Positions 1 through 55,973 of a stretch of DNA of 55,973 bases are shown here, piece after piece (position 1 is the stretch's first letter; each line of letters starts with the position of its first letter). Under the pieces are notes generated by a model. The model ran no database searches, was not told the origin of the DNA, and saw only the letters and a list, made by a program, of their open reading frames with translations. The stretch covers positions 1,736 through 57,708 of the forward strand of contig CAZINR010000002.1 of the NCBI GenBank assembly GCA_964540655.1, given 5' to 3'. The stretch comes from an uncultured archaeon (lineage in GTDB: Archaea > Altiarchaeota > Altiarchaeia > JAFGQM01). Made by a program: the position numbers and the translations under genes.

Positions 1-290
1 GCCAGCATCATGCCCTCTTTCGGCTCCACGTCCTTGGGGAAAGCCTCTCGCGGCACCTTCTTCTTGAGTTTTTCGTCCGGCTGGCCGTAGGCCTGCTCCG
101 GCTCTATACTGACCTTCTTGCTCTCCCCCTTCTCCATGCCGATCACGGCCTTGTCGAATCCGGGTATCACCTGCCCGGCACCGGCCTCGAACTGCAGGGG
201 CTTTCCGCCCTTCGAGCTGTCGAAAACCGTCCCGTCGTCCAGGGTGCCCGTGTACTCCACCTTCACCTTGTCTCCCCTTTTCACAGTCAT
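1..290 (-). CDS. FKBP-type peptidyl-prolyl isomerase (SlyD-like), N-terminal part; the gene runs off the window start
   Basis: Own minus-strand translation from ATG (cat at 288-290): MTVKRGDKVKVEYTGTLDDGTVFDSSKGGKPLQFEAGAGQVIPGFDKAVIGMEKGE..., an FKBP signature. Absent from the ORF track because there is no stop in the window. G+C-rich like the backbone. Confidence 0.75.
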   Translation of the reverse strand, partial: MTVKRGDKVKVEYTGTLDDGTVFDSSKGGKPLQFEAGAGQVIPGFDKAVIGMEKGESKKVSIEPEQAYGQPDEKLKKKVPREAFPKDVEPKEGMML

Positions 291-804
291 CTTTTAACGG
301 ACCCTAATTCAAATTAGTAGTATAAAAGTGCCGGGGTTTTTCCAAGCCCAGAAGCTAAATGTGACATGCCTGGAAAAACTCATTAGTGTCCCGCGCCCCC
401 ATAAATTGCATGGGAGAGGCGGTTCCGCCCCTCTCCGGGCATATGAATCGAGCTGGAGCATGACCGACAACTATGAACTGCTTACAGTCTGCGCTTTACA
501 GCTCTGTTTAGATATACCGTCATCGGGATTGTCAATACCATATTCTTCACCTCTTTAATTCTTTATGGGCACATCCGAGAGGCTATATTGCTGAATCTGC
601 GTTATAGGGTCGAAAGCGATGTAAAACGGGTGCTCAGAACTCTGTGAAGTAGTGAATACCTGATACTCGTACTTTGATTGATTCCCTCGTCTGTGCTCGT
701 TATATTAGAAGGTTGTCGCATATAAAGCCGTTTGCGGGTTATAGCCGGCTTCTCTGGCCGGGATAAAAATAAAAAAAGAAGAAAAAAGGCGCGCTTGCAA
801 AAGC

Positions 805-993
805 TTATGCCTTTGCCACGTTCTCTGCCTTTTTGCCTTTCTCGCCCTCAGCAGGGTCAAAAGTGACGGCGTCGCCGTCATACAGGTTTCCGCTTTTCAC
901 AGCGTCGGTATGAACAAAGTAATCGTTACCATCGTCTCCTTCGATGAAACCGTATCCCTTTCGCTCATTGAACCACTTTACTTTTCCGTCCAT
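805..993 (-). CDS. cold-shock domain protein (CspA family)
   Basis: 62 aa with KWFNERKGYGFI and DYFVH, the RNP1/RNP2-like motifs of CSD proteins. Confidence 0.85.
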   Translation of the reverse strand: MDGKVKWFNERKGYGFIEGDDGNDYFVHTDAVKSGNLYDGDAVTFDPAEGEKGKKAENVAKA

Positions 994-1064
994 TTTATTT
1001 ACCTTCGGGCGATATACGCCCGCATGCTTTTGCGGTCCGCAGCTTAAAAAGGCGTTTTTAGGGT

Positions 1065-1247
1065 ATGCGAGCCATTTACCTTGACTGTGCTTCTAAAAGT
1101 ACCGTGGAAAACAAAGAAAACTACGTGTGCTCCAATTGCCGCAAACAGGTTGAGTTCATCGCAGAAGACAGCGCCCTGTGCCAGACGTGCAAGACAAACT
1201 TGCCGACCGCCAAGTTCAACAGCAGGATAAAGGAGAAAGCAGAGTGA
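1065..1247 (+). CDS. small zinc-ribbon protein, hypothetical
   Basis: 60 aa ORF with CSNC...CQTC cysteine pairs; no family recognised. Confidence 0.35.
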   Translation: MRAIYLDCASKSTVENKENYVCSNCRKQVEFIAEDSALCQTCKTNLPTAKFNSRIKEKAE

Positions 1248-1249
1248 GG

Positions 1250-1525
1250 GTTTTCGGGTCTAGAGTTTACTGACGCACGAGGCGGCGTGACTTCAAGTCC
1301 CGCCTCACCAATCCAGGCGCTTCGGGAATGTTCACGAGCTTCGACTTCGTCGAAGCTGTGCGCAGGTTCTCCTTGAGAACCTCGCGTTGGGTTTTCTGTC
1401 CTGGGTCACGAGGTTCATCTGCGATGAACCTGTGCGCAACTGCCTTGCGGGCAGTTCGCGTTTCCTCAGGTTTACAGTTCTCAGTCCTGTAGATGAAACC
1501 ATTTTGAACACCTGTTAGACTTATG
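1250..1525 (+). repeat. junction repeat JY1 (distal, degenerate)
   Basis: Degenerate core tcccgcctcacca at 1298-1310. Two 54-nt hairpin double-modules at 1333-1386 and 1407-1460. Terminal box accattttgaacacc at 1498-1512. It lacks the GAAGAC-rich left arm. Confidence 0.7.
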
Positions 1526-1596
1526 ATGCTAATAAGAAATGGTTTTTATTGATTTTATGTATAATTAAACACATCTGTATAAATCTACACACTAAA

Positions 1597-1740
1597 ATGA
1601 AAAGAACAACCTTTTCCATACCCAAGGAACAGAAGAAAAAACTCGACCAGTTTCCTGAGATAAACTGGCCGATGGTGATAGCGAATGCAATAAATAAAAG
1701 GTTAAAAGAACTTGAAAGGTTTGGGGAATGGCAAGCATAA
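1597..1740 (+). CDS. ribbon-helix-helix-like antitoxin candidate
   Basis: Internal ATG at 1597 gives MKRTTFSIPKEQKKKLDQ..., an RHH-like N-terminal strand. It overlaps the next ORF in a 3-gene module. Confidence 0.45.
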   Translation: MKRTTFSIPKEQKKKLDQFPEINWPMVIANAINKRLKELERFGEWQA

Positions 1741-2015
1741 TCGTACCTTTAGAGGATGCCGTAAGGGAGCGGATGAATCATTTCGGCTGGGTTAACTGGT
1801 CTTATGTGGCTCAGGAAGCATGCGCCAAGAGAAGGATATTCGAGGAATTTATGAAGGCAAGGGAGATATCAAAGGAAGACTCCCAATATTGTGAAAAGAT
1901 AGACTGGCATCCCGTCGATTGGCTTCCCCTAAAAGAAGAGTTCATTAAGAGGCTAGAAGAGGCTGAAAAGGAAGAGGCCATTCCGATAAAAGACCTGTCA
2001 GATATCTTTGAATAA
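1728..2015 (+). CDS. hypothetical protein, middle gene of a TA-like module
   Basis: 95 aa ORF, translationally coupled to both neighbours; no family recognised. Confidence 0.45.
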   Translation: MASIIVPLEDAVRERMNHFGWVNWSYVAQEACAKRRIFEEFMKAREISKEDSQYCEKIDWHPVDWLPLKEEFIKRLEEAEKEEAIPIKDLSDIFE

Positions 2016-2016
2016 A

Positions 2017-2289
2017 ATGTACTACTCCTCTTCTATTAAGCCCTCCTGCAAGAAGACAATAAAGAAGCTGTGCAAGAAGAATTCTGAATTAAAGAAAGCC
2101 CTTTGGAACAAGATGCAAGAGGTGATTGAAGACCCCTTGCGTTACAAGCCCCTTAAATACGACTATTCCAGCAAAAGAAGAGTCCACATACTGAAGAGCT
2201 TTGTCTTGGTTTTCGAGGTATACGAGGAGGCAAATCATATAGAATTCCTAAAGCTTGAGCATCATGATGATGCTTACAAGAGGAAATAA
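2017..2289 (+). CDS. RelE/ParE-superfamily toxin (HHD-type C-terminus)
   Basis: ATG at 2017. The C-terminus RVHILKSFVLVFEVYEEANHIEFLKLEHHDDAY parallels the toxin at 16238-16519 (FVITFRIDGDYVRFVRVAHHDVVY). Confidence 0.55.
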   Translation: MYYSSSIKPSCKKTIKKLCKKNSELKKALWNKMQEVIEDPLRYKPLKYDYSSKRRVHILKSFVLVFEVYEEANHIEFLKLEHHDDAYKRK

Positions 2290-2510
2290 GTTCTCAGTCT
2301 TGTGTCTATCCGGTCGGCGGGCCAAGAAAACCGAAGACTGAAGACCGCAGACCCTTTTCGCCCAAAGGCGAAAAGTAAAATCCCGCCTCCTGGAATCCAT
2401 GCTCTTCGAGCATGTTTTGGGTTGTCTGTTTTCGGTTTTCCAAGGGTTTACAGTTCACGGTTCTCAGTGAAATGGTCATCTTGGGAACACCGATTAATCT
2501 AATGAGCCTA
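2290..2510 (+). repeat. junction repeat JY2
   Basis: Left terminus ccggtcggcgg, then a GAAGAC arm. Hairpin cttttcgcc/ggcgaaaag at 2354-2375. Core tcccgcctcctgga at 2381-2394 (1 mismatch). Loop-TTC hairpin at 2398-2414. Right arm and terminal box ggtcatcttgggaacacc. Confidence 0.8.
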
Positions 2511-2611
2511 AGCTTAAAAACTCCCTGCCGAGATAATTGACAAATTAATTCTGTAGGATAATTGTACTCCCTGAACTTTTGTTTTTTTCCTTATTGCTGA
2601 AAATAAGCGAG

Positions 2612-2941
2612 ATGAGTAAGAAAAAGGAAAAGGAAGCCACATTAGGAGAACTCTTGGATAGCTTAAACACCGAAGAAGAAATCGATTTAGATAGTACTGA
2701 TTATTTACTTGATTCGTTGGTCAAACATGAATGGGGCTCTAGAACCAAGAAACCAGTAGCCAAGGAAGAATTTGAAAGGTTAAGCGCAACTCTGAAAGAT
2801 TTGATATCGGAACACAGATGGGATGATGCCGAAGAGACCATCGGAAAGATTTATTACTACGAAAAAACTGAGAAAGGGGGAGAGTTCGCCAGACGTGAGC
2901 GGGCGGTTCGGTGGTTACACTCAGCAGTGAATGTAATGTGA
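2612..2941 (+). CDS. hypothetical acidic protein
   Basis: ATG at 2612 (MSKKKEKEATLGELL...). An ORF only, with no recognised domain. Confidence 0.4.
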   Translation: MSKKKEKEATLGELLDSLNTEEEIDLDSTDYLLDSLVKHEWGSRTKKPVAKEEFERLSATLKDLISEHRWDDAEETIGKIYYYEKTEKGGEFARRERAVRWLHSAVNVM

Positions 2942-3091
2942 TGTATTGAGTGAGCATTAGACATCCCTATGTAAACCGATATTGGTCGTCACTATTTCTC
3001 GCAGGGAATAAACTTATGTCTTGCGGATAACTTATTGCGGAGACAACTATTAATCCCTTAACAGCGATAATAATGGGAGTTCACACATCAA

Positions 3092-3967
3092 GTGTCAATT
3101 CCCGAAATGTCTACTGCTTTTAGGAAACTACTGGAGGAAAGGACGCCAGCCGTTCTTGCAGGCGCGCATTCTGGCATCAGCGCAAAGATAGTCGAAGAGT
3201 GCAGCTTTGACGGCATATGGGCCAGCAGTTTTGAGATTTCTTCGCTTTTCGGCGTCCCTGATGCAAACCTGCTTTCGTTTAAAGAAATCTATGATATAGT
3301 CAGCAGTATCAGATCAGCTACTGCCTTGCCAATAATCGTTGACTGTGACAACGGGTACGGTGGTCCGATGAACGTCATCCGCACAGTAAAGGATTATGAG
3401 GCATTGGGCATCGAAGGGGTCTGCATAGAGGATAACCTGTTCCCAAAAAGGTGCAGTTTCTATGAATCGAATAACAGGGGTCTTGAGGATGCAAGGGTAT
3501 TCGCAAAGAAGATAGTTGCTGCAAAAGAGGCCCAGTGCGACCCAAACTTTTTCGTCATCGCTAGGACTGAGGCGCTTATAGCTGGGCTGAGTATGGAAGA
3601 AGCCCTAAGAAGAGCAAGAATGTATGACGACGCAGGAGCCGATGCGATACTTGTGCACTCAAAGAAAACTACAGCTGATGAGGTGAGGGAGTTTGCAGGG
3701 CTCTGGGACTCAAAAACCCCGCTGGTAGTTGTACCCACCAAGTTCCTCTCAGTGTCGTGCAAGGAGCTAGGAGATATGGGATTCAGGATAGTAATCTTTG
3801 CCAACCACGGTCTTCGGGCATCTATAAACGGCATGAGAAAAAGCCTAGCGAAACTAAGGGAAACTGGCATGCAAGAGAGCATATCCGACGGCATCTGCCC
3901 CTTGGAGGATGTTTTTAAGCTCGTAGGCCTTGCGGACTTTTTACAGAAGGAAGAGCGCTACTCATAG
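3092..3967 (+). CDS. isocitrate lyase / PEP mutase superfamily enzyme (PEP-mutase-like, atypical active-site loop)
   Basis: Superfamily hallmarks GVPDAN, IVDCDNGYG and CIEDNLFPKRCS. GTG start at 3092, with an alternative ATG at 3107. Confidence 0.8.
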   Translation: MSIPEMSTAFRKLLEERTPAVLAGAHSGISAKIVEECSFDGIWASSFEISSLFGVPDANLLSFKEIYDIVSSIRSATALPIIVDCDNGYGGPMNVIRTVKDYEALGIEGVCIEDNLFPKRCSFYESNNRGLEDARVFAKKIVAAKEAQCDPNFFVIARTEALIAGLSMEEALRRARMYDDAGADAILVHSKKTTADEVREFAGLWDSKTPLVVVPTKFLSVSCKELGDMGFRIVIFANHGLRASINGMRKSLAKLRETGMQESISDGICPLEDVFKLVGLADFLQKEERYS

Positions 3968-3968
3968 C

Positions 3969-5282
3969 ATGGACGTATTGCTTATAAATCCTGAATTTGC
4001 GGTTGCAGAGAAATACTCTAGTAACCATTTTACAGTGTGGCCGCCACTTGGGCTTCTGTCACTGGCAAGTTATCTGCGCAAGGATGGCCACAGCATACGC
4101 ATATTAGATTTGGCTTCCTATGGCGGGGATAGCTATGCAGCAATGGAACGGGCGCTATCAAAAAATCCAGATGTGGTCGGAATAACCTCCACTACCCCTC
4201 AGTTTGAGAATGCCATTGGCATAGCTAAGCTTTCAAAAAAGCTGTCGGAAGGCTCAACCGTGGTCTTTGGTGGCGTACATGCAACCGTAAAATGGCAAGA
4301 GGTTCTATCTGAAGATAGTGTAGACTATGTTGTCGCGGGGGAGGGTGAAATAGCGTTTAGCAATCTGGTTGACGCCCTAAGCACAGGCAAAAAACCGGAT
4401 TCGCCCGGCATATGCTTCAAGAGCGGCAAATGCCTGAAAAAACTGGGTGGGCAGAGCACAGTCAAGAGCCTAGATGATCTCCCGATACCAGCGTATGACT
4501 TGCTTAATATTCAAATATACCTAGACTATGTTAAACAGACTGAGGGGTTTGAGGGCCTTGCGTACATAGCCAGCAGAGGCTGCCCATTTGAATGCATATT
4601 TTGCGCGGTGAACTGCATGATGGGGAAAAAGCTTAGGCAAAAAAGCCCCGAAAGAACCGTCGAGGAGATAGAATGGCTCATCTCCAAACATGGTGCCGAG
4701 GGGATTTGGTTTAAAGACAGTACCTTCACAGCGGACAGGCGATGGGTGTTAGAGTTCTGCAAAGAGGTAAAAGAAAGAGGTTTGGATTTCGTTTGGAAAT
4801 GCAATACACGGGTGGATTGCGTAGATTCAGAGCTCCTAAGAGCCATGAAAGGCGCCGGATTGGACGGCATTTGGTTTGGCATAGAGTCTGGATCGGATCG
4901 CATCCTAAGGGTATTAAAGAAGGGATATACCACCGATCAAATAATGCGGGCAATGTCGCTTTGTGAGGAGAACGAATTGGCTGTGAGTTCCTGGATGATA
5001 ATTGGTAGCCCGACAGAGGATCTGCAGGACGTGAGGGCCTCAGTCAGGCTCGTCAGGAAGCTAAAGCTTAATAACGTCCATTGGCATACGCTAGTGCCAT
5101 TGCCGGGCAGCGAAATCTATGAGCGCATAGGTGCTATGGCGAAGGACTATTCAGATTTGAGATTTAATAAGGCAGTGATGGCGACAGGTGCGCTTACAAA
5201 GGAACAGGTACAGGTTTTATATGATCAGGTGGTCTGCCAAAATGTAAGCGGCGAACTGGATGAGAGAAAAATAGCATTATGA
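3969..5282 (+). CDS. B12-binding radical SAM enzyme (class B, methyltransferase-like)
   Basis: N-terminal cobalamin-binding-type Rossmann region, then SRGCPFECIFC (CxxxCxxC). The ATG at 3969 abuts the upstream stop. Confidence 0.85.
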   Translation: MDVLLINPEFAVAEKYSSNHFTVWPPLGLLSLASYLRKDGHSIRILDLASYGGDSYAAMERALSKNPDVVGITSTTPQFENAIGIAKLSKKLSEGSTVVFGGVHATVKWQEVLSEDSVDYVVAGEGEIAFSNLVDALSTGKKPDSPGICFKSGKCLKKLGGQSTVKSLDDLPIPAYDLLNIQIYLDYVKQTEGFEGLAYIASRGCPFECIFCAVNCMMGKKLRQKSPERTVEEIEWLISKHGAEGIWFKDSTFTADRRWVLEFCKEVKERGLDFVWKCNTRVDCVDSELLRAMKGAGLDGIWFGIESGSDRILRVLKKGYTTDQIMRAMSLCEENELAVSSWMIIGSPTEDLQDVRASVRLVRKLKLNNVHWHTLVPLPGSEIYERIGAMAKDYSDLRFNKAVMATGALTKEQVQVLYDQVVCQNVSGELDERKIAL

Positions 5283-5285
5283 AAA

Positions 5286-6701
5286 ATGGCACGAATAGCG
5301 CTGATAAATTGTCCGCCCAATGACAACCGGGAGTTCATAAGAGATGCGGTTAAATATGATGAGAAGCTCCCACTGGGCCTCTGTTATATAGCCGCGTATC
5401 TCGAGAGGAATGGTCATAACGCCTTCCTTATAGACGCATACGCGGAGGGGATAGACTCGAATGGCATAGCCGACAGGATCAAAAGGCTAAATCCGGACTT
5501 TGCAGGTGCAACCATGTTGCACCCAAATTCGCAGGAAGTTGGTCTTGTGATGTCAAAGATAAAGGAAGTCACACCTAATGTAACGACCGTTGTCGGGGGC
5601 GTACAGCCCACCCTGGAGCCAGAGTCCGTCCTGAAATCAAACCAGGGGATAGATTTGGCGGTGATTGGTGAAGGTGAAATCACGATGAAGGAGATTATGG
5701 ACAATTTTGATGCCAGAAAAGACTGTAGGAAAGTGCAAGGGGTGGCATACCGAAAAGCGGGAGAAGTGCGGCGATCTGCCGCACGGGAGAGAATATCCAA
5801 TCTAGACATATTGCCGTTCCCCGCTTTGGACAAGATACCGCTGGAGAAATACTGGGGTGAAAAGAAGGTTATGTGTATGGTCACTTCCCGAGGATGCCCG
5901 TTCCATTGCATTTTCTGTGCGAGCAGCGTCTTGTGGGGACATAGCATAACATATAGAAGCATAGAAAATGTTATGGCCGAGATAAGGCATTGGAGAGATG
6001 CATACGGATGCGATTTCTTTTATTTCAATGACATGACATTCACGATTGACCGTGGAAGGATCGATGAATTGTGCAGACGACTCACCTCAGAAGGCCTGGA
6101 CATAGAATGGAAATGCCTTACGCGGCTTGACAACCTCGACGAGGCGTTGATAGCAAGAATGGCCGACGCCGGGTGTAGGGAAATGGCCGTCGGCATAGAA
6201 AGCGGCAACCAGGATATGCAAAGGATGATACGAAAGCATCTTGACTTGAAAAGGGTGAAATGCATGATTAGGACATTGAGTTTGAATAATATAAACGTAC
6301 TGGGGCTTGCGATAATAGGCTTTCCCCGGGAGACGCCAGAGCAGATCCTGGATACTTTGAACTATCTCATATCTCTCAAAGAGGAAGGCATGAAGGAATT
6401 TGATTTGTTCCAAGCAACGCCCTATCCCGGGACAGAGCTTTACAGGATGTGCAATGGTGCTAACCCGCAATCCCACATAATAGAGGACGGCAACTGCTGC
6501 AAGGAACCAGTTATGAAGAAACAGATGAGAAGACACTCCTTCATGCCTTGTTCTTCACCAAACGAGTTCTTCAGCAGTGAAGAGCTGAGGGGGATAATCC
6601 ATCTTACCTACGAACGATTTAAGAGTGGCAAACCGTTATCTATAGACGATTTGAATCTTGGTTGTGAAAAATGGAAGAATCTTCATATGTCAGTGAGCTG
6701 A
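5286..6701 (+). CDS. B12-binding radical SAM enzyme (class B), second paralogue
   Basis: Same architecture, with TSRGCPFHCIFC. The N-terminus MARIALINCPP... parallels the upstream paralogue. Confidence 0.85.
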   Translation: MARIALINCPPNDNREFIRDAVKYDEKLPLGLCYIAAYLERNGHNAFLIDAYAEGIDSNGIADRIKRLNPDFAGATMLHPNSQEVGLVMSKIKEVTPNVTTVVGGVQPTLEPESVLKSNQGIDLAVIGEGEITMKEIMDNFDARKDCRKVQGVAYRKAGEVRRSAARERISNLDILPFPALDKIPLEKYWGEKKVMCMVTSRGCPFHCIFCASSVLWGHSITYRSIENVMAEIRHWRDAYGCDFFYFNDMTFTIDRGRIDELCRRLTSEGLDIEWKCLTRLDNLDEALIARMADAGCREMAVGIESGNQDMQRMIRKHLDLKRVKCMIRTLSLNNINVLGLAIIGFPRETPEQILDTLNYLISLKEEGMKEFDLFQATPYPGTELYRMCNGANPQSHIIEDGNCCKEPVMKKQMRRHSFMPCSSPNEFFSSEELRGIIHLTYERFKSGKPLSIDDLNLGCEKWKNLHMSVS

Positions 6702-8218
6702 ATAGCAAGGTGTTAAGCAACCTGCCAAAGAGAGTGTACGTATACGATTGCACGCTCCGAGATGGGGAGCAAACACCAGGAGTGGTATTTACGGAGGAGG
6801 AAAAAGTGCTGATTGCCGAAGCATTGGAAGGTGCTGGCGTTGACTGTATAGAAGCTGGTTTCCCGACCAACTCCAGTGGCGAGGAGCATGCTGTCGCACG
6901 CGTGGCTGCTTTAGGGCTTAAATCCAAGGTTTCTTGCCTGAGCCGCTGTTTGCCTGGCGATATAGAAGCCTCAATCAGATGCGAGCCGGATCTCGTGCAT
7001 TTGTTCATCTCTACATCGGACATACATCTGCAACATCAGATTAAAAAGAGCCGGGAGGAGGTTTACGGCATGGCCGTAGAGTCTGTGAAAAGCGTAGTCG
7101 ACAGAGGGTTCGAATGCCTGTTCTCGGCAATGGACGCAAGCAGAAGCAATTTGGACTACCTTAAAAAGGTGTATGCGGGAGTAGTTAATGCAGGAGCAAC
7201 TACCATAAACGTTCCTGAGACGGTGAATTCCCTTTGCCCCGAAGCAATGAAATACCTGGTGGGCCAATTAAAGGGGATAGGTGCCAGGATAGACGTGCAT
7301 TGTCATAACGATCTGGGGATGGCCTTGGCAAACACGCTGGCTGCGATCGAGGCTGGGGCCGAGGAGGCACAAGTCACTGTCAATGGCCTTGGTGAGAGAG
7401 CTGGCAATACCAGCCTAGAGCAGCTGGCGGTCATACTCGAGCTGGTGTATGGCGTCAAAACGGGCATAAAGCTGGAGAAGCTCACTGAGTTGTCAAACCT
7501 CATGGCAAAGTACAGCGGCATAGAACCATACCCGCTGCAGCCGATAATAGGAAGGAACGCTTTTGCGCACGAAAGCGGGATTCATGTGCAGGGCATACTT
7601 GAAAGGGCCAAGACTTTCGAGGCCTTTGCCCCAGAGCTCGTTGGTCAGAGGAGAAGACTAGTGCTAGGTAAACATGCCGGAAAGCATGGGGTAGACGCAA
7701 CTCTCAAGTCGATGGGATACTCTGGGTACTCTTCAAGTGAATTGGGAGCCATCAGCAGGCGGGTGAAGGAACTAGCAGAAAAGCAAAAAAAGGTATTCGA
7801 TGAGGACATCAGGGCTATTGTAGACTCGGCACTCGGTAAGGGTCAAGATGAAGGGCCAATCAAACTGGAGGAAATTGAGATAATGACGGGCAACAAGGTG
7901 AAGCCAAGGGCCAAAGTCAGCCTTCGGGTCAATGGCAAGCTGATTGAAGCATGCGGGAATGGAGTAGGGCCGGTAGATGCCGCCATAAGCACAATAGAAT
8001 CGGCGATAAAGGGGTTTGCAAACATAAGGCTCGTGAAGTATGAACTTGCCGCAATAACCGGCGGTACGGATTCCCTAAGCGACTGCAAAGTCACGATAAA
8101 AGACACTATGGGGGAGGACTATGTGGGGCACGCTGTGCATGAGGACATTGTGCAGGCTTCTATCAAGGCCATAATAAACGCCATGAACTCTGCAATGAGG
8201 CGTAGGGGGGGACGGTGA
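6671..8218 (+). CDS. 2-isopropylmalate / homocitrate / citramalate synthase family enzyme (DRE-TIM plus LeuA-type C-terminal domain)
   Basis: YDCTLRDGEQTPG, HCHNDLGMALANTLAA and HESGIH motifs; 515 aa including the regulatory domain. Confidence 0.85.
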   Translation: MEESSYVSELNSKVLSNLPKRVYVYDCTLRDGEQTPGVVFTEEEKVLIAEALEGAGVDCIEAGFPTNSSGEEHAVARVAALGLKSKVSCLSRCLPGDIEASIRCEPDLVHLFISTSDIHLQHQIKKSREEVYGMAVESVKSVVDRGFECLFSAMDASRSNLDYLKKVYAGVVNAGATTINVPETVNSLCPEAMKYLVGQLKGIGARIDVHCHNDLGMALANTLAAIEAGAEEAQVTVNGLGERAGNTSLEQLAVILELVYGVKTGIKLEKLTELSNLMAKYSGIEPYPLQPIIGRNAFAHESGIHVQGILERAKTFEAFAPELVGQRRRLVLGKHAGKHGVDATLKSMGYSGYSSSELGAISRRVKELAEKQKKVFDEDIRAIVDSALGKGQDEGPIKLEEIEIMTGNKVKPRAKVSLRVNGKLIEACGNGVGPVDAAISTIESAIKGFANIRLVKYELAAITGGTDSLSDCKVTIKDTMGEDYVGHAVHEDIVQASIKAIINAMNSAMRRRGGR

Positions 8219-8841
8219 AGGAGACAAAAGAAAGCATTGAGCACCTGGAGCGTGTAGCTGATTGTTTGAGAAAAAATGGGTTCGATGCAAAAGTTTTTAT
8301 CGATCCTAATGGCATGGCCGATTATTTTCTGGATAAGATAGGCGCACATGATACTGTGGGTCTGGGCGGTTCGGTAACTATTGCAGAAACTGGCATAATC
8401 GAGCGGCTGGAGCTCAGGGGCAACATTATCTACAACCCATATGTCCAGCGCACAAGAAAGGAAGAGATGGACACAAGACGGAAGTGTCTACTGTCAGACT
8501 GGTTCATAACTGGGTCAAATGCAGTGACCGAGAATGGCCAGTTAGTCAATGTAGATGGCTTAGGCAGTAGGGTTTCAGCGATAGCATTCGGGCCGAAAAA
8601 TGTTCTGATAGTCGTTGGGAAGAACAAGATAGTGCCTGATGTTGAAGGGGGCTTCCAAAGGATAAAGGATCTGTCAGCACCGAAAAATGCGAAAAGGCGC
8701 GGCAATAAAACACCATGCGTAGACGGTAGATGCCCAGGATATGTCCCCGGGGAATGCATATGCAACATCCAGTCAGTTATTAATGGAGATGCTGCAGGCA
8801 GGATACATATCGCGCTAATATATCAAGAAATGGGCTATTAA
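8215..8841 (+). CDS. LUD-domain (LutC/YkgG-like) protein
   Basis: GTG start overlapping the upstream stop. TGSNAVTENGQLVNVDG and a C-terminal Cys cluster resemble the lactate-utilisation LUD family as I remember it. Confidence 0.5.
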   Translation: MKETKESIEHLERVADCLRKNGFDAKVFIDPNGMADYFLDKIGAHDTVGLGGSVTIAETGIIERLELRGNIIYNPYVQRTRKEEMDTRRKCLLSDWFITGSNAVTENGQLVNVDGLGSRVSAIAFGPKNVLIVVGKNKIVPDVEGGFQRIKDLSAPKNAKRRGNKTPCVDGRCPGYVPGECICNIQSVINGDAAGRIHIALIYQEMGY

Positions 8842-8855
8842 CGGAGCGGTTAAAG

Positions 8856-9959
8856 ATGTACGGCATAGAATCGGATGTATGCAAATTCATAGCAGACGGA
8901 GGTTATGGCAGGATTGTCTACGTCCCTTCGAGCAGTCTGGCTAAGTTGATAAGCCTCATTGAAAAAAGATGCCATTGCGAAGTCGCCACAAACGAGTCGG
9001 AAGCTACTGGGCTTGCAATAGGGTACCATCTTGCGGGCATAAAGCCGATTTTGCTTTGCCAGAGCGATGGTGTTGCTGTCATGTTGAATACCCTGTGCTC
9101 CACATGCTTGCCTTACGGGATAGACCTGCTAGTTCTTGTTGACGTTAGGGGCGGCCCCGAAGAGGAGAATCCCGTACACATACCCTTCGGCCAAGGCTTG
9201 CCGTCAGTTCTGGACGCACTGGGGTTCCCATACCTGGAGGTTCGGAAGAGCGCGGATTTTGAGGGTTTTGTGCTCAAACATGCGAGCAAGCCTAGGCAGA
9301 CACCCTTTTTCCTTTTGATATACCCATCCGCACTGACAAAGCCTGAAAAGAAGAACCCGCGGGATGTTCTGCAGAATCCAGATACAGGTGATACGACAAT
9401 TGATGCATTGAAAAAGATGTTTCCAAGCTCCAAATTCGTTTCCAGTCTTGGCTTGACTAGCCGGTTGCTGCATGGGGGCTGGGACGATAAGCACAATTTT
9501 TATGTGCTGGGATCAATGGGCGATTCCTTGGGCATTGCAAACGCTATATCAAAAACTAATAGCCGAAAGACTGTATGTGTAGTGGGCGATGGAGAGCTCT
9601 TAGCGGGCCTTGGCACTCTGGCAAAGATTGCTATTGACAAAAGTAATCTGCTTGTCGTAGTCCTGGATAACGAATGTCATCTGAGCACCGGAGGACAGAA
9701 CACCCTAACAGCAGAGGGTCTGAGATTTGATTTGGTAGCCAACGCTGTTGGTATCAAGCACACTAAGATGCTAGATGGTGTGGGGCAACTAAACGCCGAG
9801 CTTAATATTATACGCAAGAGCAGGGAGCCCGCTCTCATAGTCATAAAGGCGCAGCGGTGCGTACCGAGTTATCCTAGGATAAGAATGTGCCCTAACGAGA
9901 TAAAACATAGGTTCATGAAAGGATTCGAAAATAGCCCTATTAATGGGGACAAGGGGTAG
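8856..9959 (+). CDS. ThDP-dependent 2-oxoacid decarboxylase, fused alpha-beta, of the phosphonopyruvate / sulfopyruvate decarboxylase family
   Basis: N-terminal NESEATGLAIGY-type PYR domain. C-terminal GSMGDSLG...VGDGELL...LDNE ThDP-binding motif. Confidence 0.7.
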   Translation: MYGIESDVCKFIADGGYGRIVYVPSSSLAKLISLIEKRCHCEVATNESEATGLAIGYHLAGIKPILLCQSDGVAVMLNTLCSTCLPYGIDLLVLVDVRGGPEEENPVHIPFGQGLPSVLDALGFPYLEVRKSADFEGFVLKHASKPRQTPFFLLIYPSALTKPEKKNPRDVLQNPDTGDTTIDALKKMFPSSKFVSSLGLTSRLLHGGWDDKHNFYVLGSMGDSLGIANAISKTNSRKTVCVVGDGELLAGLGTLAKIAIDKSNLLVVVLDNECHLSTGGQNTLTAEGLRFDLVANAVGIKHTKMLDGVGQLNAELNIIRKSREPALIVIKAQRCVPSYPRIRMCPNEIKHRFMKGFENSPINGDKG

Positions 9960-9960
9960 A

Positions 9961-10980
9961 ATGGCGGCATCTTGGAACTTATTGGACTGCACATTAAGGG
10001 ATGGCGGATCAACCATCGGGTTTAACTTTCAGTTTGATGTCATCAATAGGGTACTTACTGGTCTTTCAAACGCAGGCATTGATTATGTCGAGCTGGGCTA
10101 TAGATCGGGGTCAGGGAGCGTACATGTTGAGAAGCCAGGCCCCACAGCTGACGTGAACAGAAGCTTCTTGGAGCAGATTGACTTCAGCACAAAAATAAAA
10201 AAGGCCGTGATGATAATACCTGCGGTTGCCAAAACCGAAGATTTGGATGTCCTTGCCGAATTCGGCATAGACCTTGTTAGGATAGCCGTGTACCCGCATA
10301 ACTTCGAAAATGCCATGGCCTTCGTTGATGCTGCGCTTAGATTGGGGCTTGAGTGCAGCGTGAATCAGATGGCCTCAAGCTATATGAGTGCAGATGACTT
10401 AGTGAAAAATGCTCTCGCAGTACAAGAGTGTGGCGCAAGCGTCTTTTATTTTGCGGATTCGTATGGGCATTTCATGCCGGAGGATGTCAACAGGCGAGTA
10501 GAGGCGTTAAAAGAGCAGTTAGATATGGAAATAGGCTTTCACGCCCATAACAACCTATCGCTGGGTTTATCAAATGCTATTGCTGCTATACGCTCTGGCG
10601 CAGACTTCATTGACGCCTCTCTTTGTGGCATGGGCAGAGGGGCGGGAAATGTGCAGATAGAGCTATTACCGTTCGTTCTTGATCTGGCAGACTTGAGTCG
10701 CCCGCAGGTTGACAAATCAGCACTGATGGAACTAAGTTCCATAATTGCCCCCCTGCGAAAAAATCCGTATTTGGGCACCGCAGAGATAATCTCTGGATCT
10801 TGCAACCTGCATTTCTTTTTCTATGAGCTCATACAACGGGCATCTCAGAAACTGGGCGTTTCGGAAATGGACATTGCGAGGGGGCTAAGTGCAATAAAAC
10901 CAAAGAAGGTAAGCGAGGAGCTGACCTTTGAAGTCGCTAGACAGATTTTATCCAACCATGGAGATAACATTCAGATCTAA
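9961..10980 (+). CDS. DRE-TIM metallolyase, 4-hydroxy-2-oxovalerate aldolase (DmpG)/HMG-CoA-lyase-like
   Basis: ATG at 9961 just after the upstream stop. LLDCTLRDGG and FHAHNNLSLGLSNAIAA motifs; DmpG-like length. Confidence 0.65.
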   Translation: MAASWNLLDCTLRDGGSTIGFNFQFDVINRVLTGLSNAGIDYVELGYRSGSGSVHVEKPGPTADVNRSFLEQIDFSTKIKKAVMIIPAVAKTEDLDVLAEFGIDLVRIAVYPHNFENAMAFVDAALRLGLECSVNQMASSYMSADDLVKNALAVQECGASVFYFADSYGHFMPEDVNRRVEALKEQLDMEIGFHAHNNLSLGLSNAIAAIRSGADFIDASLCGMGRGAGNVQIELLPFVLDLADLSRPQVDKSALMELSSIIAPLRKNPYLGTAEIISGSCNLHFFFYELIQRASQKLGVSEMDIARGLSAIKPKKVSEELTFEVARQILSNHGDNIQI

Positions 10981-11368
10981 GGGCTTCGGAGACTTGCAAG
11001 ATATCACAAAAGAAGTAGAAAAGATTGCGAACCTATCGAGCGTATCAAGCGGCATCATAACCCTATTCATCAGGGGCTCAACAACAGCCCTTGTGATTTA
11101 TAAAAATGATGCGGGTTCCATCCAAGATTTGATGGAAGCGCTTGGGGATCTCGCCCCGGCTGACAAAATATACAAGCACGAACAGACTTCGGGCGACAGC
11201 AATGGCGCGTCGCATATAAAGTCGGGGTTATTGGGGCCCTGCCTCACAATACCCTTTGTGGAAAACGAACTTTGTATCAGCAAAACACAAACAATTTTTG
11301 CCGTAGATTTTGATCCAAAGGAATCAAATCGAAGTATAATTGCGTGTGTATCAAAGGCGGAAGTCTAG
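10958..11368 (+). CDS. YjbQ/UPF0047 family protein (secondary thiamine-phosphate synthase-like)
   Basis: ATG at 10958. Family-typical GIITLFIRGSTTAL...NGASHIKSGLLGP. Confidence 0.7.
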   Translation: MEITFRSKGFGDLQDITKEVEKIANLSSVSSGIITLFIRGSTTALVIYKNDAGSIQDLMEALGDLAPADKIYKHEQTSGDSNGASHIKSGLLGPCLTIPFVENELCISKTQTIFAVDFDPKESNRSIIACVSKAEV

Positions 11369-11435
11369 ATGTAAAGACAGCTTGGATGCATCATTATCTT
11401 ACGGATGAGCAAAGCGGTTTATCATGGTCTCCGAG

Positions 11436-11561
11436 ATGAAGACGAAGATCTTCATAGTCCGTCACGGCAAATCCGAGGGTAACCTGAAGAGATGCTTCCA
11501 GGGCAGGGATGATATGCCTCATATACCCAGCAATTTGCATATTCTCTCAATTGCCACATAG
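11436..11561 (+). pseudogene. N-terminal remnant of a histidine phosphatase (PGAM-like) gene
   Basis: Own translation MKTKIFIVRHGKSEGNLKRCFQGRDDMP carries the RHG catalytic motif. It then runs into the 3' end of the convergent gene and stops after 41 codons. The full-length paralogue at 22058-22645 starts MRAILVRHGKTERSE. Confidence 0.55.
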
Positions 11562-12193
11562 CGGGTGCCCAGGAAATACTGCAGCTGTTTCCTTGCCAAA
11601 TCCATCCCGCCTATGAGTTCATCGAGCAGCTGCCCAGTGCCGATCAGTTCGGCGTATAACTTAATGTCGGGCATCTGCTCGCCGATAGAACTGTAATAAT
11701 TCGCAACCTTTCGGGCAGAATCCCCATCAACTGGAAGAATCAGTCTTAGATCCTTTTCATGTCTGAATGGATTGCGCATTCCGGGAATAAATCTCTCGGG
11801 TATCCCAGCTTCCTTTAATGCCGCGTCCCTATAGCCCATCTGGACAGAGTGTATGCGCGTCTTGTTAGCTGCATAGAAACGGATCACTTCGCCTTTGATA
11901 CTTTCAGGTATCTCCGTCTCGGGTTTTCCGAGCCACGAGCTTATAAGGTCCTCTGCGACTTTCCCATCTTTTTCGCCAAACAAGCGCTCGTATACGCCTA
12001 TGTTGATGATGTCCAGCTTTTTTGGTGTGGGCGTGCTATTTGCCATGATTTTGTCGACGTCAATTCCTGCGCTGTCAAAAATCAAACCCTCCGGAAGGCG
12101 CATCTTGGATGCAGTCCACCTGAATACTGCCTGAAAGGTCGGGCTGCGCTGGATGTTGCCGGAATCCACGCACCTGATTATGCATTTCTCCAT
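11519..12193 (-). CDS. hypothetical protein with a low-molecular-weight phosphatase-like N-terminus
   Basis: CVDSGNIQRSP resembles the LMW-PTP P-loop CxGNxCRS, but the C-to-R spacing is longer. The functional call is weak. Confidence 0.4.
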   Translation of the reverse strand: MEKCIIRCVDSGNIQRSPTFQAVFRWTASKMRLPEGLIFDSAGIDVDKIMANSTPTPKKLDIINIGVYERLFGEKDGKVAEDLISSWLGKPETEIPESIKGEVIRFYAANKTRIHSVQMGYRDAALKEAGIPERFIPGMRNPFRHEKDLRLILPVDGDSARKVANYYSSIGEQMPDIKLYAELIGTGQLLDELIGGMDLARKQLQYFLGTRYVAIERICKLLGI

Positions 12194-12295
12194 TGCATTC
12201 TAGTTAGAGTTCAGAAAAAGAAAAGCCGGCTTTTGATTAACCTCTTTTGACCGGGATGGCGCCCTTTGACCTCAAAGCACGAAGCCTGCTGCCAT

Positions 12296-12536
12296 CTACA
12301 AAGCCGCCAAAGCTAAGGAAGCAAGTGAAGGTCCAACCAATGTAACTGGTTTGAACCGAGGATAATGTCCCGCCTCCCGGAATCTAGGCGCTTCGCGCCT
12401 GTTTTCAGTTTTCTGTCCTGGGTCTTCCTTGGGTTTCCAGCACGAAGGTCCCGACGGGACCTTGTGCGCAGGTTTGTCTTCGGCAAACCTCGCGTTCTCG
12501 GTTTTCGAACTGGTCATTTTGAACACTGTTTTAGCA
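12296..12536 (+). repeat. junction repeat JY3
   Basis: Core at 12368-12381. Hairpin aggcgc-ttc-gcgcct at 12386-12400. Double-module at 12441-12494. Terminal box ggtcattttgaacac. The left flank lacks the GAAGAC arm. Confidence 0.8.
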
Positions 12537-12863
12537 TTAATAACCAAACCGCCTTTCGTAGTTCTTGTGGTCAAGCCACTCTAAGATGATGGAAATAATC
12601 TTCACTTCATCATCCGCCACAGAGTACATCAGCCTCCACCCGTTGGGCAGGTCGTATTTCCAGAGGTTGTCAATCCCATACTTCTTATAATCCTTTGAGA
12701 TTAGCCTTTTCGGCACATGGATTCCTGCTGAATGATCTCTCTTAAGATCCTCAATAGCCCTACTGATATATTCATGGAGGCGCTTGTCCTCATACTTTCC
12801 CCCTTTCAGATTTTCGTATGCTTCCTTAAGCTTTTCATCAACAAAATAGACCTCAGTTTTCAT
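12537..12863 (-). CDS. RelE/ParE-superfamily toxin-like protein
   Basis: 108 aa with C-terminal WRLMYSVADDEVKIISIILEWLDHKNYERRFGY, typical of a RelE-fold toxin. 4-nt overlap with the upstream partner. Confidence 0.55.
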   Translation of the reverse strand: MKTEVYFVDEKLKEAYENLKGGKYEDKRLHEYISRAIEDLKRDHSAGIHVPKRLISKDYKKYGIDNLWKYDLPNGWRLMYSVADDEVKIISIILEWLDHKNYERRFGY

Positions 12864-13117
12864 GCCTTCAACCTCGGATTGCTCGTTATCCTCCTTACAA
12901 GTTCAGGGTTCCAGACCCAGATTATCTGTCCGTCCTTTATTATGATCTTTCCAGAGTCCTGCAGGTAATCAAGGATGACGTTGAACGTCTGGTACATAAC
13001 CTTCTTCGGCAGGGATTTCCAAAGCTGCTTCTTTGTAGGATAGTCCTCATGTTCTTGTATGGCTTTTTCCACCATCAACACCGTATCCAACCTCGGATAA
13101 TGTAAAACCGCTTGCAT
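12860..13117 (-). CDS. antitoxin candidate (winged-helix-like)
   Basis: 85 aa, translationally coupled upstream of the toxin-like gene. Confidence 0.45.
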   Translation of the reverse strand: MQAVLHYPRLDTVLMVEKAIQEHEDYPTKKQLWKSLPKKVMYQTFNVILDYLQDSGKIIIKDGQIIWVWNPELVRRITSNPRLKA

Positions 13118-13157
13118 TTTTCAGTTATATATGTTTATACAATTAAAGAATAAAAAG

Positions 13158-13490
13158 GTTTTCTGTTTTCTAACCGGTCGGCGGTCAGGAAGACTCAAGA
13201 CCGATAACTGAAGACTGAAAATAATCCCGCCTCCCGGAAGGTATGCCCTTCGGGCATGTTTTGGGTTTTCTGTCCTGCGTCTTCCTCAGGTTTCCAGTTC
13301 ACTGTTTTCTGTGAACTGGTCATCTGGGAAACCCCGGGTAGGTTAATGAAAGTACAAAGAAAAATTACGCGCTCCGCCCGAATGTCACAAAGTGACATTG
13401 GGCGCAACTTCGCTTCGCGAAGTTCGCGCGCTAAGGACATAAAGGTAGGTGTTACACTACGACATGGACCATATGTAGTGTAAAACGCTC
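13158..13490 (+). repeat. junction repeat JY4
   Basis: taaccggtcggcgg terminus and GAAGAC arm. Core at 13225-13238. Hairpin atgccc-ttc-gggcat at 13243-13257. Hairpin at 13294-13319. Box gtcatctgggaaacc, then A-box acaaagaaaaa. Module at 13378-13429. TTACACTAC hairpin at 13452-13482. Confidence 0.85.
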
Positions 13491-13556
13491 ATTCTGTCTA
13501 ATAAATAGGCACTACAAAATTTAAAAGGTTTTTATTTCTGTAGCGCCTAAGTATAC

Positions 13557-14489
13557 ATGTCTTATTTAAGAGAAAAGAGGTCTGGAAAGAAAACTGGAAT
13601 TTACCTCACACAGAGTATACGTCTCAACGGTAAAATCAGGAATATTAGTGTTCTTTTGGGGTACAAACCAATAAGCGACATAGATAAATTAAAAAAACAA
13701 AAAGAGCCGATACTGAAAAAGAAGATAGAGCGGCTTCTATCTTCCGAAAGAGAGGATTACATGCTTTTGTCCGAGCAGGAAAGGCAAACCCTAAAGAATC
13801 TGGCTGAAGCTTATCAAAAAGCCCTCAAAAAATTCGACCCCGTCACCAAACAGAAATATCTTGACTGGTTCCTGACGCAGTTCACTTACGATACCAATGC
13901 GATAGAAGGCTCAAGCGTCCCTCTGGAAGAAGTCGGCCTGATATTATTCGACAAGGTAGTGCCTGCAGACAGGAATTTGAGGGAGGTCTACGAGGTCCAG
14001 AATCATAAGAAGGCATACGATTTCATAAACAAATATGTGGGCGATCTCAACTTTAAATTCATTATGGATGTCCATAGGCGCTTGATGTCAGAGATTATCT
14101 CAGATGCGGGAAAGACGCGTAAGGTTCGCGTGTTTGTAAGGGGATCTGACTTAAAGCCGCCCAAACCGGAAGACGTCTCAAAACATCTGGAAAATCTGGT
14201 CAAATGGTACAAGTCAAACAAATCTTTGCACCCTGTCTTGTTGGCAGCCCATATCCACTCGGAATTCGAGAGGATCCATCCGTTCAGGGACGGAAACGGC
14301 AGGACCGGCAGGCTCCTTCTTAACTTCATATTAATAAAGAACGACTATCCGCCGATAAACATACTGAATGAGAAGAGGGGCGCGTATTATTCGGCCCTTA
14401 GGGCTTGGGACAAAGGCGAAAAAAGACCTTTTGTCGAGCTTGTAATCTCATACATAAAAGACAGTGTCGGTTTTGTCACTAATCCCTAA
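13557..14489 (+). CDS. Fic/DOC family protein (AMPylase-type) with an internal inhibitory helix motif
   Basis: HPFRDGNGRTGRLL matches the Fic motif HxFx(D/E)GNGRxxR. TNAIEG matches the (S/T)xxxE(G/N) auto-inhibition motif. Confidence 0.9.
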   Translation: MSYLREKRSGKKTGIYLTQSIRLNGKIRNISVLLGYKPISDIDKLKKQKEPILKKKIERLLSSEREDYMLLSEQERQTLKNLAEAYQKALKKFDPVTKQKYLDWFLTQFTYDTNAIEGSSVPLEEVGLILFDKVVPADRNLREVYEVQNHKKAYDFINKYVGDLNFKFIMDVHRRLMSEIISDAGKTRKVRVFVRGSDLKPPKPEDVSKHLENLVKWYKSNKSLHPVLLAAHIHSEFERIHPFRDGNGRTGRLLLNFILIKNDYPPINILNEKRGAYYSALRAWDKGEKRPFVELVISYIKDSVGFVTNP

Positions 14490-14855
14490 CCTGTCGGCGG
14501 TCAGGAGGACTCAAGACCGATAACTGAAGACTGAAAATAATCCCGCCTCCCGGAATCCAGGCGCTGCGCCCGAAGGTCCCACCGGACCTTGGGCGCAACT
14601 TCTCTTCGAGAAGTTCGCGCGCCTGTTCACGAGCTTCGACTTCGTCGAAGCTGTGCGCAGGTTCTCCTTGAGAACCTCGCGTTCGGTCTTCTGTTCTGGG
14701 TTTTCCTCAGGTTTGCAGTCCACGGTTTTCTGTGGACTGGTCATCTTGGAAACACCCGGACTTTAACGAAAATACAAAGAAAAACTTATGCGCCTCCGGC
14801 GCAAAGGACATGAATCAGTGTTACACTACAACACGGGCAAGTGTAGTGTAAAACG
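14490..14855 (+). repeat. junction repeat JY5
   Basis: Core at 14541-14554. Double-modules at 14571-14621 and 14628-14681, the latter identical to 1333-1386. Hairpin at 14716-14739. Box gtcatcttggaaacaccc. A-box. TTACACTAC hairpin at 14821-14851. Confidence 0.85.
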
Positions 14856-14956
14856 CTTTTTAATTCTTGAATCCATAATATTAACACCACCTCACGGTGC
14901 CGAACCGTGAGACCCTCCTGGGCAACTTCGGTTGCGTCCAGGGGGACTTTACTCTT

Positions 14957-15643
14957 ATGACCAACAAGATACGCGTCAATTTCTACATAGATGGCTTCAA
15001 CGTTTATCACAGATTAAAGGACTACACCGAAAAGGCTGGTATTTGCTACAACTGGCTCGATTACAAAAGCCTGCTCAGTTCTCTACTCAAAGAGGGCGAG
15101 GAACTGGGCGAGATCTATTTCTTCACGGCCATATCTCAAAGGCACGGCGCTGACTCGGTTGTCAGACACAACAAATACGTCACCGCCCTAGAAGCCACTG
15201 GCGTTAATGTAGTCAAGGGCTATTTTACCAAGAAATACCGCAAGTGTAAGGTCAGGAGTTGCACTTATAAGGGCTTTAAGGAGTATCCTGACGAAGAAGA
15301 AAAAGAGACTGATGTCAAGATTGCTGTCCAAATGCTGAAAGATGCGGTAAATGATAAATTTGACAGATGTTTCCTGATGTCGGGCGATAATGATTTCGGC
15401 CCCGTTCTATTAGCGATTAAGGAATTGCGTCCAGACAAACAGGTCGGTTTGATAACGCCTCCTTTTGAACCCGGTATAGTGGACCTGATTAAGATGAGTG
15501 GGTTGAAAAAGGCATGTAGCGAGTGCAAAGGCCCGAGAATAAAAATGACGTTTGATAGACTTAAGGGGCATTCTTTGCCAAAGGAGGTAACAATTCCTGG
15601 AAAGCCGCCTGTCAAGATGCCAAAGGGTTATCGTACTTTTTAA
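14957..15643 (+). CDS. NYN-domain (LabA-like) putative RNase
   Basis: ATG at 14957. The N-terminus RVNFYIDGFNVYH and the later SGDNDF are the acidic motifs of NYN/LabA-like PIN-fold proteins. Confidence 0.65.
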   Translation: MTNKIRVNFYIDGFNVYHRLKDYTEKAGICYNWLDYKSLLSSLLKEGEELGEIYFFTAISQRHGADSVVRHNKYVTALEATGVNVVKGYFTKKYRKCKVRSCTYKGFKEYPDEEEKETDVKIAVQMLKDAVNDKFDRCFLMSGDNDFGPVLLAIKELRPDKQVGLITPPFEPGIVDLIKMSGLKKACSECKGPRIKMTFDRLKGHSLPKEVTIPGKPPVKMPKGYRTF

Positions 15644-15950
15644 CCGGTCGGCGGTCAGGAGGACCCAAGACTGAAGACCGCAGACCCTTTTCGCCCAAAG
15701 GCGAAAAGTAAAATCCCGCCTCCCGGAATCCAGGCGCGAAGCGCCTGTTCTCAGTTTTCTGTTTTGGGTCACTAGGTTCATCTGCGATGAACCTGTGCGC
15801 AACTGCCTTGCGGGCAGTTCGCGTTTCCCCAGGTTCCCAGTTCACGAGATTCGCCTTTAGCGAATCTGTGCACAGGTTCTCGGAGAGAACCTCGTGCTCT
15901 GCCGGAACCATCTCGGAAACACCTAGAGCGTAAGGAAAGCACAAAGAAAA
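15641..15950 (+). repeat. junction repeat JY6
   Basis: The taaccggtcggcgg terminus contains the NYN stop codon. Hairpin cttttcgcc/ggcgaaaag. Core at 15714-15727. Hairpin aggcgc-gaa-gcgcct at 15732-15746. Double-modules at 15770-15823 and 15843-15896. A-box. Confidence 0.85.
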
Positions 15951-15983
15951 ACATTTTTATCGACTAAGCCCCTAATATACACT

Positions 15984-16241
15984 ATGGATACACTGAAAGT
16001 CAACATATCCTTTCCGGTAGAGATGTACAAAAACGCCAAACTATTGGTGGACAATGGGTTTTATGGCTCTTTTTCCGAGATGGTTCGTAGTGGGATCAGG
16101 AATGAGATAGATATGCAGAGCCAGATAAATCCCGAATTCGTTGAGTCTATAAAAGTCGCTGAAGCTAGCGGATATAAAGACTACAAAACTGGGGAGGACA
16201 TGATTAGAGATCTCCACAAGGCCGCCAAGGAGAAGCGATGA
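15984..16241 (+). CDS. ribbon-helix-helix (CopG-like) antitoxin
   Basis: MDTLKVNISFPVEMYKNAKLLVDNGFYGSFSEMVRSGIRNE is a paralogue of the ORF at 25523-25789. ATGA overlap with the toxin. Confidence 0.6.
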   Translation: MDTLKVNISFPVEMYKNAKLLVDNGFYGSFSEMVRSGIRNEIDMQSQINPEFVESIKVAEASGYKDYKTGEDMIRDLHKAAKEKR

Positions 16242-16519
16242 TAGGCAACAAGGAATACAAGCCAAAACGCTCTAAATACTTCGAGAAGGATTATGTCTCG
16301 CTTGTGAGAAAGAACAGAGGTTTGCAAGAAAGACTTGACAAGAAGATACTGCAGATACTCGGGATGCCTGAGGTTTACAAGAACCTGAAGAAGCCCTTAC
16401 AGAGGTACAAAGCCGCGCATGTCGACCCATTTGTCATCACCTTCAGGATAGACGGGGATTATGTGAGGTTTGTCAGGGTTGCACACCATGATGTGGTTTA
16501 TGGGCTTCCACACGATTAG
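16238..16519 (+). CDS. RelE/ParE-superfamily toxin (HHD-type C-terminus)
   Basis: 93 aa; FVITFRIDGDYVRFVRVAHHDVVYG; coupled to the RHH gene. Confidence 0.6.
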   Translation: MIGNKEYKPKRSKYFEKDYVSLVRKNRGLQERLDKKILQILGMPEVYKNLKKPLQRYKAAHVDPFVITFRIDGDYVRFVRVAHHDVVYGLPHD

Positions 16520-16705
16520 TTCTCAGTTCTCTGTTTTTGCATTCCAACCGGTCGGCGGTCAGGAAGACTCAAGACTGAAGACTGAAAAAGGTCCCGCCTC
16601 CCGGAATGTAGGACCTTCGGCCCTGTCTTCGGTCTTTGTGTGGTTCACTGTCTACGGTCTTGTCTATAGGCCTGACCATTTTGAACACCGGACAGACTAA
16701 CGAAA
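16520..16705 (+). repeat. junction repeat JY7 (short form, no double-modules)
   Basis: ccaaccggtcggcgg plus GAAGAC arm. Core at 16592-16605. Hairpin aggacc-ttc-ggccct at 16610-16624. Terminal box gaccattttgaacacc. Confidence 0.8.
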
Positions 16706-16718
16706 CTATTGACATGAC

Positions 16719-16988
16719 TCATCTGATTCTGCGAAGATGTTTATATGCATTTCCTCTGTAGTCGACCATACGGATGACCAATAGGTCCTCCTTCTTATAA
16801 TAATCGACGAAGAGTCTGTAATCGCCGACGCGAATCTTAAGGAAGTCATAGCCTTTGACCGACTCAAGATATCTCTCCACGCTTTTGCCTATCTTCTGGT
16901 TGACTGTAGTGTAAATACGGTTGGCTATGTGTTTGTCGAGCTTCCTAAGATAATCTCTGGCTTTGGGGTCCCAGATTACGCGACTCAT
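16719..16988 (-). CDS. RelE/ParE toxin
   Basis: 89 aa; KIRVGDYRLFVDYYKKEDLLVIRMVDYRGNAYK is the classical RelE/ParE core. Confidence 0.7.
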   Translation of the reverse strand: MSRVIWDPKARDYLRKLDKHIANRIYTTVNQKIGKSVERYLESVKGYDFLKIRVGDYRLFVDYYKKEDLLVIRMVDYRGNAYKHLRRIR

Positions 16989-17179
16989 CCTCCGAACTCG
17001 GCCTTCATCTCTTCGTTTGAGATGAATTCGTCATTGGGCCTGTTCCTGGATTCCTCCACTCCTTTGACTATGTGGTCTGACAATTCACCCTCTTCGTCCA
17101 GGACTAATCTGATATGCGCAACCTCCTTCTTGAGGCCCATCAACTCTTTATGTATCTGATTCAGAGTCACGTTTTGCAT
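16985..17179 (-). CDS. antitoxin candidate
   Basis: 64 aa with a 4-nt overlap upstream of RelE. Confidence 0.5.
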   Translation of the reverse strand: MQNVTLNQIHKELMGLKKEVAHIRLVLDEEGELSDHIVKGVEESRNRPNDEFISNEEMKAEFGG

Positions 17180-17219
17180 TCTTATCGCATTAAGTTGATA
17201 GTCTAGGGATTAAAATTAA

Positions 17220-17500
17220 GGCTTTCCGTCTTGTCCGGTCGGCGGTCAAGTCGGTCTTCAGTCTTGGGTTTTCAGTCCTCGCTTGGATATCAAAAACCGA
17301 AGACTGTAAACTGTAGACCACTCCCCGAAGGGGAGTAAAATCCCGCCTCCCGGAGGGCCGCTTCGCCCGAAGGTCCCACCGGACCTTGGGCGCAACTTCT
17401 CTTCGAGAAGTTAGCGCGGCTGTCTACGGTCTTCTGTCTAGAGTCTTGGAAAGGTCTTCTGTCTACGGTCTGCGTAGACAGAGCCATTTTGAATCCTGCA
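17220..17500 (+). repeat. junction repeat JY8
   Basis: ccggtcggcgg. An inverted arm copy gtcggtcttcagtcttgggttttcagtcc. Hairpin ctcccc-gaa-ggggag. Core at 17341-17354. Module at 17368-17418, equal to 14571-14621 with 1 difference. Hairpin gtctacg/cgtagac. Box gccattttgaatcc. Confidence 0.8.
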
Positions 17501-17614
17501 CACTTACGATTCTGATATTATAAACCCATGACTAACAAAGGTGGCTGCAGATTGACAATATGGCATTTTTTAACAAGAAAGCCTTATATTAGCGCAAAAT
17601 TTGTAGGTGATAAA

Positions 17615-18313
17615 ATGACCGCGGCCACGAAGGAAATCGGAAAAATCAACAGGATAGGCATAGGCATACCTGAAGTGAACAAGCTGATTGAAGGCGGCAT
17701 ACCGGAATGCTCAATAGTCTTGCTCGCTGGTGAGCCTGGAACTGGAAAGACGATATTTGGCCTCCACTACATATCGGCCGGGGTAAAAGAAGGCGAAAAA
17801 TGTGCTTATGTGGCAATAGAACAAAATCCTGAGGAACTAAAGATACAAGCAAAGATACTCGGAAAGGATGTGGGCCCTGCGGAGTTTATCTCAGCCAAAG
17901 ACATTAAATATGATCTCGGTCTCGGCAAAAAGCCTGAAGACGTTATTGAGAAAATCAAACTCGTTCTTGAGAAGCTACAAAAGCTTAAAGTAAAGAGGGT
18001 AGTTATCGATTCTGTCAGCTCCCTTCAACTGGAGGATGGAATCAAGGCTAGGCTTGTTGTCAAAATGCTCGTGGACGGGTTGAAGAAACTGGGCGCAACC
18101 GCAGTGATTACAGGAGAATCCTTGAACGGAATTTACCCCGATGAGGTCACCCCTTTCCTCGTTGACGGGATGATTGTGCTTAAGAGGACTCACATTGGGA
18201 ACGAAACTCGCCGGGTTTTGGAGGTGATTAAGATGAGGCTTACGGACTGTAACGACTCGCCCCAACAATTTGAGATAACTAAAAAGGGAATTAAGATCAT
18301 TGCGGGCGAATAA
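17615..18313 (+). CDS. KaiC/RecA-superfamily ATPase (single-domain, archaeal KaiC-like)
   Basis: ATG at 17615. Walker A GEPGTGKT, Walker B-like VVIDSVS. The GIPE...VLLAGEPG context is typical of KaiC-like proteins. Confidence 0.7.
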   Translation: MTAATKEIGKINRIGIGIPEVNKLIEGGIPECSIVLLAGEPGTGKTIFGLHYISAGVKEGEKCAYVAIEQNPEELKIQAKILGKDVGPAEFISAKDIKYDLGLGKKPEDVIEKIKLVLEKLQKLKVKRVVIDSVSSLQLEDGIKARLVVKMLVDGLKKLGATAVITGESLNGIYPDEVTPFLVDGMIVLKRTHIGNETRRVLEVIKMRLTDCNDSPQQFEITKKGIKIIAGE

Positions 18314-18342
18314 GCTATACTCGCCCCTCCTTCATTCTTGAA

Positions 18343-19491
18343 ATGGCGGGGCCCGGCAAAGTATTTGAGGACATAAAAGCCAAGATTTACGACAAGTTCA
18401 TTCAATACTTTGTGATAACAAGGGGCGAAGTAATAGACCAACCCGGTTTTATACTCTGTAGATTTACCAGCGGTTCTTATGATATTTCCTTAAGGGAGTT
18501 CGTATTTCCCGAAAGCCTGTTCTGTGAACTTGAAAGCGCCATTGTAAAAAAATACGGGGACAAAGGCAAACAGGCCCTCTATTCTGCCGGAAAGAAATTT
18601 GGCTATAGGTATGCTAAAATTTCCGGCCTTGCCACAATTGCCAAATCTGGAGAGAAAAGATTTAAGAAAGAATTGTATGATGCAGTTAGGTATATGGAGA
18701 CAATTTATGCAGAGGGTATTCGGCATATTGTCGATTTGAAAAAAAGCCTTTTTGAGGCCAGTCTAAACCAATACGTAGTCTGTAGACTGAATGGTTTGGG
18801 GTATCTGCTTACCGAAGGCTCTGTGGCGGGCACTCTTGCGTATATGCTGGATAACAAAGATGTCGAAGGCACACAGATTCAATGCCAGGGGAGAGGGGAC
18901 AAGCTCTGTAAACTCATTTGTGCGCCCAAGCAGTACCTGAAAAACAAAAAAATAGCATTCCTTGAGGAAAATGACTACACAAAACTCGAGCTGAGCATTG
19001 ATTATCCAAGAATGAACGCAGTGCGCCAATGCAAATTTGCTACACAGTCATTCAAATCATTGGTGGATTCGGGATTCTATAAATATGAGCCCGGAGTCGC
19101 TAAATTTGGAAATGAAAGGTATCTTTTTTGCGAATCCAGCATATGGTATCTCATTGAAATTGAGCTGGGTAAATTAGGCGCGAATGGCCTAATATTCGAC
19201 GTTGCATTTGAAACTGGGAAAAAAGTGGGCAAGGAGCATAAGAGATACGGCGCAAAGGGGTTCCTTACGGACTATCTTTCCTCTTTGGGGTATGGAGATG
19301 TCCAGCAACTCAGCGAAAGGGAAGTGTCCATAGACTATTTCCCATGGACCCGCTACGTTGATGAAATACAGTTTGATTTACTTCGGGGGCTTGTTTCAGG
19401 ATTGCTAAGTGGGCTTACTGGAAAAGAGATTAAGCTAAGAAAAGTGGAGTATAGGGAAGATGACGGTTTCCTGAGCATAGCCATTAAATAA
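18343..19491 (+). CDS. hypothetical protein, possibly a tandem V4R-like (4-vinyl-reductase-type) ligand-binding protein
   Basis: 382 aa. CQGRGDKLCKLIC and the surrounding pattern resemble a V4R domain from memory only, so the functional call is weak. Confidence 0.4.
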   Translation: MAGPGKVFEDIKAKIYDKFIQYFVITRGEVIDQPGFILCRFTSGSYDISLREFVFPESLFCELESAIVKKYGDKGKQALYSAGKKFGYRYAKISGLATIAKSGEKRFKKELYDAVRYMETIYAEGIRHIVDLKKSLFEASLNQYVVCRLNGLGYLLTEGSVAGTLAYMLDNKDVEGTQIQCQGRGDKLCKLICAPKQYLKNKKIAFLEENDYTKLELSIDYPRMNAVRQCKFATQSFKSLVDSGFYKYEPGVAKFGNERYLFCESSIWYLIEIELGKLGANGLIFDVAFETGKKVGKEHKRYGAKGFLTDYLSSLGYGDVQQLSEREVSIDYFPWTRYVDEIQFDLLRGLVSGLLSGLTGKEIKLRKVEYREDDGFLSIAIK

Positions 19492-20329
19492 GAAAAACTG
19501 CCGCAAAAAGAAGAACGAAAATATCGACAAGAAGCATAACCTCTATATGTATTCTCCTATATTCCGCCCGGGTGCGTGCCTTCATGAAATTATCAAATAA
19601 GATTATATATGCCGGCAATACTAAGAACCCCAACATAAATTTGGAGGGAAGGGCTCCTGTAAGTATCATAATGAAAAGGGTGAGAAAAAAGACATAGTTA
19701 AGAATCACATAGGTCGTTGGTTTATAATACCTCTTGAGCTTGGGGAGTGTGGAACCGTTTTTATCGCCCTCAACATCTTCAAAATCCTTAATCTGCGAGG
19801 CGATGAAGATATAGGCGCCCATTATCGCTATTACATTCCACTGAAGCGCGCTTATCTGATGGGCGGACACTGCTAAGCCTATGATGGTGCCCAGGGCGCC
19901 CCAGGTAAGCCCCATAACAAGATAGTTTACAAGAAGAACCTCCTTCAGCCTTAGTTTTTCAAATGAATAAAGAACCCCGATTAGCAGGCTTACAAGAACT
20001 GCAGATTGTAAGAGTTGCGTTCCCAAAAAACTAAGAACAATAGAGGCCCCCGCCAAGAAGATGAAAAAAGGGAAAAGCTCTTTTTTTGAAAGATTTTTAT
20101 GGACAAATAAATTTTTCCTGTTTATGGTGTCAACTTCCCAGTCGGCTATCACATTTAATACAGTTATTGAGGAGACTAAAAACCACCATACTGCAAATGC
20201 AAAAGCAATGTTTATAATGGTCAGCGAACCGCCCATAGCCAAACCCAAAATAACAAAGACCGAAAGCAGGAAATTGTGGGGATAAGTCGCAATTAGCAAC
20301 GCCTTTAATTTGCTTATGGGCGAATCCAT
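19484..20329 (-). CDS. UbiA-family aromatic/isoprenoid prenyltransferase (integral membrane)
   Basis: 281 aa, multi-TM. NVIADWEVD and KDFEDVEGD are the two Asp-rich UbiA motifs. Confidence 0.7.
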   Translation of the reverse strand: MDSPISKLKALLIATYPHNFLLSVFVILGLAMGGSLTIINIAFAFAVWWFLVSSITVLNVIADWEVDTINRKNLFVHKNLSKKELFPFFIFLAGASIVLSFLGTQLLQSAVLVSLLIGVLYSFEKLRLKEVLLVNYLVMGLTWGALGTIIGLAVSAHQISALQWNVIAIMGAYIFIASQIKDFEDVEGDKNGSTLPKLKRYYKPTTYVILNYVFFLTLFIMILTGALPSKFMLGFLVLPAYIILFDNFMKARTRAEYRRIHIEVMLLVDIFVLLFAAVFLI

Positions 20330-20419
20330 TGTAGGGGCACTATTTAGTGGGTTGGGAACTAAAAACAGAATTTGATTAAGGTTGCTGGCAAAATATGGTG
20401 CCTTTGATTGGGGCTAGCT

Positions 20420-20505
20420 TTCTCTTGGCTTAGACTGAAAACCTCTCCGGGCAGACCCTGGACTGAAGACCGCAGACCCTTTTCGCCCAAAGGCGAAAAG
20501 TAAAA
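20420..20505 (+). repeat. junction half-repeat JY9 (left arm only) abutting the tRNA-Tyr 3' end
   Basis: agactgaaaacc...ggactgaagaccgcagac, then the hairpin, then gtaaaa. The same left arm occurs in JY2 and JY6. The core here is the functional tRNA 3' end. Confidence 0.8.
20479..20500 (-). terminator. T-tract plus 9-bp hairpin immediately downstream of tRNA-Tyr
   Basis: The minus strand reads ...GGGA TTTTAC CTTTTCGCC TTTG GGCGAAAAG. The same element is copied in JY2 (2354-2375) and JY6. Confidence 0.4.
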
Positions 20506-20616
20506 TCCCGCCTCCCGGATTTGAACCGGGGATCTTCCGGTAACCGTCTTTTCTCAGGCTCTCGCCCGAAAGCAAACTACAGCCAGACGCGTTAAACCAG
20601 ACTACGCTAAGGCGGG
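20506..20616 (-). tRNA. tRNA-Tyr(GTA) with a 35-nt intron at 37/38
   Basis: Manual fold of the minus strand: CCCGCCT-TA-GCGT-AGTCTGGTTTA-ACGC-G-TCTGG-CTGTAG[intron]A-CCGGA-AGATC-CCCGG-TTCAAAT-CCGGG-AGGCGGG-A. C1-G72 is the archaeal/eukaryal Tyr identity pair. No CCA is encoded. Confidence 0.85.
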
Positions 20617-20637
20617 AAAAAGCTCGCTCGAAAGCGC

Positions 20638-20646
20638 GATATATTG
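20638..20646 (-). promoter_or_regulatory. candidate TATA box for tRNA-Tyr
   Basis: The minus strand reads AATATATC about 22-29 nt upstream of tRNA position 1. Confidence 0.35.
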
Positions 20647-20705
20647 CTGATTCTCGGTTAAAAAGCTATTGTTTTTAAGCCTTCTGACTATATTAATTGC
20701 CCAAT

Positions 20706-21653
20706 ATGCCCAAAAAGAAGCCGGAGAAACTCAGGCAGTACCATGGCCCCATAGAGAAGGGTCCCGACGGCAAGTACTATGTTGCGAAGCCGAAGCCAAA
20801 GAAAAAGCCCAAGAAAAAAACCCCCGAGCAGAAGAAGGCCCCCGGCGCCAAATTCGTCCCCCTAACCTTCTCCGAGGGCGGGGTCAGGAGGGGCAGAGAC
20901 CGGGGAGTGCATCTCTCGGATATGCTTGTCGATAAGAGGGTGATGCGCCGCCATTACAAGGACGTTCTGGCGGACAGGGTCTACAACGCTGTCTTCTTCA
21001 ACGGAAAAAAGCTGACCGACCACCCCTGGGAAGGGGATTTCAAGGATTACGTCCGCCGACACCTCGGCAATTACAGGAACTACCGCAAGATGCTGGTAAG
21101 GGCCCTCGTGGCGCGCGAGGTCCTGATGAGGGGCGCCAGCAGCAAGACGGAAGCCGCCGAGCGATTCGGCGACCAGATAAAGACCCAAAGGGCCCGGCTC
21201 GCAGAGATCTCCAGCGCTCTGAGTGATCTAGAAGAGGTCGGCCTGGTGACGACTATAGACGACGTCTTTCATGTCAGCAGGGAATTCCACGCCGACCGCG
21301 CTTCACTGAACTCCCAGGTGCAGGCCGCTAACGAGAGGAAGGGCAGGTTCAAATCCAAGCCCGGGAAGCCCGCGGGCGACATCAGAGCCCGCCGGAGGGC
21401 CGAGCTCAAGAGGCGGGGCCTGCTGCAGCATGTCAGAAAGGTGTCGCCTAAAAAAGCCCTCCACAGGGCCCGCATGTTCGACCTCTACGGCAGAAAAGTC
21501 GAGCCGGACAAGCTCGGATGGAGCGACAGGAGGCTGGTCGCATATCTCGAGGGCATGGAGCTGCCGCCCAAGCAAGGGCTGCATGCGCGCCCCAGGCACA
21601 GGACGCATTTCGGGCCAGGAATGGAGTTCCATGACGAAGGTCCCGAATTCTGA
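20706..21653 (+). CDS. hypothetical highly basic protein (Lys-rich N-terminus, HTH-like middle)
   Basis: ATG at 20706 (MPKKKPEKLRQYHG...). G+C-rich codon usage; no family recognised. Confidence 0.55.
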   Translation: MPKKKPEKLRQYHGPIEKGPDGKYYVAKPKPKKKPKKKTPEQKKAPGAKFVPLTFSEGGVRRGRDRGVHLSDMLVDKRVMRRHYKDVLADRVYNAVFFNGKKLTDHPWEGDFKDYVRRHLGNYRNYRKMLVRALVAREVLMRGASSKTEAAERFGDQIKTQRARLAEISSALSDLEEVGLVTTIDDVFHVSREFHADRASLNSQVQAANERKGRFKSKPGKPAGDIRARRRAELKRRGLLQHVRKVSPKKALHRARMFDLYGRKVEPDKLGWSDRRLVAYLEGMELPPKQGLHARPRHRTHFGPGMEFHDEGPEF

Positions 21654-21685
21654 CCTTTTTTAACTTTAAACTTAACTTAGTGCGA

Positions 21686-22051
21686 ATGCCCCGAGAAGGC
21701 AAACCTCACGGAAAAGGCATCCCAAAAGGCAGGTCTCCCGGCCGCCACGGGGAGGAGTTTGGAAGCAGAGCTCGCGGTTCGAGGGGCAAAAAGCGGCACC
21801 CGTTCCTTGCAGCTGTGGATCGCCTCGAGGCCGGCAGGGGCCTTTCGCCATCCCAGCTGGAAACTGTGAGGGGCATTGCACTCTCGGTCTTCGAATCCCG
21901 GGATCAGCGGCTTCCGGCGGAAGAGGTTTTAGTCCGGCACGGCGTCAGGGACCGACGGAGGCAAAAAGAGGTTCTGACCGTATTGAACGACCTCGGCTTG
22001 CTCAAGAAGGCGCACGGGCATCTGACCATACCCGAGTGGCACCGCGAGTGA
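21686..22051 (+). CDS. hypothetical basic protein
   Basis: ATG at 21686; ORF only. Confidence 0.45.
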   Translation: MPREGKPHGKGIPKGRSPGRHGEEFGSRARGSRGKKRHPFLAAVDRLEAGRGLSPSQLETVRGIALSVFESRDQRLPAEEVLVRHGVRDRRRQKEVLTVLNDLGLLKKAHGHLTIPEWHRE

Positions 22052-22057
22052 TCCTTG

Positions 22058-22645
22058 TCAGAATAGCCCCAGAACCTTGCCCCCCTCCAGCCGTATCTCC
22101 TCGGCGGATATCTTGTCCACCTCGAGGGCTATGTACTTCGAATAGTCGGGCACCTTCTTGCAGGCCTCCTCGCACGGGATGTCCAGGAAGAGCGACAGCA
22201 TCGCCATTATCGGGCACCGGTGGCTCACCACCAGCACCGTGTCGTTCAGGTGCCTTGAGTAGAGCTCTTCAACGAACCCTTTAACCCTCTTCTTCAGCTC
22301 GCCGAACTCCTCGCCGCCGGGAGCGTCCCGGTCGCAGAGGCTGAGATACTCGTCCCAGCACTCGCTGTGATGCTTGCCCTGATGAGAGCCATAGTCCCTC
22401 TCCCGCAGCCTGTCCCTCAGCTCGTAGTCCACCCCTTTGTGATGCCTGGCTATGATGTCGGCCGTCTCGACGGACCGCTCCAAATCGCTGACGTACATCA
22501 CGTCTATCCTGACGTGCTTCAGCTCGTCCGCCAGCTTCTCAGTCTCCCTCCCCCCGTTCTTCGAGAGGCCTCCGTCCAGCTGCCCCTGTATTATCCCCTT
22601 CTCGGACCTCTCGGTCTTTCCGTGCCTAACCAAGATTGCTCTCAT
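22058..22645 (-). CDS. histidine phosphatase family protein (phosphoglycerate-mutase-like)
   Basis: N-terminal LVRHGKT (RHG motif) and later VSH, the second catalytic His region. Confidence 0.85.
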   Translation of the reverse strand: MRAILVRHGKTERSEKGIIQGQLDGGLSKNGGRETEKLADELKHVRIDVMYVSDLERSVETADIIARHHKGVDYELRDRLRERDYGSHQGKHHSECWDEYLSLCDRDAPGGEEFGELKKRVKGFVEELYSRHLNDTVLVVSHRCPIMAMLSLFLDIPCEEACKKVPDYSKYIALEVDKISAEEIRLEGGKVLGLF

Positions 22646-22764
22646 CCCCGTTCTTCCGCTAATATTAACGTCAGTTATACAAAAAGATGGGGCATTTGGT
22701 TTAATTTCTCAACTTCAGACTTGCTAAAAGAATTTTAATTCTTTCAAGTGTTATATCCATCAGA

Positions 22765-23220
22765 ATGCCCGCAAGAGCCAAGCGCAGCCTTACACACCCC
22801 AAATGGCTCAAGCTACTCGACAAGATAAGTCCGGAGGCGAAGAAATCGGGAAGATGCGCGCAGTTCGTCAGAGAAGCCGCCGAGCACCTCTATGACATGC
22901 GGTACAAACGCGGGCATGCCTGGGAGATGGCCGAGAGGAACCGCAGCGTCTGGAGGCGGGTTGAAGGGGGCCGAAGGCCGGAGCTCCGCCCAGGACAGAT
23001 ATTGGGATTGTTCTTCCCGGACACGGAGGAGAGGCCCAAGGGCCGGGAGTACACGCACATGGCGCTTTACACAGGCAACGGTACCATAGTCCACAATTTC
23101 CTGGGGACGCTGCTCCACGAGCGCCTCGATGATTTCGTGCGCCGGTCGGGATGTGATTTGAGAGAAATCATAGCGCTCAGGAAGGAACATAAAGCTAAAA
23201 GGAGGGGTCCCGAAAGCTGA
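22765..23220 (+). CDS. hypothetical protein, possibly an NlpC/P60- or CHAP-like cysteine peptidase
   Basis: GRCAQFV (candidate Cys) followed by THMALYTGNGTIVHN (candidate His). Pattern-level resemblance only. Confidence 0.35.
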   Translation: MPARAKRSLTHPKWLKLLDKISPEAKKSGRCAQFVREAAEHLYDMRYKRGHAWEMAERNRSVWRRVEGGRRPELRPGQILGLFFPDTEERPKGREYTHMALYTGNGTIVHNFLGTLLHERLDDFVRRSGCDLREIIALRKEHKAKRRGPES

Positions 23221-23262
23221 CTGGTCCCAGAAGCCCGCCAGCGACATTTACATGCTAGGCAC

Positions 23263-24522
23263 TTAGAACTCGCTCTCCACGATGTCGAGAGCCGCGTCGC
23301 AGTATTTCAGCCTCCTGTTAACCGCTTTCTTCCCTCCCTTTGGAAGGATGTACCCAGGCCGTTCTTCTATCTGCCCCCGGGCCAGCCCCCGGGCCTTGTC
23401 GTAGTAATATCGGGAAAGGACCAGAAACCTCTCGTTGTTCTCCGGCGCGCTCTTGTAAAGCTCATAAGCTGCGTCGCCCATCCGCTGGTTGAACATGTAG
23501 TTGTCGGAGGCGAATGCATCTCGATTGCCCGGGAAGTCATTGAACCGTGTCTTTGCATGCTGCCTGACGCTCCAAGCCTCGTCTTCATACCTTTTAATGC
23601 CTCTTCCCTCAACCTTCTCCATCTTCGGCGCGGAGGCCGTAGCCACCTTGATCTCGTCCTTCTCCGGTTCCTTCTCCTTCTCCGGCCCGGCCTCTTCGAC
23701 CTTGCCGCCCTCGTGCAGCCTTTTGTAAGCCAGGACCTTGTAGGAATAGGCGGGAGACTGGCGTATGTAATAAGGCCCCTTCATCACCGGCTTCTGCCAT
23801 CTCTTCCAGTCGCCGGCGTATTTGGTTGTCATGTAGTGGAACAGCCCCTCTCCGCCGTGCTTGGCATGCTCATCCACCTCCTTGCGCACGCTATTCTCTT
23901 TGTTCATGACCTCCATCGCCCTCTGCATGTGGTGCTCGCCCGAGTTGAAGGCGTTGATTACCGCGAGGTGGAGGAACCGGTCGTCCTTCAGGCCGTACCT
24001 CTTTTTGATGGCCCTGTAGTTGGGGTCCTTTGATAGTTTCCGGTAGATGTCCTCGAAGTACCTGACCGCCGCTTTTGTCGCCTTCTTCGGGTCCCGCCGG
24101 TGGTCGAACTTCTTGCCCACCAGCCCGTACCTCCTGCCCGTGCTACTCATGAACTGCCACATCCCCACGGCTCCGGCGCTGCTCTTGGCCGAGGTCCTGA
24201 AGGCGGACTCCACGAACGGGACATAGGGCAGGGTCTTCTTGAGGTAGTCGGGCAGCACCCTGGAAGCGGAGAATGCCTGCTTGGCGTGCTGGAGCCTGGT
24301 GGGTTCGCCGGGCGCGACCATCTGCAAAGCCAGCTCCCGAGCCGCGCTGTAGTGCTTCTCGTGGCGGGCCGCGGTCCTGGAGACGCGCTCCCTGAAGCCC
24401 TTGTGGCCCTCAAGCTCGCTCTTTCCGAATGCTTTTCCGGCCGCGAGAGCTCCGATTCCGGCCGCAGCTCTCCTGAGGAAGCTTCTTCTCGTGACTGCGG
24501 GTGCCAGCCTTCTTGCGGGCAT
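23263..24522 (-). CDS. secreted lytic-transglycosylase-like (SLT/MltD-type) protein with a twin-arginine signal
   Basis: N-terminus TRRSFLRRAAAGIGALAAG. AGAVGMWQFMSSTGRRYGL resembles the LT catalytic region. Confidence 0.6.
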   Translation of the reverse strand: MPARRLAPAVTRRSFLRRAAAGIGALAAGKAFGKSELEGHKGFRERVSRTAARHEKHYSAARELALQMVAPGEPTRLQHAKQAFSASRVLPDYLKKTLPYVPFVESAFRTSAKSSAGAVGMWQFMSSTGRRYGLVGKKFDHRRDPKKATKAAVRYFEDIYRKLSKDPNYRAIKKRYGLKDDRFLHLAVINAFNSGEHHMQRAMEVMNKENSVRKEVDEHAKHGGEGLFHYMTTKYAGDWKRWQKPVMKGPYYIRQSPAYSYKVLAYKRLHEGGKVEEAGPEKEKEPEKDEIKVATASAPKMEKVEGRGIKRYEDEAWSVRQHAKTRFNDFPGNRDAFASDNYMFNQRMGDAAYELYKSAPENNERFLVLSRYYYDKARGLARGQIEERPGYILPKGGKKAVNRRLKYCDAALDIVESEF

Positions 24523-24567
24523 GGGTTGTTATCGGGTTCAAGGCTTAAATATCTTATGTGCGAATCA

Positions 24568-24812
24568 CTAGCTGGAAAGCTCGACTGCGGCCGCCGGGGA
24601 AATTTTGAAAGGTTTTCGGTTTTGAGTTTTCGGGTTTGTCTAAGGGAAGCCCAGTTTACAGTTCTGGGTCCTGAGTTTCGCATTTAGCGAAACTGGGCGC
24701 GAAGGTATGTAGGACCTTGCGCGCAACTTGCTTTGTGGCAAGTTCGCGCACAGTTCGCTTCGCGAACTTCGTGTTCCTGTTACGCTCCAGCCACTTAAAG
24801 AAACTAAAAAGA
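24568..24812 (+). repeat. junction repeat JG1 (distal)
   Basis: Core at 24586-24598. Right arm ggttttcggttttgagttttcggg...cccagtttacagttctggg. Hairpin modules at about 24674-24772. A-box aaaaagaaaaac. No left GAAGAC arm. Confidence 0.8.
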
Positions 24813-24816
24813 AAAA

Positions 24817-25038
24817 CTAATCCAAAAGCTCCAAGAACTCCTCAACCTTTAACTCTGCCTGCTTGATAATACTCATTACAGTCTTAATGCTCAGTTCGCC
24901 TTTAGCAGGGATTGTAGCAGGAGGCTTGGTTGGGTGCCTCATTCTAACATGCGAACCTCTTTGTCTAACAAACTCATAACCGAGTTTACTTAGGGCTTTG
25001 ATTGCGTCTTTTCCAGAAATAACAGGTATCCGCCTCAT
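24817..25038 (-). CDS. hicA: HicA toxin
   Basis: 73 aa. GKDAIKALSKLGYEFVRQRGSHVRMRH is the HicA/YcfA signature. Confidence 0.85.
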   Translation of the reverse strand: MRRIPVISGKDAIKALSKLGYEFVRQRGSHVRMRHPTKPPATIPAKGELSIKTVMSIIKQAELKVEEFLELLD

Positions 25039-25256
25039 GCCGGCATTGCTAGTTTTTGTAGCTTAGGTGGCGTGGGAGCTTGAATCGGTATCCCTTCTTC
25101 TCTTAGGCCCTCTAAATGTAAGTCTAAAGCCTCCCTCATATTGGCTAGGGCTTCTTTCTCAGTCTTACCCTGCGTTACGCAAATGCCCGGCAAGCCTGGC
25201 ACTGTGGCGACATAATATCCGTCTTCGGATTTCTCTAAGAGGACTGTAAATTCCAT
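25035..25256 (-). CDS. hicB: HicB antitoxin (UPF0150-type)
   Basis: 73 aa. EDGYYVATVPGLPGICVTQGKTEKEALANMREAL is the typical HicB N-domain. 4-nt overlap with hicA. Confidence 0.85.
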   Translation of the reverse strand: MEFTVLLEKSEDGYYVATVPGLPGICVTQGKTEKEALANMREALDLHLEGLREEGIPIQAPTPPKLQKLAMPA

Positions 25257-25295
25257 TTTTGTGCAGTAATTAGAAGGTTGGACTAAAAGAATCTT

Positions 25296-25470
25296 TAACC
25301 GCCGGCCCCATTAACCAAAACTGAAAACCGCAGACTGAAGACTGCTTTCGAAGAAAGCTTGAGTGCGGCCGCCGGGGAAATTTTGAAAGGTTCTCGGTTT
25401 TGAGTTTTCGGTTTTGTCTAAGGGAAGCCCAGTTTACAGTTCTGGGTTTCCTGGCCCGTTCTGATTTTCT
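25296..25470 (+). repeat. junction repeat JG2
   Basis: Left arm aaaactgaaaaccgcagactgaagact plus hairpin gctttc-gaa-gaaagc. Core at 25364-25376. The right arm is nearly identical to that of JG1. Confidence 0.85.
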
Positions 25471-25522
25471 AGAGGCTTTCCAAAGAAAGGTTTTTATCCT
25501 TAATGTATCAAAATGATACACT

Positions 25523-25789
25523 ATGGAAAACGCAAGAGTGAATATTGTACTGCCTAAGAAGATGTATGCGTCCGTGAATAAGTTAGTGGACATGGGGTAT
25601 TACAAATCGTTTTCCGAGGCAGTCCGAACAGGTTTGAGGGATGAGGTTATGAAGTATCAGGTCCCCACGGCAGATCTTACAGAGTCCGAGTTGAAGGAAA
25701 TCAATGAAGGATTTGCAGATATAGACGCAGGTCGAACGAAGTCCGCCACCGAGCTAGCAAAGGAGCTTGGATATGACGTTCAGTGTTGA
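25523..25789 (+). CDS. ribbon-helix-helix (CopG-like) antitoxin
   Basis: MENARVNIVLPKKMYASVNKLVDMGYYKSFSEAVRTGLRDE is a paralogue of 15984-16241. Confidence 0.6.
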   Translation: MENARVNIVLPKKMYASVNKLVDMGYYKSFSEAVRTGLRDEVMKYQVPTADLTESELKEINEGFADIDAGRTKSATELAKELGYDVQC

Positions 25790-26027
25790 GTTCACCAACA
25801 AGGCGGAAAAGAACCTGAAGAAAATCCCTGAACCGTTTAGAAAGAAACTGTTTATAGCAGCCGTCGCTCTGAGTAAGAATCCTTATCCTCGAGGATTGGA
25901 GAAGTTGACCGATAGGGGGGATACCTATAGGATCCGAATTGGACAATACAGAATGGTTTGGTTCGTTAACAAGAAGGCAGACCTGATCCAGATAGTTAAT
26001 ATCGATAAGCGACCCAAAGTATATTAG
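25773..26027 (+). CDS. RelE/ParE toxin
   Basis: ATG at 25773. YRIRIGQYRMVWFVNKKADLIQIVNIDKRPKVY is the classical RelE/ParE core. Confidence 0.7.
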   Translation: MTFSVEFTNKAEKNLKKIPEPFRKKLFIAAVALSKNPYPRGLEKLTDRGDTYRIRIGQYRMVWFVNKKADLIQIVNIDKRPKVY

Positions 26028-26184
26028 GTCCGTCGGCCTCATTAAGAAGACCGGGAACCAAGACTAAAGACTGCTTTCGAAGAAAGCTTGAATGCGGCCG
26101 CCGGATGGCAAGGTGGACACGGCCTCCAGGCATATGACCTTGCCAGTAGCGGGCGCACCGGGGCTAAGCCGAGAGAAAGTAAGG
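26027..26184 (+). repeat. junction repeat JG3 plus an 80-bp gene-less unit
   Basis: ggtccgtcggcc terminus, left arm, and hairpin gctttc-gaa-gaaagc. Core at 26093-26105. Then a 9-bp-stem hairpin tggcaaggt...accttgcca before the true tRNA end. Confidence 0.8.
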
Positions 26185-26303
26185 TGCGGCCGCCGGGATT
26201 CGAACCCGGGTTCTGGGCTTTCTCCACGCTTTCTTTTCATCGACTTTTCTTTTGAAAAGATCGTGTGGAAGGCCCAAGTGATACCAGACTACACCACGGC
26301 CGC
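26185..26303 (-). tRNA. tRNA-Gly(TCC) with a 46-nt intron at 37/38
   Basis: Manual fold: GCGGCCG-TG-GTGT-AGTCTGGTA-TCAC-T-TGGGC-CTTCCA[intron]A-GCCCA-GAAC-CCGGG-TTCGAAT-CCCGG-CGGCCGC-A. Confidence 0.85.
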
Positions 26304-26374
26304 AAGCGGTCTTGAGTTTTCAGTCTTCCGTCCTCTGACGAAGGCGCTTAGTTAGAATATTCCGGAATAAAAGA

Positions 26375-27037
26375 TTAATATCCTGGGAAGTTCTCTTTCT
26401 TGAAGCCCTTGACGCCGAGGCCCCCCACCACCCCGGTCATCGCCTCCACCATCTTCGGAGGGCCGGCGGTGTAGAAGACCCTTTCCTTGTAGTCGGGCAC
26501 TTCCTCCTTAACCATGGCTTCGTCTATTCGGCCCCGCCTTCCGCTCCAGGATTCGTCGTCTCCTGTCAGTGTGTAAACCACCTTTATGTTCTCCCTCCCG
26601 CTGAACTCATCCAGATCTTCTTTGAACGGGATGTCGCTGTCGCGGCTGCTGTAGAGTAGCACGACGTCTTTGTCCGACCCTGTGTCAGAGATGTACTTCA
26701 GCATGCTCCTGAACGGCGTTATCCCTATCCCGCCGGTCAGGAAGGCGATTTTCTTCTCCCCACCCATGACGAACTCGCCGCTCGGGTTCTCCACAACCGC
26801 ATCGTCGCCCGGCTTGAGCCTCTTCAGAGCCTGCGAGTAGTCGGAGTCGCTCAGCTTCTTGGTGAACTCCACGAAACCCTTCTCGGTGGGAGAGGACGAA
26901 AAAGAGAAGTGCTTGGTCTTGTCCCCCTCCAAAGTCACGAAAAAGAACTGCCCTGCCTTGTAGTCCATGTCTCCCTCGAACCGGAAGCTCTTTATGCCCC
27001 CGGCCCTCTCGATTATCTCCTTGACGCGCGTTTCCAT
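26375..27037 (-). CDS. FAD/NAD(P)-binding oxidoreductase of the ferredoxin-reductase (FNR-like) type
   Basis: RSFSFSSSP-like FAD site (KHFSFSSSP) and the GGIGITP NAD(P)-binding motif. Confidence 0.75.
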   Translation of the reverse strand: METRVKEIIERAGGIKSFRFEGDMDYKAGQFFFVTLEGDKTKHFSFSSSPTEKGFVEFTKKLSDSDYSQALKRLKPGDDAVVENPSGEFVMGGEKKIAFLTGGIGITPFRSMLKYISDTGSDKDVVLLYSSRDSDIPFKEDLDEFSGRENIKVVYTLTGDDESWSGRRGRIDEAMVKEEVPDYKERVFYTAGPPKMVEAMTGVVGGLGVKGFKKENFPGY

Positions 27038-27064
27038 TGCCAGGTTAATTATAAGATCCCTTGA

Positions 27065-28408
27065 TTAAAGACCGCACTTCCCGCAAAGCTTGCGGAAGTG
27101 GTGCTCTACCCAGCCGAACCCGAAGGTCGCGGTTATGACCGCCGCGACGGCTATCCCGAGCCAGACCCCCGCGGTCCTCAGACCAGTGTGATACGCCAGG
27201 TAGTATGATATGGGGAGCACCAGCCCGATTGCCCTGGTCATGGTCAGGATGAAGGACGGCACTCCCCTGCCAAGGCCCTGGAAGCTCGCCGAGACTATTA
27301 TGACCGTCCCGATGAACGGATAGCTGAAGGCGATTATCCTGAGGTAGTTGGACGCCATCTCTATCACCGCCGGGTCGGAGGTGAAAACGGAGGGCAGTGT
27401 TCCCGCCAGCAGGAATATGGCCGCCCCCACCAGGACGCTGAAGCCCAGCACCAGCTTCAGCGCCAGACGGTTGACCTTCCGCGCCCCGGCATAATCTTTC
27501 GCCCCCTTGAAGTATCCTATCAGCGGTATCACCCCGGCCGCCAGACCCAGCATGGGGAGTATGGCCAGCGAGTCTATCCGGAACCCTATGCCGTACGCCG
27601 ATATCGGCAAATCGCCGAAGCCCGAGAGTATGAGATTCACGCCCAGCACGGCTATCGAGAGAGCTATCTGCGACATGGCCGCGGGTATCCCCACCCTGAG
27701 TATGTTCTTGATTATAGGCGGCGTGTAGATGAACTCGCGCGGCCTGACCTGCAGCATCGACCTCTTGGCCAGCACGACGTACCAGAAGTAGACGGACAGC
27801 GAGATGACCTCTGCCAGAACGGTCGCCAGGGCCGCTCCGGCTATGCCCATGCCCAGGACGTAGATGAAGATCGGGTCCATTATTATGTTGGCCACCGTGA
27901 ACAATATGGCCAGCTTCATCGGAGTCTTGGTGTCCCCCTCTCCCTGCAGGATGGCGGTCATGGAGAAGACGGTGAAGAAGACTATGACCCCGCTGAATAT
28001 GACCGTAAGATACTCGGACGCCAGCTGCGCGACCTCGGGGCTCCCGCCCAGCCCCTGGGATATGCCGCCCATGAACGGCAGGAGTGCCATGAACGCCACC
28101 GACAGGATAATCCCCAGGAGCAGCGCATGCAGGGCGGTCTCTTCGGCCCATTTTTTGTTTCCTTCCCCCAGCCTGCGCGCAATGAGAGACGTGCCGCCTA
28201 TGCTGACGCCGCTCCCTATGGCAACTATCAGAAAGAAGATGGGGAATGACAGCTGCACACCCGCCAGGGCGTCGGGCCCCAGGCCCCCCACGAAGAAGAA
28301 GTCCACGAAGTGCAGCAGGGTGCTGAACAGCATCGACACTATCGCAGGCCACGCCAGCTTTAGCAACCCCCTTTGCGGGTCGGACATCAGCTCTCTCACC
28401 CTTTCCAT
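27065..28408 (-). CDS. MATE family efflux transporter
   Basis: 447 aa, about 12 TM. The N-terminus LLKLAWPAIVSMLFSTLLHFVDFFFVGGLG is typical of MATE. The overlapping ORF at 27045-28352 is rejected. Confidence 0.85.
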   Translation of the reverse strand: MERVRELMSDPQRGLLKLAWPAIVSMLFSTLLHFVDFFFVGGLGPDALAGVQLSFPIFFLIVAIGSGVSIGGTSLIARRLGEGNKKWAEETALHALLLGIILSVAFMALLPFMGGISQGLGGSPEVAQLASEYLTVIFSGVIVFFTVFSMTAILQGEGDTKTPMKLAILFTVANIIMDPIFIYVLGMGIAGAALATVLAEVISLSVYFWYVVLAKRSMLQVRPREFIYTPPIIKNILRVGIPAAMSQIALSIAVLGVNLILSGFGDLPISAYGIGFRIDSLAILPMLGLAAGVIPLIGYFKGAKDYAGARKVNRLALKLVLGFSVLVGAAIFLLAGTLPSVFTSDPAVIEMASNYLRIIAFSYPFIGTVIIVSASFQGLGRGVPSFILTMTRAIGLVLPISYYLAYHTGLRTAGVWLGIAVAAVITATFGFGWVEHHFRKLCGKCGL

Positions 28409-28451
28409 AAGCGGGTTATTTTAATCTCCGAAAACAAAAAACAGAGGTTTA

Positions 28452-28994
28452 ATGACCGTCTATCAGCCGTCGGACGACAGCTACCTCATGCTGGACGCCC
28501 TCGAGGACTGCGGACTGAACACCGGAGACCGGGTGCTTGACATGGGCGCCGGCTCGGGCATCCTGGCCGTAGCAGCGGCCAAAAAAGGATGCCGAGTAAC
28601 CGCGGCAGACATAAACCCCGAAGCAATTGAGGCAGTCAAGAGGAACGCAGAGGAAGCTGCCGTGAAGATAGATTTAGTCCTCTCCGATTTGTTCGAGAAC
28701 ATAGACGGAACCTACGACCTCATAATCTTCAACCCCCCTTACGTCAGGACAGAGGACTCGGAGACTCTGGACATGGAGTCGAGAGCCTGGGATGGGGGAA
28801 GGGACGGAATGAACGTCATAAACAGTTTTCTGTCTTCGGTCCCCGGTTTTCTGAAGCCTGAAGGCAGGGTGCTGCTGCTGGTCTCGACGCTCGATGAAAA
28901 CCCGCCGCCATTCCCGGGATTCGAGTCGCGCGTTCTGAGAAGAAAGTCTCTCTTCTTCGAGCGGCTGTGGGTCTTGGAGCTAAGGTTTAAGTAG
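28452..28994 (+). CDS. SAM-dependent methyltransferase, HemK/Mtq2-like (N5-glutamine MTase family)
   Basis: VLDMGAGSGILA SAM motif and the FNPPYV catalytic NPPY motif. Confidence 0.8.
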   Translation: MTVYQPSDDSYLMLDALEDCGLNTGDRVLDMGAGSGILAVAAAKKGCRVTAADINPEAIEAVKRNAEEAAVKIDLVLSDLFENIDGTYDLIIFNPPYVRTEDSETLDMESRAWDGGRDGMNVINSFLSSVPGFLKPEGRVLLLVSTLDENPPPFPGFESRVLRRKSLFFERLWVLELRFK

Positions 28995-29016
28995 TCTCTT
29001 TCATTACTTTCAACCA

Positions 29017-30621
29017 ATGGACTGGGTGCTCGTTTCCTTCTATGTCGTCGGGGGTCTGGCAGTTTTCATATATGGGATGAGGCTCCTGAGCGAAGGCCTT
29101 CAGAAGACTGCCGGAAGTCGTCTAAGAAGCCTTCTTGAGAGACTCACCCGCAACCGATTCAGGGGACTTGCCGTCGGCGCGGCATTCACATCCATAGTGC
29201 AGAGCTCCAGCCTGACGACCGTCACTCTGGTCGGGCTCATAAGCGGCGGCGTCATGACGCTGGAAGCGGCAGTCCCCGTGATAATGGGGGCGAACATCGG
29301 CACCACAGTCACGGCCCAGATAATCGCGTTCAAGATAACCCAACTGGCGTTCCCGGCGATAGCGGCAGGGCTGGTCCTCATGGGAATCAAAAAGGGAAAA
29401 TACTCCGGCATCGGGCAGGTTATAATGGGTTTCGGCTTCCTGTTCTTGGGGATGATACTCATGGGAGAAGGCGTCCAGCCTCTTAAGTCAGAGGCCGTCT
29501 TCCAGGAATTCATAGGCGGGTTTTCATCGAACCCTCTGCTAGGACTCCTGGTGGGGGCGGTCTTCACAGGGATAATACAGAGCAGCTCCGCCACCTCAGC
29601 ACTGACCGTGGCCATGGCGGCCGAGGGGTTCCTCACGCTAGGAGCTGCCGTGCCTATCATCCTCGGAGCCAACATAGGCACTTGCATAACCGCGGTGCTG
29701 GCTTCCATAGGGACTTCACTTTCCAGCCGCCGCGCGGCCCTGATCCATGTAATTTTCAACGTTATAGGTGTGATGGCCTTCCTCCCGCTTCTGCCTCTTT
29801 TCACAAGCTTCATAGCCGGCACTTCTGCGGACCTGGCGCGTCAGGTGGCGAACGCGCACCTGGCTTTCAATGTGATTACGACCCTGATGCTGTTGCCCTT
29901 CGCCGGAGTGCTGATATTGCTGGTCAAGAGGATCCTACCGGGCGAAGTGATAAAGGTCGATAACGGGACCAAATACATAAACGACCACCTGCTTAGAGCC
30001 CCGTCCGTCGCCATGAGGCAGGCTGAGCTGGAGGCCCATTACATGGGGGGGATTGTCGTTGGGATGATGGCAGACGCCAGAAAGCTGATAATGGAGGGCA
30101 AGCTCAGATACGCGAAGATCATCGAGAAGAAGGAGGCTTCTGTTGACGACATATACGCGGCCCTCGACAATTTCCTTAAGCAGCTCAGCGAGAAGGATCT
30201 GTCCGCCCAACAGTCCGATACCCTCTCCATTCTAGTTCACAGCATCTCAGACATAGAGCGGACCTCCGACCATATAAACCATCTGGCAAAGCACGGCCGG
30301 AGGAAGATAAAAGAGAATATAAGATTCTCAAAGAAGGCCATGGGCGAGTTGGACGGCATATTCTCAAAATCCGACAAGAGCCTATCCGGGGCCATCAGGG
30401 TTCTAGAGACGAAGGACCGCAGGCTCGGGGAGGACGTGCTGCACCTGGAGGCGGAGATAGACGCGATGAAAGACGCCATGATACGCTCCCATATACGACG
30501 CACTGACGAGGGCATATGCAATGCGAAGTCCGGCCCGACATACCTCGGCATAGTCAACCATCTGGAGAGGATATCGGACCACGCCCACAACATAGTGAAC
30601 GTTGTGATCTGGGGCTTCTAA
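29017..30621 (+). CDS. Na/Pi cotransporter family protein with a C-terminal PhoU-like domain
   Basis: Duplicated QSSS(L/A)T motifs in the membrane domain. C-terminal DHINHLAK / ERISDHAHNI PhoU-like repeats. Confidence 0.85.
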   Translation: MDWVLVSFYVVGGLAVFIYGMRLLSEGLQKTAGSRLRSLLERLTRNRFRGLAVGAAFTSIVQSSSLTTVTLVGLISGGVMTLEAAVPVIMGANIGTTVTAQIIAFKITQLAFPAIAAGLVLMGIKKGKYSGIGQVIMGFGFLFLGMILMGEGVQPLKSEAVFQEFIGGFSSNPLLGLLVGAVFTGIIQSSSATSALTVAMAAEGFLTLGAAVPIILGANIGTCITAVLASIGTSLSSRRAALIHVIFNVIGVMAFLPLLPLFTSFIAGTSADLARQVANAHLAFNVITTLMLLPFAGVLILLVKRILPGEVIKVDNGTKYINDHLLRAPSVAMRQAELEAHYMGGIVVGMMADARKLIMEGKLRYAKIIEKKEASVDDIYAALDNFLKQLSEKDLSAQQSDTLSILVHSISDIERTSDHINHLAKHGRRKIKENIRFSKKAMGELDGIFSKSDKSLSGAIRVLETKDRRLGEDVLHLEAEIDAMKDAMIRSHIRRTDEGICNAKSGPTYLGIVNHLERISDHAHNIVNVVIWGF

Positions 30622-31817
30622 AGAAAGGCCTCTTTGTAGTAGTTGTAGGCCAGTATGTACTCGGCGTGCGGCCAGATGAGCGGCACCACCACGTAGGCCA
30701 GCCCCTCCTTCCACATAGGGTGCTTCTTTATCCCTCTGCGCATCACAATCTTGTCATCCCTCATTATGCGCGCGCGGGTGTACTCCTCCTCCCACAGCTG
30801 GAACCTCTCTCTGGTCGAGATGTGCTCTGGGAGAAGATAGTTGTATGCCTTGTCCACCACCCACCGCATGTACATGTCGGCCATCCACTTCATCCCTGTC
30901 CTGGAGTAGTGCCTAGAAAGCATGGCTGTGAAATGGCACCAAGGTCCGTAGCCGCCGTTGTTCCTGCCCCAGCTCTCCGGATAGCGGTTCAGACCGCCCA
31001 GCTCCAGATCCCAGAGCTCCCGGTGCACCCTCTCGACCGTGAGCTTGACCTTCTGGTCGCTGTCCGGGAAGATGTTGAAATAGGCGGGAGAGTAGAGGAC
31101 TGCGTCCACGTCCGTGACGACAGAAGAATATGGGTCGTATCCCAGCGGGCTGCTGTGCTTGTCCTTTATCCTGATGTTCTTGATGAAAGACCTCCTCTTG
31201 GGGCTCCACAACGCCTTTCCTATGCCGTCCTTTATCCTCTTCGCGGCTTTGGCTATCTTGGGCGCCTTCTCCCCCCTCTCTTTGGCCATCTTCACCACTT
31301 CGTTCAGCCCGCCGCCGCAGGCGCAGTTGGCGTATATCTCAAAGCCCTGCTCGAAGGCCGGGTATTCGTGTATGCTGTTTATGGTGTGAACCAGATTGAC
31401 CTCTTCGTTCATGTTGTGCAGTATGAACTCCGCGCCCCTCATCACATGCTCCCAATATTCATCCGCCAAATCGTAATCGCCGCTCTTCTCGCAGTAGTCA
31501 CCCAGCGCGAACAGCACCAGCCCGTTGCCGTCTATCTGCAGCTCTTTGTAGGAGCGGTCGTTCCCCTCGACGTCGTACCGCTGCGCGAACTCTCCGCTGG
31601 GCTTCTGGTACCTTAGCATGAACTCAAGGCCTTTCTTTGCCTCTTTGAGCAGCCCGGCACCGGTGGCCCCCATGACGTCGATGGAGTGGTCCCTGGCGTA
31701 GACATAGGGATAGCGCGTGCCCGGGGGGGACGCGTAGAAACCGCCGTTCTTGTGCTGATTCTGCTTTAAGATGTCCTTACTCTTCTCGTAGAGCTTCTGG
31801 GCTTCTTTCAAATTCAT
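30618..31817 (-). CDS. glycoside hydrolase family 15-like (glucoamylase/trehalase-type) protein
   Basis: NGGFYASP...YPYVYARDHS and QIDGNGLVLFALGDY match the GH15 catalytic-domain pattern. The antisense ORF at 30516-31616 is rejected. Confidence 0.7.
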   Translation of the reverse strand: MNLKEAQKLYEKSKDILKQNQHKNGGFYASPPGTRYPYVYARDHSIDVMGATGAGLLKEAKKGLEFMLRYQKPSGEFAQRYDVEGNDRSYKELQIDGNGLVLFALGDYCEKSGDYDLADEYWEHVMRGAEFILHNMNEEVNLVHTINSIHEYPAFEQGFEIYANCACGGGLNEVVKMAKERGEKAPKIAKAAKRIKDGIGKALWSPKRRSFIKNIRIKDKHSSPLGYDPYSSVVTDVDAVLYSPAYFNIFPDSDQKVKLTVERVHRELWDLELGGLNRYPESWGRNNGGYGPWCHFTAMLSRHYSRTGMKWMADMYMRWVVDKAYNYLLPEHISTRERFQLWEEEYTRARIMRDDKIVMRRGIKKHPMWKEGLAYVVVPLIWPHAEYILAYNYYKEAFL

Positions 31818-32300
31818 TTAAACATAAAAATTGATGCAGTCGTGCTTCTTCAGCAGTTTTTCGATGTCCTTGACCTTGAGCCCGGCCTTCTCTATGGCGT
31901 CTTTATTGATGTTCTGCTCCCCGGTCAGCCGGTATTTTGCGCCCAAATGCAGAAGGTCCTTCTTGCCGGATAGCTTGCCCCTCCTCTTGCGGTAGGCGTG
32001 GCACATCGAGCAGCAGACGTTGACCGCAGCAGGCCCCTTGGGCCCCTTGTCCCTGACCTTGACGTATTTCAAGACCTCTTCATGCCCCTTGGGCAGCCCA
32101 ATCTCCTCGAGGAACTCGTCCAGCTTGGGCGCGAAGAGGCATATCCGGAAGCAGTAAAGCCCGTCGACGTCCTCTCCCATCAGCCCGGGCCCCTCGAACT
32201 CGGCCAGCTGCTCTCCTATGCGCCGCATCCACTCATCAGTGGCTTCAGGACCCAACTTCTTCTCGATATCGTGGACGCCGACCAGAAAGGCCTTCGTCAT
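31818..32300 (-). CDS. hypothetical protein
   Basis: ATG at 32300 (MTKAFLVGVHDIEKK...); abuts the GH15 gene start. Confidence 0.5.
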   Translation of the reverse strand: MTKAFLVGVHDIEKKLGPEATDEWMRRIGEQLAEFEGPGLMGEDVDGLYCFRICLFAPKLDEFLEEIGLPKGHEEVLKYVKVRDKGPKGPAAVNVCCSMCHAYRKRRGKLSGKKDLLHLGAKYRLTGEQNINKDAIEKAGLKVKDIEKLLKKHDCINFYV

Positions 32301-32380
32301 GGTGCGCCTTCGGAGCATTTTATTGTTAATGCTCCATGATATAAAAACCCTCTTTTATTGTCCGAGCATCTAGACTTCCC

Positions 32381-33583
32381 ATGATGGATGTGTATGAGGA
32401 ATCCCTGAGGATGCACGAGAAGCACAAGGGGAAGCTGGCAGTGCGCTCCAAGGTGCCAATAAAGACCCGGAGGGACCTGAGCCTGGCCTACACTCCAGGG
32501 GTCGCGGAAGTCTGCAGGAGGATAGCCAAGGACAAGAATTTGGCTTACAAGTACACTATAAAATCCAACACAGTCGCCATAGTGACCGATGGCTCGGCCG
32601 TCCTCGGCTTGGGGAACATAGGCGGACAGGCCGCCCTGCCCGTCATGGAGGGGAAGGCCATACTGTTCAAGGAATTCGCGGACATAGACGCCTTTCCCAT
32701 CTGCTTCGAGGAGTGCCATGCCGATTTCATAGAGGACGTCAGGAGCATAGCCTCGGTGTTCGGGGGCATAAACCTGGAGGACATCGCTGCCCCGCGGTGC
32801 TTCGAGATAGAGGAGCAGCTCCAGGACATAGGCATACCCGTCATGCACGACGACCAGCACGGCACGGCTATCGTGGTCTTGGCCGCTCTCATCAACGCGT
32901 GCAAAGTGACTGGCAGAGAACTGCAGGACTTGAACGTCGTCATAAGCGGCGCCGGGGCAGCCGGTTACGCCATAATGAAGATGCTCCACTGCCTGGAGAT
33001 AGACAAGGACATCTGCACACAGGTCCATGAGATGATAGTCTGCGACAGCAGGGGCATAATCCACCGCAGCAGGCCGGACATGCTTCGCAACAAGTACAAG
33101 TACATAATAGCGCAGGAGACCAACCATGCCAAGAAGACTGGGAGCCTGGCCGACGCCATGGAGGGCGCCGACGCCTTCATAGGAGTCTCGGCGCCGGACA
33201 TAGTGAGTGAGGAGATGGTCAGGAGCATGAACGACGATGCCATAGTGCTCGCCATGGCAAATCCGGTCCCGGAGATAATGCCTGACAAGGCCAAGAAGGC
33301 GGGGGCTGAAGTGGTCGGCACGGGCCGGTCTGATTTCCCTAACCAGACAAACAACGTGCTGGCGTTCCCCGGCATGTTCAGGGGCGCCCTGGACGCCTGC
33401 GCGAGCAGGATAACCGAGGAGATGAAGATAGCGGCCGCCCATGCGCTGGCGGATTACGTGAAGAGTCCGGCGCCGGATAACATACTCCCAGACATACTCG
33501 ACAAAAAGGTGACGAAGGCGGTCGCCGATGCGGTAAAGAGGTCGGCCATAGACTGCGGCGTCGCCAGGGAGGACTACATATGA
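32381..33583 (+). CDS. NAD(P)-dependent malic enzyme (short, about 400 aa type)
   Basis: LSLAYTPGVAEVC, VTDGSAVLGLGNIG, PVMEGKAILFKEFA and the GAGAAG dinucleotide motif. Confidence 0.9.
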   Translation: MMDVYEESLRMHEKHKGKLAVRSKVPIKTRRDLSLAYTPGVAEVCRRIAKDKNLAYKYTIKSNTVAIVTDGSAVLGLGNIGGQAALPVMEGKAILFKEFADIDAFPICFEECHADFIEDVRSIASVFGGINLEDIAAPRCFEIEEQLQDIGIPVMHDDQHGTAIVVLAALINACKVTGRELQDLNVVISGAGAAGYAIMKMLHCLEIDKDICTQVHEMIVCDSRGIIHRSRPDMLRNKYKYIIAQETNHAKKTGSLADAMEGADAFIGVSAPDIVSEEMVRSMNDDAIVLAMANPVPEIMPDKAKKAGAEVVGTGRSDFPNQTNNVLAFPGMFRGALDACASRITEEMKIAAAHALADYVKSPAPDNILPDILDKKVTKAVADAVKRSAIDCGVAREDYI

Positions 33584-33615
33584 TTTTTTGCTCGTCTGCT
33601 CCTAACTAAACCAAC

Positions 33616-34149
33616 ATGGCCAACATATCTCAGCTGGCGGAGACGCTCAGGAAGTATGCGGATTTGATAGGCGACATCCCCCAGAAAGTAGACAAGGTCC
33701 CCTTCCAGAAGGGCGAGCCGAAGCTCAAGATGCTGATAGACCTGCAGAGGGGCTACGAGACGACCGCCAGGATATCCGAGATACTGGAGCGCCTGGTCGC
33801 CCACAAGCACGGGGAGGACGGCGCACTCGAATCCAACATACTGGAGCGGCTCAAGTTCCTCACCATCAAGATTCAGACGCTTCTCGAGGACATGTCCATG
33901 GATGAGCTCAAAGTGCTGGCTTATTTCCTCCCCTACGGTCTAGAATCGGAGTCAAAATACATGCACAATCTGGACTTGTCCCGACCCGGGGAGAAGCTCC
34001 AGATGCTCAAGGAGGAGAAGAACTTTTTCGAGGTTCTGGACAAAATCAACGATGCCCTGCGCGTCTCATTCCTGCGCGGCAGCCTCGCCCTGGCCTGCTA
34101 CCCGGAGATGGATATCGCCGAGACGGTCGTGGAGCGGGTGAAGCCCTGA
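33616..34149 (+). CDS. hypothetical protein
   Basis: 177 aa ORF with backbone codon usage. Confidence 0.45.
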   Translation: MANISQLAETLRKYADLIGDIPQKVDKVPFQKGEPKLKMLIDLQRGYETTARISEILERLVAHKHGEDGALESNILERLKFLTIKIQTLLEDMSMDELKVLAYFLPYGLESESKYMHNLDLSRPGEKLQMLKEEKNFFEVLDKINDALRVSFLRGSLALACYPEMDIAETVVERVKP

Positions 34150-34179
34150 TTTTTAAGATTTTTCATGTAATCTAGCCTG

Positions 34180-34551
34180 ATGGTCAAAGTACCGAAGGAT
34201 AAGCCGAAGACGGGTGACATCGCTTTCGCCTGCCCCCATTCCGTGTGTAGGAAACACGCAAAGCCAAGTTTTCGAGTTGAACTCTCAGAAGGATATCACG
34301 AAGGAAAACCGATAATGCTCACCTGCCCCGAGTGCAGTGGTCTGGTGGTGCTGCATAAACAGTTCCCGAGGCATATCCTGACACTCTCCCAGTGGGAAGC
34401 CCTGCACGAAAACATGACCGATCGGGAGAGGGAGACTGCCGAATCGGGCCAGCTGACGGATGCGCAGATTTTAGCGATACTTAAAAGAGCCGCAGCAAGG
34501 GAAAACTCCGGCGTGCCCCGCAGGCCTAGATACCGGGGAAGAGACTTCTGA
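34180..34551 (+). CDS. hypothetical zinc-ribbon protein
   Basis: CPHSVC...CPEC cysteine pairs. Confidence 0.45.
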   Translation: MVKVPKDKPKTGDIAFACPHSVCRKHAKPSFRVELSEGYHEGKPIMLTCPECSGLVVLHKQFPRHILTLSQWEALHENMTDRERETAESGQLTDAQILAILKRAAARENSGVPRRPRYRGRDF

Positions 34552-35335
34552 CTGCCTGCGCCCACCCCCTTGGGCCGGGAGCGCCTGCCCTTATCAAGCC
34601 GGGAACATCCACTCTCGAATCGTAGCTGCCATCCTTCTTCTGCACAAGTATCGGAATCTCCACCGCCTCAAGCATCGGAAGGTCGTTCAGGGAGTCGCCC
34701 AGACCGACAGTCCTGAGTATACAGTCTTCGGTCCTCGAGTACAGCTCCGAGAGGATCTTCACGGCCTTGCCTTTGTCATTGTCGCCCATGATGTGCCAGT
34801 ATCGCCCGCCTTTGGTCCAGTTTAACCCGGCCTTCTCGATAGCCTTTTTTAACCCCCCCTCGTCTCCGCTGAACTTGAAGGCCTCGTCGTACTCCCTCTG
34901 CTTTGCCATGCGCGCCTCCTCTAAAGACAGTCCGGTGTCCCTTGCCACTTCCTCCGCGCTCATATCGCCGAAGCCGACTATGTCGCCGAAGCTGCGCATC
35001 TCGTCCAGCGCGCATCTTATCTCCCGGTAGGGCGTTCCCAATTCTATGACTCTGTGTTTCCCCTCCTCCCTGTCATAATCGAGCTCGAAGTCGAAATAAT
35101 CTCTCGGTATGAAGATCGCCCCGCCGTTCTCGGATATGAACGGGTCCTCCAGCCCTATGCGCTTGCGGTAGAACTCTATCTCTGCGCGCGTCTTGGAGGT
35201 GCAGGGCACTATCGGGACGCATCTCCCTTTCAGCAGCCTAATCGCGCCTTCGGCCGGCTTCCAGGAGTAGGTGTCGTGGTCTATGAGGGTGCCGTCAAGG
35301 TCGGTGAACACCAGAGTACTTCTGTATGATGTCAT
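34526..35335 (-). CDS. HAD-IIB phosphatase, mannosyl-3-phosphoglycerate phosphatase (MpgP/YedP)-like
   Basis: LVFTDLDGTL, PCTSKT and GLGDSLND HAD motifs; MpgP-like length. Confidence 0.7.
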   Translation of the reverse strand: MTSYRSTLVFTDLDGTLIDHDTYSWKPAEGAIRLLKGRCVPIVPCTSKTRAEIEFYRKRIGLEDPFISENGGAIFIPRDYFDFELDYDREEGKHRVIELGTPYREIRCALDEMRSFGDIVGFGDMSAEEVARDTGLSLEEARMAKQREYDEAFKFSGDEGGLKKAIEKAGLNWTKGGRYWHIMGDNDKGKAVKILSELYSRTEDCILRTVGLGDSLNDLPMLEAVEIPILVQKKDGSYDSRVDVPGLIRAGAPGPRGWAQAVRSLFPGI

Positions 35336-36713
35336 CTGATTTGTCGATGTAGATAGAAGAGAGTATGATGTTGGAGGTGAATTTGTTTATCCTCTTCCGC
35401 AGCGACAGCTTGAGGTTCTGGTAGGAATAGTCCTTCACCTGGTTGGCCCTGTCCTCAATCTCCTTCCAGGAATGCAGCAGTTTGGGCTCCTCGGCCTTCT
35501 TCCAAGCCTCCTTCATTATCTCCTTGAACTCGTCTATTCGCTTGGAGTCGGCCTGCCTATCCCTGCTGTCGTAGGTAAAACCGTCCATGCTCAGGGCCTT
35601 GTTCCAGTACTCCTGGAGGATGTCGTAGGCCTCTTTGGAATAATCGCTCGCCAGCTGCTTCATGTCGGTCTCCATGCCGTACTCCTTCATCCAGTAGTAT
35701 ACCGCGTTGGCGACCTCGCGCATCATGTCCCTGACATGGCCTTCGTCTCCTGGTATGTGCTGGTAGATGCCCAGGTCCACCTGCGCTATGCGGTCCATGC
35801 CGAACTGCTTCCACAGCTGGCAGAGGACGGACGTCTCGATGTCGTAGCCGTTTGAGAAGCGTATGCTCTTCAGAGCGTCTATGGCGAAGGCGCATTCGCC
35901 GCTGACGTGGTACTTGATGTCTTCCACGCCTTCGAAAAAGCCCTTCTTAGACAATGCCCGCCATAGCGGCCTTATGCCCACCCTCTCCAGCCTGCCGCCG
36001 AACTTGAACCCTTTCCCCGTCTCGTTCTTGCGGGTGTAGACGGCCTTGGTGAAGACTATGCCGGGATCGCAGACCCTCGATTTGCAATCGGACTCCCAGG
36101 TGTCCAGTATGGGCTTGCAAAGCGAGTTGACGTAGAACTTCCTGAACGATTTTATGTCTGAATCGATGAAGCAGAGTATGTCGCCGTATGTGACCGGGAT
36201 GGAGTACCACAGCCCGGCGCCCTTGCCCTTCTTAAGCGATTCGACTTCCTCTTCCGTCAGGAGCTCATGCTCCAGGAATATCCTGTGCAGCAATGGGTCG
36301 AGCTGACTCAAAAAGCGCACCGAGAAGTCGAACCTGCCCTCCATGCTCTTCTGCTTGCCGTCGGGCATGCCCCTCACGAACTCCACCTCCTTGGCGAAGG
36401 TCTTGCAGTGTTTCATGCACAAGGCCAGCATGAACTTGATGAACTCGGAGTCGGGCTGGCCGTTCTCGTCGCGGGAGCCGTCCACTATGACCAGCTCGTC
36501 CACGGCCCCGCGGTCTATGAGCTTGCCGATTTTGCGCATGATCATGAGCATGGTCTCGATGTACTCCCGGTTGCCGTTGTTGAAGGTGGGCAGCACAACA
36601 GAAATAGTCACGGGGTTGGTCCCGCTCTCTTGGTAGACTTTGAGCCCGAGCTTCAGAGCCTCGATGTCCTGCTCCTTTATCTGCTCGTTGTCTTCGACCT
36701 TGGTCGATATCAT
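35295..36713 (-). CDS. GT-A fold glycosyltransferase, glycosyl-3-phosphoglycerate-synthase-like
   Basis: ISVVLPTFNN, VIVDGS and FIDSDI (DxD). Operonic overlap with the MpgP-like gene. The family assignment is tentative. Confidence 0.5.
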   Translation of the reverse strand: MISTKVEDNEQIKEQDIEALKLGLKVYQESGTNPVTISVVLPTFNNGNREYIETMLMIMRKIGKLIDRGAVDELVIVDGSRDENGQPDSEFIKFMLALCMKHCKTFAKEVEFVRGMPDGKQKSMEGRFDFSVRFLSQLDPLLHRIFLEHELLTEEEVESLKKGKGAGLWYSIPVTYGDILCFIDSDIKSFRKFYVNSLCKPILDTWESDCKSRVCDPGIVFTKAVYTRKNETGKGFKFGGRLERVGIRPLWRALSKKGFFEGVEDIKYHVSGECAFAIDALKSIRFSNGYDIETSVLCQLWKQFGMDRIAQVDLGIYQHIPGDEGHVRDMMREVANAVYYWMKEYGMETDMKQLASDYSKEAYDILQEYWNKALSMDGFTYDSRDRQADSKRIDEFKEIMKEAWKKAEEPKLLHSWKEIEDRANQVKDYSYQNLKLSLRKRINKFTSNIILSSIYIDKSDDIIQKYSGVHRP

Positions 36714-36778
36714 GGCTTAAACTAGAAGGGGAAGCGTAAAAAGAATTTAGAAGGGGGCATAATGCATCCTCCCGATCC

Positions 36779-37165
36779 TTATATTCTTTTAAGGTCCTTC
36801 ATCTCGCTCTTGAACCTCCTGCTGCGCTCTTCTATCTCGCGCAGGTTGTTCTTGGACTCGGCGCCGTCGATGACCTCCATCTGCTTCTTGACCAGGCTGG
36901 TGAAGACGTCCATGATGTTTACGAATTTGTTGGCCATGATGTCGCTCCTGCGCATCAGACCCCGCGTCGTCCCGACGAAGATTATCGCCATGCCTATTAT
37001 CTGGACCACCCCGTAGATGATCTCGTTGCTGTATATGGCATCCACGTCGATGTTCCTCCTCTGCACCTGCTCCAGGTTCTGGAAGTTGAGATAGACCCCG
37101 GAGACCGTCAGCAGGAAACCCACAAGAATTATAGCCGCCACCTCTGTATTGACCGTCCTGACCAT
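36779..37165 (-). CDS. hypothetical membrane protein
   Basis: ATG at 37165 (MVRTVNTEVAAIILVGFLL...); two predicted TM segments. Confidence 0.45.
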   Translation of the reverse strand: MVRTVNTEVAAIILVGFLLTVSGVYLNFQNLEQVQRRNIDVDAIYSNEIIYGVVQIIGMAIIFVGTTRGLMRRSDIMANKFVNIMDVFTSLVKKQMEVIDGAESKNNLREIEERSRRFKSEMKDLKRI

Positions 37166-37214
37166 TTTAGAAATTAGATACCCCCGTAAGTATAAGGGGG
37201 CGAAGTATAAAAGC

Positions 37215-38603
37215 TTAGCGCATGACCCTGAGTATCCCGCGCGCGGCAAGAACTCCGGTCGCCGCTGCGTTGATTATGTCTCTGGAGAGTCCGCACCCGT
37301 CTCCGGCGGCGAACAGATTCTTGACCGAAGTCTGCATGTTCTCATCCACCGCGGTCATGGTCGAGTAAAACTTTATCTCCGGGGCGTAGAGCAGCGTGGA
37401 GTCCGACACTACCCCGGGTATGACCTCGTTGAGCTTCTCCAGACCCTCTATGATGTTCATGACTATGCGATGCGGCATGGCCATGGATATGTCGCCGGGC
37501 GTGACATCAGTCAGAGTGGGCTCCACACTGTTCTTTCTTATCCTGCCCCACGTCGATCTCCTCCCGTTGAAAAGGTCTTTCATCCTCTGCACTATGGGCT
37601 TGCCGCCCCCTATCGTCGTGGCCAGCTTTCCTATGGACTTGCCGTACTTGGTCGTGTTTTCAAGCGGCTCGGTCAGCCGTATGCGCTGCAAAAAGGCGAA
37701 ATTGGTGTTCTTGGACTGCTTTCCCTGCAGAGAGTGGCCATTGACGCCTATATGGCCGTCATAGGTCTCCTTGACCACGAAGCCCTCGTGGTTGGTGCAG
37801 AACGTCCTGATGAAGTCATCATATTTGCGGGTCCTTATGTGAAACTTCGGGTCCCTGTTTATCTTGACCACCTTGTCCATGACGATCGAAGGCACCTCCA
37901 CTCGCACCCCTACATCCAAAGGCCCGAATGAATACTCGACCCCATGGGCGGTAAAAACTCCATCTATCCACTCCCCGCCTATCCTGCCGGGTGCTGCTAT
38001 GACATATCTTGCCGATATCCTGCTGCCGTCCTTCAAAACCACCCCCGTGCAGGAGCCCTTGACTATAAGGAGGTCCTTGACCTCGGTCTCCATCAGAAGA
38101 TCCACGCCCAACTCTTTCAACTCTCTCTCGAAGTTGCCTATGACTGCCGGGGCGTTGTCGCTGCCAATGTGCCTCTGCTCGATGTCGATGAATTCAACTC
38201 CAACAGAGGCGGCCTTGAGCTTCAGTTCATCGGCATCCTTGCCGCTGGCCTTGTAGAGCTTCTCCGGCGCGCCGTGCTTCAGGAATATGTCATCGACATA
38301 TCTGATAAGCTCCCAGGATTTCGAGTTGTCATGCGTGAAGAGGTCCAAATCCCCGCCGATGTCCGGCCTCAGGTTGAGCGTTCCGTCAGACCATGTGCCG
38401 GCTCCCCCCATGCCGCACATGATGTCGGTGCCGCGGGTGTATCCATTGTTCTTGACGATCTCGCCCTTGGTCCGCCCCTTGATGTCCTTTCCCTTGTCTA
38501 TGAGCAGTATGGAGAGCTTCTTTGGCGCCTTTGCTAGCTCGTGCGCGGCGAACATGCCGGCCTGGCCGGCGCCTATTATAACGACGTCGTATTTCTTAGG
38601 CAT
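37215..38603 (-). CDS. FAD-dependent oxidoreductase (uncharacterised dehydrogenase family)
   Basis: ATG at 38603. YDVVIIGAGQAGMFAA dinucleotide motif and C-terminal FAAGDG. Confidence 0.75.
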   Translation of the reverse strand: MPKKYDVVIIGAGQAGMFAAHELAKAPKKLSILLIDKGKDIKGRTKGEIVKNNGYTRGTDIMCGMGGAGTWSDGTLNLRPDIGGDLDLFTHDNSKSWELIRYVDDIFLKHGAPEKLYKASGKDADELKLKAASVGVEFIDIEQRHIGSDNAPAVIGNFERELKELGVDLLMETEVKDLLIVKGSCTGVVLKDGSRISARYVIAAPGRIGGEWIDGVFTAHGVEYSFGPLDVGVRVEVPSIVMDKVVKINRDPKFHIRTRKYDDFIRTFCTNHEGFVVKETYDGHIGVNGHSLQGKQSKNTNFAFLQRIRLTEPLENTTKYGKSIGKLATTIGGGKPIVQRMKDLFNGRRSTWGRIRKNSVEPTLTDVTPGDISMAMPHRIVMNIIEGLEKLNEVIPGVVSDSTLLYAPEIKFYSTMTAVDENMQTSVKNLFAAGDGCGLSRDIINAAATGVLAARGILRVMR

Positions 38604-38678
38604 CTTGACGGATTGCAACCGGTCCACCCCGGACCGGGAAAATCGCCCTTGTAGTTAGTGGAAGGCGTCTTAAAAACC

Positions 38679-39059
38679 TTATTTTCTATGCTTCTTGGGC
38701 CAGATGCGGCCCCTCCGGTTTGAGGGCCCTGATGGTCGAACCACCCTTCTATTGAGAACAATCCTCTCAACCTCCCCATCAGCCTCCCTGAGCTTCCTCT
38801 TGGCAAGGCTTACTGCGTTCCCAAACCAGCGGTCGAATTCCTGAGGCCCTTTGATTCTCTCCCTTAGGATGAGCTCCCTCCTCAACTTCTGCCTCTCCGC
38901 TGGGTCGCTTGCGGCCCTCACCAGGTAGGCCAGGACCCTCCCTGCGCTCTCTTGGTTCTCCAGCGCCTCTATGCGCGGCTCCTCAAAGCCTATGCCCATC
39001 ATCTTGGACGTGTACAGGAAGACCTCGATAGGGTCAACACCCTCCGGAAGATTATCCAT
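38679..39059 (-). CDS. hypothetical protein
   Basis: 126 aa ORF immediately downstream of purP. Confidence 0.45.
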   Translation of the reverse strand: MDNLPEGVDPIEVFLYTSKMMGIGFEEPRIEALENQESAGRVLAYLVRAASDPAERQKLRRELILRERIKGPQEFDRWFGNAVSLAKRKLREADGEVERIVLNRRVVRPSGPSNRRGRIWPKKHRK

Positions 39060-39061
39060 CT

Positions 39062-40090
39062 TCAGCTCAACACCTCATCCAGCTTCCCCTTCTTCGCGGC
39101 CAGCTTCAGCTCCTGGGCGATGCGCCGCCCGGTGGTCAGCCCCGGCTGGATGAAGGCGGAATAGGCCGACTCGGGGACCGCTATGTTGGTGCCGGCCACT
39201 ATGCGCGCGCTTATCTCAAAAGCATAGATGTTGAGCTCCTTGTCGATTATGCACTCCAGGCAGAACGGCCCCCACAGACCGCCGAAGAGCTTTATGCTCT
39301 CCTCCACGGTGCGCGCGCCCATATCCAGGACCCGCGGCAGGACAGACTCTCGCAGAACCAGCTGGACGTTGCCAGCCACCGTGAAGCCGGGCGTTATCCC
39401 GGCGTCCATAAGCTCGCTCATCGAGCCCAGCTTGAATATCTCGTCTATGTCGCTCTCCACCCTCCGGTCCATCGACAGCATCTCCAGCGTCCCCCTGCTC
39501 AGCTTGTAGCCGTCCTCCTTCAGCGGGGAGTAGAAGTAGTGGAAGTAGAAGCGCGCGCCGGGTATGAACTCCTGGATGGTGTACTTCTGGCTCTTGTCGA
39601 GGTTGTCATCGAACTCCCTTTTGTTTTTGGCTATGAAGAAGCCGTGACCGCCCTTGGCGCCGTGGTACTTGACTATGACCGGGCCCTTGATGTCTTTCGG
39701 GTCCTTTATCTCTCGCGGCATGCGGACTCCTGCGCCCTCAAGCCATTCCCGCTCCTTCCCGCGGTCGGACTCCCAGTCCAGCACCGCTTTGTTTCCGTAA
39801 ACGGGGATTTCCAGCTTCTTGAAGTTCTGCGCGCCCATGTACTCCACGAACGAGCCGTGGGGTATGATGACCGCCCCTTTCTCCTTAAGCTTCTTGGCGA
39901 CCTCGGGCTTGAGCAGGTCCTGGTAATCGTCTATGACGAAGAACTCGTCCGGTTTGGCGAGGGGGAACGCGTCGTAGAAGCGCGGGGGCTCCTTTAGGCA
40001 TATGCCGATGGTCTTCAGACCCTCCTTGCGCGCGCCGTGGAATATCTGCAGCGACGAGTGCGAGCAGACCGTTGTTATCACAGGTTTCAT
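39062..40090 (-). CDS. purP: 5-formaminoimidazole-4-carboxamide ribonucleotide (FAICAR) synthetase PurP
   Basis: N-terminal CSHSSLQIFHGARKEGLKT and an ATP-grasp body, typical of archaeal PurP. Confidence 0.8.
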   Translation of the reverse strand: MKPVITTVCSHSSLQIFHGARKEGLKTIGICLKEPPRFYDAFPLAKPDEFFVIDDYQDLLKPEVAKKLKEKGAVIIPHGSFVEYMGAQNFKKLEIPVYGNKAVLDWESDRGKEREWLEGAGVRMPREIKDPKDIKGPVIVKYHGAKGGHGFFIAKNKREFDDNLDKSQKYTIQEFIPGARFYFHYFYSPLKEDGYKLSRGTLEMLSMDRRVESDIDEIFKLGSMSELMDAGITPGFTVAGNVQLVLRESVLPRVLDMGARTVEESIKLFGGLWGPFCLECIIDKELNIYAFEISARIVAGTNIAVPESAYSAFIQPGLTTGRRIAQELKLAAKKGKLDEVLS

Positions 40091-40374
40091 TTTTCGATTA
40101 AGTCGACTTCGTGCTCTCCCCCTTGCTCGTCATAGACGTGCAGTTTGCCGTCTTTCACTTCAAGCTTCGTGATGAAGACATACTGCGTGTCAGCCTCCAT
40201 CTCGGGAGAATACTCCGTAGTGTAAACCTTTACGAGTTTGACTCTCTTGCCGTCTTCATCTAACACCTCCACCATGCCCCCTACCTGGCTCTCGCCCCCT
40301 ATCCAGTGCGGCGCAGTGTACTTCAGCCCGCCGTGCTCGACGGGCTCCACCTCCTTCGGCGCAGCTCGGCTCAT
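40087..40374 (-). CDS. hypothetical small protein
   Basis: 95 aa, 4-nt overlap with purP. Confidence 0.45.
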   Translation of the reverse strand: MSRAAPKEVEPVEHGGLKYTAPHWIGGESQVGGMVEVLDEDGKRVKLVKVYTTEYSPEMEADTQYVFITKLEVKDGKLHVYDEQGGEHEVDLIEK

Positions 40375-40461
40375 TTTGGTTCCTTTGCTTAAAGATACTC
40401 ACAGCTCAACCTTCGGTTGAGCGTCGGGAAAGGTGAAACCTTTCCCTCGCATATGCGAGAC

Positions 40462-40659
40462 TTAACCCCTCTTCGAGGATTTTTGCTCCAACTCTTCGAT
40501 TTTCCTCTCGACCTTCTCTTTCTGCTCCGGCGTCAGCATCCGGTTCTCCAGCCCCAGCTCTCTAAGAGCGACCTCCCTGAGGGCGTGCTCCATTATGTCG
40601 GAGACCTCGGTCTCACTCACTTCCGGCTCTACAGTATTCGGAACATCTGAATCTTCCAT
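40462..40659 (-). CDS. hypothetical acidic small protein
   Basis: 65 aa ORF between the two purP genes. Confidence 0.4.
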   Translation of the reverse strand: MEDSDVPNTVEPEVSETEVSDIMEHALREVALRELGLENRMLTPEQKEKVERKIEELEQKSSKRG

Positions 40660-40660
40660 C

Positions 40661-41782
40661 TTATGTCACGATCTCCTTGAGTTTGTTTTGCTTTACGGCG
40701 TTTTTGATTTCAATCGCTATCCTCCTCCCTACGCTCATCTCCTCCCTGTGCAGATAACCGGAGTACGGAGTGAATTTGGTCCCTGGCGAGCCCTGGACCC
40801 TCAAGCTGATGTCGAACGTGACGGCCGTCTCCTTCGGCGGTCCCGGAATGAAAGTCGCCTGCAGTGCGAACGGCCCGATTATGCCGGGCGCGTATTCCTT
40901 CTTGCTGACCTCCACGAACCTCTCGCCCAGCTCGAAAACCTGCTCCAGCAGCGACTCTTTCATGGTGCAGGCGATGTGCCCCGCCTCTATGGACTTGGCC
41001 TCCACGTACTTGAGCGCTTCAATCTGCTGCGGTGCCGGCAGCCGCAGTATTCCGTCGAGGTTCGTTTGCCTTCGCGTGTCCGTCCCGAGCAGCTCCAGCC
41101 GATCCTCCAGCGGAGAATAGAAATAATTGAAGTTGACCTGCGCGCCCATTACGAACTCCTCGATTACCGCCTCCTTCAGCGCGTCTTCCGTTATGCGCCC
41201 GGCCTCGATGAGCTCGTTGGCCTTCTCCACGAACTCTTCCGGAGACGAGCAGAGGAAGAAGGCCCGTTCGTAGCTGCGCTGCTTCTCCGCCACCTTCACC
41301 AGCGCAAGCCGGTCGATGTCCTTGGCCTTTTTGAAAACCTTGGGAAACGGTATCCCTGCCTCCTCCATCAGCCAGTACTGGTTCTTGGGCGCGGTCCTCT
41401 CCTCTGCGCGCAAGAGGTTGCGCGACCCGAACAGCGGGATCTTGAACTCGTCCTCGATTTTATCGTAACCAACATACACCTCGAAAGAGCGGTGCGGCAG
41501 GAAGATGGTCCCCCGGTCCGCGAGCTTCTTCAGCACGTCCGGCTTTGTTATCTGCTCGAACTTGTCCAATATGATAGTCTCATCCACGACTCCCACGTTC
41601 CCACGGGCCTTGAAATACTCGTCATACGTCTTCTCACGGCCCTTCTGGCAGACCACGATGGTCTTGAATCCCTCGTCCTTGGCGCCCTTGGAGATGTCGA
41701 GCGCGGAATGCGAGCCCAGGGCCCCTATGGCGATGCCTTTGTACCCCGATACCATCCCCTGGATTTCGCTCCTCTCAATCAT
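40661..41782 (-). CDS. purP: PurP paralogue (FAICAR synthetase family)
   Basis: IGALGSHSALDISKGAKDEGFKT and an ATP-grasp body. The antisense ORF at 40595-41803 is rejected. Confidence 0.8.
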   Translation of the reverse strand: MIERSEIQGMVSGYKGIAIGALGSHSALDISKGAKDEGFKTIVVCQKGREKTYDEYFKARGNVGVVDETIILDKFEQITKPDVLKKLADRGTIFLPHRSFEVYVGYDKIEDEFKIPLFGSRNLLRAEERTAPKNQYWLMEEAGIPFPKVFKKAKDIDRLALVKVAEKQRSYERAFFLCSSPEEFVEKANELIEAGRITEDALKEAVIEEFVMGAQVNFNYFYSPLEDRLELLGTDTRRQTNLDGILRLPAPQQIEALKYVEAKSIEAGHIACTMKESLLEQVFELGERFVEVSKKEYAPGIIGPFALQATFIPGPPKETAVTFDISLRVQGSPGTKFTPYSGYLHREEMSVGRRIAIEIKNAVKQNKLKEIVT

Positions 41783-41821
41783 CTTTTTCCCCTGATTAAT
41801 TAGAAGCCGAGAGCTATAAAA

Positions 41822-42259
41822 CTACTCCACGGTTATGAAGATCTCCTTGTCGGCCTTGCCGTCCGCGTTTATGTCGAACTCGGTCTTGAACCGGCCCCTC
41901 TCATTCTGGGCTGACACCTTGAAATCCCTCTTTACTGTGTCGCCGGGTGCCATGGCCTCGATGCTCTGGACTGTGGAAGACAGATTGTCCAGATTGGGGG
42001 AGAGCCTCATAGTCACGGCCGCGTCAGATATCGTCTCCCGGAGGTTGGTCACCTCTGTGGTTATGGTCGTGGCGTCGAACCTCCCTACGGTGGTCCTGGA
42101 TGCGGAGAAGCAGACCTTGATACCGCCCTTCTCGACGCAGTCTCCGTACAGGACCACGGTTATTATCGAGACCAGGTATACCAGCGCGAAGACCACCAGT
42201 ATCAGAACCAGCAGCCCGACTATGTTCTTCCACTTGATTCTTCTAAACGTATCTAACAT
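41822..42259 (-). CDS. hypothetical membrane-anchored protein
   Basis: N-terminal TM segment (IVGLLVLILVVFALVYLV), then a beta-rich domain. Confidence 0.5.
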   Translation of the reverse strand: MLDTFRRIKWKNIVGLLVLILVVFALVYLVSIITVVLYGDCVEKGGIKVCFSASRTTVGRFDATTITTEVTNLRETISDAAVTMRLSPNLDNLSSTVQSIEAMAPGDTVKRDFKVSAQNERGRFKTEFDINADGKADKEIFITVE

Positions 42260-43100
42260 CTTGTTCCTCCGTCCCTATCCTGACCATGAGTCTGTCCCTT
42301 CCCGCGGACCGCAGTCTGTCGTCCTCGTTGCTGACCTCCGCCTCTATGACGTATTCTCCCTCTTCTGCGTCTCCGCCGACCGTCATCGGGAAATAGACCT
42401 CCCTCGAGCCGCCGGTTTCCAACTCGGGTATGATTTTGACATCGACCTCGCCCTCTCTGAATGATATGCCGCTGCCCTCGGGCGCTCTGACCAGGACCCT
42501 CACCGACTCCAGACTCTCGTCGTGCGTATTGGTCATCTCGACCCTGAGCCCGGCCGAGCTGCCCGGATACGTCCCCTCGACAGGCACGGCCGTCACCGTT
42601 ATTGGGATGGAGACTTCTTCGATAGCCGGGCCATCCTGCTCCGCCTCGCCGAATTCGACGCCCAGCAGGGCGGATGCGGCCATTATTATGACCACGATTA
42701 TGACAAAGATGAGCACCACCGATTTGGCCGCCACGTTGGCGAGCATGAGCTTCTCGGATTTCCGCACATCATCGCTCTCTTCTTCAAGCCTCTTCTTGTC
42801 TTCCATCTCATGCTTCTTTATCGTGCGCATAAGCGGCTTCTCCTTTATGTCCATCATGCGGTCCTGCACCTCCCGCAGCTTCTCCTCGTACTCGAATATC
42901 TTGTCCTGAGCCTCCTTCTCGTCTATCTTCTTGTGGTAGAACGATAGCTTTACATGCTCTATGGATTTCATCAGCCGCAGCCGCTCTGCCTGCAGCTTGC
43001 TGAGCACCTTCTGGAGCCGGTGCCTGCGGTGGTCGGTGGTCAGCATCAGGAATAGGATGAAAAGGGCTATGATTATGAGCACTATGGTCACCGGATCCAT
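42243..43100 (-). CDS. hypothetical membrane protein with a TM plus coiled-coil N-terminal module
   Basis: The N-terminal module LMKSIEHVKLSFYHKKIDEKEAQDKIFEYEEKL is shared with the protein at 50597-52156. Confidence 0.55.
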   Translation of the reverse strand: MDPVTIVLIIIALFILFLMLTTDHRRHRLQKVLSKLQAERLRLMKSIEHVKLSFYHKKIDEKEAQDKIFEYEEKLREVQDRMMDIKEKPLMRTIKKHEMEDKKRLEEESDDVRKSEKLMLANVAAKSVVLIFVIIVVIIMAASALLGVEFGEAEQDGPAIEEVSIPITVTAVPVEGTYPGSSAGLRVEMTNTHDESLESVRVLVRAPEGSGISFREGEVDVKIIPELETGGSREVYFPMTVGGDAEEGEYVIEAEVSNEDDRLRSAGRDRLMVRIGTEEQDVRYV

Positions 43101-43125
43101 CGAGGAAACTTAAGGGTGGAAATTA

Positions 43126-43353
43126 TTAAAATACCTGTGAGCACATCAGGGCTATGGCAAGGGTGACCACGCCTGCTGTTACTACCAGGGGCTCTCGTAT
43201 CACCAGCCCGCCCATTATCATGACGCCGCCGCCTATGAGCAAGATGGCGGGCATGGCCATCTGGTAGTCCTGGGCATAGAAGGTTATCGCCAGCAGCAAC
43301 AGAAATACGGCGACCAGCATCTCATAAGCGTATCCCGTTCCCTTCTCCTTCAT
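43126..43353 (-). CDS. small hydrophobic protein
   Basis: 75 aa, 2-3 TM segments. Confidence 0.4.
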   Translation of the reverse strand: MKEKGTGYAYEMLVAVFLLLLAITFYAQDYQMAMPAILLIGGGVMIMGGLVIREPLVVTAGVVTLAIALMCSQVF

Positions 43354-43463
43354 GTCAGTTTTAACGGGTTGAAGAATAAAAAGGTCAAGTCTTCGCCACT
43401 ATTTGGCCGGCTTGACCAGACCATAACTAATCCCGGGCAATCGGGTACCTTAGCGGTAAAAAA

Positions 43464-44603
43464 TCAGGAGAGGCCCTTCACAGTCGCCATCCGGTCGAAG
43501 GCCTGACCCAGGGTCTTGACGTCCGCGTTGCCGTAGCTCATGCGGATGCAACCCCGGCCTTGAGTGCCGAAGGGCGAACCGGGCACGGTCCCAACACCCG
43601 CCTCGATGAGCGAGTCGGCCAGCTTGACGTCGTCCTTGCCCTCGAAATACGGGAATATGTAGAAAGCCCCTCCGGGCTCTTGGCATGTGCAGTCGAACTC
43701 CTTTATCCGCTCCATGGAATAGTCTCGCCTCTTTTTGAATTCGGCCACCATGCTCTTCATCGCCTCCTGCGCCTCGCCGCTGAAGCAAGCCAGCGCCCCG
43801 TACTGCGCGAAAGTCACCGGGTTCGAGACGGACTGCTGCTGCAGCACGTTCATCTTCTGTATGACGTCGAACTCCGGGCATGCAGCATATCCCAGCCTCC
43901 AGCCGGTCATGGAGAACGGCTTGGAGAAGGCGTTGACCGTTATGGTCTTGTCATACTCGGACCCTATGCTGAAGTGCTCTCCCTCGTAGATTATAGTCTC
44001 GTAGCATTCGTCGGATATTATCCACATGTCGTTTGCTTTGGCGACCTTGATTATCTCCTTCAGGGCCTCTTCGGGGTACGCCGCTCCGGTGGGATTGTTG
44101 GGTGTGTTTACCACCACCATCTTGGCGCCCGAGCCGTCCAGCTCGCTGAGGAAGTCCTCATCCGGCACGAACCCGTTCTCGGCCTTCAATGGCAGCCAAG
44201 CAGTCTCGCCCCTGGCCAACTTTATCATGCTCTCATAGCTGACCCATGAGGGATTGGGCAAAGCTACTTTATCCCCCTCCTGCACCATCACCATGAATAT
44301 CTCGAAAAGTATGTTCTTGGCCCCCATGCTCACGATGACCTTCTCCGAGTCTATGTCCTTGATTCCGTTCTGTTTGCTCAACTTCTCGGCAATCTTCTCC
44401 CTCAGCTCGGGGATGCCCTTGCTCGGGCCGTAGTGCACCTTGCCCTCGTCCAGGGCCTTCTTGGCCGCCTCTTTCACCACTTCCGGGGTGTCGAACCCGG
44501 GCCTGCCTATGGTCAGGTTTATCATCCCCTCTTTCTTGGCCATCGCTGCGTACTTGAACGTGGCCGAAGGGGGTACGTCCAATATCCTGTCAGCAAACAT
44601 CAT
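43464..44603 (-). CDS. class I/II pyridoxal-phosphate aminotransferase (aspartate aminotransferase-like)
   Basis: Start moved to ATG at 44603 (MMFADRILDVPPS...) to avoid overlapping the eL15 gene. NPTG and SKPFSMTGWRLGY (PLP Lys) motifs. Confidence 0.85.
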   Translation of the reverse strand: MMFADRILDVPPSATFKYAAMAKKEGMINLTIGRPGFDTPEVVKEAAKKALDEGKVHYGPSKGIPELREKIAEKLSKQNGIKDIDSEKVIVSMGAKNILFEIFMVMVQEGDKVALPNPSWVSYESMIKLARGETAWLPLKAENGFVPDEDFLSELDGSGAKMVVVNTPNNPTGAAYPEEALKEIIKVAKANDMWIISDECYETIIYEGEHFSIGSEYDKTITVNAFSKPFSMTGWRLGYAACPEFDVIQKMNVLQQQSVSNPVTFAQYGALACFSGEAQEAMKSMVAEFKKRRDYSMERIKEFDCTCQEPGGAFYIFPYFEGKDDVKLADSLIEAGVGTVPGSPFGTQGRGCIRMSYGNADVKTLGQAFDRMATVKGLS

Positions 44604-44632
44604 TTTTATCGTAATGTTGCGCGCGGAAGGCC

Positions 44633-45232
44633 TTATCTCGCCTTCTCCGCGCCCTTGCCCCGCCTTCTCAGCCCCCTGCTCTTCCTGCCCGAGGGCGTGA
44701 GGCCCCTGTAGACCCTCCCGGAATGCTGCTTGGCGCATATCCAGTTGAGCTCCTTGTCTTTCTTGACATGGGGGTTGTCGGGGTCGATTAATATTATCTC
44801 GAAATACTTGTACTGTCCGTCCTCCCAGAGCCAGTATGAGCAGAGAACCTCGCAGTTGGGGAACTTGCGGTTAGCCCTCTCTTCGGCCAGGGTCTGCTTG
44901 CTCTTGCTGAGAGTGGCGTAATCGAACGCCTTCTTGGGCTTCCTGCCGCCGGAGGTCTGCCGCCTCTTGCGGCCGCCCTTGCCCACTCTCACGACCACTG
45001 CGACCAGCCCGGGCTTGTCCTTCCAGCCCAGCTCCCTGGCCCTCCAGGCCTTGAGCGGCTTGTCCTCTTTTACCACGGCCTCGCCCTTCCTCCAGGCGCG
45101 GCCCCTTTCCACCCAGACCTGCCGCAGCTCCTTTATGGTCTGCTTGTACTCGTCCGGGTCCTTCTCTTTGAGGGCCAGCACGGCTGCCCTCTTCTTCGGC
45201 TCTATTACGGTAAGAAATTTCTTCTCGTTCAT
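44633..45232 (-). CDS. rpl15e: 50S ribosomal protein L15e (eL15)
   Basis: VWVERGRAWRKGE...VVVRVGKGGRKRR...YWLWEDGQYKYFEIILIDP is the typical eL15 pattern. The family occurs only in archaea and eukaryotes. Confidence 0.85.
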   Translation of the reverse strand: MNEKKFLTVIEPKKRAAVLALKEKDPDEYKQTIKELRQVWVERGRAWRKGEAVVKEDKPLKAWRARELGWKDKPGLVAVVVRVGKGGRKRRQTSGGRKPKKAFDYATLSKSKQTLAEERANRKFPNCEVLCSYWLWEDGQYKYFEIILIDPDNPHVKKDKELNWICAKQHSGRVYRGLTPSGRKSRGLRRRGKGAEKAR

Positions 45233-45358
45233 TTTCAGCTCCTTGTTGCCTGCGCACTGAGCGCAGGAACCCTCAACTTACGTCGAGGTTCCGGTTCGGG
45301 GTCAGTCCCCACATTCCACACGGAGTCTTTTATGTTTGTAGGTGCTGCTATAAAAATC

Positions 45359-45805
45359 CTATTCCGGCGGCCCTTCCCATCCCGGGAGCCGTTGGCCTGT
45401 CGGGATCACGACATCCGCGCCCTTCTCATGCTGCGCATATATGTAAAAGTTCCCGCCATCGTCCACAAATCCGTGCTTCCTCAGGGAGCAGTCCACACCC
45501 CTTACATTCTTTCCGTCCGGCGTCTTCTTGGTCTCCCACTTCCCGCTGCGCACGGCCCTGTCAAGCCTCCTCTGCGCGAAGACATAACCGTCCCCGCATC
45601 TCCTGAACTCGCAGAACGAGGCGCTGCCGGGATTTTCTCCCCTGTCCGCGATGTTTATCCACGGGCCCTCCCCCCACCCGTCCCCGCCGTGCCTCATGTT
45701 GCAGCCGTCTGGCATGTAACCGGACTCTGCGCATTCCCGGCACGTAGTCCTCATGTCTTGCGGCCTCGTCAGCCTGCGCTGGTTTTTCTTGGGCCTAGTG
45801 GGCAT
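45359..45805 (-). CDS. hypothetical Cys-containing protein
   Basis: Start trimmed to ATG at 45805 (MPTRPKKNQRR...); no family recognised. Confidence 0.4.
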   Translation of the reverse strand: MPTRPKKNQRRLTRPQDMRTTCRECAESGYMPDGCNMRHGGDGWGEGPWINIADRGENPGSASFCEFRRCGDGYVFAQRRLDRAVRSGKWETKKTPDGKNVRGVDCSLRKHGFVDDGGNFYIYAQHEKGADVVIPTGQRLPGWEGPPE

Positions 45806-45868
45806 CCACCTTTTTTGCGGAGAAAGAATAAAAGCCCTCTTTTTTATCCCCCGACCCAAAATACTGGC

Positions 45869-46588
45869 ATGAACAAAAAGCGCTTCCTGCTGCCGCTCGT
45901 AATGCTGCTTATAGCGCTTCTTCTGCTGTTCCGCCTGCTTCGCACCACGTTCCTGACCCGCTTCCTCACAGTGGCCGCGGTCTTCGGCCCGGGCATGGCG
46001 GTCTCCTACGGCTTGACCTATCCCGGCTTCCAGCCACTGGCTTATCTCGCACTCCTCCTGTTCTTCGAAGTCATTTCCGTGCTGCTGGTTTACGTCGCCC
46101 TGAACCTCCTGCCGATCGAGCAGCGCTTTGAGAACAAGATACTCGACAAGGTGGCCCTCCACGTCCACAAGACCCGCCGCGACATGATGGGCAGGATGGA
46201 CTCCCTGTCCGTGAGGTTCCGCAGGAACTTCGGAGACTTGGGCTTCTACATGGCCCTCGCCCTGATAAGCTTTGCCTACGGTGTCTACGTGGCCGGGGCC
46301 ATAGCCTACTTCCTCAGGATACGCCTCAGGCGGGCCATGGTCGCCATAGGGATGGGCGCGCTCGTATCCATAGTCTTCTGGTGGTTCCTGGCCATAGGGG
46401 CGATACCCTTCGTCACCCCTCTGTTGGTCATCGGTGTGACCACCGGCGCATCCATAGTCTTCTTCGCCTATGGGTGGGTCCGTGAGAACAGGATAATCGA
46501 GAGGATAAGCGGGGAGCTGATGGACAAAGGAGGAAAGCTCGCCAGGGGCGTGATGGACAACATTGACAAGGTGGATCCGAGGATTTGA
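45869..46588 (+). CDS. small membrane protein (putative small multidrug-export-like family)
   Basis: Start trimmed to ATG at 45869 (MNKKRFLLPLVMLLIALL...); about 6 TM segments. The upstream 179 codons of the track ORF are rejected. Confidence 0.5.
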   Translation: MNKKRFLLPLVMLLIALLLLFRLLRTTFLTRFLTVAAVFGPGMAVSYGLTYPGFQPLAYLALLLFFEVISVLLVYVALNLLPIEQRFENKILDKVALHVHKTRRDMMGRMDSLSVRFRRNFGDLGFYMALALISFAYGVYVAGAIAYFLRIRLRRAMVAIGMGALVSIVFWWFLAIGAIPFVTPLLVIGVTTGASIVFFAYGWVRENRIIERISGELMDKGGKLARGVMDNIDKVDPRI

Positions 46589-46631
46589 GCCTTGCCCCTC
46601 TTTTTATTCCGAGCGACGCAAATAGCAGGAG

Positions 46632-47642
46632 ATGGGCGGCGTGAAAAAGACCTTAGATGCGATTGAAATAGACGGGCTGACCAAGGCTTACAACGGATCC
46701 AAGGCTGTCGATTCGGTCGGACTGTCAGTGGAGCCGGGTACGGTCTTCGGCCTCTTGGGCCCCAACGGCGCCGGCAAGACCACCCTCATCTCCATGCTCG
46801 TGACAATGCGGAGGCCTACTTCCGGGACAGCGCGGGTCAACGGCTTCGACATCTCGAAGCAGGCCGACTCGGTCAGGAAGAGCATAGGCATAGTATTCCA
46901 GGACCCTAGCCTAGACGACGAGCTGACCGCTTTGGAGAACCTTGAGATACACGCCGCCATGTACGGCGTTCCCAAGGACGTCAGGCAGAAGAGAATCGCT
47001 GAGCTGATGCGCATAGTCGGGCTGGAGGACAAACTGGGCGTAATCGTGAAGAAGTTCTCCGGCGGCATGAAGAGGCGCTTGGAGATAGCGCGAGGGCTGC
47101 TGCATCACCCCAAGGTTCTCTTCCTCGACGAGCCGACCATAGGGCTGGACCCCCAGACGCGCGCAGGCATATGGGAGCACATCGAGCAACTGAACAAATC
47201 CGAGAGCATCACCATCATCCTCACGACGCACTACATGGACGAGGCCGACAGCGTGTGCGACAAGATAGCGATAATAGACCACGGCAAGATAATCGCAGTC
47301 GGCTCGCCTGCGAGCCTAAAGAACAAGCTGGGCGGCGACGTCATATCAGTGAAGTGCAGCGACGGAGATTCCTGCATATCCAGACTTTCGGGTCTCGGGT
47401 GGGTCAAGTCGGTGGTGAAGCACGACGGGCACATAAACGTGCGCGTGGAGAAGGGGGAGGAGAAGATACCCGTGCTGCTGCAGCTGATGGAGAAGGCGGG
47501 CATTGCCGTGGAATCAGTGAGCCTCAGAAAACCCTCACTGGACGACGTCTTTTTGCACTACACGGGCCGCACCATACGGGAGGGCGAGGCCGACCCGAGG
47601 GCGGAGATGCGCCTCAGGCGCAAGGCATGGGGAAGACGATGA
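46632..47642 (+). CDS. ABC transporter ATP-binding protein (DrrA/ABC-2 type)
   Basis: Walker A GPNGAGKTT, signature FSGGMKRRL, Walker B LFLDEPT. Confidence 0.9.
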   Translation: MGGVKKTLDAIEIDGLTKAYNGSKAVDSVGLSVEPGTVFGLLGPNGAGKTTLISMLVTMRRPTSGTARVNGFDISKQADSVRKSIGIVFQDPSLDDELTALENLEIHAAMYGVPKDVRQKRIAELMRIVGLEDKLGVIVKKFSGGMKRRLEIARGLLHHPKVLFLDEPTIGLDPQTRAGIWEHIEQLNKSESITIILTTHYMDEADSVCDKIAIIDHGKIIAVGSPASLKNKLGGDVISVKCSDGDSCISRLSGLGWVKSVVKHDGHINVRVEKGEEKIPVLLQLMEKAGIAVESVSLRKPSLDDVFLHYTGRTIREGEADPRAEMRLRRKAWGRR

Positions 47643-48394
47643 ACAGGGAGATTGAAGGGATATACGCGCTTTGGAAGAGGGAGCTTGTCAGGTTCTTCAG
47701 GTCTAAATCCAGGCTCATAGGCAGCCTGGGGATGCCGTTCTTCTTCCTCGCCATCCTGGGAAGCGGCCTTAACAGCGCCATTGCGGTCCCGGCAGAGGGC
47801 GGCTACCTCCAGTTCATAACCCCCGGCATCATAGGGATGGTTTTGATGTTCGCATCGATGTTCTCCGGGATAATAGTCATCATGGACCGGCAGTTCGGTT
47901 TCTTGAAGGAGACTCTTGTGGCGCCCATAAGCAGGCTCTCGGTGGTGCTGGGCAAGGCGCTCGGCGGCGCCACCACCGCCGTGGTCCAGGGGATTCTGAT
48001 AATGGCCATGGCGATGCTGCTTGGAGCGCAGATTATGCTCGCCAATTTAATCCTCCTGCTTGTCTTCATGTTCCTGATTTCCCTGATGTTCGTCTCCCTG
48101 GGCATAGCCATCGCCTCGACCATGACGGACATGCACGGCTTCCAGCTTATAATGAACTTCTTGATAATGCCGCTCTTCTTCCTCAGCGGCGCGCTGTTCC
48201 CGCTTTCGTCGGCGCCGGAGATCCTCCGAACAGCCTCGCTCCTTGACCCGCTGACATATGGGGTCAATGGCCTACGTCATCTTCTACTCGGCATCTCCGA
48301 GATAGACTTCAGCATCTCTCTTCTGGTAATAACGGGATTCACTGCCGCGTTCATCCTGCTCGCCATCAGGCAGTTCAACCGCATAGAGGAGTAA
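47639..48394 (+). CDS. ABC-2 type transporter permease
   Basis: The ATG at 47639 overlaps the ATPase stop (ATGA). 6 TM segments. The start WKRELVRFFRSKSRL is typical. Confidence 0.8.
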   Translation: MNREIEGIYALWKRELVRFFRSKSRLIGSLGMPFFFLAILGSGLNSAIAVPAEGGYLQFITPGIIGMVLMFASMFSGIIVIMDRQFGFLKETLVAPISRLSVVLGKALGGATTAVVQGILIMAMAMLLGAQIMLANLILLLVFMFLISLMFVSLGIAIASTMTDMHGFQLIMNFLIMPLFFLSGALFPLSSAPEILRTASLLDPLTYGVNGLRHLLLGISEIDFSISLLVITGFTAAFILLAIRQFNRIEE

Positions 48395-48427
48395 GGTTTT
48401 TATTGCTCTGGACATAACCAAATTGGA

Positions 48428-49177
48428 ATGAGACTCGGGGACAAGGTGGCTATAGTGACCGGCTCCAGCAAGGGCATAGGCAGGGCGATAGCATTGGAGT
48501 TCGGCAAGGAGGGGGCAAAGGTCGTCACCAACGACCGCAAGCTCAAGGGCTCCGAGAAGACGGCCGACGAGATAGTCGCCAACGGCGGCGTGGCGATTGC
48601 GGTAAGGGCGGACGTGTCGAAGAAAAAGGACGTGGACCGCATGATTAAGCAGGTCGTCAAGCGCTTCGGGCGCATAGACGTGCTGGTCAACAACGCGGGC
48701 ATAGTCCGCTTCGACCCGATAACCAAGGTCAGCGAGAAGGAGTGGGACAAGGTCCTGGATGTCAACCTCAAGGGAACCTTCCTCTGCAGCCAGGCGGTCG
48801 CGAAGACCATGCTCAAGCAGAAGAGTGGAGTCATAATCAACATAGCATCCATAGCCGGCATGGTGGGCTTCCCCCAGCTGGCTCCCTATTGCGCCTCCAA
48901 GGGCGGCATAATCGAGCTTACCCGCGAACTGGCCATCGAGCTGGCTCCCAATAAGATAAGGGTCAACTGCATAGGCCCCGGTGCGATAGACACCGACATG
49001 ACCAAATCCATAAAGGAGGATAAGAAATCCATGAAATCTTATCTGGCCAAGATACCCCTGGCCCGCCTCGGAAAGCCGGAGGAGATTGCAAAGGCTGCGC
49101 TCTTCCTGGCTTCCGACGACTCCAGCTACATGACCGGCCAGGCGATTTTCGTGGACGGCGGCTGGCTGGCCCGCTGA
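48428..49177 (+). CDS. short-chain dehydrogenase/reductase (FabG-like)
   Basis: TGSSKGIGRA, NNAG and YCASKGG (YxxxK) motifs. Confidence 0.9.
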   Translation: MRLGDKVAIVTGSSKGIGRAIALEFGKEGAKVVTNDRKLKGSEKTADEIVANGGVAIAVRADVSKKKDVDRMIKQVVKRFGRIDVLVNNAGIVRFDPITKVSEKEWDKVLDVNLKGTFLCSQAVAKTMLKQKSGVIINIASIAGMVGFPQLAPYCASKGGIIELTRELAIELAPNKIRVNCIGPGAIDTDMTKSIKEDKKSMKSYLAKIPLARLGKPEEIAKAALFLASDDSSYMTGQAIFVDGGWLAR

Positions 49178-49211
49178 TTTTTTAGTCCGTCCCGTATAAC
49201 ATCATAACCCG

Positions 49212-50117
49212 ATGAGCGATTTGGTAATAACAGTATTGGAGGGAGCAGTCTTTGCCATCACGCCGTTTGTGTCAGCCTTGATAGTGGCCTTTCTGTTCAA
49301 GGTCTTCGCCAGAGAGGAGTTCCCGTCATGGATGGGGATACTCATCGGAATGGCCTTCGTGGGATTCGATGCCGGGGTACTGGGCCTGGCTGAGGCGGCC
49401 TCACTCCTGACTGGTTTCAAAATAATATTCGCCATGGTTCTGGCTGCCTGGGGGGTGAGGTTCGGCAATAAAATGGCGGAGAGGTTCTCCAAGCATCAAT
49501 TCAAGCAGGATGGCTACCGCCTGCTGAAGAGGAGTCTCTACAAGGTCAAGGGGCAGAACTTCATCGAGATAACCATGCCGCCCTACTCCGACATAGAGAA
49601 CATATACGGCAAGAAGCCGGTCAGCCATGATCTGAAGAAGGAGATAGGCGGGAAGAAGTTCGTTCTCCCGGCCGACCTCCCGGTGGAGATTCTAGAGGCG
49701 CGCATAAAGCGGCGCCTGCTCAACGACTGGAGGGTCGGCGACGCTATAATAAAGATGGACGAGAGCGGCCATGTGGTCAAGCTGGCGGTCTCTGCCAAGA
49801 AGACCCGCATAAGCAGCATAATCCCCAAGGACAAGGTCCTCCTCTCGTTCAAGCCGGAGAGCATACCGTTCGAGCTGGGCTACGGCGATATGATAGACAT
49901 AGTGGCGGAGGGGCTGACGGTCAAGAAGGTCGAGGTACTCAACGTTTCCGAGGGGGTCGTATCCGTTATACTGGACCCGGAAGACGCCGGCAAAATAGCC
50001 AAGAAGGTCAGCGGAGGGGTGCGCCCCTCGGTGGTAGTCTTCCCACACGTCAAGGAATCTGAAAAACCCATAAAGGAGAAGGACATCGAGAACCTGAAGG
50101 AAGCTCCCGATTCCTGA
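49212..50117 (+). CDS. hypothetical membrane protein with a soluble C-terminal domain
   Basis: Three N-terminal TM segments; no family recognised. Confidence 0.45.
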   Translation: MSDLVITVLEGAVFAITPFVSALIVAFLFKVFAREEFPSWMGILIGMAFVGFDAGVLGLAEAASLLTGFKIIFAMVLAAWGVRFGNKMAERFSKHQFKQDGYRLLKRSLYKVKGQNFIEITMPPYSDIENIYGKKPVSHDLKKEIGGKKFVLPADLPVEILEARIKRRLLNDWRVGDAIIKMDESGHVVKLAVSAKKTRISSIIPKDKVLLSFKPESIPFELGYGDMIDIVAEGLTVKKVEVLNVSEGVVSVILDPEDAGKIAKKVSGGVRPSVVVFPHVKESEKPIKEKDIENLKEAPDS

Positions 50118-50157
50118 CAGGCGAGCATTTATCTAACTTAGATGCTAAACTAGTCCC

Positions 50158-50550
50158 ATGGACAAGAAATACGCAATCGAATTCGCAAACGAAAACCCCG
50201 CCTGCTATCTCGCGACCGCCGACGGCAGCCAGCCGAGAGTGCGCGCGTTCATGCTCTGGTTCGCCGACGAGACGGGCTTCTACTTCGACACGGCCGACTA
50301 CAAGGACGTGTGTAAGCAACTGAAGAAGAACCCGAATGCCGAAGTCTGCTTCTACTCACCATCTGAGCACCGCATGATGCGCGTCTCCGGCAGCGTGGAG
50401 TTCGTGGAGGATGTCGATTTGAGGAGGAAGCTGTTCGAGGGAAAGGAGGACAACCCCAAGACAGTCATATTCAGGATGGGCTCCGGCAGGGTCCTCTTCT
50501 GGTGGAGGGATGAAGCCGGAAAGTCACAAAAAGAGGAAACCCCCTTTTAG
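50158..50550 (+). CDS. pyridoxamine 5'-phosphate oxidase-like FMN-binding protein
   Basis: CYLATADGSQPRVRAF...FYFDT...NPNAEVCFY matches the split-barrel PNPOx-like pattern. Confidence 0.65.
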   Translation: MDKKYAIEFANENPACYLATADGSQPRVRAFMLWFADETGFYFDTADYKDVCKQLKKNPNAEVCFYSPSEHRMMRVSGSVEFVEDVDLRRKLFEGKEDNPKTVIFRMGSGRVLFWWRDEAGKSQKEETPF

Positions 50551-50596
50551 GATGCCCGACACTTCCGTTTTTTAACGAGTCCCCCTTAATTAGACG

Positions 50597-52156
50597 ATGG
50601 CAGCGGAGGAGCTCATAATACCCGGCCTGGCCTGCATGGGCATCGCTGGTTTCCTGCTCTACCGCCTTTTCAGGGGCCGCGGGCCCGGCGACGAGATGTC
50701 CCGCCTCGAGCTGAGGACGAAGCAGCTCAAGGATTTGATAAAGACCACCCGCCTCGACTTCTACAAGCGGAGGATAGAGGGCGACAAGGCCGACAAGCTG
50801 ATAAGAGAGTATGAAGAGGAGCTCTCCCTCGCCAGCAAGCAGATAGAGGGCATGCGCAAGAAATACGGCGGCTCTAAAGCCTCTGGGGGATTGTCCAGCC
50901 CGAAGGGCATAGCCACTCTGGCGGCGGCCGTGGCGCTCTTCGTTTTGGGGCTGTTCTTGCTACTCGGCGCGCTCAGAGAGCCTCCGGATGCGATGGGCCC
51001 GGAGCTCTACGACGAGTTCTCTGGCGGCGGCCCCGAGGATTGCTCTTCTATTACGGACCTAGATAATCGTGACCGGTGCTATGAAGACAAGGTGGAGAGC
51101 ATGGCCGATGAGAATCCTCAAAAAGCAGCCCAATACTGCGACAGGGTCTCTGATTCGGAGATGAGGGACGAATGTTATCGCAAGGTTAGTTCTGAAGCCG
51201 TAGACCGGAACCTATCTCTGGCCCTGGATCTTTGCGGCAAGATCGGGGGCGAGGCCGATTCAAAGGAATGCTATTGGAATCTGCTTCAGGAGTATGAAGA
51301 TTTCATAGTGAAGCATCCTGACAAGGCCTTGGGACTCTGCGATTTGGTTTCCGAGAGCGACTCTGACGACTGCTTTTATACAGTCGCGAATCGTCTAAAA
51401 GAGCAGGACGTCCAGAAGGCAATCAGAGCTTGCCTGGGGATAGGCAACAAGAATCGCAGGGATGACTGTCTTTTCAACAACGCAGTGCGGGCTATGGACA
51501 ACGAGTCCGCGATATTGCAGATATGCAAGGAGTACATGGGAGAGAATCGCAGGGAAGATTGCCTCAAGATTGCCTGTTCCCAGGATTTCATACTGGGGAA
51601 TCCTGAAATTGCAAGAGAGGACTGCTGCGGCTCTATGGATAGCGGCATGGCCGGAGACTGCTATATCCGGATAGCCATGCTTATGGCGCAATCCGACCTT
51701 GATTTCGCTTTGGAGACCTGCGGGATGATGGAAAGCACTCCCTTCGGCAGGCCACCAGACGACTGTTATAGGTCGGTGATGGAGTCTGCGGAGAGCACAT
51801 CCGAGAAAATCCAGGTCTGCCGCCACGTCTCCGGGGCCTGGAGCGAGGAGAAATGCCTGCAGGACCTGATGTGGTCCGCCGAGACCTGCCGGGAGATTAT
51901 CGAGGTGTGTGAGAACCTGGATGATGAATTTTGCGAGATGAAGGGCATAATAGACAACAACTACGGGGGGATGGTCAAAGACTGCCCTCAAACCGCAATC
52001 GATGTCTGCCTGGATATCGGCAATGAGCAGCAGTCCGACAACTGCCTCCGGAGGGTGGCCGAGATACTCGCCTCCGACAACCCGTCCATGGCCCGTAAGG
52101 CCTGCAACGAGATAGAGGACGAGTGGCAGAGGGACAGCTGCAAGGACAAGCTCTAA
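50597..52156 (+). CDS. membrane-anchored cysteine-repeat protein
   Basis: TM plus coiled-coil N-terminus, then at least 12 repeats of an acidic-x-C-aromatic/aliphatic motif (DRCYEDKV, DECYRKVS, KECYWNLL, DDCFYTVA, DDCLFNNA, EDCLKIAC, GDCYIRIA, DDCYRSVM...). Confidence 0.6.
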   Translation: MAAEELIIPGLACMGIAGFLLYRLFRGRGPGDEMSRLELRTKQLKDLIKTTRLDFYKRRIEGDKADKLIREYEEELSLASKQIEGMRKKYGGSKASGGLSSPKGIATLAAAVALFVLGLFLLLGALREPPDAMGPELYDEFSGGGPEDCSSITDLDNRDRCYEDKVESMADENPQKAAQYCDRVSDSEMRDECYRKVSSEAVDRNLSLALDLCGKIGGEADSKECYWNLLQEYEDFIVKHPDKALGLCDLVSESDSDDCFYTVANRLKEQDVQKAIRACLGIGNKNRRDDCLFNNAVRAMDNESAILQICKEYMGENRREDCLKIACSQDFILGNPEIAREDCCGSMDSGMAGDCYIRIAMLMAQSDLDFALETCGMMESTPFGRPPDDCYRSVMESAESTSEKIQVCRHVSGAWSEEKCLQDLMWSAETCREIIEVCENLDDEFCEMKGIIDNNYGGMVKDCPQTAIDVCLDIGNEQQSDNCLRRVAEILASDNPSMARKACNEIEDEWQRDSCKDKL

Positions 52157-52159
52157 ACA

Positions 52160-52400
52160 AAGTAGCGGATCCGCCGGTTCGAGCGAATGCGAGAAGCACG
52201 CTTCACGACACGAAGTTCACAAAAGTGAACTTGTGCCCAATTTGGCTTTGCCAAATTCGGGAGTGAAGCGAAGGGGCCGTCGAGCATACGCTAAGCCTTG
52301 GTAAGACGGACCCGCCGGGATGTTGAGAAGAAACCTTCCTTAGCATAAGCTTCTCGACATAAGGCGGGACCGGCCGAGGCTGAGCTAAGGCATATGAGGA
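52160..52400 (+). repeat. tRNA-Arg-anchored gene-less junction copies JR1/JR2
   Basis: Degenerate copy gcggatccgccggttcgagcg at about 52165-52186. Exact 16-nt copy gacggacccgccggga at 52305-52320. Hairpin double-module at 52204-52263. The flank gctaag is also duplicated. Confidence 0.7.
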
Positions 52401-52533
52401 CGGACCCGCCGGGATTCGAACCCGGGTCACGGGATCTCTTCAACCATCTCAGCTCCCCGTTTTGGGGATAAAACACCTTTTTTGAAAGGGGTTTCCGAAG
52501 TCCCGTAGTATATCCTGGCTAACCCACGGGCCC
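52401..52533 (-). tRNA. tRNA-Arg(TCG) with a 59-nt intron at 37/38
   Basis: Manual fold: GGGCCCG-TG-GGTT-AGCCAGGATA-TACT-A-CGGGA-CTTCGG[intron]A-TCCCG-TGAC-CCGGG-TTCGAAT-CCCGG-CGGGTCC-G. The D-stem has one mismatch. Confidence 0.75.
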
Positions 52534-52645
52534 GCGCGCGTAGGTGCTTTTTATTAGAACTTTACTTAAATTAAACCCAAGCAGGCATCCAGCAAGCTGG
52601 AGGGACTTTTATTGTTCGTTTTCATATAGATACTCTCACAATAAA

Positions 52646-52978
52646 ATGGACGACGACAACGACGAATTCGGCGGACCCTCCGGGTTTGAGGGCTTCGGCA
52701 TGACGACGACAGACTTCGAGATGCCCGATTTCAGCTCAATAGGCCGCACCATGAAGATGCTCTCCTGGCTGCCGGCAATAATCTCTTTTGTGACCGTTAC
52801 CTTCCTCCTGTTCGTGGCCCTGGTCGTTTACAACGGCCTGGCCCAGCCCGACTACAACATCACTTACTGGGGCTTTATGACGATAGTCATAATCTCGATT
52901 CTGGCCGGACTGATAACCGGGACTCTGGTCAAGTTCGCGGCTGGCAGGAAGGCCAAGAGCGCAGGGTTTGGAATGTGA
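52646..52978 (+). CDS. hypothetical membrane protein with an acidic N-terminus
   Basis: Start trimmed to ATG at 52646 (MDDDNDEFGG...); two TM segments. Confidence 0.45.
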   Translation: MDDDNDEFGGPSGFEGFGMTTTDFEMPDFSSIGRTMKMLSWLPAIISFVTVTFLLFVALVVYNGLAQPDYNITYWGFMTIVIISILAGLITGTLVKFAAGRKAKSAGFGM

Positions 52979-53046
52979 ATATTAAGGGCTCTCTAATCTC
53001 TTTCCAAGTTCCCCAGGCTTTTATATAACGCCGTTATAAACTAAAC

Positions 53047-53367
53047 ATGAAACTCCCCTGCGAGACCGTCGTCTGGTACCTAGTGCCAGTCATAAAGTCC
53101 GAGCTGGCCAGAGAGCTGTCCGGCCGGGGCATGACTCAGAAGAAAACTGCCGACATAATCGGCGTCACCCAGGCCGCTGTCTCCCAATACCTCTCCAAGA
53201 AGCGCGGAGGCTCGGTGAAGCTGACCGGAGATATGAAGAAAGAGATAAAGCTCTTCGCCGACAGAGTGGTCAACGACAAGGTCGGCGAGAAGGACCTTCA
53301 GAAGCTCATCTGCAAGGAATGCGCGATAGGCCGCAAGTCCGGCATCCTCGAGGACTTCGTCTGCTAG
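53047..53367 (+). CDS. HTH-type transcriptional regulator (XRE-like) with a C-terminal Cys pair
   Basis: MTQKKTADIIGVTQAAVSQYLS helix-turn-helix; CKECA...C. Confidence 0.6.
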   Translation: MKLPCETVVWYLVPVIKSELARELSGRGMTQKKTADIIGVTQAAVSQYLSKKRGGSVKLTGDMKKEIKLFADRVVNDKVGEKDLQKLICKECAIGRKSGILEDFVC

Positions 53368-54536
53368 GCCAGGTCGTACTTCCTGGCGATGTCCAGGAAC
53401 GAGTCCTTCAGGTACTTTATCTGTCCGCCAGTCAATCCATAAGTGTTCAGCTTCCAGACCCGAGTCGCGCCCGCGAACTCGCCGACTATGCCCCTCTCCT
53501 TGAGCTCGTCGGAGAAAAAGTAGCCTCTCCTCTTGTGCGTCTTGGCGACCTTGTCGAACGTCTCCCTCGTGTCCACCTTGGTCAGCGTGTTCTTCCTGGG
53601 CATCTCCGACAGCACTTTGTTGCCCTCCACACTCAGGAAAGATTCCAGGAATTCGTTGGCGTTGGCCAGCTCCTTGCCCCAGTTCTTGACCCTCTCCTTG
53701 ACATAAGGCAAGGTCGCTATCATCGCCATCATGTTCCCGCCCATGAGAGTGCAGCCCAGCATCTCCACCTCTTTGATGCCGAACTTCCTGCCGGTGACGT
53801 CGCCCTTCATCTCGGTGGTCCGCAGAACATTGTCCACCCACTCCTCTTTGACCCCCAATATGCCGGAAGGCGCCGGCGAGGCAAAGGATTTGTGCCCGGA
53901 ACCCACTACGAAATCCGCACCCAGTTTTTTGCCGTCCACCGGCGCTATCCCGACGGTGTAAGCCCCGTTGTAGAGGAAGGGGATATCATACTCTTTGGCC
54001 ACCTTGCCTATGCCGTGCACGTCGTGCTCGTTGGCCAGGGAATAGTCAAAGTGGTCCATCATTATGAGCTTGGGAAGCTTGCCGTCCTTCTTCTTGACCT
54101 CCTCTATCTTCTGAGCCACTGCCTCGGACGTAATCACGCTCTTGTCGTTCAGCGGGACCTCCCGCACCAACCCTCCGGCGTGTTCCACCGCCAGGAACTC
54201 GGTGTAGTGCGCCAGAGCCGAGACTATGACCGGGTCGTCCTTGCCGACAAGAGAGGAGACCACCGCCTGGAAGCCCCTCCGGGCCCCCGGGACCACCCTC
54301 GCCTCGTCCATGTTGATGAATTCGGCCAGCCCCTCGTGGAACTTGTGGATGTCAGGTTTGGTTATCTTGTCCAGACGGAAGGGTTTGCGGCAGTAGTCGC
54401 AGGTCGAATAGCCGTCTCCATAAGACGCGAGCGCGTTCATGGCCTCGACGCTCAGCCTGCCCGCTGCCTGTATCGGATGTATGTTTATGTACTGCTCCTC
54501 CACTATCCGAAGTGGCAAGTCCTCAGTTATGTCCAT
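53364..54536 (-). CDS. pscS: O-phospho-L-seryl-tRNA(Cys):Cys-tRNA synthase (SepCysS)
   Basis: INIHPIQAAGRLS, GDGYSTCDYC, GADFVVGSGHKSFASPAPSG (PLP Lys), EVEMLGCT and VWKLNTYGL match the SepCysS pattern as I remember it for methanogen enzymes. The antisense ORF at 53319-54581 is rejected. Confidence 0.8.
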   Translation of the reverse strand: MDITEDLPLRIVEEQYINIHPIQAAGRLSVEAMNALASYGDGYSTCDYCRKPFRLDKITKPDIHKFHEGLAEFINMDEARVVPGARRGFQAVVSSLVGKDDPVIVSALAHYTEFLAVEHAGGLVREVPLNDKSVITSEAVAQKIEEVKKKDGKLPKLIMMDHFDYSLANEHDVHGIGKVAKEYDIPFLYNGAYTVGIAPVDGKKLGADFVVGSGHKSFASPAPSGILGVKEEWVDNVLRTTEMKGDVTGRKFGIKEVEMLGCTLMGGNMMAMIATLPYVKERVKNWGKELANANEFLESFLSVEGNKVLSEMPRKNTLTKVDTRETFDKVAKTHKRRGYFFSDELKERGIVGEFAGATRVWKLNTYGLTGGQIKYLKDSFLDIARKYDLA

Positions 54537-54567
54537 TTTCGTTTCGTTTGCTCATTACAATCCCGTA

Positions 54568-54846
54568 ATGATATGGTTTAAGATCATATCTCCTTGGACT
54601 ATTAAATCCGGATTCTGTAGCCCACTCAACACATTCACTGTGGAGGCGGGCAAGCCGGTGAAATGGACGATAATAGGTGACCATGTTACGGGCTGCTCCA
54701 ACGAGATAATACAGGCGGATTTCGGCATAGACGTGCCCCTAGAGACGGGAGAGGTTAAAAGCGTATTTTTCACTCCGGAAAAGAAAGGTAAATATACGTT
54801 CTCGTGCTGGATGGAGATGCTGTTCGGCGAGATAAACGTGGTGTGA
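54568..54846 (+). CDS. cupredoxin-like small protein
   Basis: C-terminal FTPEKKGKYTFSCWMEMLFGEINV is the typical cupredoxin Cys/Met ligand region. The start is uncertain (ATG at 54568). Confidence 0.5.
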   Translation: MIWFKIISPWTIKSGFCSPLNTFTVEAGKPVKWTIIGDHVTGCSNEIIQADFGIDVPLETGEVKSVFFTPEKKGKYTFSCWMEMLFGEINVV

Positions 54847-54848
54847 AG

Positions 54849-55067
54849 ATGAAAAAGGCGATTTTCGTCGTGGGCGGCATGCACTGCAAGAGCTGCAACG
54901 TTCTGCTGCATGACGTGCTCATCGACATAGAGGGGGTCAAGTCCGTGCACGCGGATTTCGAGAGCGGCACGGTGAAGGTCGAGTTCGAGGACTCGGTCAG
55001 CGAAGACAAATTAAAAGAGGAGATAGGCGAGGCCGGATACGAGGTCGAAGAAGTGAAATATGTCTAG
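54849..55067 (+). CDS. copZ: heavy-metal-associated (HMA) copper chaperone
   Basis: ATG at 54849; GMHCKSC metal-binding motif. Confidence 0.85.
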
Positions 55068-55973
55068 GGTGGAGGTCAAACTAGCCGTCAAGGGGATGCA
55101 TTGCGCGTCCTGCGTGAAGGTCATAGAGCTCGCGCTCAAGCGCGCCGAGGGCGTAAGCGAAGCCAGTGTCAACCTCTCGACCGAGACGGCCCTCGTCGAG
55201 TATGACGAGGACAAAATAGATAAGGGGGAAATAATAAATATAATAAAGGACAAGGGCTACGACGCAACCGTGTTCGGCGAGAAGGATCAGGAGATGCTGG
55301 AGCTGGAGAAGAAGAAAGATTTAGACAGGACGAAAAAGCTCCTCCTCTTTTCCGTCTCACTGGCCGTGCCCGCGCTTATATTCGGCATGGTTCTGATGAA
55401 TTTTCCCTACAGGGCATATGTACTATTCCTCTTGGCCACGCCGGTCCAACTGGGCGCAGGATACAGATTCTACAAGGGGGCGTGGGTCGCTCTGAAGAAC
55501 AAGACGGCCAACATGGACACTCTGATAACCGTGGGGACCACTACCGCTTATGTGTACAGCATAATCGTGGTCCTCCTGGCCTCGCAGCAGGATATAATGG
55601 CCGGCGGCCCGGAGCAGTACTTCGAGACCTCGGCCGTCTTGATAACGTTCGTCCTTCTGGGCAAGTATCTCGAGGACAAGGCCAAGGGCCGGACCTCCTC
55701 CGCTATAAAGAAGCTAATGGGATTGGCCCCCAAAACAGCCCGGGTAATCAGGGAAGGAAAGGAGGTGGAGATTCCCGTAGGCGATGTCAAAGTGGGTGAC
55801 ATCGTCAGGGTGCGTCCCGGCGAGAAGGTCCCGGTGGACGGGGTTCTGACAGAAGGCTCCAGCAGCCTGGACGAGTCCATGATAACCGGCGAGAGCATAC
55901 CCGTAGAGAAGGTGAAGGGCGACAAGGTCTTCGGCTCGACCATCAACCAGCACGGCACGTTTTTGTTCAAGGC
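55060..55973 (+). CDS. copA: copper-translocating P-type ATPase, N-terminal part (continues beyond the window end)
   Basis: Own translation from ATG at 55060: [23 protein letters not shown]... (HMA domain), then TM helices, NMDTLI and the DESMITGES actuator region. No stop in the window. Confidence 0.9.

Follow-up and report, generated by a model that had tools for sequence, protein, structure and literature searches.

The palindromic modules in and around positions 14571-14681 of the window (the whole 55,973-nt stretch of archaeal DNA analysed here) probably represent a lineage-specific family of miniature (48-57 bp), non-autonomous insertion elements. This reading draws on their sharp ends, the lack of target duplication, their presence or absence at corresponding sites, their nesting, their occurrence in unrelated contexts and their restriction to one lineage. 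As such, the family is an archaeal selfish palindromic element of the kind of REP dimers (BIMEs) and Rickettsia palindromic elements (RPEs). Its unusual traits are a size of about 54 bp, strictly abutting inverted units, pervasive covariation, the colonisation of tRNA introns and in-frame insertions in ribosomal-protein genes. The modules are neither part of the recombination site of the gene cassettes among which they lie nor confined to tRNA-linked cores.

Modules in the window

The interval 14571-14681 belongs to a 300-nt spacer between a Fic-domain gene (13557-14489) and an NYN-domain gene (14897-15643), and two neighbouring modules, 14569-14619 and 14628-14681, lie in this spacer. The whole window holds 11 modules, that is 22 hairpin units, when degenerate copies are counted by eye and the composite at 24670-24773 is taken as one (Table 1). 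The grammar pattern matches the window seven times and none of 100 dinucleotide shuffles, and a stricter search, for single hairpin units, counts 19 in the window, whereas 50 shuffles average 0.14.

The upstream module of the spacer reads CCCGAA-GGTCC-CACC-GGACC-TTGGG / CGCA-ACTTCTC-TTCG-GAGAAGT-T(C)GCG and is inserted in the apical loop of a scaffold hairpin, AGGCGC..GCGCCT (14557-14626); the region folds as two bulged hairpins inside the host stem. At junctions 12369 and 15715 the same scaffold hairpin is present but empty. Its neighbour is inserted between scaffold CCTGTT and TTCGG, again with no duplication of the target. The composite consists of an outer module (24670-24697 and 24749-24773) and a complete inner module (24698-24748), which is placed exactly at the dyad centre of the outer one (CTGGG^CACA). 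Such nesting at a dyad centre recurs in two of the collected loci (L013 and L024), giving three cases.

The initial annotation had listed several of these copies, and they exist. The pair starting at 1333 and 14628 is indeed identical, and the pair starting at 1407 and 15770 is near-identical, with a single change from CACGAG to CACTAG. The pair placed at 14571-14621 and 17368-17418 is likewise real and differs by one change (TCGCG to TAGCG), although its bounds had to be moved to those in Table 1, position 14571 lying 2 nt inside the unit. The further variants were recovered as the modules starting at 12441, 13377, 15843 and 52209, and the remaining one is the nested composite.

Table 1. Features of the window and module-bearing tRNA introns of related loci
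Feature	Position	Strand	Basis
Module, 54 nt, identical to the module at 14628 and at the same scaffold position	1333..1386	.	pattern and scaffold alignment
Module, 54 nt, between scaffold GGGT and TTTCC	1407..1460	.	pattern and scaffold alignment
Module, 54 nt, between scaffold CCAG and TTC	12441..12494	.	pattern and scaffold alignment
Module, 52 nt, Fic-cassette leader, within a small GCGC hairpin (loop)	13377..13428	.	pattern
Junction scaffold hosting two modules	14486..14790	.	motif reading and scaffold alignment
Module, 51 nt, CCC/CGC type	14569..14619	.	pattern and hairpin-unit search
Module, 54 nt, CAC/CGC type	14628..14681	.	pattern, hairpin-unit search and scaffold alignment
Copy of the 1407 module, same scaffold position, bulged G mutated (CACTAG)	15770..15823	.	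scaffold alignment
Module, 54 nt, CAC/CAC type, centre TGCACA	15843..15896	.	hairpin-unit search and scaffold alignment
Copy of the 14569 module, same hairpin-loop position, right foot mutated (TAGCG)	17366..17416	.	scaffold alignment
tRNA-Tyr(GTA), intron-bearing	20505..20617	-	Rfam; ARAGORN with introns
Nested composite	24670..24773	.	reading of the site
tRNA, intron-bearing	26183..26303	-	Rfam; ARAGORN with introns
Module, 53 nt, within a unit-like host hairpin (loop), GCTTCAC..GTGAAGC (52198-52270)	52209..52261	.	hairpin-unit search
tRNA-Arg, intron-bearing	52398..52534	-	Rfam; ARAGORN with introns
tRNA introns with a module: Ala (L007), Gly (L009), Thr (L012; L014/L040), Trp (L029), Ser (L046)			ARAGORN, good cloverleaf

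Cassette arrays and their junction scaffolds

Rfam and ARAGORN with introns allowed identify three intron-bearing tRNA genes in the window, all on the minus strand, whereas ARAGORN with its default setting reports no tRNA at all. An array of low-GC cassettes lies downstream of each of the three. The cassettes contain toxin-antitoxin pairs, Fic and NYN proteins, a KaiC-like ATPase and a 9-kb PEP-mutase/radical-SAM cluster; the window also encodes a UbiA protein. A conserved scaffold of about 120 nt separates the cassettes; within it, a 9-mer (ACTGAAGAC / GTCTTCNGT) is repeated in inverted runs on either side of a 13-16-nt copy of a tRNA 3' end. Specifically, copies of the last 13-16 nt of tRNA-Tyr are found at each junction, at 1299, 2382, 12369, 13226, 14542, 15715, 16593 and 17342. 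The scaffold at 14486-14790 is made up of 9-mer motifs, the tRNA 3'-end copy (14541-14556), the host hairpin, GTYTTCNGT motifs and GGTCATCTTGGAAACACC.

The scaffold looks like an att-type recombination site, and no integrase or transposase domain was detected in 40 ORFs of the window. All 11 window modules sit in the junction scaffolds of the three arrays, with the one at 52209-52261 located downstream of tRNA-Arg; the module at 13377 lies in a gene leader, outside the scaffold proper. The modules are passengers in these att-like scaffolds and not the recombination sites themselves.

Architecture of the unit and the module

A module consists of two inverted copies of one unit of about 27 nt, joined tail to tail with zero gap, U(+)U(-). 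The unit has the form 5'-C-N-C-(G)-A-R-stem-loop-stem-Y-T-G-N'-G-3', in which a 3-bp foot (C-N-C/G-N'-G) is followed by a bulged G, an A-T pair, an R-Y pair and a variable stem of 5-8 bp. In the 350 kb made up by the window and the collected loci there are 135 units of 25-30 nt, and of 60 pairs of neighbouring units, 56 show this inverted, tail-to-tail arrangement with zero gap. The comparison with the BIME/REP mosaics of bacteria that had been drawn from the letters alone thereby holds at the level of construction, as the modules are inverted pairs of imperfect palindromes.

Among 52 distinct module sequences, length ranges from 48 to 57 nt with a mode of 54. The modules end in 6-nt terminal inverted repeats, CNCGAR...YTCGNG, and the end word C-N-C-G-A-R is found in all 52; three foot subtypes occur, CAC, CCC and CGC. 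The initial annotation had described these words as fixed linkers between stems. They turn out to pair across the unit, CNC-G-AR with YT-GNG (the G being skipped) and CRCA with T-(C)-GYG, so that each half of the module is one hairpin of 11-13 bp with a single bulged base. The variable stems had been said to differ completely while always pairing: pairing is indeed conserved, whereas the stems vary around a consensus, GTTCRC...GYGAAC, with compensatory changes.

Either DNA strand, or its transcript, folds alike into two hairpins, the 5' one with its bulge, a G, in the 5' arm and the 3' one with its bulge, a C, in the 3' arm. Because both strands share this architecture, the orientation of a module merely reflects which foot type (CAC, CCC or CGC) stands on which side. 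Loops read AAA or GAA as often as TTT or TTC and thus show no strand preference, and how a module is oriented towards the nearest tRNA varies from locus to locus, so that no one strand is universally transcribed.

Pairing is maintained by compensatory change

Base pairing in the modules is maintained by compensatory change. In the 52 distinct modules, the foot pair N/N', both positions of which were left free (N) in the search pattern, is A-T in 23, C-G in 19, G-C in 8 and G-T in 2, with zero mismatches. A count over 15 gap-free modules found 98.8% of cells paired and double changes in 14 of 23 pairs (53 cells); none of 500 shuffles scored as high, and sliding the partners by 1-3 columns reduced pairing to 24-39%. 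The module at 13377-13428 and its orthologous copies L039:507-560 and L020:12963-13016 likewise differ by compensatory double changes (TGTCAC/GTGACA vs TGTCGC/GCGACA, and ACTTCGC vs ACTTCAC). ViennaRNA folds of 14560-14690 yield exactly the two predicted hairpins per module, at a folding energy far under that of shuffles (z -8.1 for DNA, + strand, and -7.8 for RNA, - strand).

Gene conversion within the palindromes, rather than selection, could partly produce this pattern. A three-way-junction fold, in which the two module ends pair with each other, was discarded, since one end pair is mismatched in 39 of the 52 modules. An apparent 6:0 bias of G.T over A.C pairs, from which a strand might have been deduced, proved to be an artefact of the orientation rule for near-symmetric modules.

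Modules are discrete insertions

The modules are discrete insertions with sharp ends and without target duplication, present or absent at orthologous sites. In an alignment of eight window junctions and three junctions from relatives, they form clean gap blocks at six or more, that is at least six, different scaffold positions. Excising exactly CNCGAR...YTCGNG restores the scaffold length, which excludes a target-site duplication. Junctions carry zero to two modules at variable positions, and those at 2382 and 16593 carry none. The Fic cassette with its scaffold is also found in L005, L034 and L043, and in the orthologous Fic-cassette junction of L034 (75% identity) the module occupies another scaffold position than in the window.

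These data change how the junctions are to be read. Identical modules in different combinations had been taken as shuffling; a given module sequence, however, is always found at one and the same place in the paralogous scaffold, and what varies from junction to junction is which of these places are filled, so that the apparent shuffling is differential occupancy among paralogous junctions. The modules are not at a fixed place in the junctions either, as the orthologous Fic junctions of the window and L034 illustrate. The proposed tie to tRNA-derived cores stands insofar as all window copies lie in cassette junctions, but two junctions are empty, and an intrinsic tie is contradicted by relatives, whose modules also lie in tRNA introns, leaders, other modules and ribosomal-protein genes. 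In turn, the notion of generic REP-like elements spread evenly through the genome, which the initial annotation had set against its own reading, comes close to the findings in that modules occur outside cassette junctions, but not in their spread, which strongly favours tRNA-linked and hairpin-rich non-coding DNA.

The bases flanking module ends reveal no fixed target word: the first base is C in 52% and G in 4%, and TTCG is frequent beside one end. Insertions favour hairpin apices, dyad centres and TTC-rich tracts. Insertions in the apical loop of a host hairpin are seen at 14557-14626 and 52198-52270 of the window, in the L022 group and in L006/L023, L015/L029, L033 and L035. Most copies differ from one another, and the few near-identical copies in differing contexts document recent transposition only thinly; some 'copies' reflect duplication of whole scaffolds or whole introns.

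Distribution in related genomes

Across 185,579 species genomes, one per species, the grammar pattern is found at 10 sites, all in five uncultured archaeal MAGs, and the only one of these named to phylum is assigned to Candidatus Altiarchaeota. A further 32 metagenome contigs carry the pattern. On viral contigs the strict pattern has no match, and four matches to a loose pattern were dismissed as chance hits without hairpins. A looser regular expression combined with a hairpin filter yields 61 sites with the 52 distinct sequences; their contexts were assigned by reading, an automatic count of the 9-mer motif being too crude. The nearest relatives in the searched collections are about 70-78% identical to the window.

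In these relatives, six well-formed tRNA genes carry modules within introns of 121-248 nt at the canonical position (Table 1). A tRNA-Pro reported by ARAGORN in L008 was left out of the count for its poor cloverleaf. The homologous intron in the window, that of tRNA-Arg, has no module. Introns of different tRNAs in module-bearing genomes share sequence. Other modules lie in 5' leaders, in att-like scaffolds and in tRNA-like minihelices beside partial tRNA copies.

That no archaeal element with this grammar had been described agrees with the literature searched, in which we found no published description of the family. A general survey of MITEs names Ca. Altiarchaeum hamiconexum as having the highest MITE density among archaea (PMC11602168); the present family is not described in that survey.

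Insertions in ribosomal-protein genes

In-frame modules occur in the genes of three ribosomal proteins, S6e, uL4 and eL32. In S6e (L006/L016) the module lies in the C-terminal tail, ...KEHKEA[REGREATLRTGSPEANLV]PKEHK..., whereas uL4 (L044) starts with MMAEKKAKG[REVRKANLRTGSSKTNLA]TKKK and eL32 (L027) with MAEKKTTE[REVHKVNLRTGSSKTNLV]KKKAK. An alignment of 18 close S6e homologues shows the module peptide in 4 and not in the other 14; it occupies at least three positions, and one of the four carriers has two copies. At the DNA level, two S6e contigs from sister samples differ by one module-bearing segment. A DDE insertion sequence beside S6e in L048 was considered as a partner and set aside, its ends being unrelated to the modules.

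The uL4 and eL32 modules, which stem from one metagenome, agree at 51 of 54 nt (3 of 54 positions differ). This near-identity provides the strongest hint that a module was recently copied from one gene to another, unrelated one. Stop-free modules make up 71-85% per frame in each of the six frames, and 32 of the 52 lengths are divisible by 3; with most modules open in every frame and many lengths a multiple of three, some can survive in coding sequence. A 54-aa query of tandem module peptides, run against proteins, returned nothing at E<=10.

Comparison with known repeats

The closest likeness is to bacterial REPs, BIMEs and REPINs, which share imperfect palindromic units of 20-40 nt with one bulge and a conserved tag at one end, a nearly invariable arrangement as inverted dimers whose members have different stems (heterodimers), a mostly extragenic and sometimes intragenic location, several subtypes per genome, and nesting and clustering. 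REPs form inverted dimers, can be intragenic and include RPE families (PMC3733652, PMC10969869), and for the CGTC superfamily of REPs the transposase has not been identified (PMC3733652). The modules differ in their tag, CNC-G-AR rather than GTAG or CGTC, and in their host, which is archaeal, whereas REP surveys list bacterial phyla only (PMC3733652, PMC2817692). Within a module, one unit follows the other with zero spacer and no pairs form between the two, the stems are far more diverse and show pervasive compensatory change, and the modules are frequent in tRNA introns. Furthermore, phmmer found no RAYT-like gene in the window and the collected loci, which are genome fragments.

With RPEs the modules share in-frame palindromic inserts in unrelated protein genes that add a peptide absent from orthologues, the lack of a known transposase and an occurrence in non-coding RNA contexts as well (PMC10969869, PMC3733652). 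RPEs are bacterial and measure about 100-150 bp, while the modules measure 48-57 bp and have no CGTC tag; in addition, the coding hits of the modules (54 bp) are seen only in disordered ribosomal-protein tails.

Like MITEs and the IS200/IS605-derived PATEs, the modules are small, non-autonomous and structured, and they share with IS200/IS605 derivatives hairpins at both ends and the lack of target duplication. Classical MITEs have target duplications, whereas the modules have 6-nt terminal inverted repeats and no target duplication where this was tested. The hairpins at IS200/IS605 ends are directly oriented and set back, in contrast to the inverted, terminal hairpins of the modules, and IS200/IS605 elements insert 3' of a fixed tetra- or pentanucleotide, whereas the modules show only a C-rich first base and frequent TTCG. 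A parent insertion sequence or TnpA was not found in the window and the collected loci, again as genome fragments.

Proposed mechanism and alternative explanations

Enzymes of the HUH type make their cuts within hairpins or next to them, and no duplication results. The bulged hairpin conserved on either strand and the precise, apex-favouring insertion would fit a structure-specific nuclease or transferase of this type. We propose that the modules spread at the DNA level as structured single strands and that they are recognised by the shape of their bulged hairpins, not by sequence, through a structure-specific enzyme encoded in trans. By analogy, the best candidate would be an HUH/Y1-type (RAYT- or Rep-like) nuclease, which would insert modules with precision where hairpin apices are exposed, at dyad centres and in pyrimidine-rich TTC tracts. 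Copies would then persist where they are harmless: splicing removes introns, the scaffolds between cassettes do not code for protein, and the disordered, Lys/Glu-rich tails of proteins may accommodate 17-19 additional residues, since most modules lack stop codons in all six frames. A phmmer search with E. coli RayT, an insensitive single-sequence query, found no match at E<=10 among 1,710 six-frame ORFs of the window and loci, which are genome fragments, and all-against-all clustering of 338 ORFs near modules returned only synteny and the Fic cassette, with no recurrent neighbour gene.

An alternative that we consider unlikely is that the modules are structured RNAs selected by the host, whose stable twin hairpins protect transcripts, insulate cassettes or serve processing or protein binding; a function retained by the host has been proposed for some REPs and BIMEs. 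The low folding energy, the many loops of UUCG or GAA type, the transcribed position of leaders, inter-cassette spacers and introns alike, and a covariation that conserves structure are all what such RNAs would show. The strand-symmetric design, with its balanced loops and no favoured strand, nevertheless speaks against it, as do the erratic presence among paralogous and orthologous junctions (two of them empty) and the location of modules both in introns that are discarded and in coding sequence that is translated. In uL4, moreover, the mRNA strand shows an A.C foot pair, and the opposite strand shows G.T. Mobility at the RNA level, by which modules would enter abundant RNAs through reversed splicing-endonuclease/RtcB chemistry and then be copied into DNA, appears distinctly improbable. 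It would account for the over-representation of tRNA introns (six genes), for three coding hits that all fall in highly expressed ribosomal-protein genes, for precise insertion without target duplication and for the sequence common to introns of different tRNAs. Archaeal BHB introns, however, have a bulge-helix-bulge at both boundaries, whereas none can be drawn at module boundaries and the minimum-free-energy folds are two separate, independent hairpins; a stem joining the ends is contradicted by the 39 mismatched modules; the coding copies, stop-free and 54 nt long, are as expected if translated and not spliced; and no reverse transcriptase was seen in the window and collected loci.

That the modules might serve the cassette arrays as folded, attC-like sites of recombination, or as accessory sites that are obligatory, is more improbable still. 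Integron attC sites also lie between cassettes, conserve structure rather than sequence and form imperfect hairpins that contain extrahelical bases; all 11 modules of the window occupy junction scaffolds, and the scaffold's own hairpin CAGTTCAC..GTGAACTG resembles the unit stem. Yet the modules are not one per cassette, two junctions having none and the others one or two at varying positions, and they are not at the crossover point; the module at 13377 is in a leader, and tRNA introns and ribosomal-protein genes hold modules far from any array. They also lack R''/L''-L'/R' boxes and a RYYYAAC/GTTRRRY core, and no integrase domain was detected in 40 window ORFs. Finally, we give hardly any credence to, and on grounds of frame, length and covariation reject, the idea of a coding repeat, in which the modules would supply a peptide segment to short ORFs on the minus strand, each beginning at the conserved GGTG..ATG of its junction. 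Such ORFs (36-99 aa) do cross modules, and in 6 of 8 junctions they stay in frame through the tRNA core; the modal length of 54 nt equals 18 codons. Against this, just 32 of 52 lengths are divisible by 3, adjacent modules within one ORF are read in different frames (as judged by reading), one module precedes the ATG, composition alone leaves most frames open, and covariation keeps nucleotide pairing and not residues.

Implications

REP-, BIME- and RPE-type repeats are documented for bacteria in surveys, and the module family would extend the phenomenon to archaea with a unit grammar of its own. It offers a very clean natural case of structure kept by compensatory change and shows selfish DNA in three safe havens, namely spliced tRNA introns, recombination-site scaffolds and disordered ribosomal-protein tails. 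A bolder version, in which the modules are substrates of an undescribed archaeal hairpin-apex mobility system coupled to integron-like tRNA-anchored arrays, is in our view unlikely. If it were true, the enzyme would be a loop-nicking Rep/HUH-like nuclease or would use tRNA-splicing/RtcB-linked chemistry, and longer tRNA introns and new peptide segments in ribosomal proteins would be side effects. The modules furthermore flag the scaffolds between the cassettes of what appears to be an undescribed tRNA-anchored system; that system merits its own study.

The family also has practical consequences. Modules break assemblies and add spurious ORFs and extra residues to annotated proteins, and they inflate tRNA introns beyond what default tRNA finders allow for, ARAGORN and Rfam having missed several genes. 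In turn, they provide a specific sequence marker for this Altiarchaeota-related lineage.

The window has three intron-bearing tRNA genes, each followed downstream by an array of low-GC cassettes. The layout of these arrays is integron-like, although a search of 40 window ORFs detected no integrase domain. A copy of the tRNA 3' end, embedded in a conserved scaffold of ~120 nt, marks the boundary of each cassette, and inverted runs of a 9-mer (ACTGAAGAC / GTCTTCNGT) flank this copy. Among the cargo are toxin-antitoxin pairs, Fic, NYN, a KaiC-like ATPase and, within the tRNA-Tyr array, a PEP-mutase/radical-SAM cluster of 9 kb that is likely devoted to phosphonate biosynthesis. The Fic cassette, together with its scaffold, is also present in three other genomes (L005, L034 and L043; L numbers denote module-bearing loci from related archaeal MAGs or metagenomes).

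Features of the tRNA-anchored arrays and of related loci (window positions unless a locus is named)
Feature	Location	Strand	Description
Low-GC cassette arrays	1250-20620, 24560-26310, 52160-52540		downstream of three intron-bearing tRNA genes
~9-kb cassette	3092-11368		PEP mutase, two B12-binding radical-SAM enzymes, HMGL-like/LeuA-type enzymes, TPP enzyme
tRNA-like minihelix	26094-26186, ~52290-52400; also L005, L010, L011, L018		adjoins partial tRNA 3'-end copies
Junction ORFs	1332-1502, 2306-2479, 12296-12517, 13195-13323, 14511-14744, 15612-15911, 16569-16679, 17290-17487	minus	one per junction
Module with outer CCTTCA..TGAAGG stem	L006:3150-3330 (= L016:600-790)		just upstream of S6e start codon

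The tRNA genes of this lineage contain long introns of 35-248 nt (window 20505-20617, 26183-26303 and 52398-52534; L007, L009, L012, L014, L029 and L046), and introns of different tRNAs have sequence in common, such as a CTTTC-TTTT-GAAAG hairpin and 9-mer motifs. ARAGORN with default settings detected 0 of the 3 window tRNAs, and Rfam at its gathering threshold did not detect tRNAs with introns longer than ~100 nt. Just 3' of tRNA genes lies a tRNA-like minihelix, whose acceptor-like stem matches the neighboring tRNA and which additionally has one hairpin with CATATGCC..GAGG..GTGTCCAC in its loop. The sole Rfam match to the minihelix is a weak, sub-threshold one to permuted tmRNA; the loop motif also occurs within enlarged units (hairpin halves of the module) of L028 and L029.

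Every window junction also holds a minus-strand ORF of 36-99 aa that runs across the modules and the tRNA core. Its start codon is a conserved ATG with GGTG ahead of it, and the reading frame across the core (..REAG..) is preserved in 6 of the 8 junctions. Despite this conserved start context, the junction ORFs are probably non-coding.

Beyond the window, one identical module with flanking scaffold (CCACCAGTCAGATA..GACTGGTGGAATCCTCTGATTTGAA) is found in six contigs of metagenome Ga0209121 (L017, L022, L026, L030, L031 and L042). It lies within ~20-110 nt of a contig end in all six, and the genes past it differ among them; such repeats evidently break assemblies. The module upstream of the ribosomal protein gene S6e in L006 and L016 has a direct repeat of 17 nt (CACAAAACAAAATGGAA) on its flanks, which takes in the S6e start codon; no other module was seen to have a long duplication beside it.

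What the first reader, a model, noticed from the sequence alone, without database searches (positions are those of the whole stretch)
24568..26335. The same junction grammar recurs at tRNA-Gly but with the core swapped to the tRNA-Gly 3' end
- Behind tRNA-Gly(TCC) the junctions JG1-JG3 carry tgcggccgccgg(g) at 24586, 25364 and 26093. This is again exactly the discriminator, acceptor 3' strand and T-stem 3' strand, the same structural window as at tRNA-Tyr.
- The flanking parts are homologous in style to the Tyr junctions. They have a left arm ...ctgaaaaccgcagactgaagact, a loop-GAA hairpin gctttc/gaaagc, right arms rich in GTTTTC/GGTTTT words, hairpin double-modules and an A-box.
- Cassettes here are hicAB and an RHH-RelE pair.
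- The last unit (26106-26184) is a gene-less 80 bp segment containing only a 9-bp hairpin.
- An inverted copy of the arm (aagcggtcttgagttttcagtcttcc, 26304-26330) lies on the 5' side of the tRNA gene, so the functional tRNA is itself bracketed by inverted arms.

Inference: the machinery recognises arms or structure. The short core is simply whatever tRNA end is targeted, giving modular target specificity.
Basis: partly seen in the sequence, partly recalled or inferred. Interest (0 to 1): 0.85.

Follow-up and report, generated by a model that had tools for sequence, protein, structure and literature searches.

The report
Recombinase-less gene cassette arrays behind archaeal tRNAs
Behind tRNA-Gly, and behind the other two tRNA genes in this archaeal window, small gene cassettes carrying no recombinase gene are stacked one after another, each bounded by a copy of the last 13-15 bases of that tRNA plus shared repeat-and-hairpin arms, which resembles an integron anchored on tRNA genes and matches nothing I found in the literature.

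Summary
**Observation:** confirmed. TGCGGCCGCCGG occurs four times, against 0 expected by chance. Three copies are displaced; the fourth is the true 3' end of an intron-bearing tRNA-Gly(TCC). Between them lie a hicAB cassette, an RHH-relE cassette and an 80-nt gene-less unit.

**Arms:** a profile built from the tRNA-Tyr arms alone, cores excluded, finds the Gly-locus arms (E = 3e-7, 2e-5, 0.018).

**Other assemblies:**
- The same hicBA cassette sits next to tRNA-Gly(GCC).
- The same RHH-relE cassette sits alone at tRNA-Gly(TCC) and also at tRNA-Gly(GCC).
- A homologue of a Tyr-array cassette (70% amino-acid identity) sits at tRNA-Arg(GCG).
- Phe, Leu and Ser tRNAs also carry cassettes or units.

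**Recombinase:** none was detected in the window or in the roughly 55 kb of L077, L087 and L089 around three related arrays.

**Best reading (0.55):** these are cis-mobilisable cassettes inserted by a site-specific recombinase encoded elsewhere. That enzyme binds the arms and exchanges strands inside the short tRNA-end core.

**Main rival (0.2):** casposase-like targeted transposition, in which the core is a target-site duplication.

partly supported. The arms are shared and the core follows the tRNA, but the machinery is unidentified, and the bracketing of the tRNA by inverted arms occurs only in this genome.

**Verdict:** a new variant of a known kind, of high interest.

The parts
24586..24598 (+). 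G1 core: the distal displaced copy of the tRNA-Gly 3' end (TGCGGCCGCCGGG) and the outer boundary of the array. The 11 nt to its left (GAAAGCTCGAC) resemble the cassette hairpin half.
   Evidence: family D13
24599..24816 (+). tRNA-distal non-coding arm of the hicAB cassette. It holds GTTTTCN-type heptads (24608-24676), three hairpin modules (about 24672-24780) and an A-rich box.
   Evidence: (D2, D9, D12, D13)
24817..25256 (-). hicA (24817-25038) and hicB (25035-25256), a toxin-antitoxin cargo.
   Evidence: Pfam HicA_toxin, HicB_lk_antitox. The same pair, 90% and 92% identical, lies next to tRNA-Gly(GCC) in L077.
25298..25363 (+). tRNA-proximal arm of the hicAB cassette. It holds the inverted partial core ACCGCCGGCCCCA (25298-25310), AAGACYN-type heptads (25317-25343) and the GAA-loop hairpin GCTTTC/GAAAGC (25344-25358).
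   Evidence: 10 of 13, p = 0.004; E = 2.3e-5
25364..25376 (+). G2 core, the junction between the two cassettes.
25377..25522 (+). tRNA-distal arm and promoter-like region of the RHH-relE cassette. Its first 71 nt, together with the G2 core and 11 nt to its left, form a 95-nt repeat 96% identical to the one at G1.
   Evidence: D13
25523..26027 (+). RHH antitoxin (25523-25789) and RelE/ParE toxin (25773-26027).
   Evidence: The same cassette lies at tRNA-Gly in L078, L079 and L080.
26029..26092 (+). tRNA-proximal arm of the RHH-relE cassette. It holds the inverted partial core TCCGTCGGCCTCA (26029-26041), heptads (26045-26072) and the GAA hairpin (26073-26087).
   Evidence: (11 of 13, p < 0.0005)
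26093..26104 (+). G3 core (TGCGGCCGCCGG, one G shorter than the tRNA copy).
26105..26184 (+). Gene-less 80-nt unit, a member of a conserved unit family. It has a 9-bp hairpin (26106-26114 with 26137-26145) followed by an acceptor-like inverted motif AGCGGGCGCA (26148-26157).
   Evidence: alignment with the units at tRNA-Arg, L078, L079 and L080; the stems covary. (tandem units at tRNA-Ser in L089).
26185..26303 (-). Functional tRNA-Gly(TCC) with an intron. Its 3' end is the fourth, tRNA-proximal core copy.
   Evidence: read
26304..26345 (-). Solo heptad arm abutting the tRNA 5' end. Relative to L078 and L080 it is an insertion between the promoter and the tRNA.
   Evidence: 19 of 20; E = 3.3e-7
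1298..20505 (+). Array of the same kind behind tRNA-Tyr. Cores TCCCGCCTCCCGGA lie at 2381 (1 mismatch), 12368, 13225, 14541, 15714, 16592 and 17341, with a degenerate copy at 1298. Cargo comprises toxin-antitoxin pairs, Fic, NYN, KaiC + V4R + UbiA and a 10-kb phosphonate cluster.
20506..20616 (-). tRNA-Tyr(GTA) with an intron, the head of the Tyr array.
52166..52400 (+). Two gene-less units behind an intron-bearing tRNA-Arg-like gene (about 52401-52533, - strand). The core GACGGACCCGCCGGGAT lies at 52307 and 52399, with a degenerate copy at 52166.
   Evidence: The tRNA was read by eye and is not called at the Rfam gathering score.

Best explanation
**What it is.** The tRNA-Gly locus is a tandem array of small mobile cassettes (hicAB, RHH-relE) plus one 80-nt gene-less unit. 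All were inserted one behind another into the 3' end of tRNA-Gly(TCC).

**What each insertion did.** It regenerated the tRNA end and pushed a displaced 12-15-nt copy (the core) outwards.

**What the cassettes carry.** They encode no recombinase. They carry the two halves of a recombination site of about 110-160 bp. On a circularised cassette this site would read: heptad arm, core, GAA-loop hairpin, inverted heptad arm, inverted partial copy of the core.

**How widespread the site is.** The same architecture, with a different core, bounds the cassettes at tRNA-Tyr and tRNA-Arg in the window. In related archaea it bounds cassettes at Gly(GCC), Arg(GCG) and Leu, and gene-less units of the same family lie behind Ser. 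The Fic cassette at tRNA-Phe has the core repeat and hairpin modules but no heptad arm.

**Inferred mechanism.**
- A site-specific recombinase encoded elsewhere in the genome or on a helper element, most likely tyrosine-type, binds the arms.
- It exchanges strands within the short core, which the cassette shares with the tRNA gene.
- The array therefore grows at the tRNA-proximal end, and cassettes behave like cis-mobilisable elements or integron cassettes with the tRNA gene acting as attI.
- The abundant toxin-antitoxin cargo would stabilise the array.

**Shown:** the anatomy, the arm homology, and the same cassettes in different arrays and at different tRNAs.

**Inferred:** the trans-acting enzyme, its class and the site of strand exchange.
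For: **Repeats and tRNA**
- Exact core repeats identical to the tRNA 3' end.
- The tRNA is intact at the head of each array.

**Foreign origin**
- Cassette GC is about 45%, host GC about 56%.

**Arms**
- Arms are shared between the Tyr and Gly loci with cores excluded.
- In 900 kb of unrelated loci the arm profile hits only one Altiarchaeota element.

**Mobility**
- hicBA, 90-92% identical, lies directly next to tRNA-Gly(GCC) in L077, but is distal in the window's Gly(TCC) array.
- RHH-relE lies alone at Gly(TCC) in L078/L079 and at Gly(GCC) in L080.
- The Tyr-array RHH-relE has a 70%-identical counterpart at tRNA-Arg(GCG) in L087, with the cargo inverted relative to the arms.
- The syntenic tRNA-Tyr locus of L089 holds entirely different cassettes.

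**Age polarity**
- Distal cores are the degenerate ones (1298, 2381, 52166; L077 junctions).

**Orientation**
- In every heptad-armed junction examined, the hairpin/heptad/inverted-core arm follows the sense core.

**Evidence that the core is element-borne (att-like)**
- The L080 cores read variant, variant, canonical. This is the outcome expected if incoming units carry the variant and crossover lies near the discriminator end.
- In L077 near-identical arms flank cores that differ from each other.
- Identity blocks vary from 12 to about 24 nt between element families.

**Selected structure**
- The hairpin beside the Tyr core is 94% paired, with 6 compensatory cells.
- The unit hairpins covary.
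Against: - No integrase, resolvase, Cas1 or DDE gene was found in the 56-kb window or in the gene tables of L077, L087 and L089. The enzyme is therefore hypothetical.
- No excised circle and no helper element with the same site was found; five IMG/VR scans were empty or irrelevant.
- A 7-bp repeat period is unusual for the arm-type sites of known integrases.
- Homologous cassettes at different tRNAs require repeated core replacement under an att model. A target-site-duplication model explains this for free.
- The 10-kb phosphonate cassette lacks one arm at 12368.
Confidence: 0.55

Rival explanations
1. **Targeted transposition.** The cassettes are non-autonomous transposons. Their inverted heptad arms are terminal inverted repeats and the core is a target-site duplication. 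A trans-acting casposase-like (Cas1-family) or other staggered-cutting enzyme recognises the conserved T-arm of any tRNA gene and cuts 13-15 bp apart. Arrays then grow like CRISPR arrays, with the tRNA body acting as leader.
For: - Casposons duplicate 14-15 bp at tRNA 3' ends. They need the adjacent T-loop segment as a leader-like signal and form tandem arrays sharing one duplication (PMC5137440; PMC4779613).
- Cores here are 13-15 nt. In the gene-less units they span the same structural positions (discriminator to T-loop nucleotide 2) at Gly, Arg and Ser.
- The arms are inverted repeats.
- The model explains without further assumption why homologous cassettes carry different cores at different tRNAs and why cargo can be flipped.
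- Many tRNA identities are hit.
Against: - No Cas1, PolB or transposase was found.
- Identity blocks vary from 12 to about 24 nt, and at G1-G3 they extend beyond the tRNA.
- In L080 two distal cores share a variant that the tRNA lacks.
- In L077 cores differ beside near-identical arms. Fresh duplications of one target should be identical.
- Insertion orientation is uniform.
- I saw no terminal inverted repeats in the gene-less units (by inspection only).
Confidence: 0.2
2. **Structure- or guide-directed recombination.** The site works as a folded single strand, like an integron attC, or through a guide. The core pairs with the imperfect inverted copy of itself that lies beyond the heptad arm. 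This makes a bulged stem that imitates the acceptor/T-arm helix of the target tRNA. The enzyme reads this structure, and the inverted copy specifies which tRNA is targeted.
For: - Inverted partial cores lie 30-55 nt from the core. Gly scores 10-11 of 13 (p <= 0.004) and Tyr 9-10 of 14.
- The junction's own core is the best match, ties included, in 23 of 32 junctions across 7 core types.
- The tRNA-sense strand folds into a 12-13-bp stem with two single mismatches at fixed positions (z about -3).
- The gene-less units hold an acceptor-like inverted motif that changes with the tRNA (Gly, Arg, Ser).
- Hairpins have C-GAA-G or C-TTC-G triloops. From my own knowledge, this is a motif of unusually stable DNA mini-hairpins.
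Against: - Margins over foreign cores are only 1-3 nt, and all cores are GC-rich and alike.
- The stem is not predicted in L080 or L078.
- A similar CCGTCGRC motif occurs in L087 arms whose core is unrelated.
- No IntI-like gene is present, and the junction core does not fit GTTRRRY.
Confidence: 0.15
3. **No dedicated machinery today.** The arrays are relics of old integrations. They are now shuffled only by homologous recombination between the long conserved junction repeats, after DNA uptake or between arrays.
For: - Junction repeats of 75-125 nt at 78-96% identity offer ample homology.
- No recombinase is found in cis.
- Synteny breaks at arrays: the SLT gene adjoins a Gly-type core in the window and a Leu-type core in L089.
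Against: - Seven perfect 14-nt Tyr cores (the tRNA's own copy and six displaced copies) and selected, covarying hairpins argue for an active site.
- Cassette boundaries fall exactly at cores in different genomes.
- Different tRNAs carry the same architecture, which homologous exchange alone cannot establish.
Confidence: 0.1

Closest known systems
Integrons, including sedentary chromosomal integrons, CALINs and the archaeal integrons of Ghaly et al. 2022 (PMC9668308)
   Same: - Arrays of about 0.7-1.3-kb cassettes, rich in toxin-antitoxin pairs.
- Each cassette ends in an imperfect palindromic site.
- Growth is apparently at one privileged end.
- The cassettes themselves carry no recombinase.
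   Different: - The anchor is a tRNA gene 3' end, not an attI beside intI.
- No IntI was found.
- The junction core is the tRNA end rather than GTTRRRY.
- Several anchors (Tyr, Gly, Arg) lie within 56 kb.
- The cassettes bring their own promoter-like boxes and long heptad arms.
- One cassette is a 10-kb biosynthetic cluster.
Cis-mobilisable elements (CIMEs) and tandem accretion at tRNA genes, as with ICESt1/ICESt3 of Streptococcus thermophilus (from my own knowledge)
   Same: - Elements bounded by att repeats and lacking integrase.
- They sit in tandem at a tRNA 3' end.
- They are presumed to be moved in trans.
   Different: - Known CIMEs are decayed ICEs with a recognisable parent. No parent element is seen here.
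- The cassettes here are tiny, numerous and spread over many tRNA identities with one shared arm design.
Tycheposons of Prochlorococcus (bioRxiv 10.1101/2020.12.28.424599)
   Same: - tRNA-seeded variable islands built by successive integrations that push older elements outwards.
- Partial tRNA repeats mark the boundaries.
- The cargo is adaptive or defensive.
   Different: - Tycheposons carry their own tyrosine or serine recombinase.
- They use partial-tRNA attachment sites (such sites are typically about 40 nt).
- They occur in bacteria, not archaea.
- No heptad arms are described.
Casposons (PMC5137440, PMC4779613)
   Same: - Archaeal elements inserted at tRNA 3' ends.
- 14-15-bp direct repeats and inverted terminal repeats.
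- Tandem copies share one repeat.
- A leader-like role for the T-loop region.
   Different: - No Cas1 and no PolB.
- The elements are 0.08-10 kb rather than the large, multi-gene size of casposons.
- Repeat length varies and variant cores occur.
- Orientation is uniform.
Lambda-type attP of heterobivalent tyrosine integrases (from my own knowledge)
   Same: - A short core of identity with attB.
- The core is flanked by arms bearing repeated binding motifs in opposite orientation on the two sides.
   Different: - The motifs here are tandem heptads with a 7-bp period.
- The arms also contain conserved stem-loops.

Membership tests
Integron | An intI tyrosine recombinase gene adjacent to the array, with attI and the Pc promoter | tested here: not met
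   No Phage_integrase or any other recombinase hit among about 50 ORFs of the window, nor in the gene tables of L077, L087 and L089. The array head is a tRNA gene.
Integron | attC sites with R''/R' boxes (RYYYAAC ... GTTRRRY) that fold as bulged hairpins | tested here: inconclusive
   - The junction cores are TGCGGCCGCCGGG and TCCCGCCTCCCGGA, not GTTRRRY.
- A bulged long-range stem between the core and its inverted copy is predicted for the two window Gly junctions (z about -3), but not for L078 or L080.
- The attC covariance model is not available in these tools.
Integron | An array of short cassettes, each with one or a few genes | tested here: met
   Cassettes of 778 and 729 bp at Gly, and 750-1320 bp for most Tyr cassettes.
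tRNA-targeting integrative element (tyrosine-integrase type) | The element is flanked by direct repeats of a tRNA 3' segment and the tRNA is regenerated intact | tested here: met
tRNA-targeting integrative element (tyrosine-integrase type) | The element encodes its own integrase | tested here: not met
Cis-mobilisable element (CIME) | att-flanked, with no recombination or transfer genes | tested here: met
   The cargo is toxin-antitoxin pairs, Fic, NYN, KaiC and metabolic genes only.
Cis-mobilisable element (CIME) | A related autonomous element with the same att site supplies the integrase | tested here: inconclusive
   None was found in IMG/VR with arm or core patterns or in the fetched loci. 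The rest of the host genome was not available.
Casposon or a non-autonomous derivative | A Cas1 casposase (and PolB) in the element or genome | tested here: not met
   No Cas1 or PolB hit in the window or related loci. The genome-wide status is unknown.
Casposon or a non-autonomous derivative | Terminal inverted repeats abutting a fixed-length target-site duplication (14-15 bp) | tested here: inconclusive
   - The arms are inverted heptad repeats, and the cores are 13-15 nt in many junctions.
- However, identity blocks range from 12 to about 24 nt, variant cores are shared between non-adjacent junctions, and I saw no terminal inverted repeats in the gene-less units by inspection.
MITE | A short non-coding element with terminal inverted repeats and a short target duplication, scattered over the genome | tested here: not met
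   - I saw no inverted termini in the gene-less units, and they occur only behind tRNAs.
- Heptad palindromes do occur alone at 17253-17320 and inside a gene in L041, so a separate MITE-like relative may exist.

The most novel reading that the evidence does not exclude
This archaeal lineage has a tRNA-anchored counterpart of the integron.
- Any tRNA gene can serve as the docking site.
- Cassettes without a recombinase gene carry a programmable site in which an inverted copy of the target's acceptor/T-stem sequence pairs with the core, imitating the tRNA minihelix.
- A single unknown trans-acting enzyme reads the heptad arms and this structure. Retargeting a cassette to another tRNA therefore needs only a change of about 13 nt.
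- The 70-80-nt gene-less units would be the minimal mobile form of the site.
Probability: 0.25. Interest if true: 0.92.

Novelty: new variant of a known kind. Interest (0 to 1): 0.78.

Why it matters
- **A gene-capture platform in Archaea.** If cassettes are moved in trans into the 3' ends of many different tRNA genes, this lineage has a platform that works like an integron but is built differently. It has several anchors per genome, no integrase gene found next to any array, and cargo ranging from toxin-antitoxin and defence genes to a 10-kb phosphonate pathway.
- **A new explanation for variable regions.** It would explain hypervariable regions in uncultivated archaeal genomes that current island finders miss, because those tools look for integrases or long partial tRNAs.
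- **A possible retargetable site.** The shared arms with exchangeable 13-15-nt cores would offer a naturally retargetable recombination site, once the enzyme is found.
- **A testable link.** The resemblance to casposon and CRISPR-leader logic makes the relation between tRNA-targeted integration and array growth directly testable.

Tried and rejected
**Searches that led nowhere**
- ARAGORN finds no tRNA in the window, because all three tRNAs have introns. Rfam was used instead.
- The single genome-collection scan, with the FNR-like neighbour of tRNA-Gly, gave no close relative (54% identity at best) and no arrays. It did turn up an Altiarchaeota heptad palindrome.
- Five IMG/VR scans with arm, hairpin-module and core patterns gave nothing related. 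The heptad hits are bacterial phage contigs with their own MITE-like palindromes, and the hairpin-module hits lie in coding sequence.
- The metagenome scan with an RHH alignment returned 6 loci, of which only L087 was relevant.
- A recombinase was sought with Pfam and NCBIfam among about 50 ORFs of the window and 11 further ORFs of L087 and L077, and by reading the precomputed gene tables. None was found.
- The basic 318-aa protein beside tRNA-Tyr has only two homologues and no domain hit. It led to syntenic loci but not to an enzyme.
- Five literature searches and one review found no description of such arrays.

**Ideas rejected**
- Retroelement primer-binding site: the cores lack the CCA complement and no reverse transcriptase is present.
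- Split or trans-spliced tRNA genes: the fragments are 13-15 nt and do not sit at intron positions.
- UUCG-type RNA tetraloops: the loops are 3-nt TTC or GAA, found after correcting the register.
- A known RNA family in the gene-less unit: only insignificant tmRNA and mascRNA-like hits.
- Assembly artefact: the arrays recur in independent NCBI, JGI, ENA and Logan assemblies.

**Downgraded**
- Covariation between the core and its inverted copy is rated suggestive only.


Full report

Yes.
- TGCGGCCGCCGG occurs at 24586, 25364, 26093 and 26185. No match appeared in 100 dinucleotide-preserving shuffles.
- The last copy is the 3' end of a tRNA at 26185-26303 on the minus strand (Rfam, 52.1 bits).
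  - I read it as tRNA-Gly(TCC) with a ~45-nt intron at the canonical archaeal position.
  - ARAGORN finds no tRNA at all in the window, because all three tRNAs carry introns.
- Between the copies lie:
  - hicA/hicB (24817-25256, minus strand);
  - an RHH-RelE/ParE pair (25523-26027). Pfam assignments come from an identical Logan contig;
  - an 80-nt gene-less unit (26105-26184) with a 9-bp stem.
- The cassette DNA is about 45% GC and the surrounding genome about 56%.
- The host is an archaeon: two PurP paralogues, a SepCysS-like gene and tRNA introns. Its lineage was not identified.

**2. Are the arms shared with the tRNA-Tyr junctions?**

Yes, and beyond chance.
- The arms are tandem heptads, AAGACYN on one side of the core and the inverse on the other.
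- A triple-heptad scan gives 13 matches of at least 18 of 20 positions, against 0.04 in shuffles. All 13 lie at junctions or at the solo arm 5' of tRNA-Gly.
- An nhmmer profile was built from Tyr left arms only, cores excluded. Searched against the 35 kb outside the Tyr island, it finds 26294-26357 (E = 3.3e-7), 25317-25356 (E = 2.3e-5) and 26031-26084 (E = 0.018).
- In 900 kb of unrelated loci the same profile hits only one element, in an Altiarchaeota MAG.

**3. Anatomy**

Read on the tRNA-sense strand, every heptad-armed junction has the same order:
1. the core (the tRNA 3' end);
2. a few nucleotides;
3. a GC-rich hairpin with a 3-nt GAA or TTC loop;
4. three to five GTCTTNN-type heptads;
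5. an imperfect inverted copy of part of the core;
6. the cargo, in either orientation;
7. hairpin modules;
8. AAGACNN-type heptads;
9. the next core.

Evidence that the hairpins are under selection:
- The hairpin beside the Tyr core is 94% paired, with compensatory changes in 6 cells. Only 3 of 500 shuffles reach this.
- The stems of the gene-less units covary.

**4. The wider picture in the window**

All three tRNA genes head such arrays.
- tRNA-Tyr (20506-20616) is followed by eight cores back to about 1298. The cargo comprises toxin-antitoxin pairs, Fic, NYN, KaiC + V4R + UbiA and a 10-kb phosphonate cluster (PEP mutase, two B12 radical-SAM enzymes, HMGL-like enzymes, a TPP decarboxylase).
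- An intron-bearing tRNA-Arg-like gene (about 52401-52533) is followed by two gene-less units.
- The outermost cores are the degenerate ones (1298, 2381, 52166). This fits growth at the tRNA-proximal end.

**5. Related genomes: evidence for mobility**

| Locus | tRNA at the head | What follows it |
|---|---|---|
| L077 (JGI, 166-kb contig) | Gly(GCC), no intron | hicBA 90-92% identical to the window's, with the same ctcaa-hairpin-heptad arm; then at least five other toxin-antitoxin cassettes |
| L077 | Phe | One Fic cassette bounded by a repeat of the tRNA-Phe end |
| L078/L079 | Gly(TCC), no intron | The MatE and methyltransferase neighbours are syntenic with the window. Only the RHH-relE cassette plus one gene-less unit |
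| L080 | Gly(GCC) | The same RHH-relE cassette plus two gene-less units |
| L087 | Arg(GCG) | At least four cassettes. The first is 70% and 68% identical to the RHH-relE pair of the window's Tyr array, with cargo inverted relative to the arms |
| L089 | Tyr | Syntenic with the window, but the cassettes are different (DpnI, AAA_14 ATPase, a toxin-antitoxin pair) |
| L089 | Leu(TAG) | A mazEF cassette |
| L089 | Ser(GCT) | A run of tandem ~70-nt gene-less units |

- The same cassettes therefore occur in different arrays and at different tRNAs.
- Counting isoacceptors, nine different tRNAs are used.
- Every complete tRNA locus examined was occupied.

**6. No recombinase**

- Pfam and NCBIfam scans of about 50 window ORFs found no integrase, resolvase, Cas1, HUH or DDE enzyme.
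- The gene tables of L077, L087 and L089 show none near any array.
- IMG/VR holds no element with these arms or junctions.

**7. Mechanism**

*Best-supported reading.* The cassettes are cis-mobilisable. They are inserted by a recombinase encoded elsewhere, which binds the arms and exchanges strands within the short core.

*Evidence that the core travels with the element (att-like) rather than being a fresh duplication of the target:*
- In L080 the two distal cores share a G-to-C variant that the tRNA lacks. This is the outcome expected if incoming units carry the variant and crossover lies near the discriminator end.
- In L077, junctions with near-identical arms have cores that differ from each other.
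- Identity blocks vary from 12 nt (7 inside the tRNA plus 5 beyond it, L077) to about 24 nt (G1-G3).
- Orientation is uniform.

*Main rival: casposase-like targeted transposition.*
- Casposons duplicate 14-15 bp at tRNA 3' ends, need the adjacent T-loop segment and form tandem arrays sharing one duplication.
- This model explains core swapping and cargo flips without further assumptions.
- Against it stand the points listed above and the absence of Cas1.

*A third reading: the core pairs with its inverted copy, like an attC or a guide.*
- For: Gly junctions match at 10-11 of 13 positions (p <= 0.004). The junction's own core is the best match, ties included, in 23 of 32 junctions. Stems are predicted with z about -3.
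- Against: the margins are small, and the stem is not predicted in L078 or L080.

**8.

- The inverted arm 5' of tRNA-Gly is real. It is a 38-nt insertion between the promoter and the tRNA.
- It is absent from the orthologous loci L078 and L080 and from the Tyr and Arg tRNAs. Bracketing is therefore not part of the general design.
- "The machinery recognises arms" remains an inference.

**9. Comparison and novelty**

- The system works like an integron or like CIME accretion, and it recalls tycheposons and casposons.
- It fails a defining feature of each. There is no intI and no GTTRRRY core, no integrase of its own, and no Cas1 or PolB.
- Five full-text searches and the 2021 review of archaeal tyrosine recombinases (zero mentions of "cassette") gave no description of tRNA-anchored arrays of cassettes that lack a recombinase gene and have heptad arms.
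- I rate it a new variant of a known kind (site-specific insertion at tRNA genes, cassette arrays).
- Interest is high because the enzyme, the role of the heptads and the 80-nt units are all unexplained.

Noticed in passing
window 2453-12367: A complete-looking phosphonate biosynthesis cluster sits as one 10-kb cassette between Tyr cores T1 and T2. It encodes PEP mutase, two B12-binding radical-SAM enzymes, two HMGL-like enzymes, a LUD-domain protein, a TPP decarboxylase, UPF0047 and an LMW-phosphatase-like ORF. It lacks the heptad arm on its 12368 side.
   Followed up: partly
L041:10411-10625 (Altiarchaeota MAG JAZDMS010000003): A ~215-bp palindrome of the same heptads, (GTCYTCA)n followed by (GAAGACN)n, lies inside an FNR-like ORF. 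By eye the reading frame appears to stay open, recalling Rickettsia palindromic elements. The heptad repeat family therefore also exists outside tRNA junctions.
   Followed up: partly
window 28491-28531 and 28820-28854: Two arm-like heptad stretches in facing orientation lie inside the methyltransferase gene (nhmmer E = 7e-4 and 4e-4). Neither is conserved at the DNA level in the L078 orthologue, which also lacks 6 nt at the first stretch.
   Followed up: partly
window 34708-34736: A four-heptad stretch lies inside a HAD-hydrolase gene (score 17 of 20, nhmmer E = 0.003). It may be chance or a remnant.
   Followed up: no
window 17253-17320: An internal heptad palindrome (an inverted arm followed by a direct arm, with no core between them) lies just left of Tyr core T7. 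It has the same form as the L041 element.
   Followed up: no
window 26375-27037: The FNR-like oxidoreductase between tRNA-Gly and MatE is absent from the syntenic L078 locus. Its best homologues, 54% identity at most, are in Planctomycetia, Bathyarchaeia and Omnitrophota MAGs. It adjoins the solo arm, so it may itself be an acquired gene.
   Followed up: partly
window 14826-14860; L089:1650-1740, 2870-2935, 3060-3095; L093:158-190: An 11-mer, GTTACACTACA, recurs as direct and inverted copies about 22 nt apart in cassette non-coding regions of three genomes. It may be an operator or a second kind of arm site.
   Followed up: no
L089:9500-9970: tRNA-Ser(GCT) is followed by many tandem ~70-nt gene-less units, each bounded by GCGCTGAGGCCGGGAT. 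The assembly has a gap inside the run, so the copy number is unknown.
   Followed up: partly
window 24523-24600 versus L089:8100-8245: The conserved upstream region of the SLT transglycosylase gene adjoins a Gly-type distal core in the window but a Leu-type distal core in L089. The arrays therefore sit at synteny breakpoints.
   Followed up: no
L060 (IMG/VR 3300031760_004730), 534-640, 1445-1545, 4571-4660: A GC-rich bacterial phage contig carries three copies of a ~100-bp intergenic element with AAGACTG-type heptad inverted repeats around a conserved centre. It is probably an unrelated MITE-like family with convergent ends.
   Followed up: partly
window 20697-21653 and L080:149-646: Basic proteins with no domain hit and a weakly similar motif resembling a winged-helix recognition helix (pairwise E = 0.002) lie beside arrays in two genomes. 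The window protein has only two homologues in 5.8 billion sequences.
   Followed up: partly

Follow-up and report, generated by a model that had tools for sequence, protein, structure and literature searches.

The tRNA-Arg(TCG) gene in the archaeal DNA studied here is followed by copies of its own 3' end that enclose no gene, which raises the question of whether these repeats are what an array leaves behind when its cargo is lost, or elements in their own right. The window, as the whole stretch of 55,973 nt is called, comes from a metagenome-assembled archaeal genome (G000, 1.3 Mb in 85 contigs, 80% complete). A reading of the window made before any database search (the sequence-only reading) took the repeats to be junction copies, a minimal or empty state of the same system as at other loci. 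The comparisons described below show that the repeats bound gene-less occupants of a tRNA-anchored integration site, and that these belong to a family of ~90-nt hairpins in which a stem copies the end of the hairpin's own tRNA. No description of such tRNA-matched units was found in the literature, the family is apparently undescribed so far.

The tRNA gene itself, which carries an intron (Table 1), was missed by ARAGORN at default settings and by Rfam at the gathering threshold, its acceptor and T-arm do align in the E-value mode of Rfam and orthologues are found in G001, G002, G005 and G007. The sequence that is repeated at every unit end, here the core or X, is made up of the 3' strand of the T-stem, the 3' strand of the acceptor, the discriminator and 2 further nt, and a core of the same kind delimits units and cassettes behind other tRNAs. 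Much of what had been read from the letters holds. The 16-mer GACGGACCCGCCGGGA, reported as duplicated, is present exactly twice, and the observed number of matches was reached by none of 100 shuffles; the flank thought to be partly duplicated as well forms a repeat of 41 nt with 76% identity (52281-52321 against 52375-52415), which is the TTAGC...CTCG linker common to two successive units; and the more decayed copy is real, a 12-mer with one mismatch that continues into a T-loop-like sequence. The region had also been described as enclosing no ORF, and there is indeed no credible one between the core copies, with no Pfam match for the four frames of 44-75 aa that overlap the region. Beyond the array a 519-aa Cys-rich, membrane-anchored protein without a Pfam family is encoded at 50597-52156, ending 7 nt from the distal core copy. 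Its gene adjoins the array in G001 and is missing from that position in G002, a shorter Cys-rich gene lies beyond the tRNA-Arg array in G007, and a homologue search with the 519-aa ORF led to the G001-type locus only.

Table 1. Features of the tRNA-Arg(TCG) locus and of related loci; positions are those of the window unless another locus is named.
Feature	Position	Strand	Basis or remark
tRNA-Arg(TCG) gene, 59-nt intron	52398..52534	minus	ARAGORN, introns allowed (C2 c[54133,54269])
Core X in tRNA-Arg(TCG)	52399..52414	minus	exact 16-mer repeat
Proximal gene-less unit, type A	52305..52398	minus	covariance model R1: 80 bits, E = 5e-20
Proximal unit, linker	52376-52398	minus
Proximal unit, X'	52363-52375	minus
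Proximal unit, 3-nt bubble side, TTA	52360-52362	minus
Proximal unit, inner stem	52351-52359 paired with 52321-52329	minus
Proximal unit, apex	52330-52350	minus
Proximal unit, core copy	52305-52320	minus
Distal gene-less unit, second interior type, decayed	52163..52304	minus	repeat families D1 + D3
Distal unit, linker	52281-52304	minus
Distal unit, weak X' (ACGGCCCC)	52273-52280	minus
Distal unit, stem GCTTCAC/GTGAAGC	52200-52206 with 52263-52269	minus
Distal unit, core copy with 2-3 changes and T-loop-like TTCGA	52165-52182	minus
53-nt double-hairpin mobile module, in loop of distal unit's hairpin	52209..52261	.	indel in strain X3
tRNA-Arg(TCG) in G000			two units
tRNA-Arg(TCG) in G001			one unit, different apex type
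tRNA-Arg(TCG) in G002			two units
tRNA-Arg(TCG) in G005			one unit
tRNA-Arg(TCG) in G007			two gene-less units, opposite order, then 743-nt RelE/antitoxin cassette bounded by core
tRNA-Arg(TCG) in G003			0 units; tyrosine-integrase gene directly behind tRNA
Tyrosine integrase behind tRNA-Ser(TGA)	L252 (G002:C6) 946-2184
Tyrosine integrase behind tRNA-Thr(GGT)	L251 (G003:C38) 1709-2993
Tyrosine integrase behind tRNA-Tyr	L253 (G002:C64) 1701-2811

The arrangement at tRNA-Arg(TCG) recurs throughout the genome. When the 3' flanks of all 32 tRNAs detected in G000 were searched for the last 13 nt of their own tRNA, the core recurred in the direct sense at +85 to +109 behind 18-19 of them, and in the inverted sense at +31 to +37. 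A unit begins with the T-rich TTAGC...CTCG linker, followed by X', a palindromic interior and X, where X' is the reverse complement of the core and extends 2-3 nt past the discriminator. After the linker the unit is an imperfect palindrome of ~75 nt in which X' pairs with the direct core X over the outer 12 bp, inside these lies an almost invariant unpaired bubble of 3+4 nt and then an inner stem of 9 bp, and every unit examined folds one long hairpin. The outer box of a unit is therefore the tRNA-specific core with its complement, while the inner box is ATGTCGAG/CTCGACAT-like. Placed at a fixed offset, X' agrees with its own tRNA in 9-11 of 12 positions, compared to a mean of ~7.3 for the cores of other tRNAs; this match is seen in the short units, with most junctions of cargo cassettes at background. 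The 5' acceptor strand of the same tRNA was rejected as the source of X', as X' pairs 2-3 nt past the discriminator and continues in a way that is unlike the tRNA 5' end.

The hairpin shows strong covariation. An alignment of 13 units with a structure set by hand has 86% of its cells paired against 70% in shuffles, none of 500 shuffles reaching 86%, and both sides change in 16 of the 21 pairs, with slid controls at 32-47%. In a set of 99 units drawn from 8 genomes, own partners give an outer helix with 8.9 of 12 pairs formed, swapped partners one with 5.9 of 12, and the inner helix has 8.05 of 9. The bubble is 3+4 nt in 84 of the 99 units, and in 84 of the 99 the outer helix cannot be extended into it by even one pair; its 5' side is mostly TTA and its 3' side is TCCC, from the tRNA T-stem. 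The structure is conserved while the sequence of the units drifts to ~50% identity, and interiors sharing a core are only slightly more alike (0.55-0.65) than others (0.49-0.53) when orthologues are compared with paralogues. Mismatches in the 99 units have no strand bias (90 G:T against 97 A:C), therefore neither one folded strand nor an RNA is singled out. A known structured RNA was rejected on the grounds that Rfam gave only weak, tRNA-derived matches in E-value mode and that there is no G:U strand bias. Inspection by eye led to the rejection of three further candidates: a C/D or H/ACA guide RNA, with features inconsistent across units and no visible box motifs, a pseudoknot between linker and apex, and an inner stem derived from the T-loop, both of which were inconsistent across units.

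A covariance model built from the 13-unit alignment was run on the 8 genomes of the window's family (f1) and on 53 others. It found 107 units, in 8 of 8 genomes of the family with 3-20 in each, and none in the 53 genomes, which belong to 8 other families of the class. The units are uniform in length (83-98 nt in ~100 units) and always oriented as the tRNA, about two thirds lie directly behind a tRNA T-arm and the remainder behind another unit or core copy, and they are also found distally within cargo arrays and beside isolated tRNA fragments. Around ten JGI metagenome contigs carry units, no viral contig was found to have one, and the one viral contig that matched the apex motif did so by chance, within coding DNA.

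Against this background the proximal unit of the window is a regular member of the family-specific class of ~90-nt units, pairing at 11 of 12 positions of the outer helix and 8 of 9 of the inner one in the register of the alignment, and folding as a hairpin with z = -2.7 in the tRNA sense and z = -5.45 for the complementary strand. The distal unit (fold z = -4.55) has a linker of the same type and an interior that is unlike that of the proximal unit, being related instead to the unit behind tRNA-Pro(TGG). It represents a second interior type, is older and has decayed, a 53-nt module was inserted into it later, and G002 has an orthologue of it without the module.

Behind the same tRNA the number of units ranges from 0 to 2 among the relatives, with apex types and unit order varying as well (Table 1). 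The sequence-only reading had foreseen occupied versions of the locus, and two exist, the toxin-antitoxin cassette of G007 and the integrase gene of G003. With unit numbers of 0, 1 or 2 and occupied alleles present, the repeats are not the invariant tRNA trailer that it had named as the outcome fatal to its idea. It had further supposed that the repeats can persist or propagate without cargo, which is borne out by near-identical tandem gene-less units in G003, where tRNA-Val(GAC) is followed by three units, of which two are identical but for 1 nt; the orthologous tRNA-Val(GAC) of G000 has 0 units before the same downstream gene. A strain that is 95-99% identical to the window (contigs of run X3) combines a G002-like proximal unit with G000-like flanks and carries an additional 842 letters at the array's outer edge, just beyond the distal core copy. 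Comparison ruled out that these letters are the cargo cassette of G007.

Some further loci have unusual cores or arrangements. At L010 (G005:C7, 1499-1740) two tandem units have the common core cccgcgcaggtccg and the core of the adjacent tRNA is cccgccgggtccg, differing at three positions, therefore the unit cores are not simply copied from the neighbouring tRNA. At L142 (G004:C25, 40-260) a unit in the tRNA-Ala array has the hybrid core cccggc/ggccgcac and is followed by the flank that normally lies behind tRNA-Gly(TCC) in the same genome (L023), which suggests an exchange between arrays with the crossover in the CCCGG(C) part common to both cores. On contig C39 of G000 (1000-2410, L171) units lie behind an undetected, intron-rich tRNA on the minus strand, and ~900 nt from it is an isolated T-arm fragment with a unit in the opposite orientation, an arrangement that may be an inversion between core copies.

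The cargo cassettes behind tRNAs are the other occupants of these sites. Tyrosine integrase genes lie behind tRNAs in G002 and G003, starting 60-100 nt behind them, and the products of those at tRNA-Ser(TGA) of G002 and tRNA-Thr(GGT) of G003 (363 and 370 aa, PF00589) have 61% identity and an N-terminal WDNNRIY motif in common. From core to integrase start, the arm agrees with the left arms of the integrase-less cargo cassettes of G000 in 38 of 43 and in 55 of 69 positions. As these arms match, the cargo cassettes are most likely non-autonomous relatives of the integrase-bearing elements, and the integrases are a candidate enzyme for the integrase-less cargo arrays. A search for PF00589 gave no match in the incomplete assemblies G000, G001, G005 and G007.

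The GTCT-repeat arms common to cargo cassettes and integrase-bearing elements have no counterpart in the unit behind tRNA-Arg. Units that have nothing in common with the arms of cargo cassettes are not what remains of cassette junctions, and the proposal that they are junction copies or scars of cargo loss fails on this point. The description of the locus as an empty state of the same system survives in part: it is an integration hot spot in a gene-less state, but one whose occupants do not share arms with the cargo cassettes. X' too is present in the short units and not consistently at cargo junctions. The hairpin units are a class distinct from the cargo cassettes that uses the same core.

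Of the known systems, one that is close in layout is the integron, whose attC sites have an unpaired spacer at the centre, between an outer and an inner paired box, and an apex that varies, and which is now known from archaea (Ghaly et al., bioRxiv 10.1101/2022.02.06.479319). The likeness lies in arrays where each unit ends in the same core, in the existence of gene-less (ORF-less) members, and in a covarying hairpin with 12 bp, a bubble of 3+4 nt (84 of 99), 9 bp and a variable apex. The differences are that the arrays are anchored at the 3' ends of the individual tRNA genes and not at an attI beside intI, that the core differs between tRNAs and X' follows it, that the attC motifs R'' RYYYAAC and R' GTTRRRY do not occur, and that cargo cassettes at the same tRNA sites lack the hairpin. 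Nor is there an IntI or attI, as G000 (80% complete) has no PF00589 match and the array starts at the tRNA.

A second parallel is the CTX-phage, which exploits Xer through an attP(+) site that, as a folded single strand, forms a hairpin imitating dif (PMC3442271). There, as here, a stem rebuilds a duplex copy of the chromosomal target with its central region unpaired, and an inverted half-site remains beside the junction after integration. The units differ from it in being only ~90 nt long, with no phage genome, replication gene or dif, in having a tRNA end as target, and in that a single-stranded form is here hypothetical. Archaeal elements with tRNA-targeting tyrosine integrases (SSV, pTN3/pT26-2 and SNJ2 types) can integrate in tandem (PMC8371274; PMC5861418), and the present arrays resemble them in having inserts with the tRNA 3' end directly repeated at either side, in tandem occupation, and in the integrases of the relatives that lie directly behind tRNAs with arms matching the G000 cargo cassettes. 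The units differ from such elements as they have no integrase gene, ORF or arm repeats, and have instead a tRNA-matched palindrome that has not been reported for att sites of the SSV, pTN3 or SNJ2 type.

By analogy with attC, the units may be minimal cargo-free cassettes with a hairpin that, once folded, imitates the attachment site of the tRNA, a reading to which we give about an even chance. When one DNA strand folds, the hairpin would form a duplex mimic of the attachment site in the tRNA gene with its centre unpaired, so that a site-specific recombinase could insert and excise units at X, and slippage or unequal exchange between the 13-16-nt copies of X could change copy number and give tandem copies. 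The candidate enzyme family would be the tyrosine integrases found directly behind tRNAs in the relatives, with arms as in the G000 cargo cassettes. No recombinase linked to the hairpin units was found, nor circular or free forms of the units, the contigs have no excision joint, and, with mismatches free of strand bias, no one strand is marked as the one that folds. X' matches more than 18 different tRNAs, and the mimic model leaves the origin of the match unexplained. More tentatively, and we hold this to be rather doubtful, each tRNA gene could have an attC-like folded site of its own, and the units could act as landing pads, or as minimal cassettes, in an integron-like system of gene capture anchored at tRNAs, in which X' would be rewritten from the target by a templated step of no described recombinase system.

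The consistent orientation of the units, mostly right behind the tRNA, counts against a mobile reading and fits a host-encoded function too. In such a case the units would accompany tRNA genes as a conserved accessory passed on by vertical inheritance, serving as a terminator or insulator, a processing signal of the 3' trailer or a decoy att site that shields the tRNA from integrases, with copy number changing by slippage between cores only. In its favour, every one of the 8 family genomes has units, always oriented as the tRNA and some two thirds of them directly behind the T-arm, their structure is kept while the sequence drifts to ~50% identity, no recombinase or free form was found, and slippage at 13-16-nt repeats can yield tandem copies. 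It is the chief rival of the mimic reading, but we consider it unlikely, because orthologous tRNAs may have a unit in one genome and lack it in another, with swaps of apex type among species of a single genus, because units also lie distally in cargo arrays and beside isolated tRNA fragments, and because the core can be unlike that of the adjacent tRNA (G005) or a hybrid from another tRNA (G004). The G:U bias typical of RNA is also absent, and a T-rich, terminator-like stretch precedes the hairpin, therefore co-transcription with the tRNA is doubtful.

The repeats could instead be remnants of gene deletion from ordinary cassettes, for which one might cite the decay of the distal unit, the 842 extra letters that adjoin it in strain X3, and the truncated units and arms that occur at array ends. 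It is difficult to see ~100 units of uniform length and conserved architecture as scars, though, and their dissimilarity to cargo arms, an X' specific to short units and the existence of near-identical tandem duplicates make this a very improbable explanation of the family, one that for the proximal unit is largely refuted. A miniature transposon inserting at a fixed distance from the T-loop, with the core copy as a target-site duplication of ~15 nt, would have a precedent in casposons, which insert at tRNA 3' ends with target duplication. The direct repeat would then match each tRNA automatically, the uniform length and the position next to the T-arm would follow, and small hairpin modules are numerous in the genome, which also has two IS200-type Y1 transposases. 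Yet target duplication does not explain an internal inverted X' that matches each tRNA, neither copying of X' from the target on insertion nor units at new sites with an X' that fails to match were seen, the IS200 end hairpins are unrelated, and in place of the conserved terminal inverted repeats that go with target duplication in a MITE the outermost 12 nt vary by locus, following the tRNA, all of which makes this explanation improbable.

Should the hairpins prove to be recombination sites, the folded-strand target mimicry of integrons and CTX-phage would have been invented a second time, independently, in archaea and across dozens of tRNA genes rather than at one attI, which would help to explain how integrase-less cassettes, with toxin-antitoxin and defence genes for the most part, come to be stacked behind the tRNAs of these small genomes. 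For those cargo arrays, the integrases with matching arms in relatives provide a concrete candidate enzyme. The tRNA-matched X' calls either for templated writing or for selection that upholds ~100 separate matched hairpins.

The double hairpin within the distal unit is a separate matter. The sequence-only reading had set its limits at 52204-52263 and ascribed it to the same grammar as the hairpins at other loci. The strong fold is confirmed (z = -5.8), but the double hairpin does not belong to the grammar of the units, it is a separate inserted module. Its limits are 52209-52261 because strain X3 lacks exactly these 53 nt, having at the empty site the simple hairpin GCTTCAC-GAA-GTGAAGC. At least 14 copies that follow the strict pattern are found in the G000 genome, some within tRNA introns, and in G003 such a module is present in one of two duplicate units.

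REP, BIME and REPIN palindromic repeats go with RAYT/IS200-like Y1 transposases. The 53-nt module, and it alone, resembles them in being a small double hairpin with discrete presence/absence polymorphism and many dispersed copies, in its fixed junction words and variable stems, and in the Y1 transposase genes of the genome; it differs in that the insertion sites of modules of its type are other hairpins and tRNA introns. G000 has two stand-alone genes for IS200-type Y1 transposases (C27:98-568 and C49:9268-9627), which have end hairpins of their own, CCCCGGCAT-GAA-ATGCCGGGG. These end hairpins differ from the 53-nt modules and are unrelated to the units; it is possible that the transposases mobilise small hairpin modules. 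The tRNA-Arg introns of G002 (L002, ~1560-1640) and G007 (L007, 1540-1580) have repeats of the CAGTCTTCAGTCC / GTTTTCAGTCC type that are cassette-arm-like, the intron of the window's tRNA-Arg is unrelated to these, and the same small repeats seem to colonise tRNA introns here.
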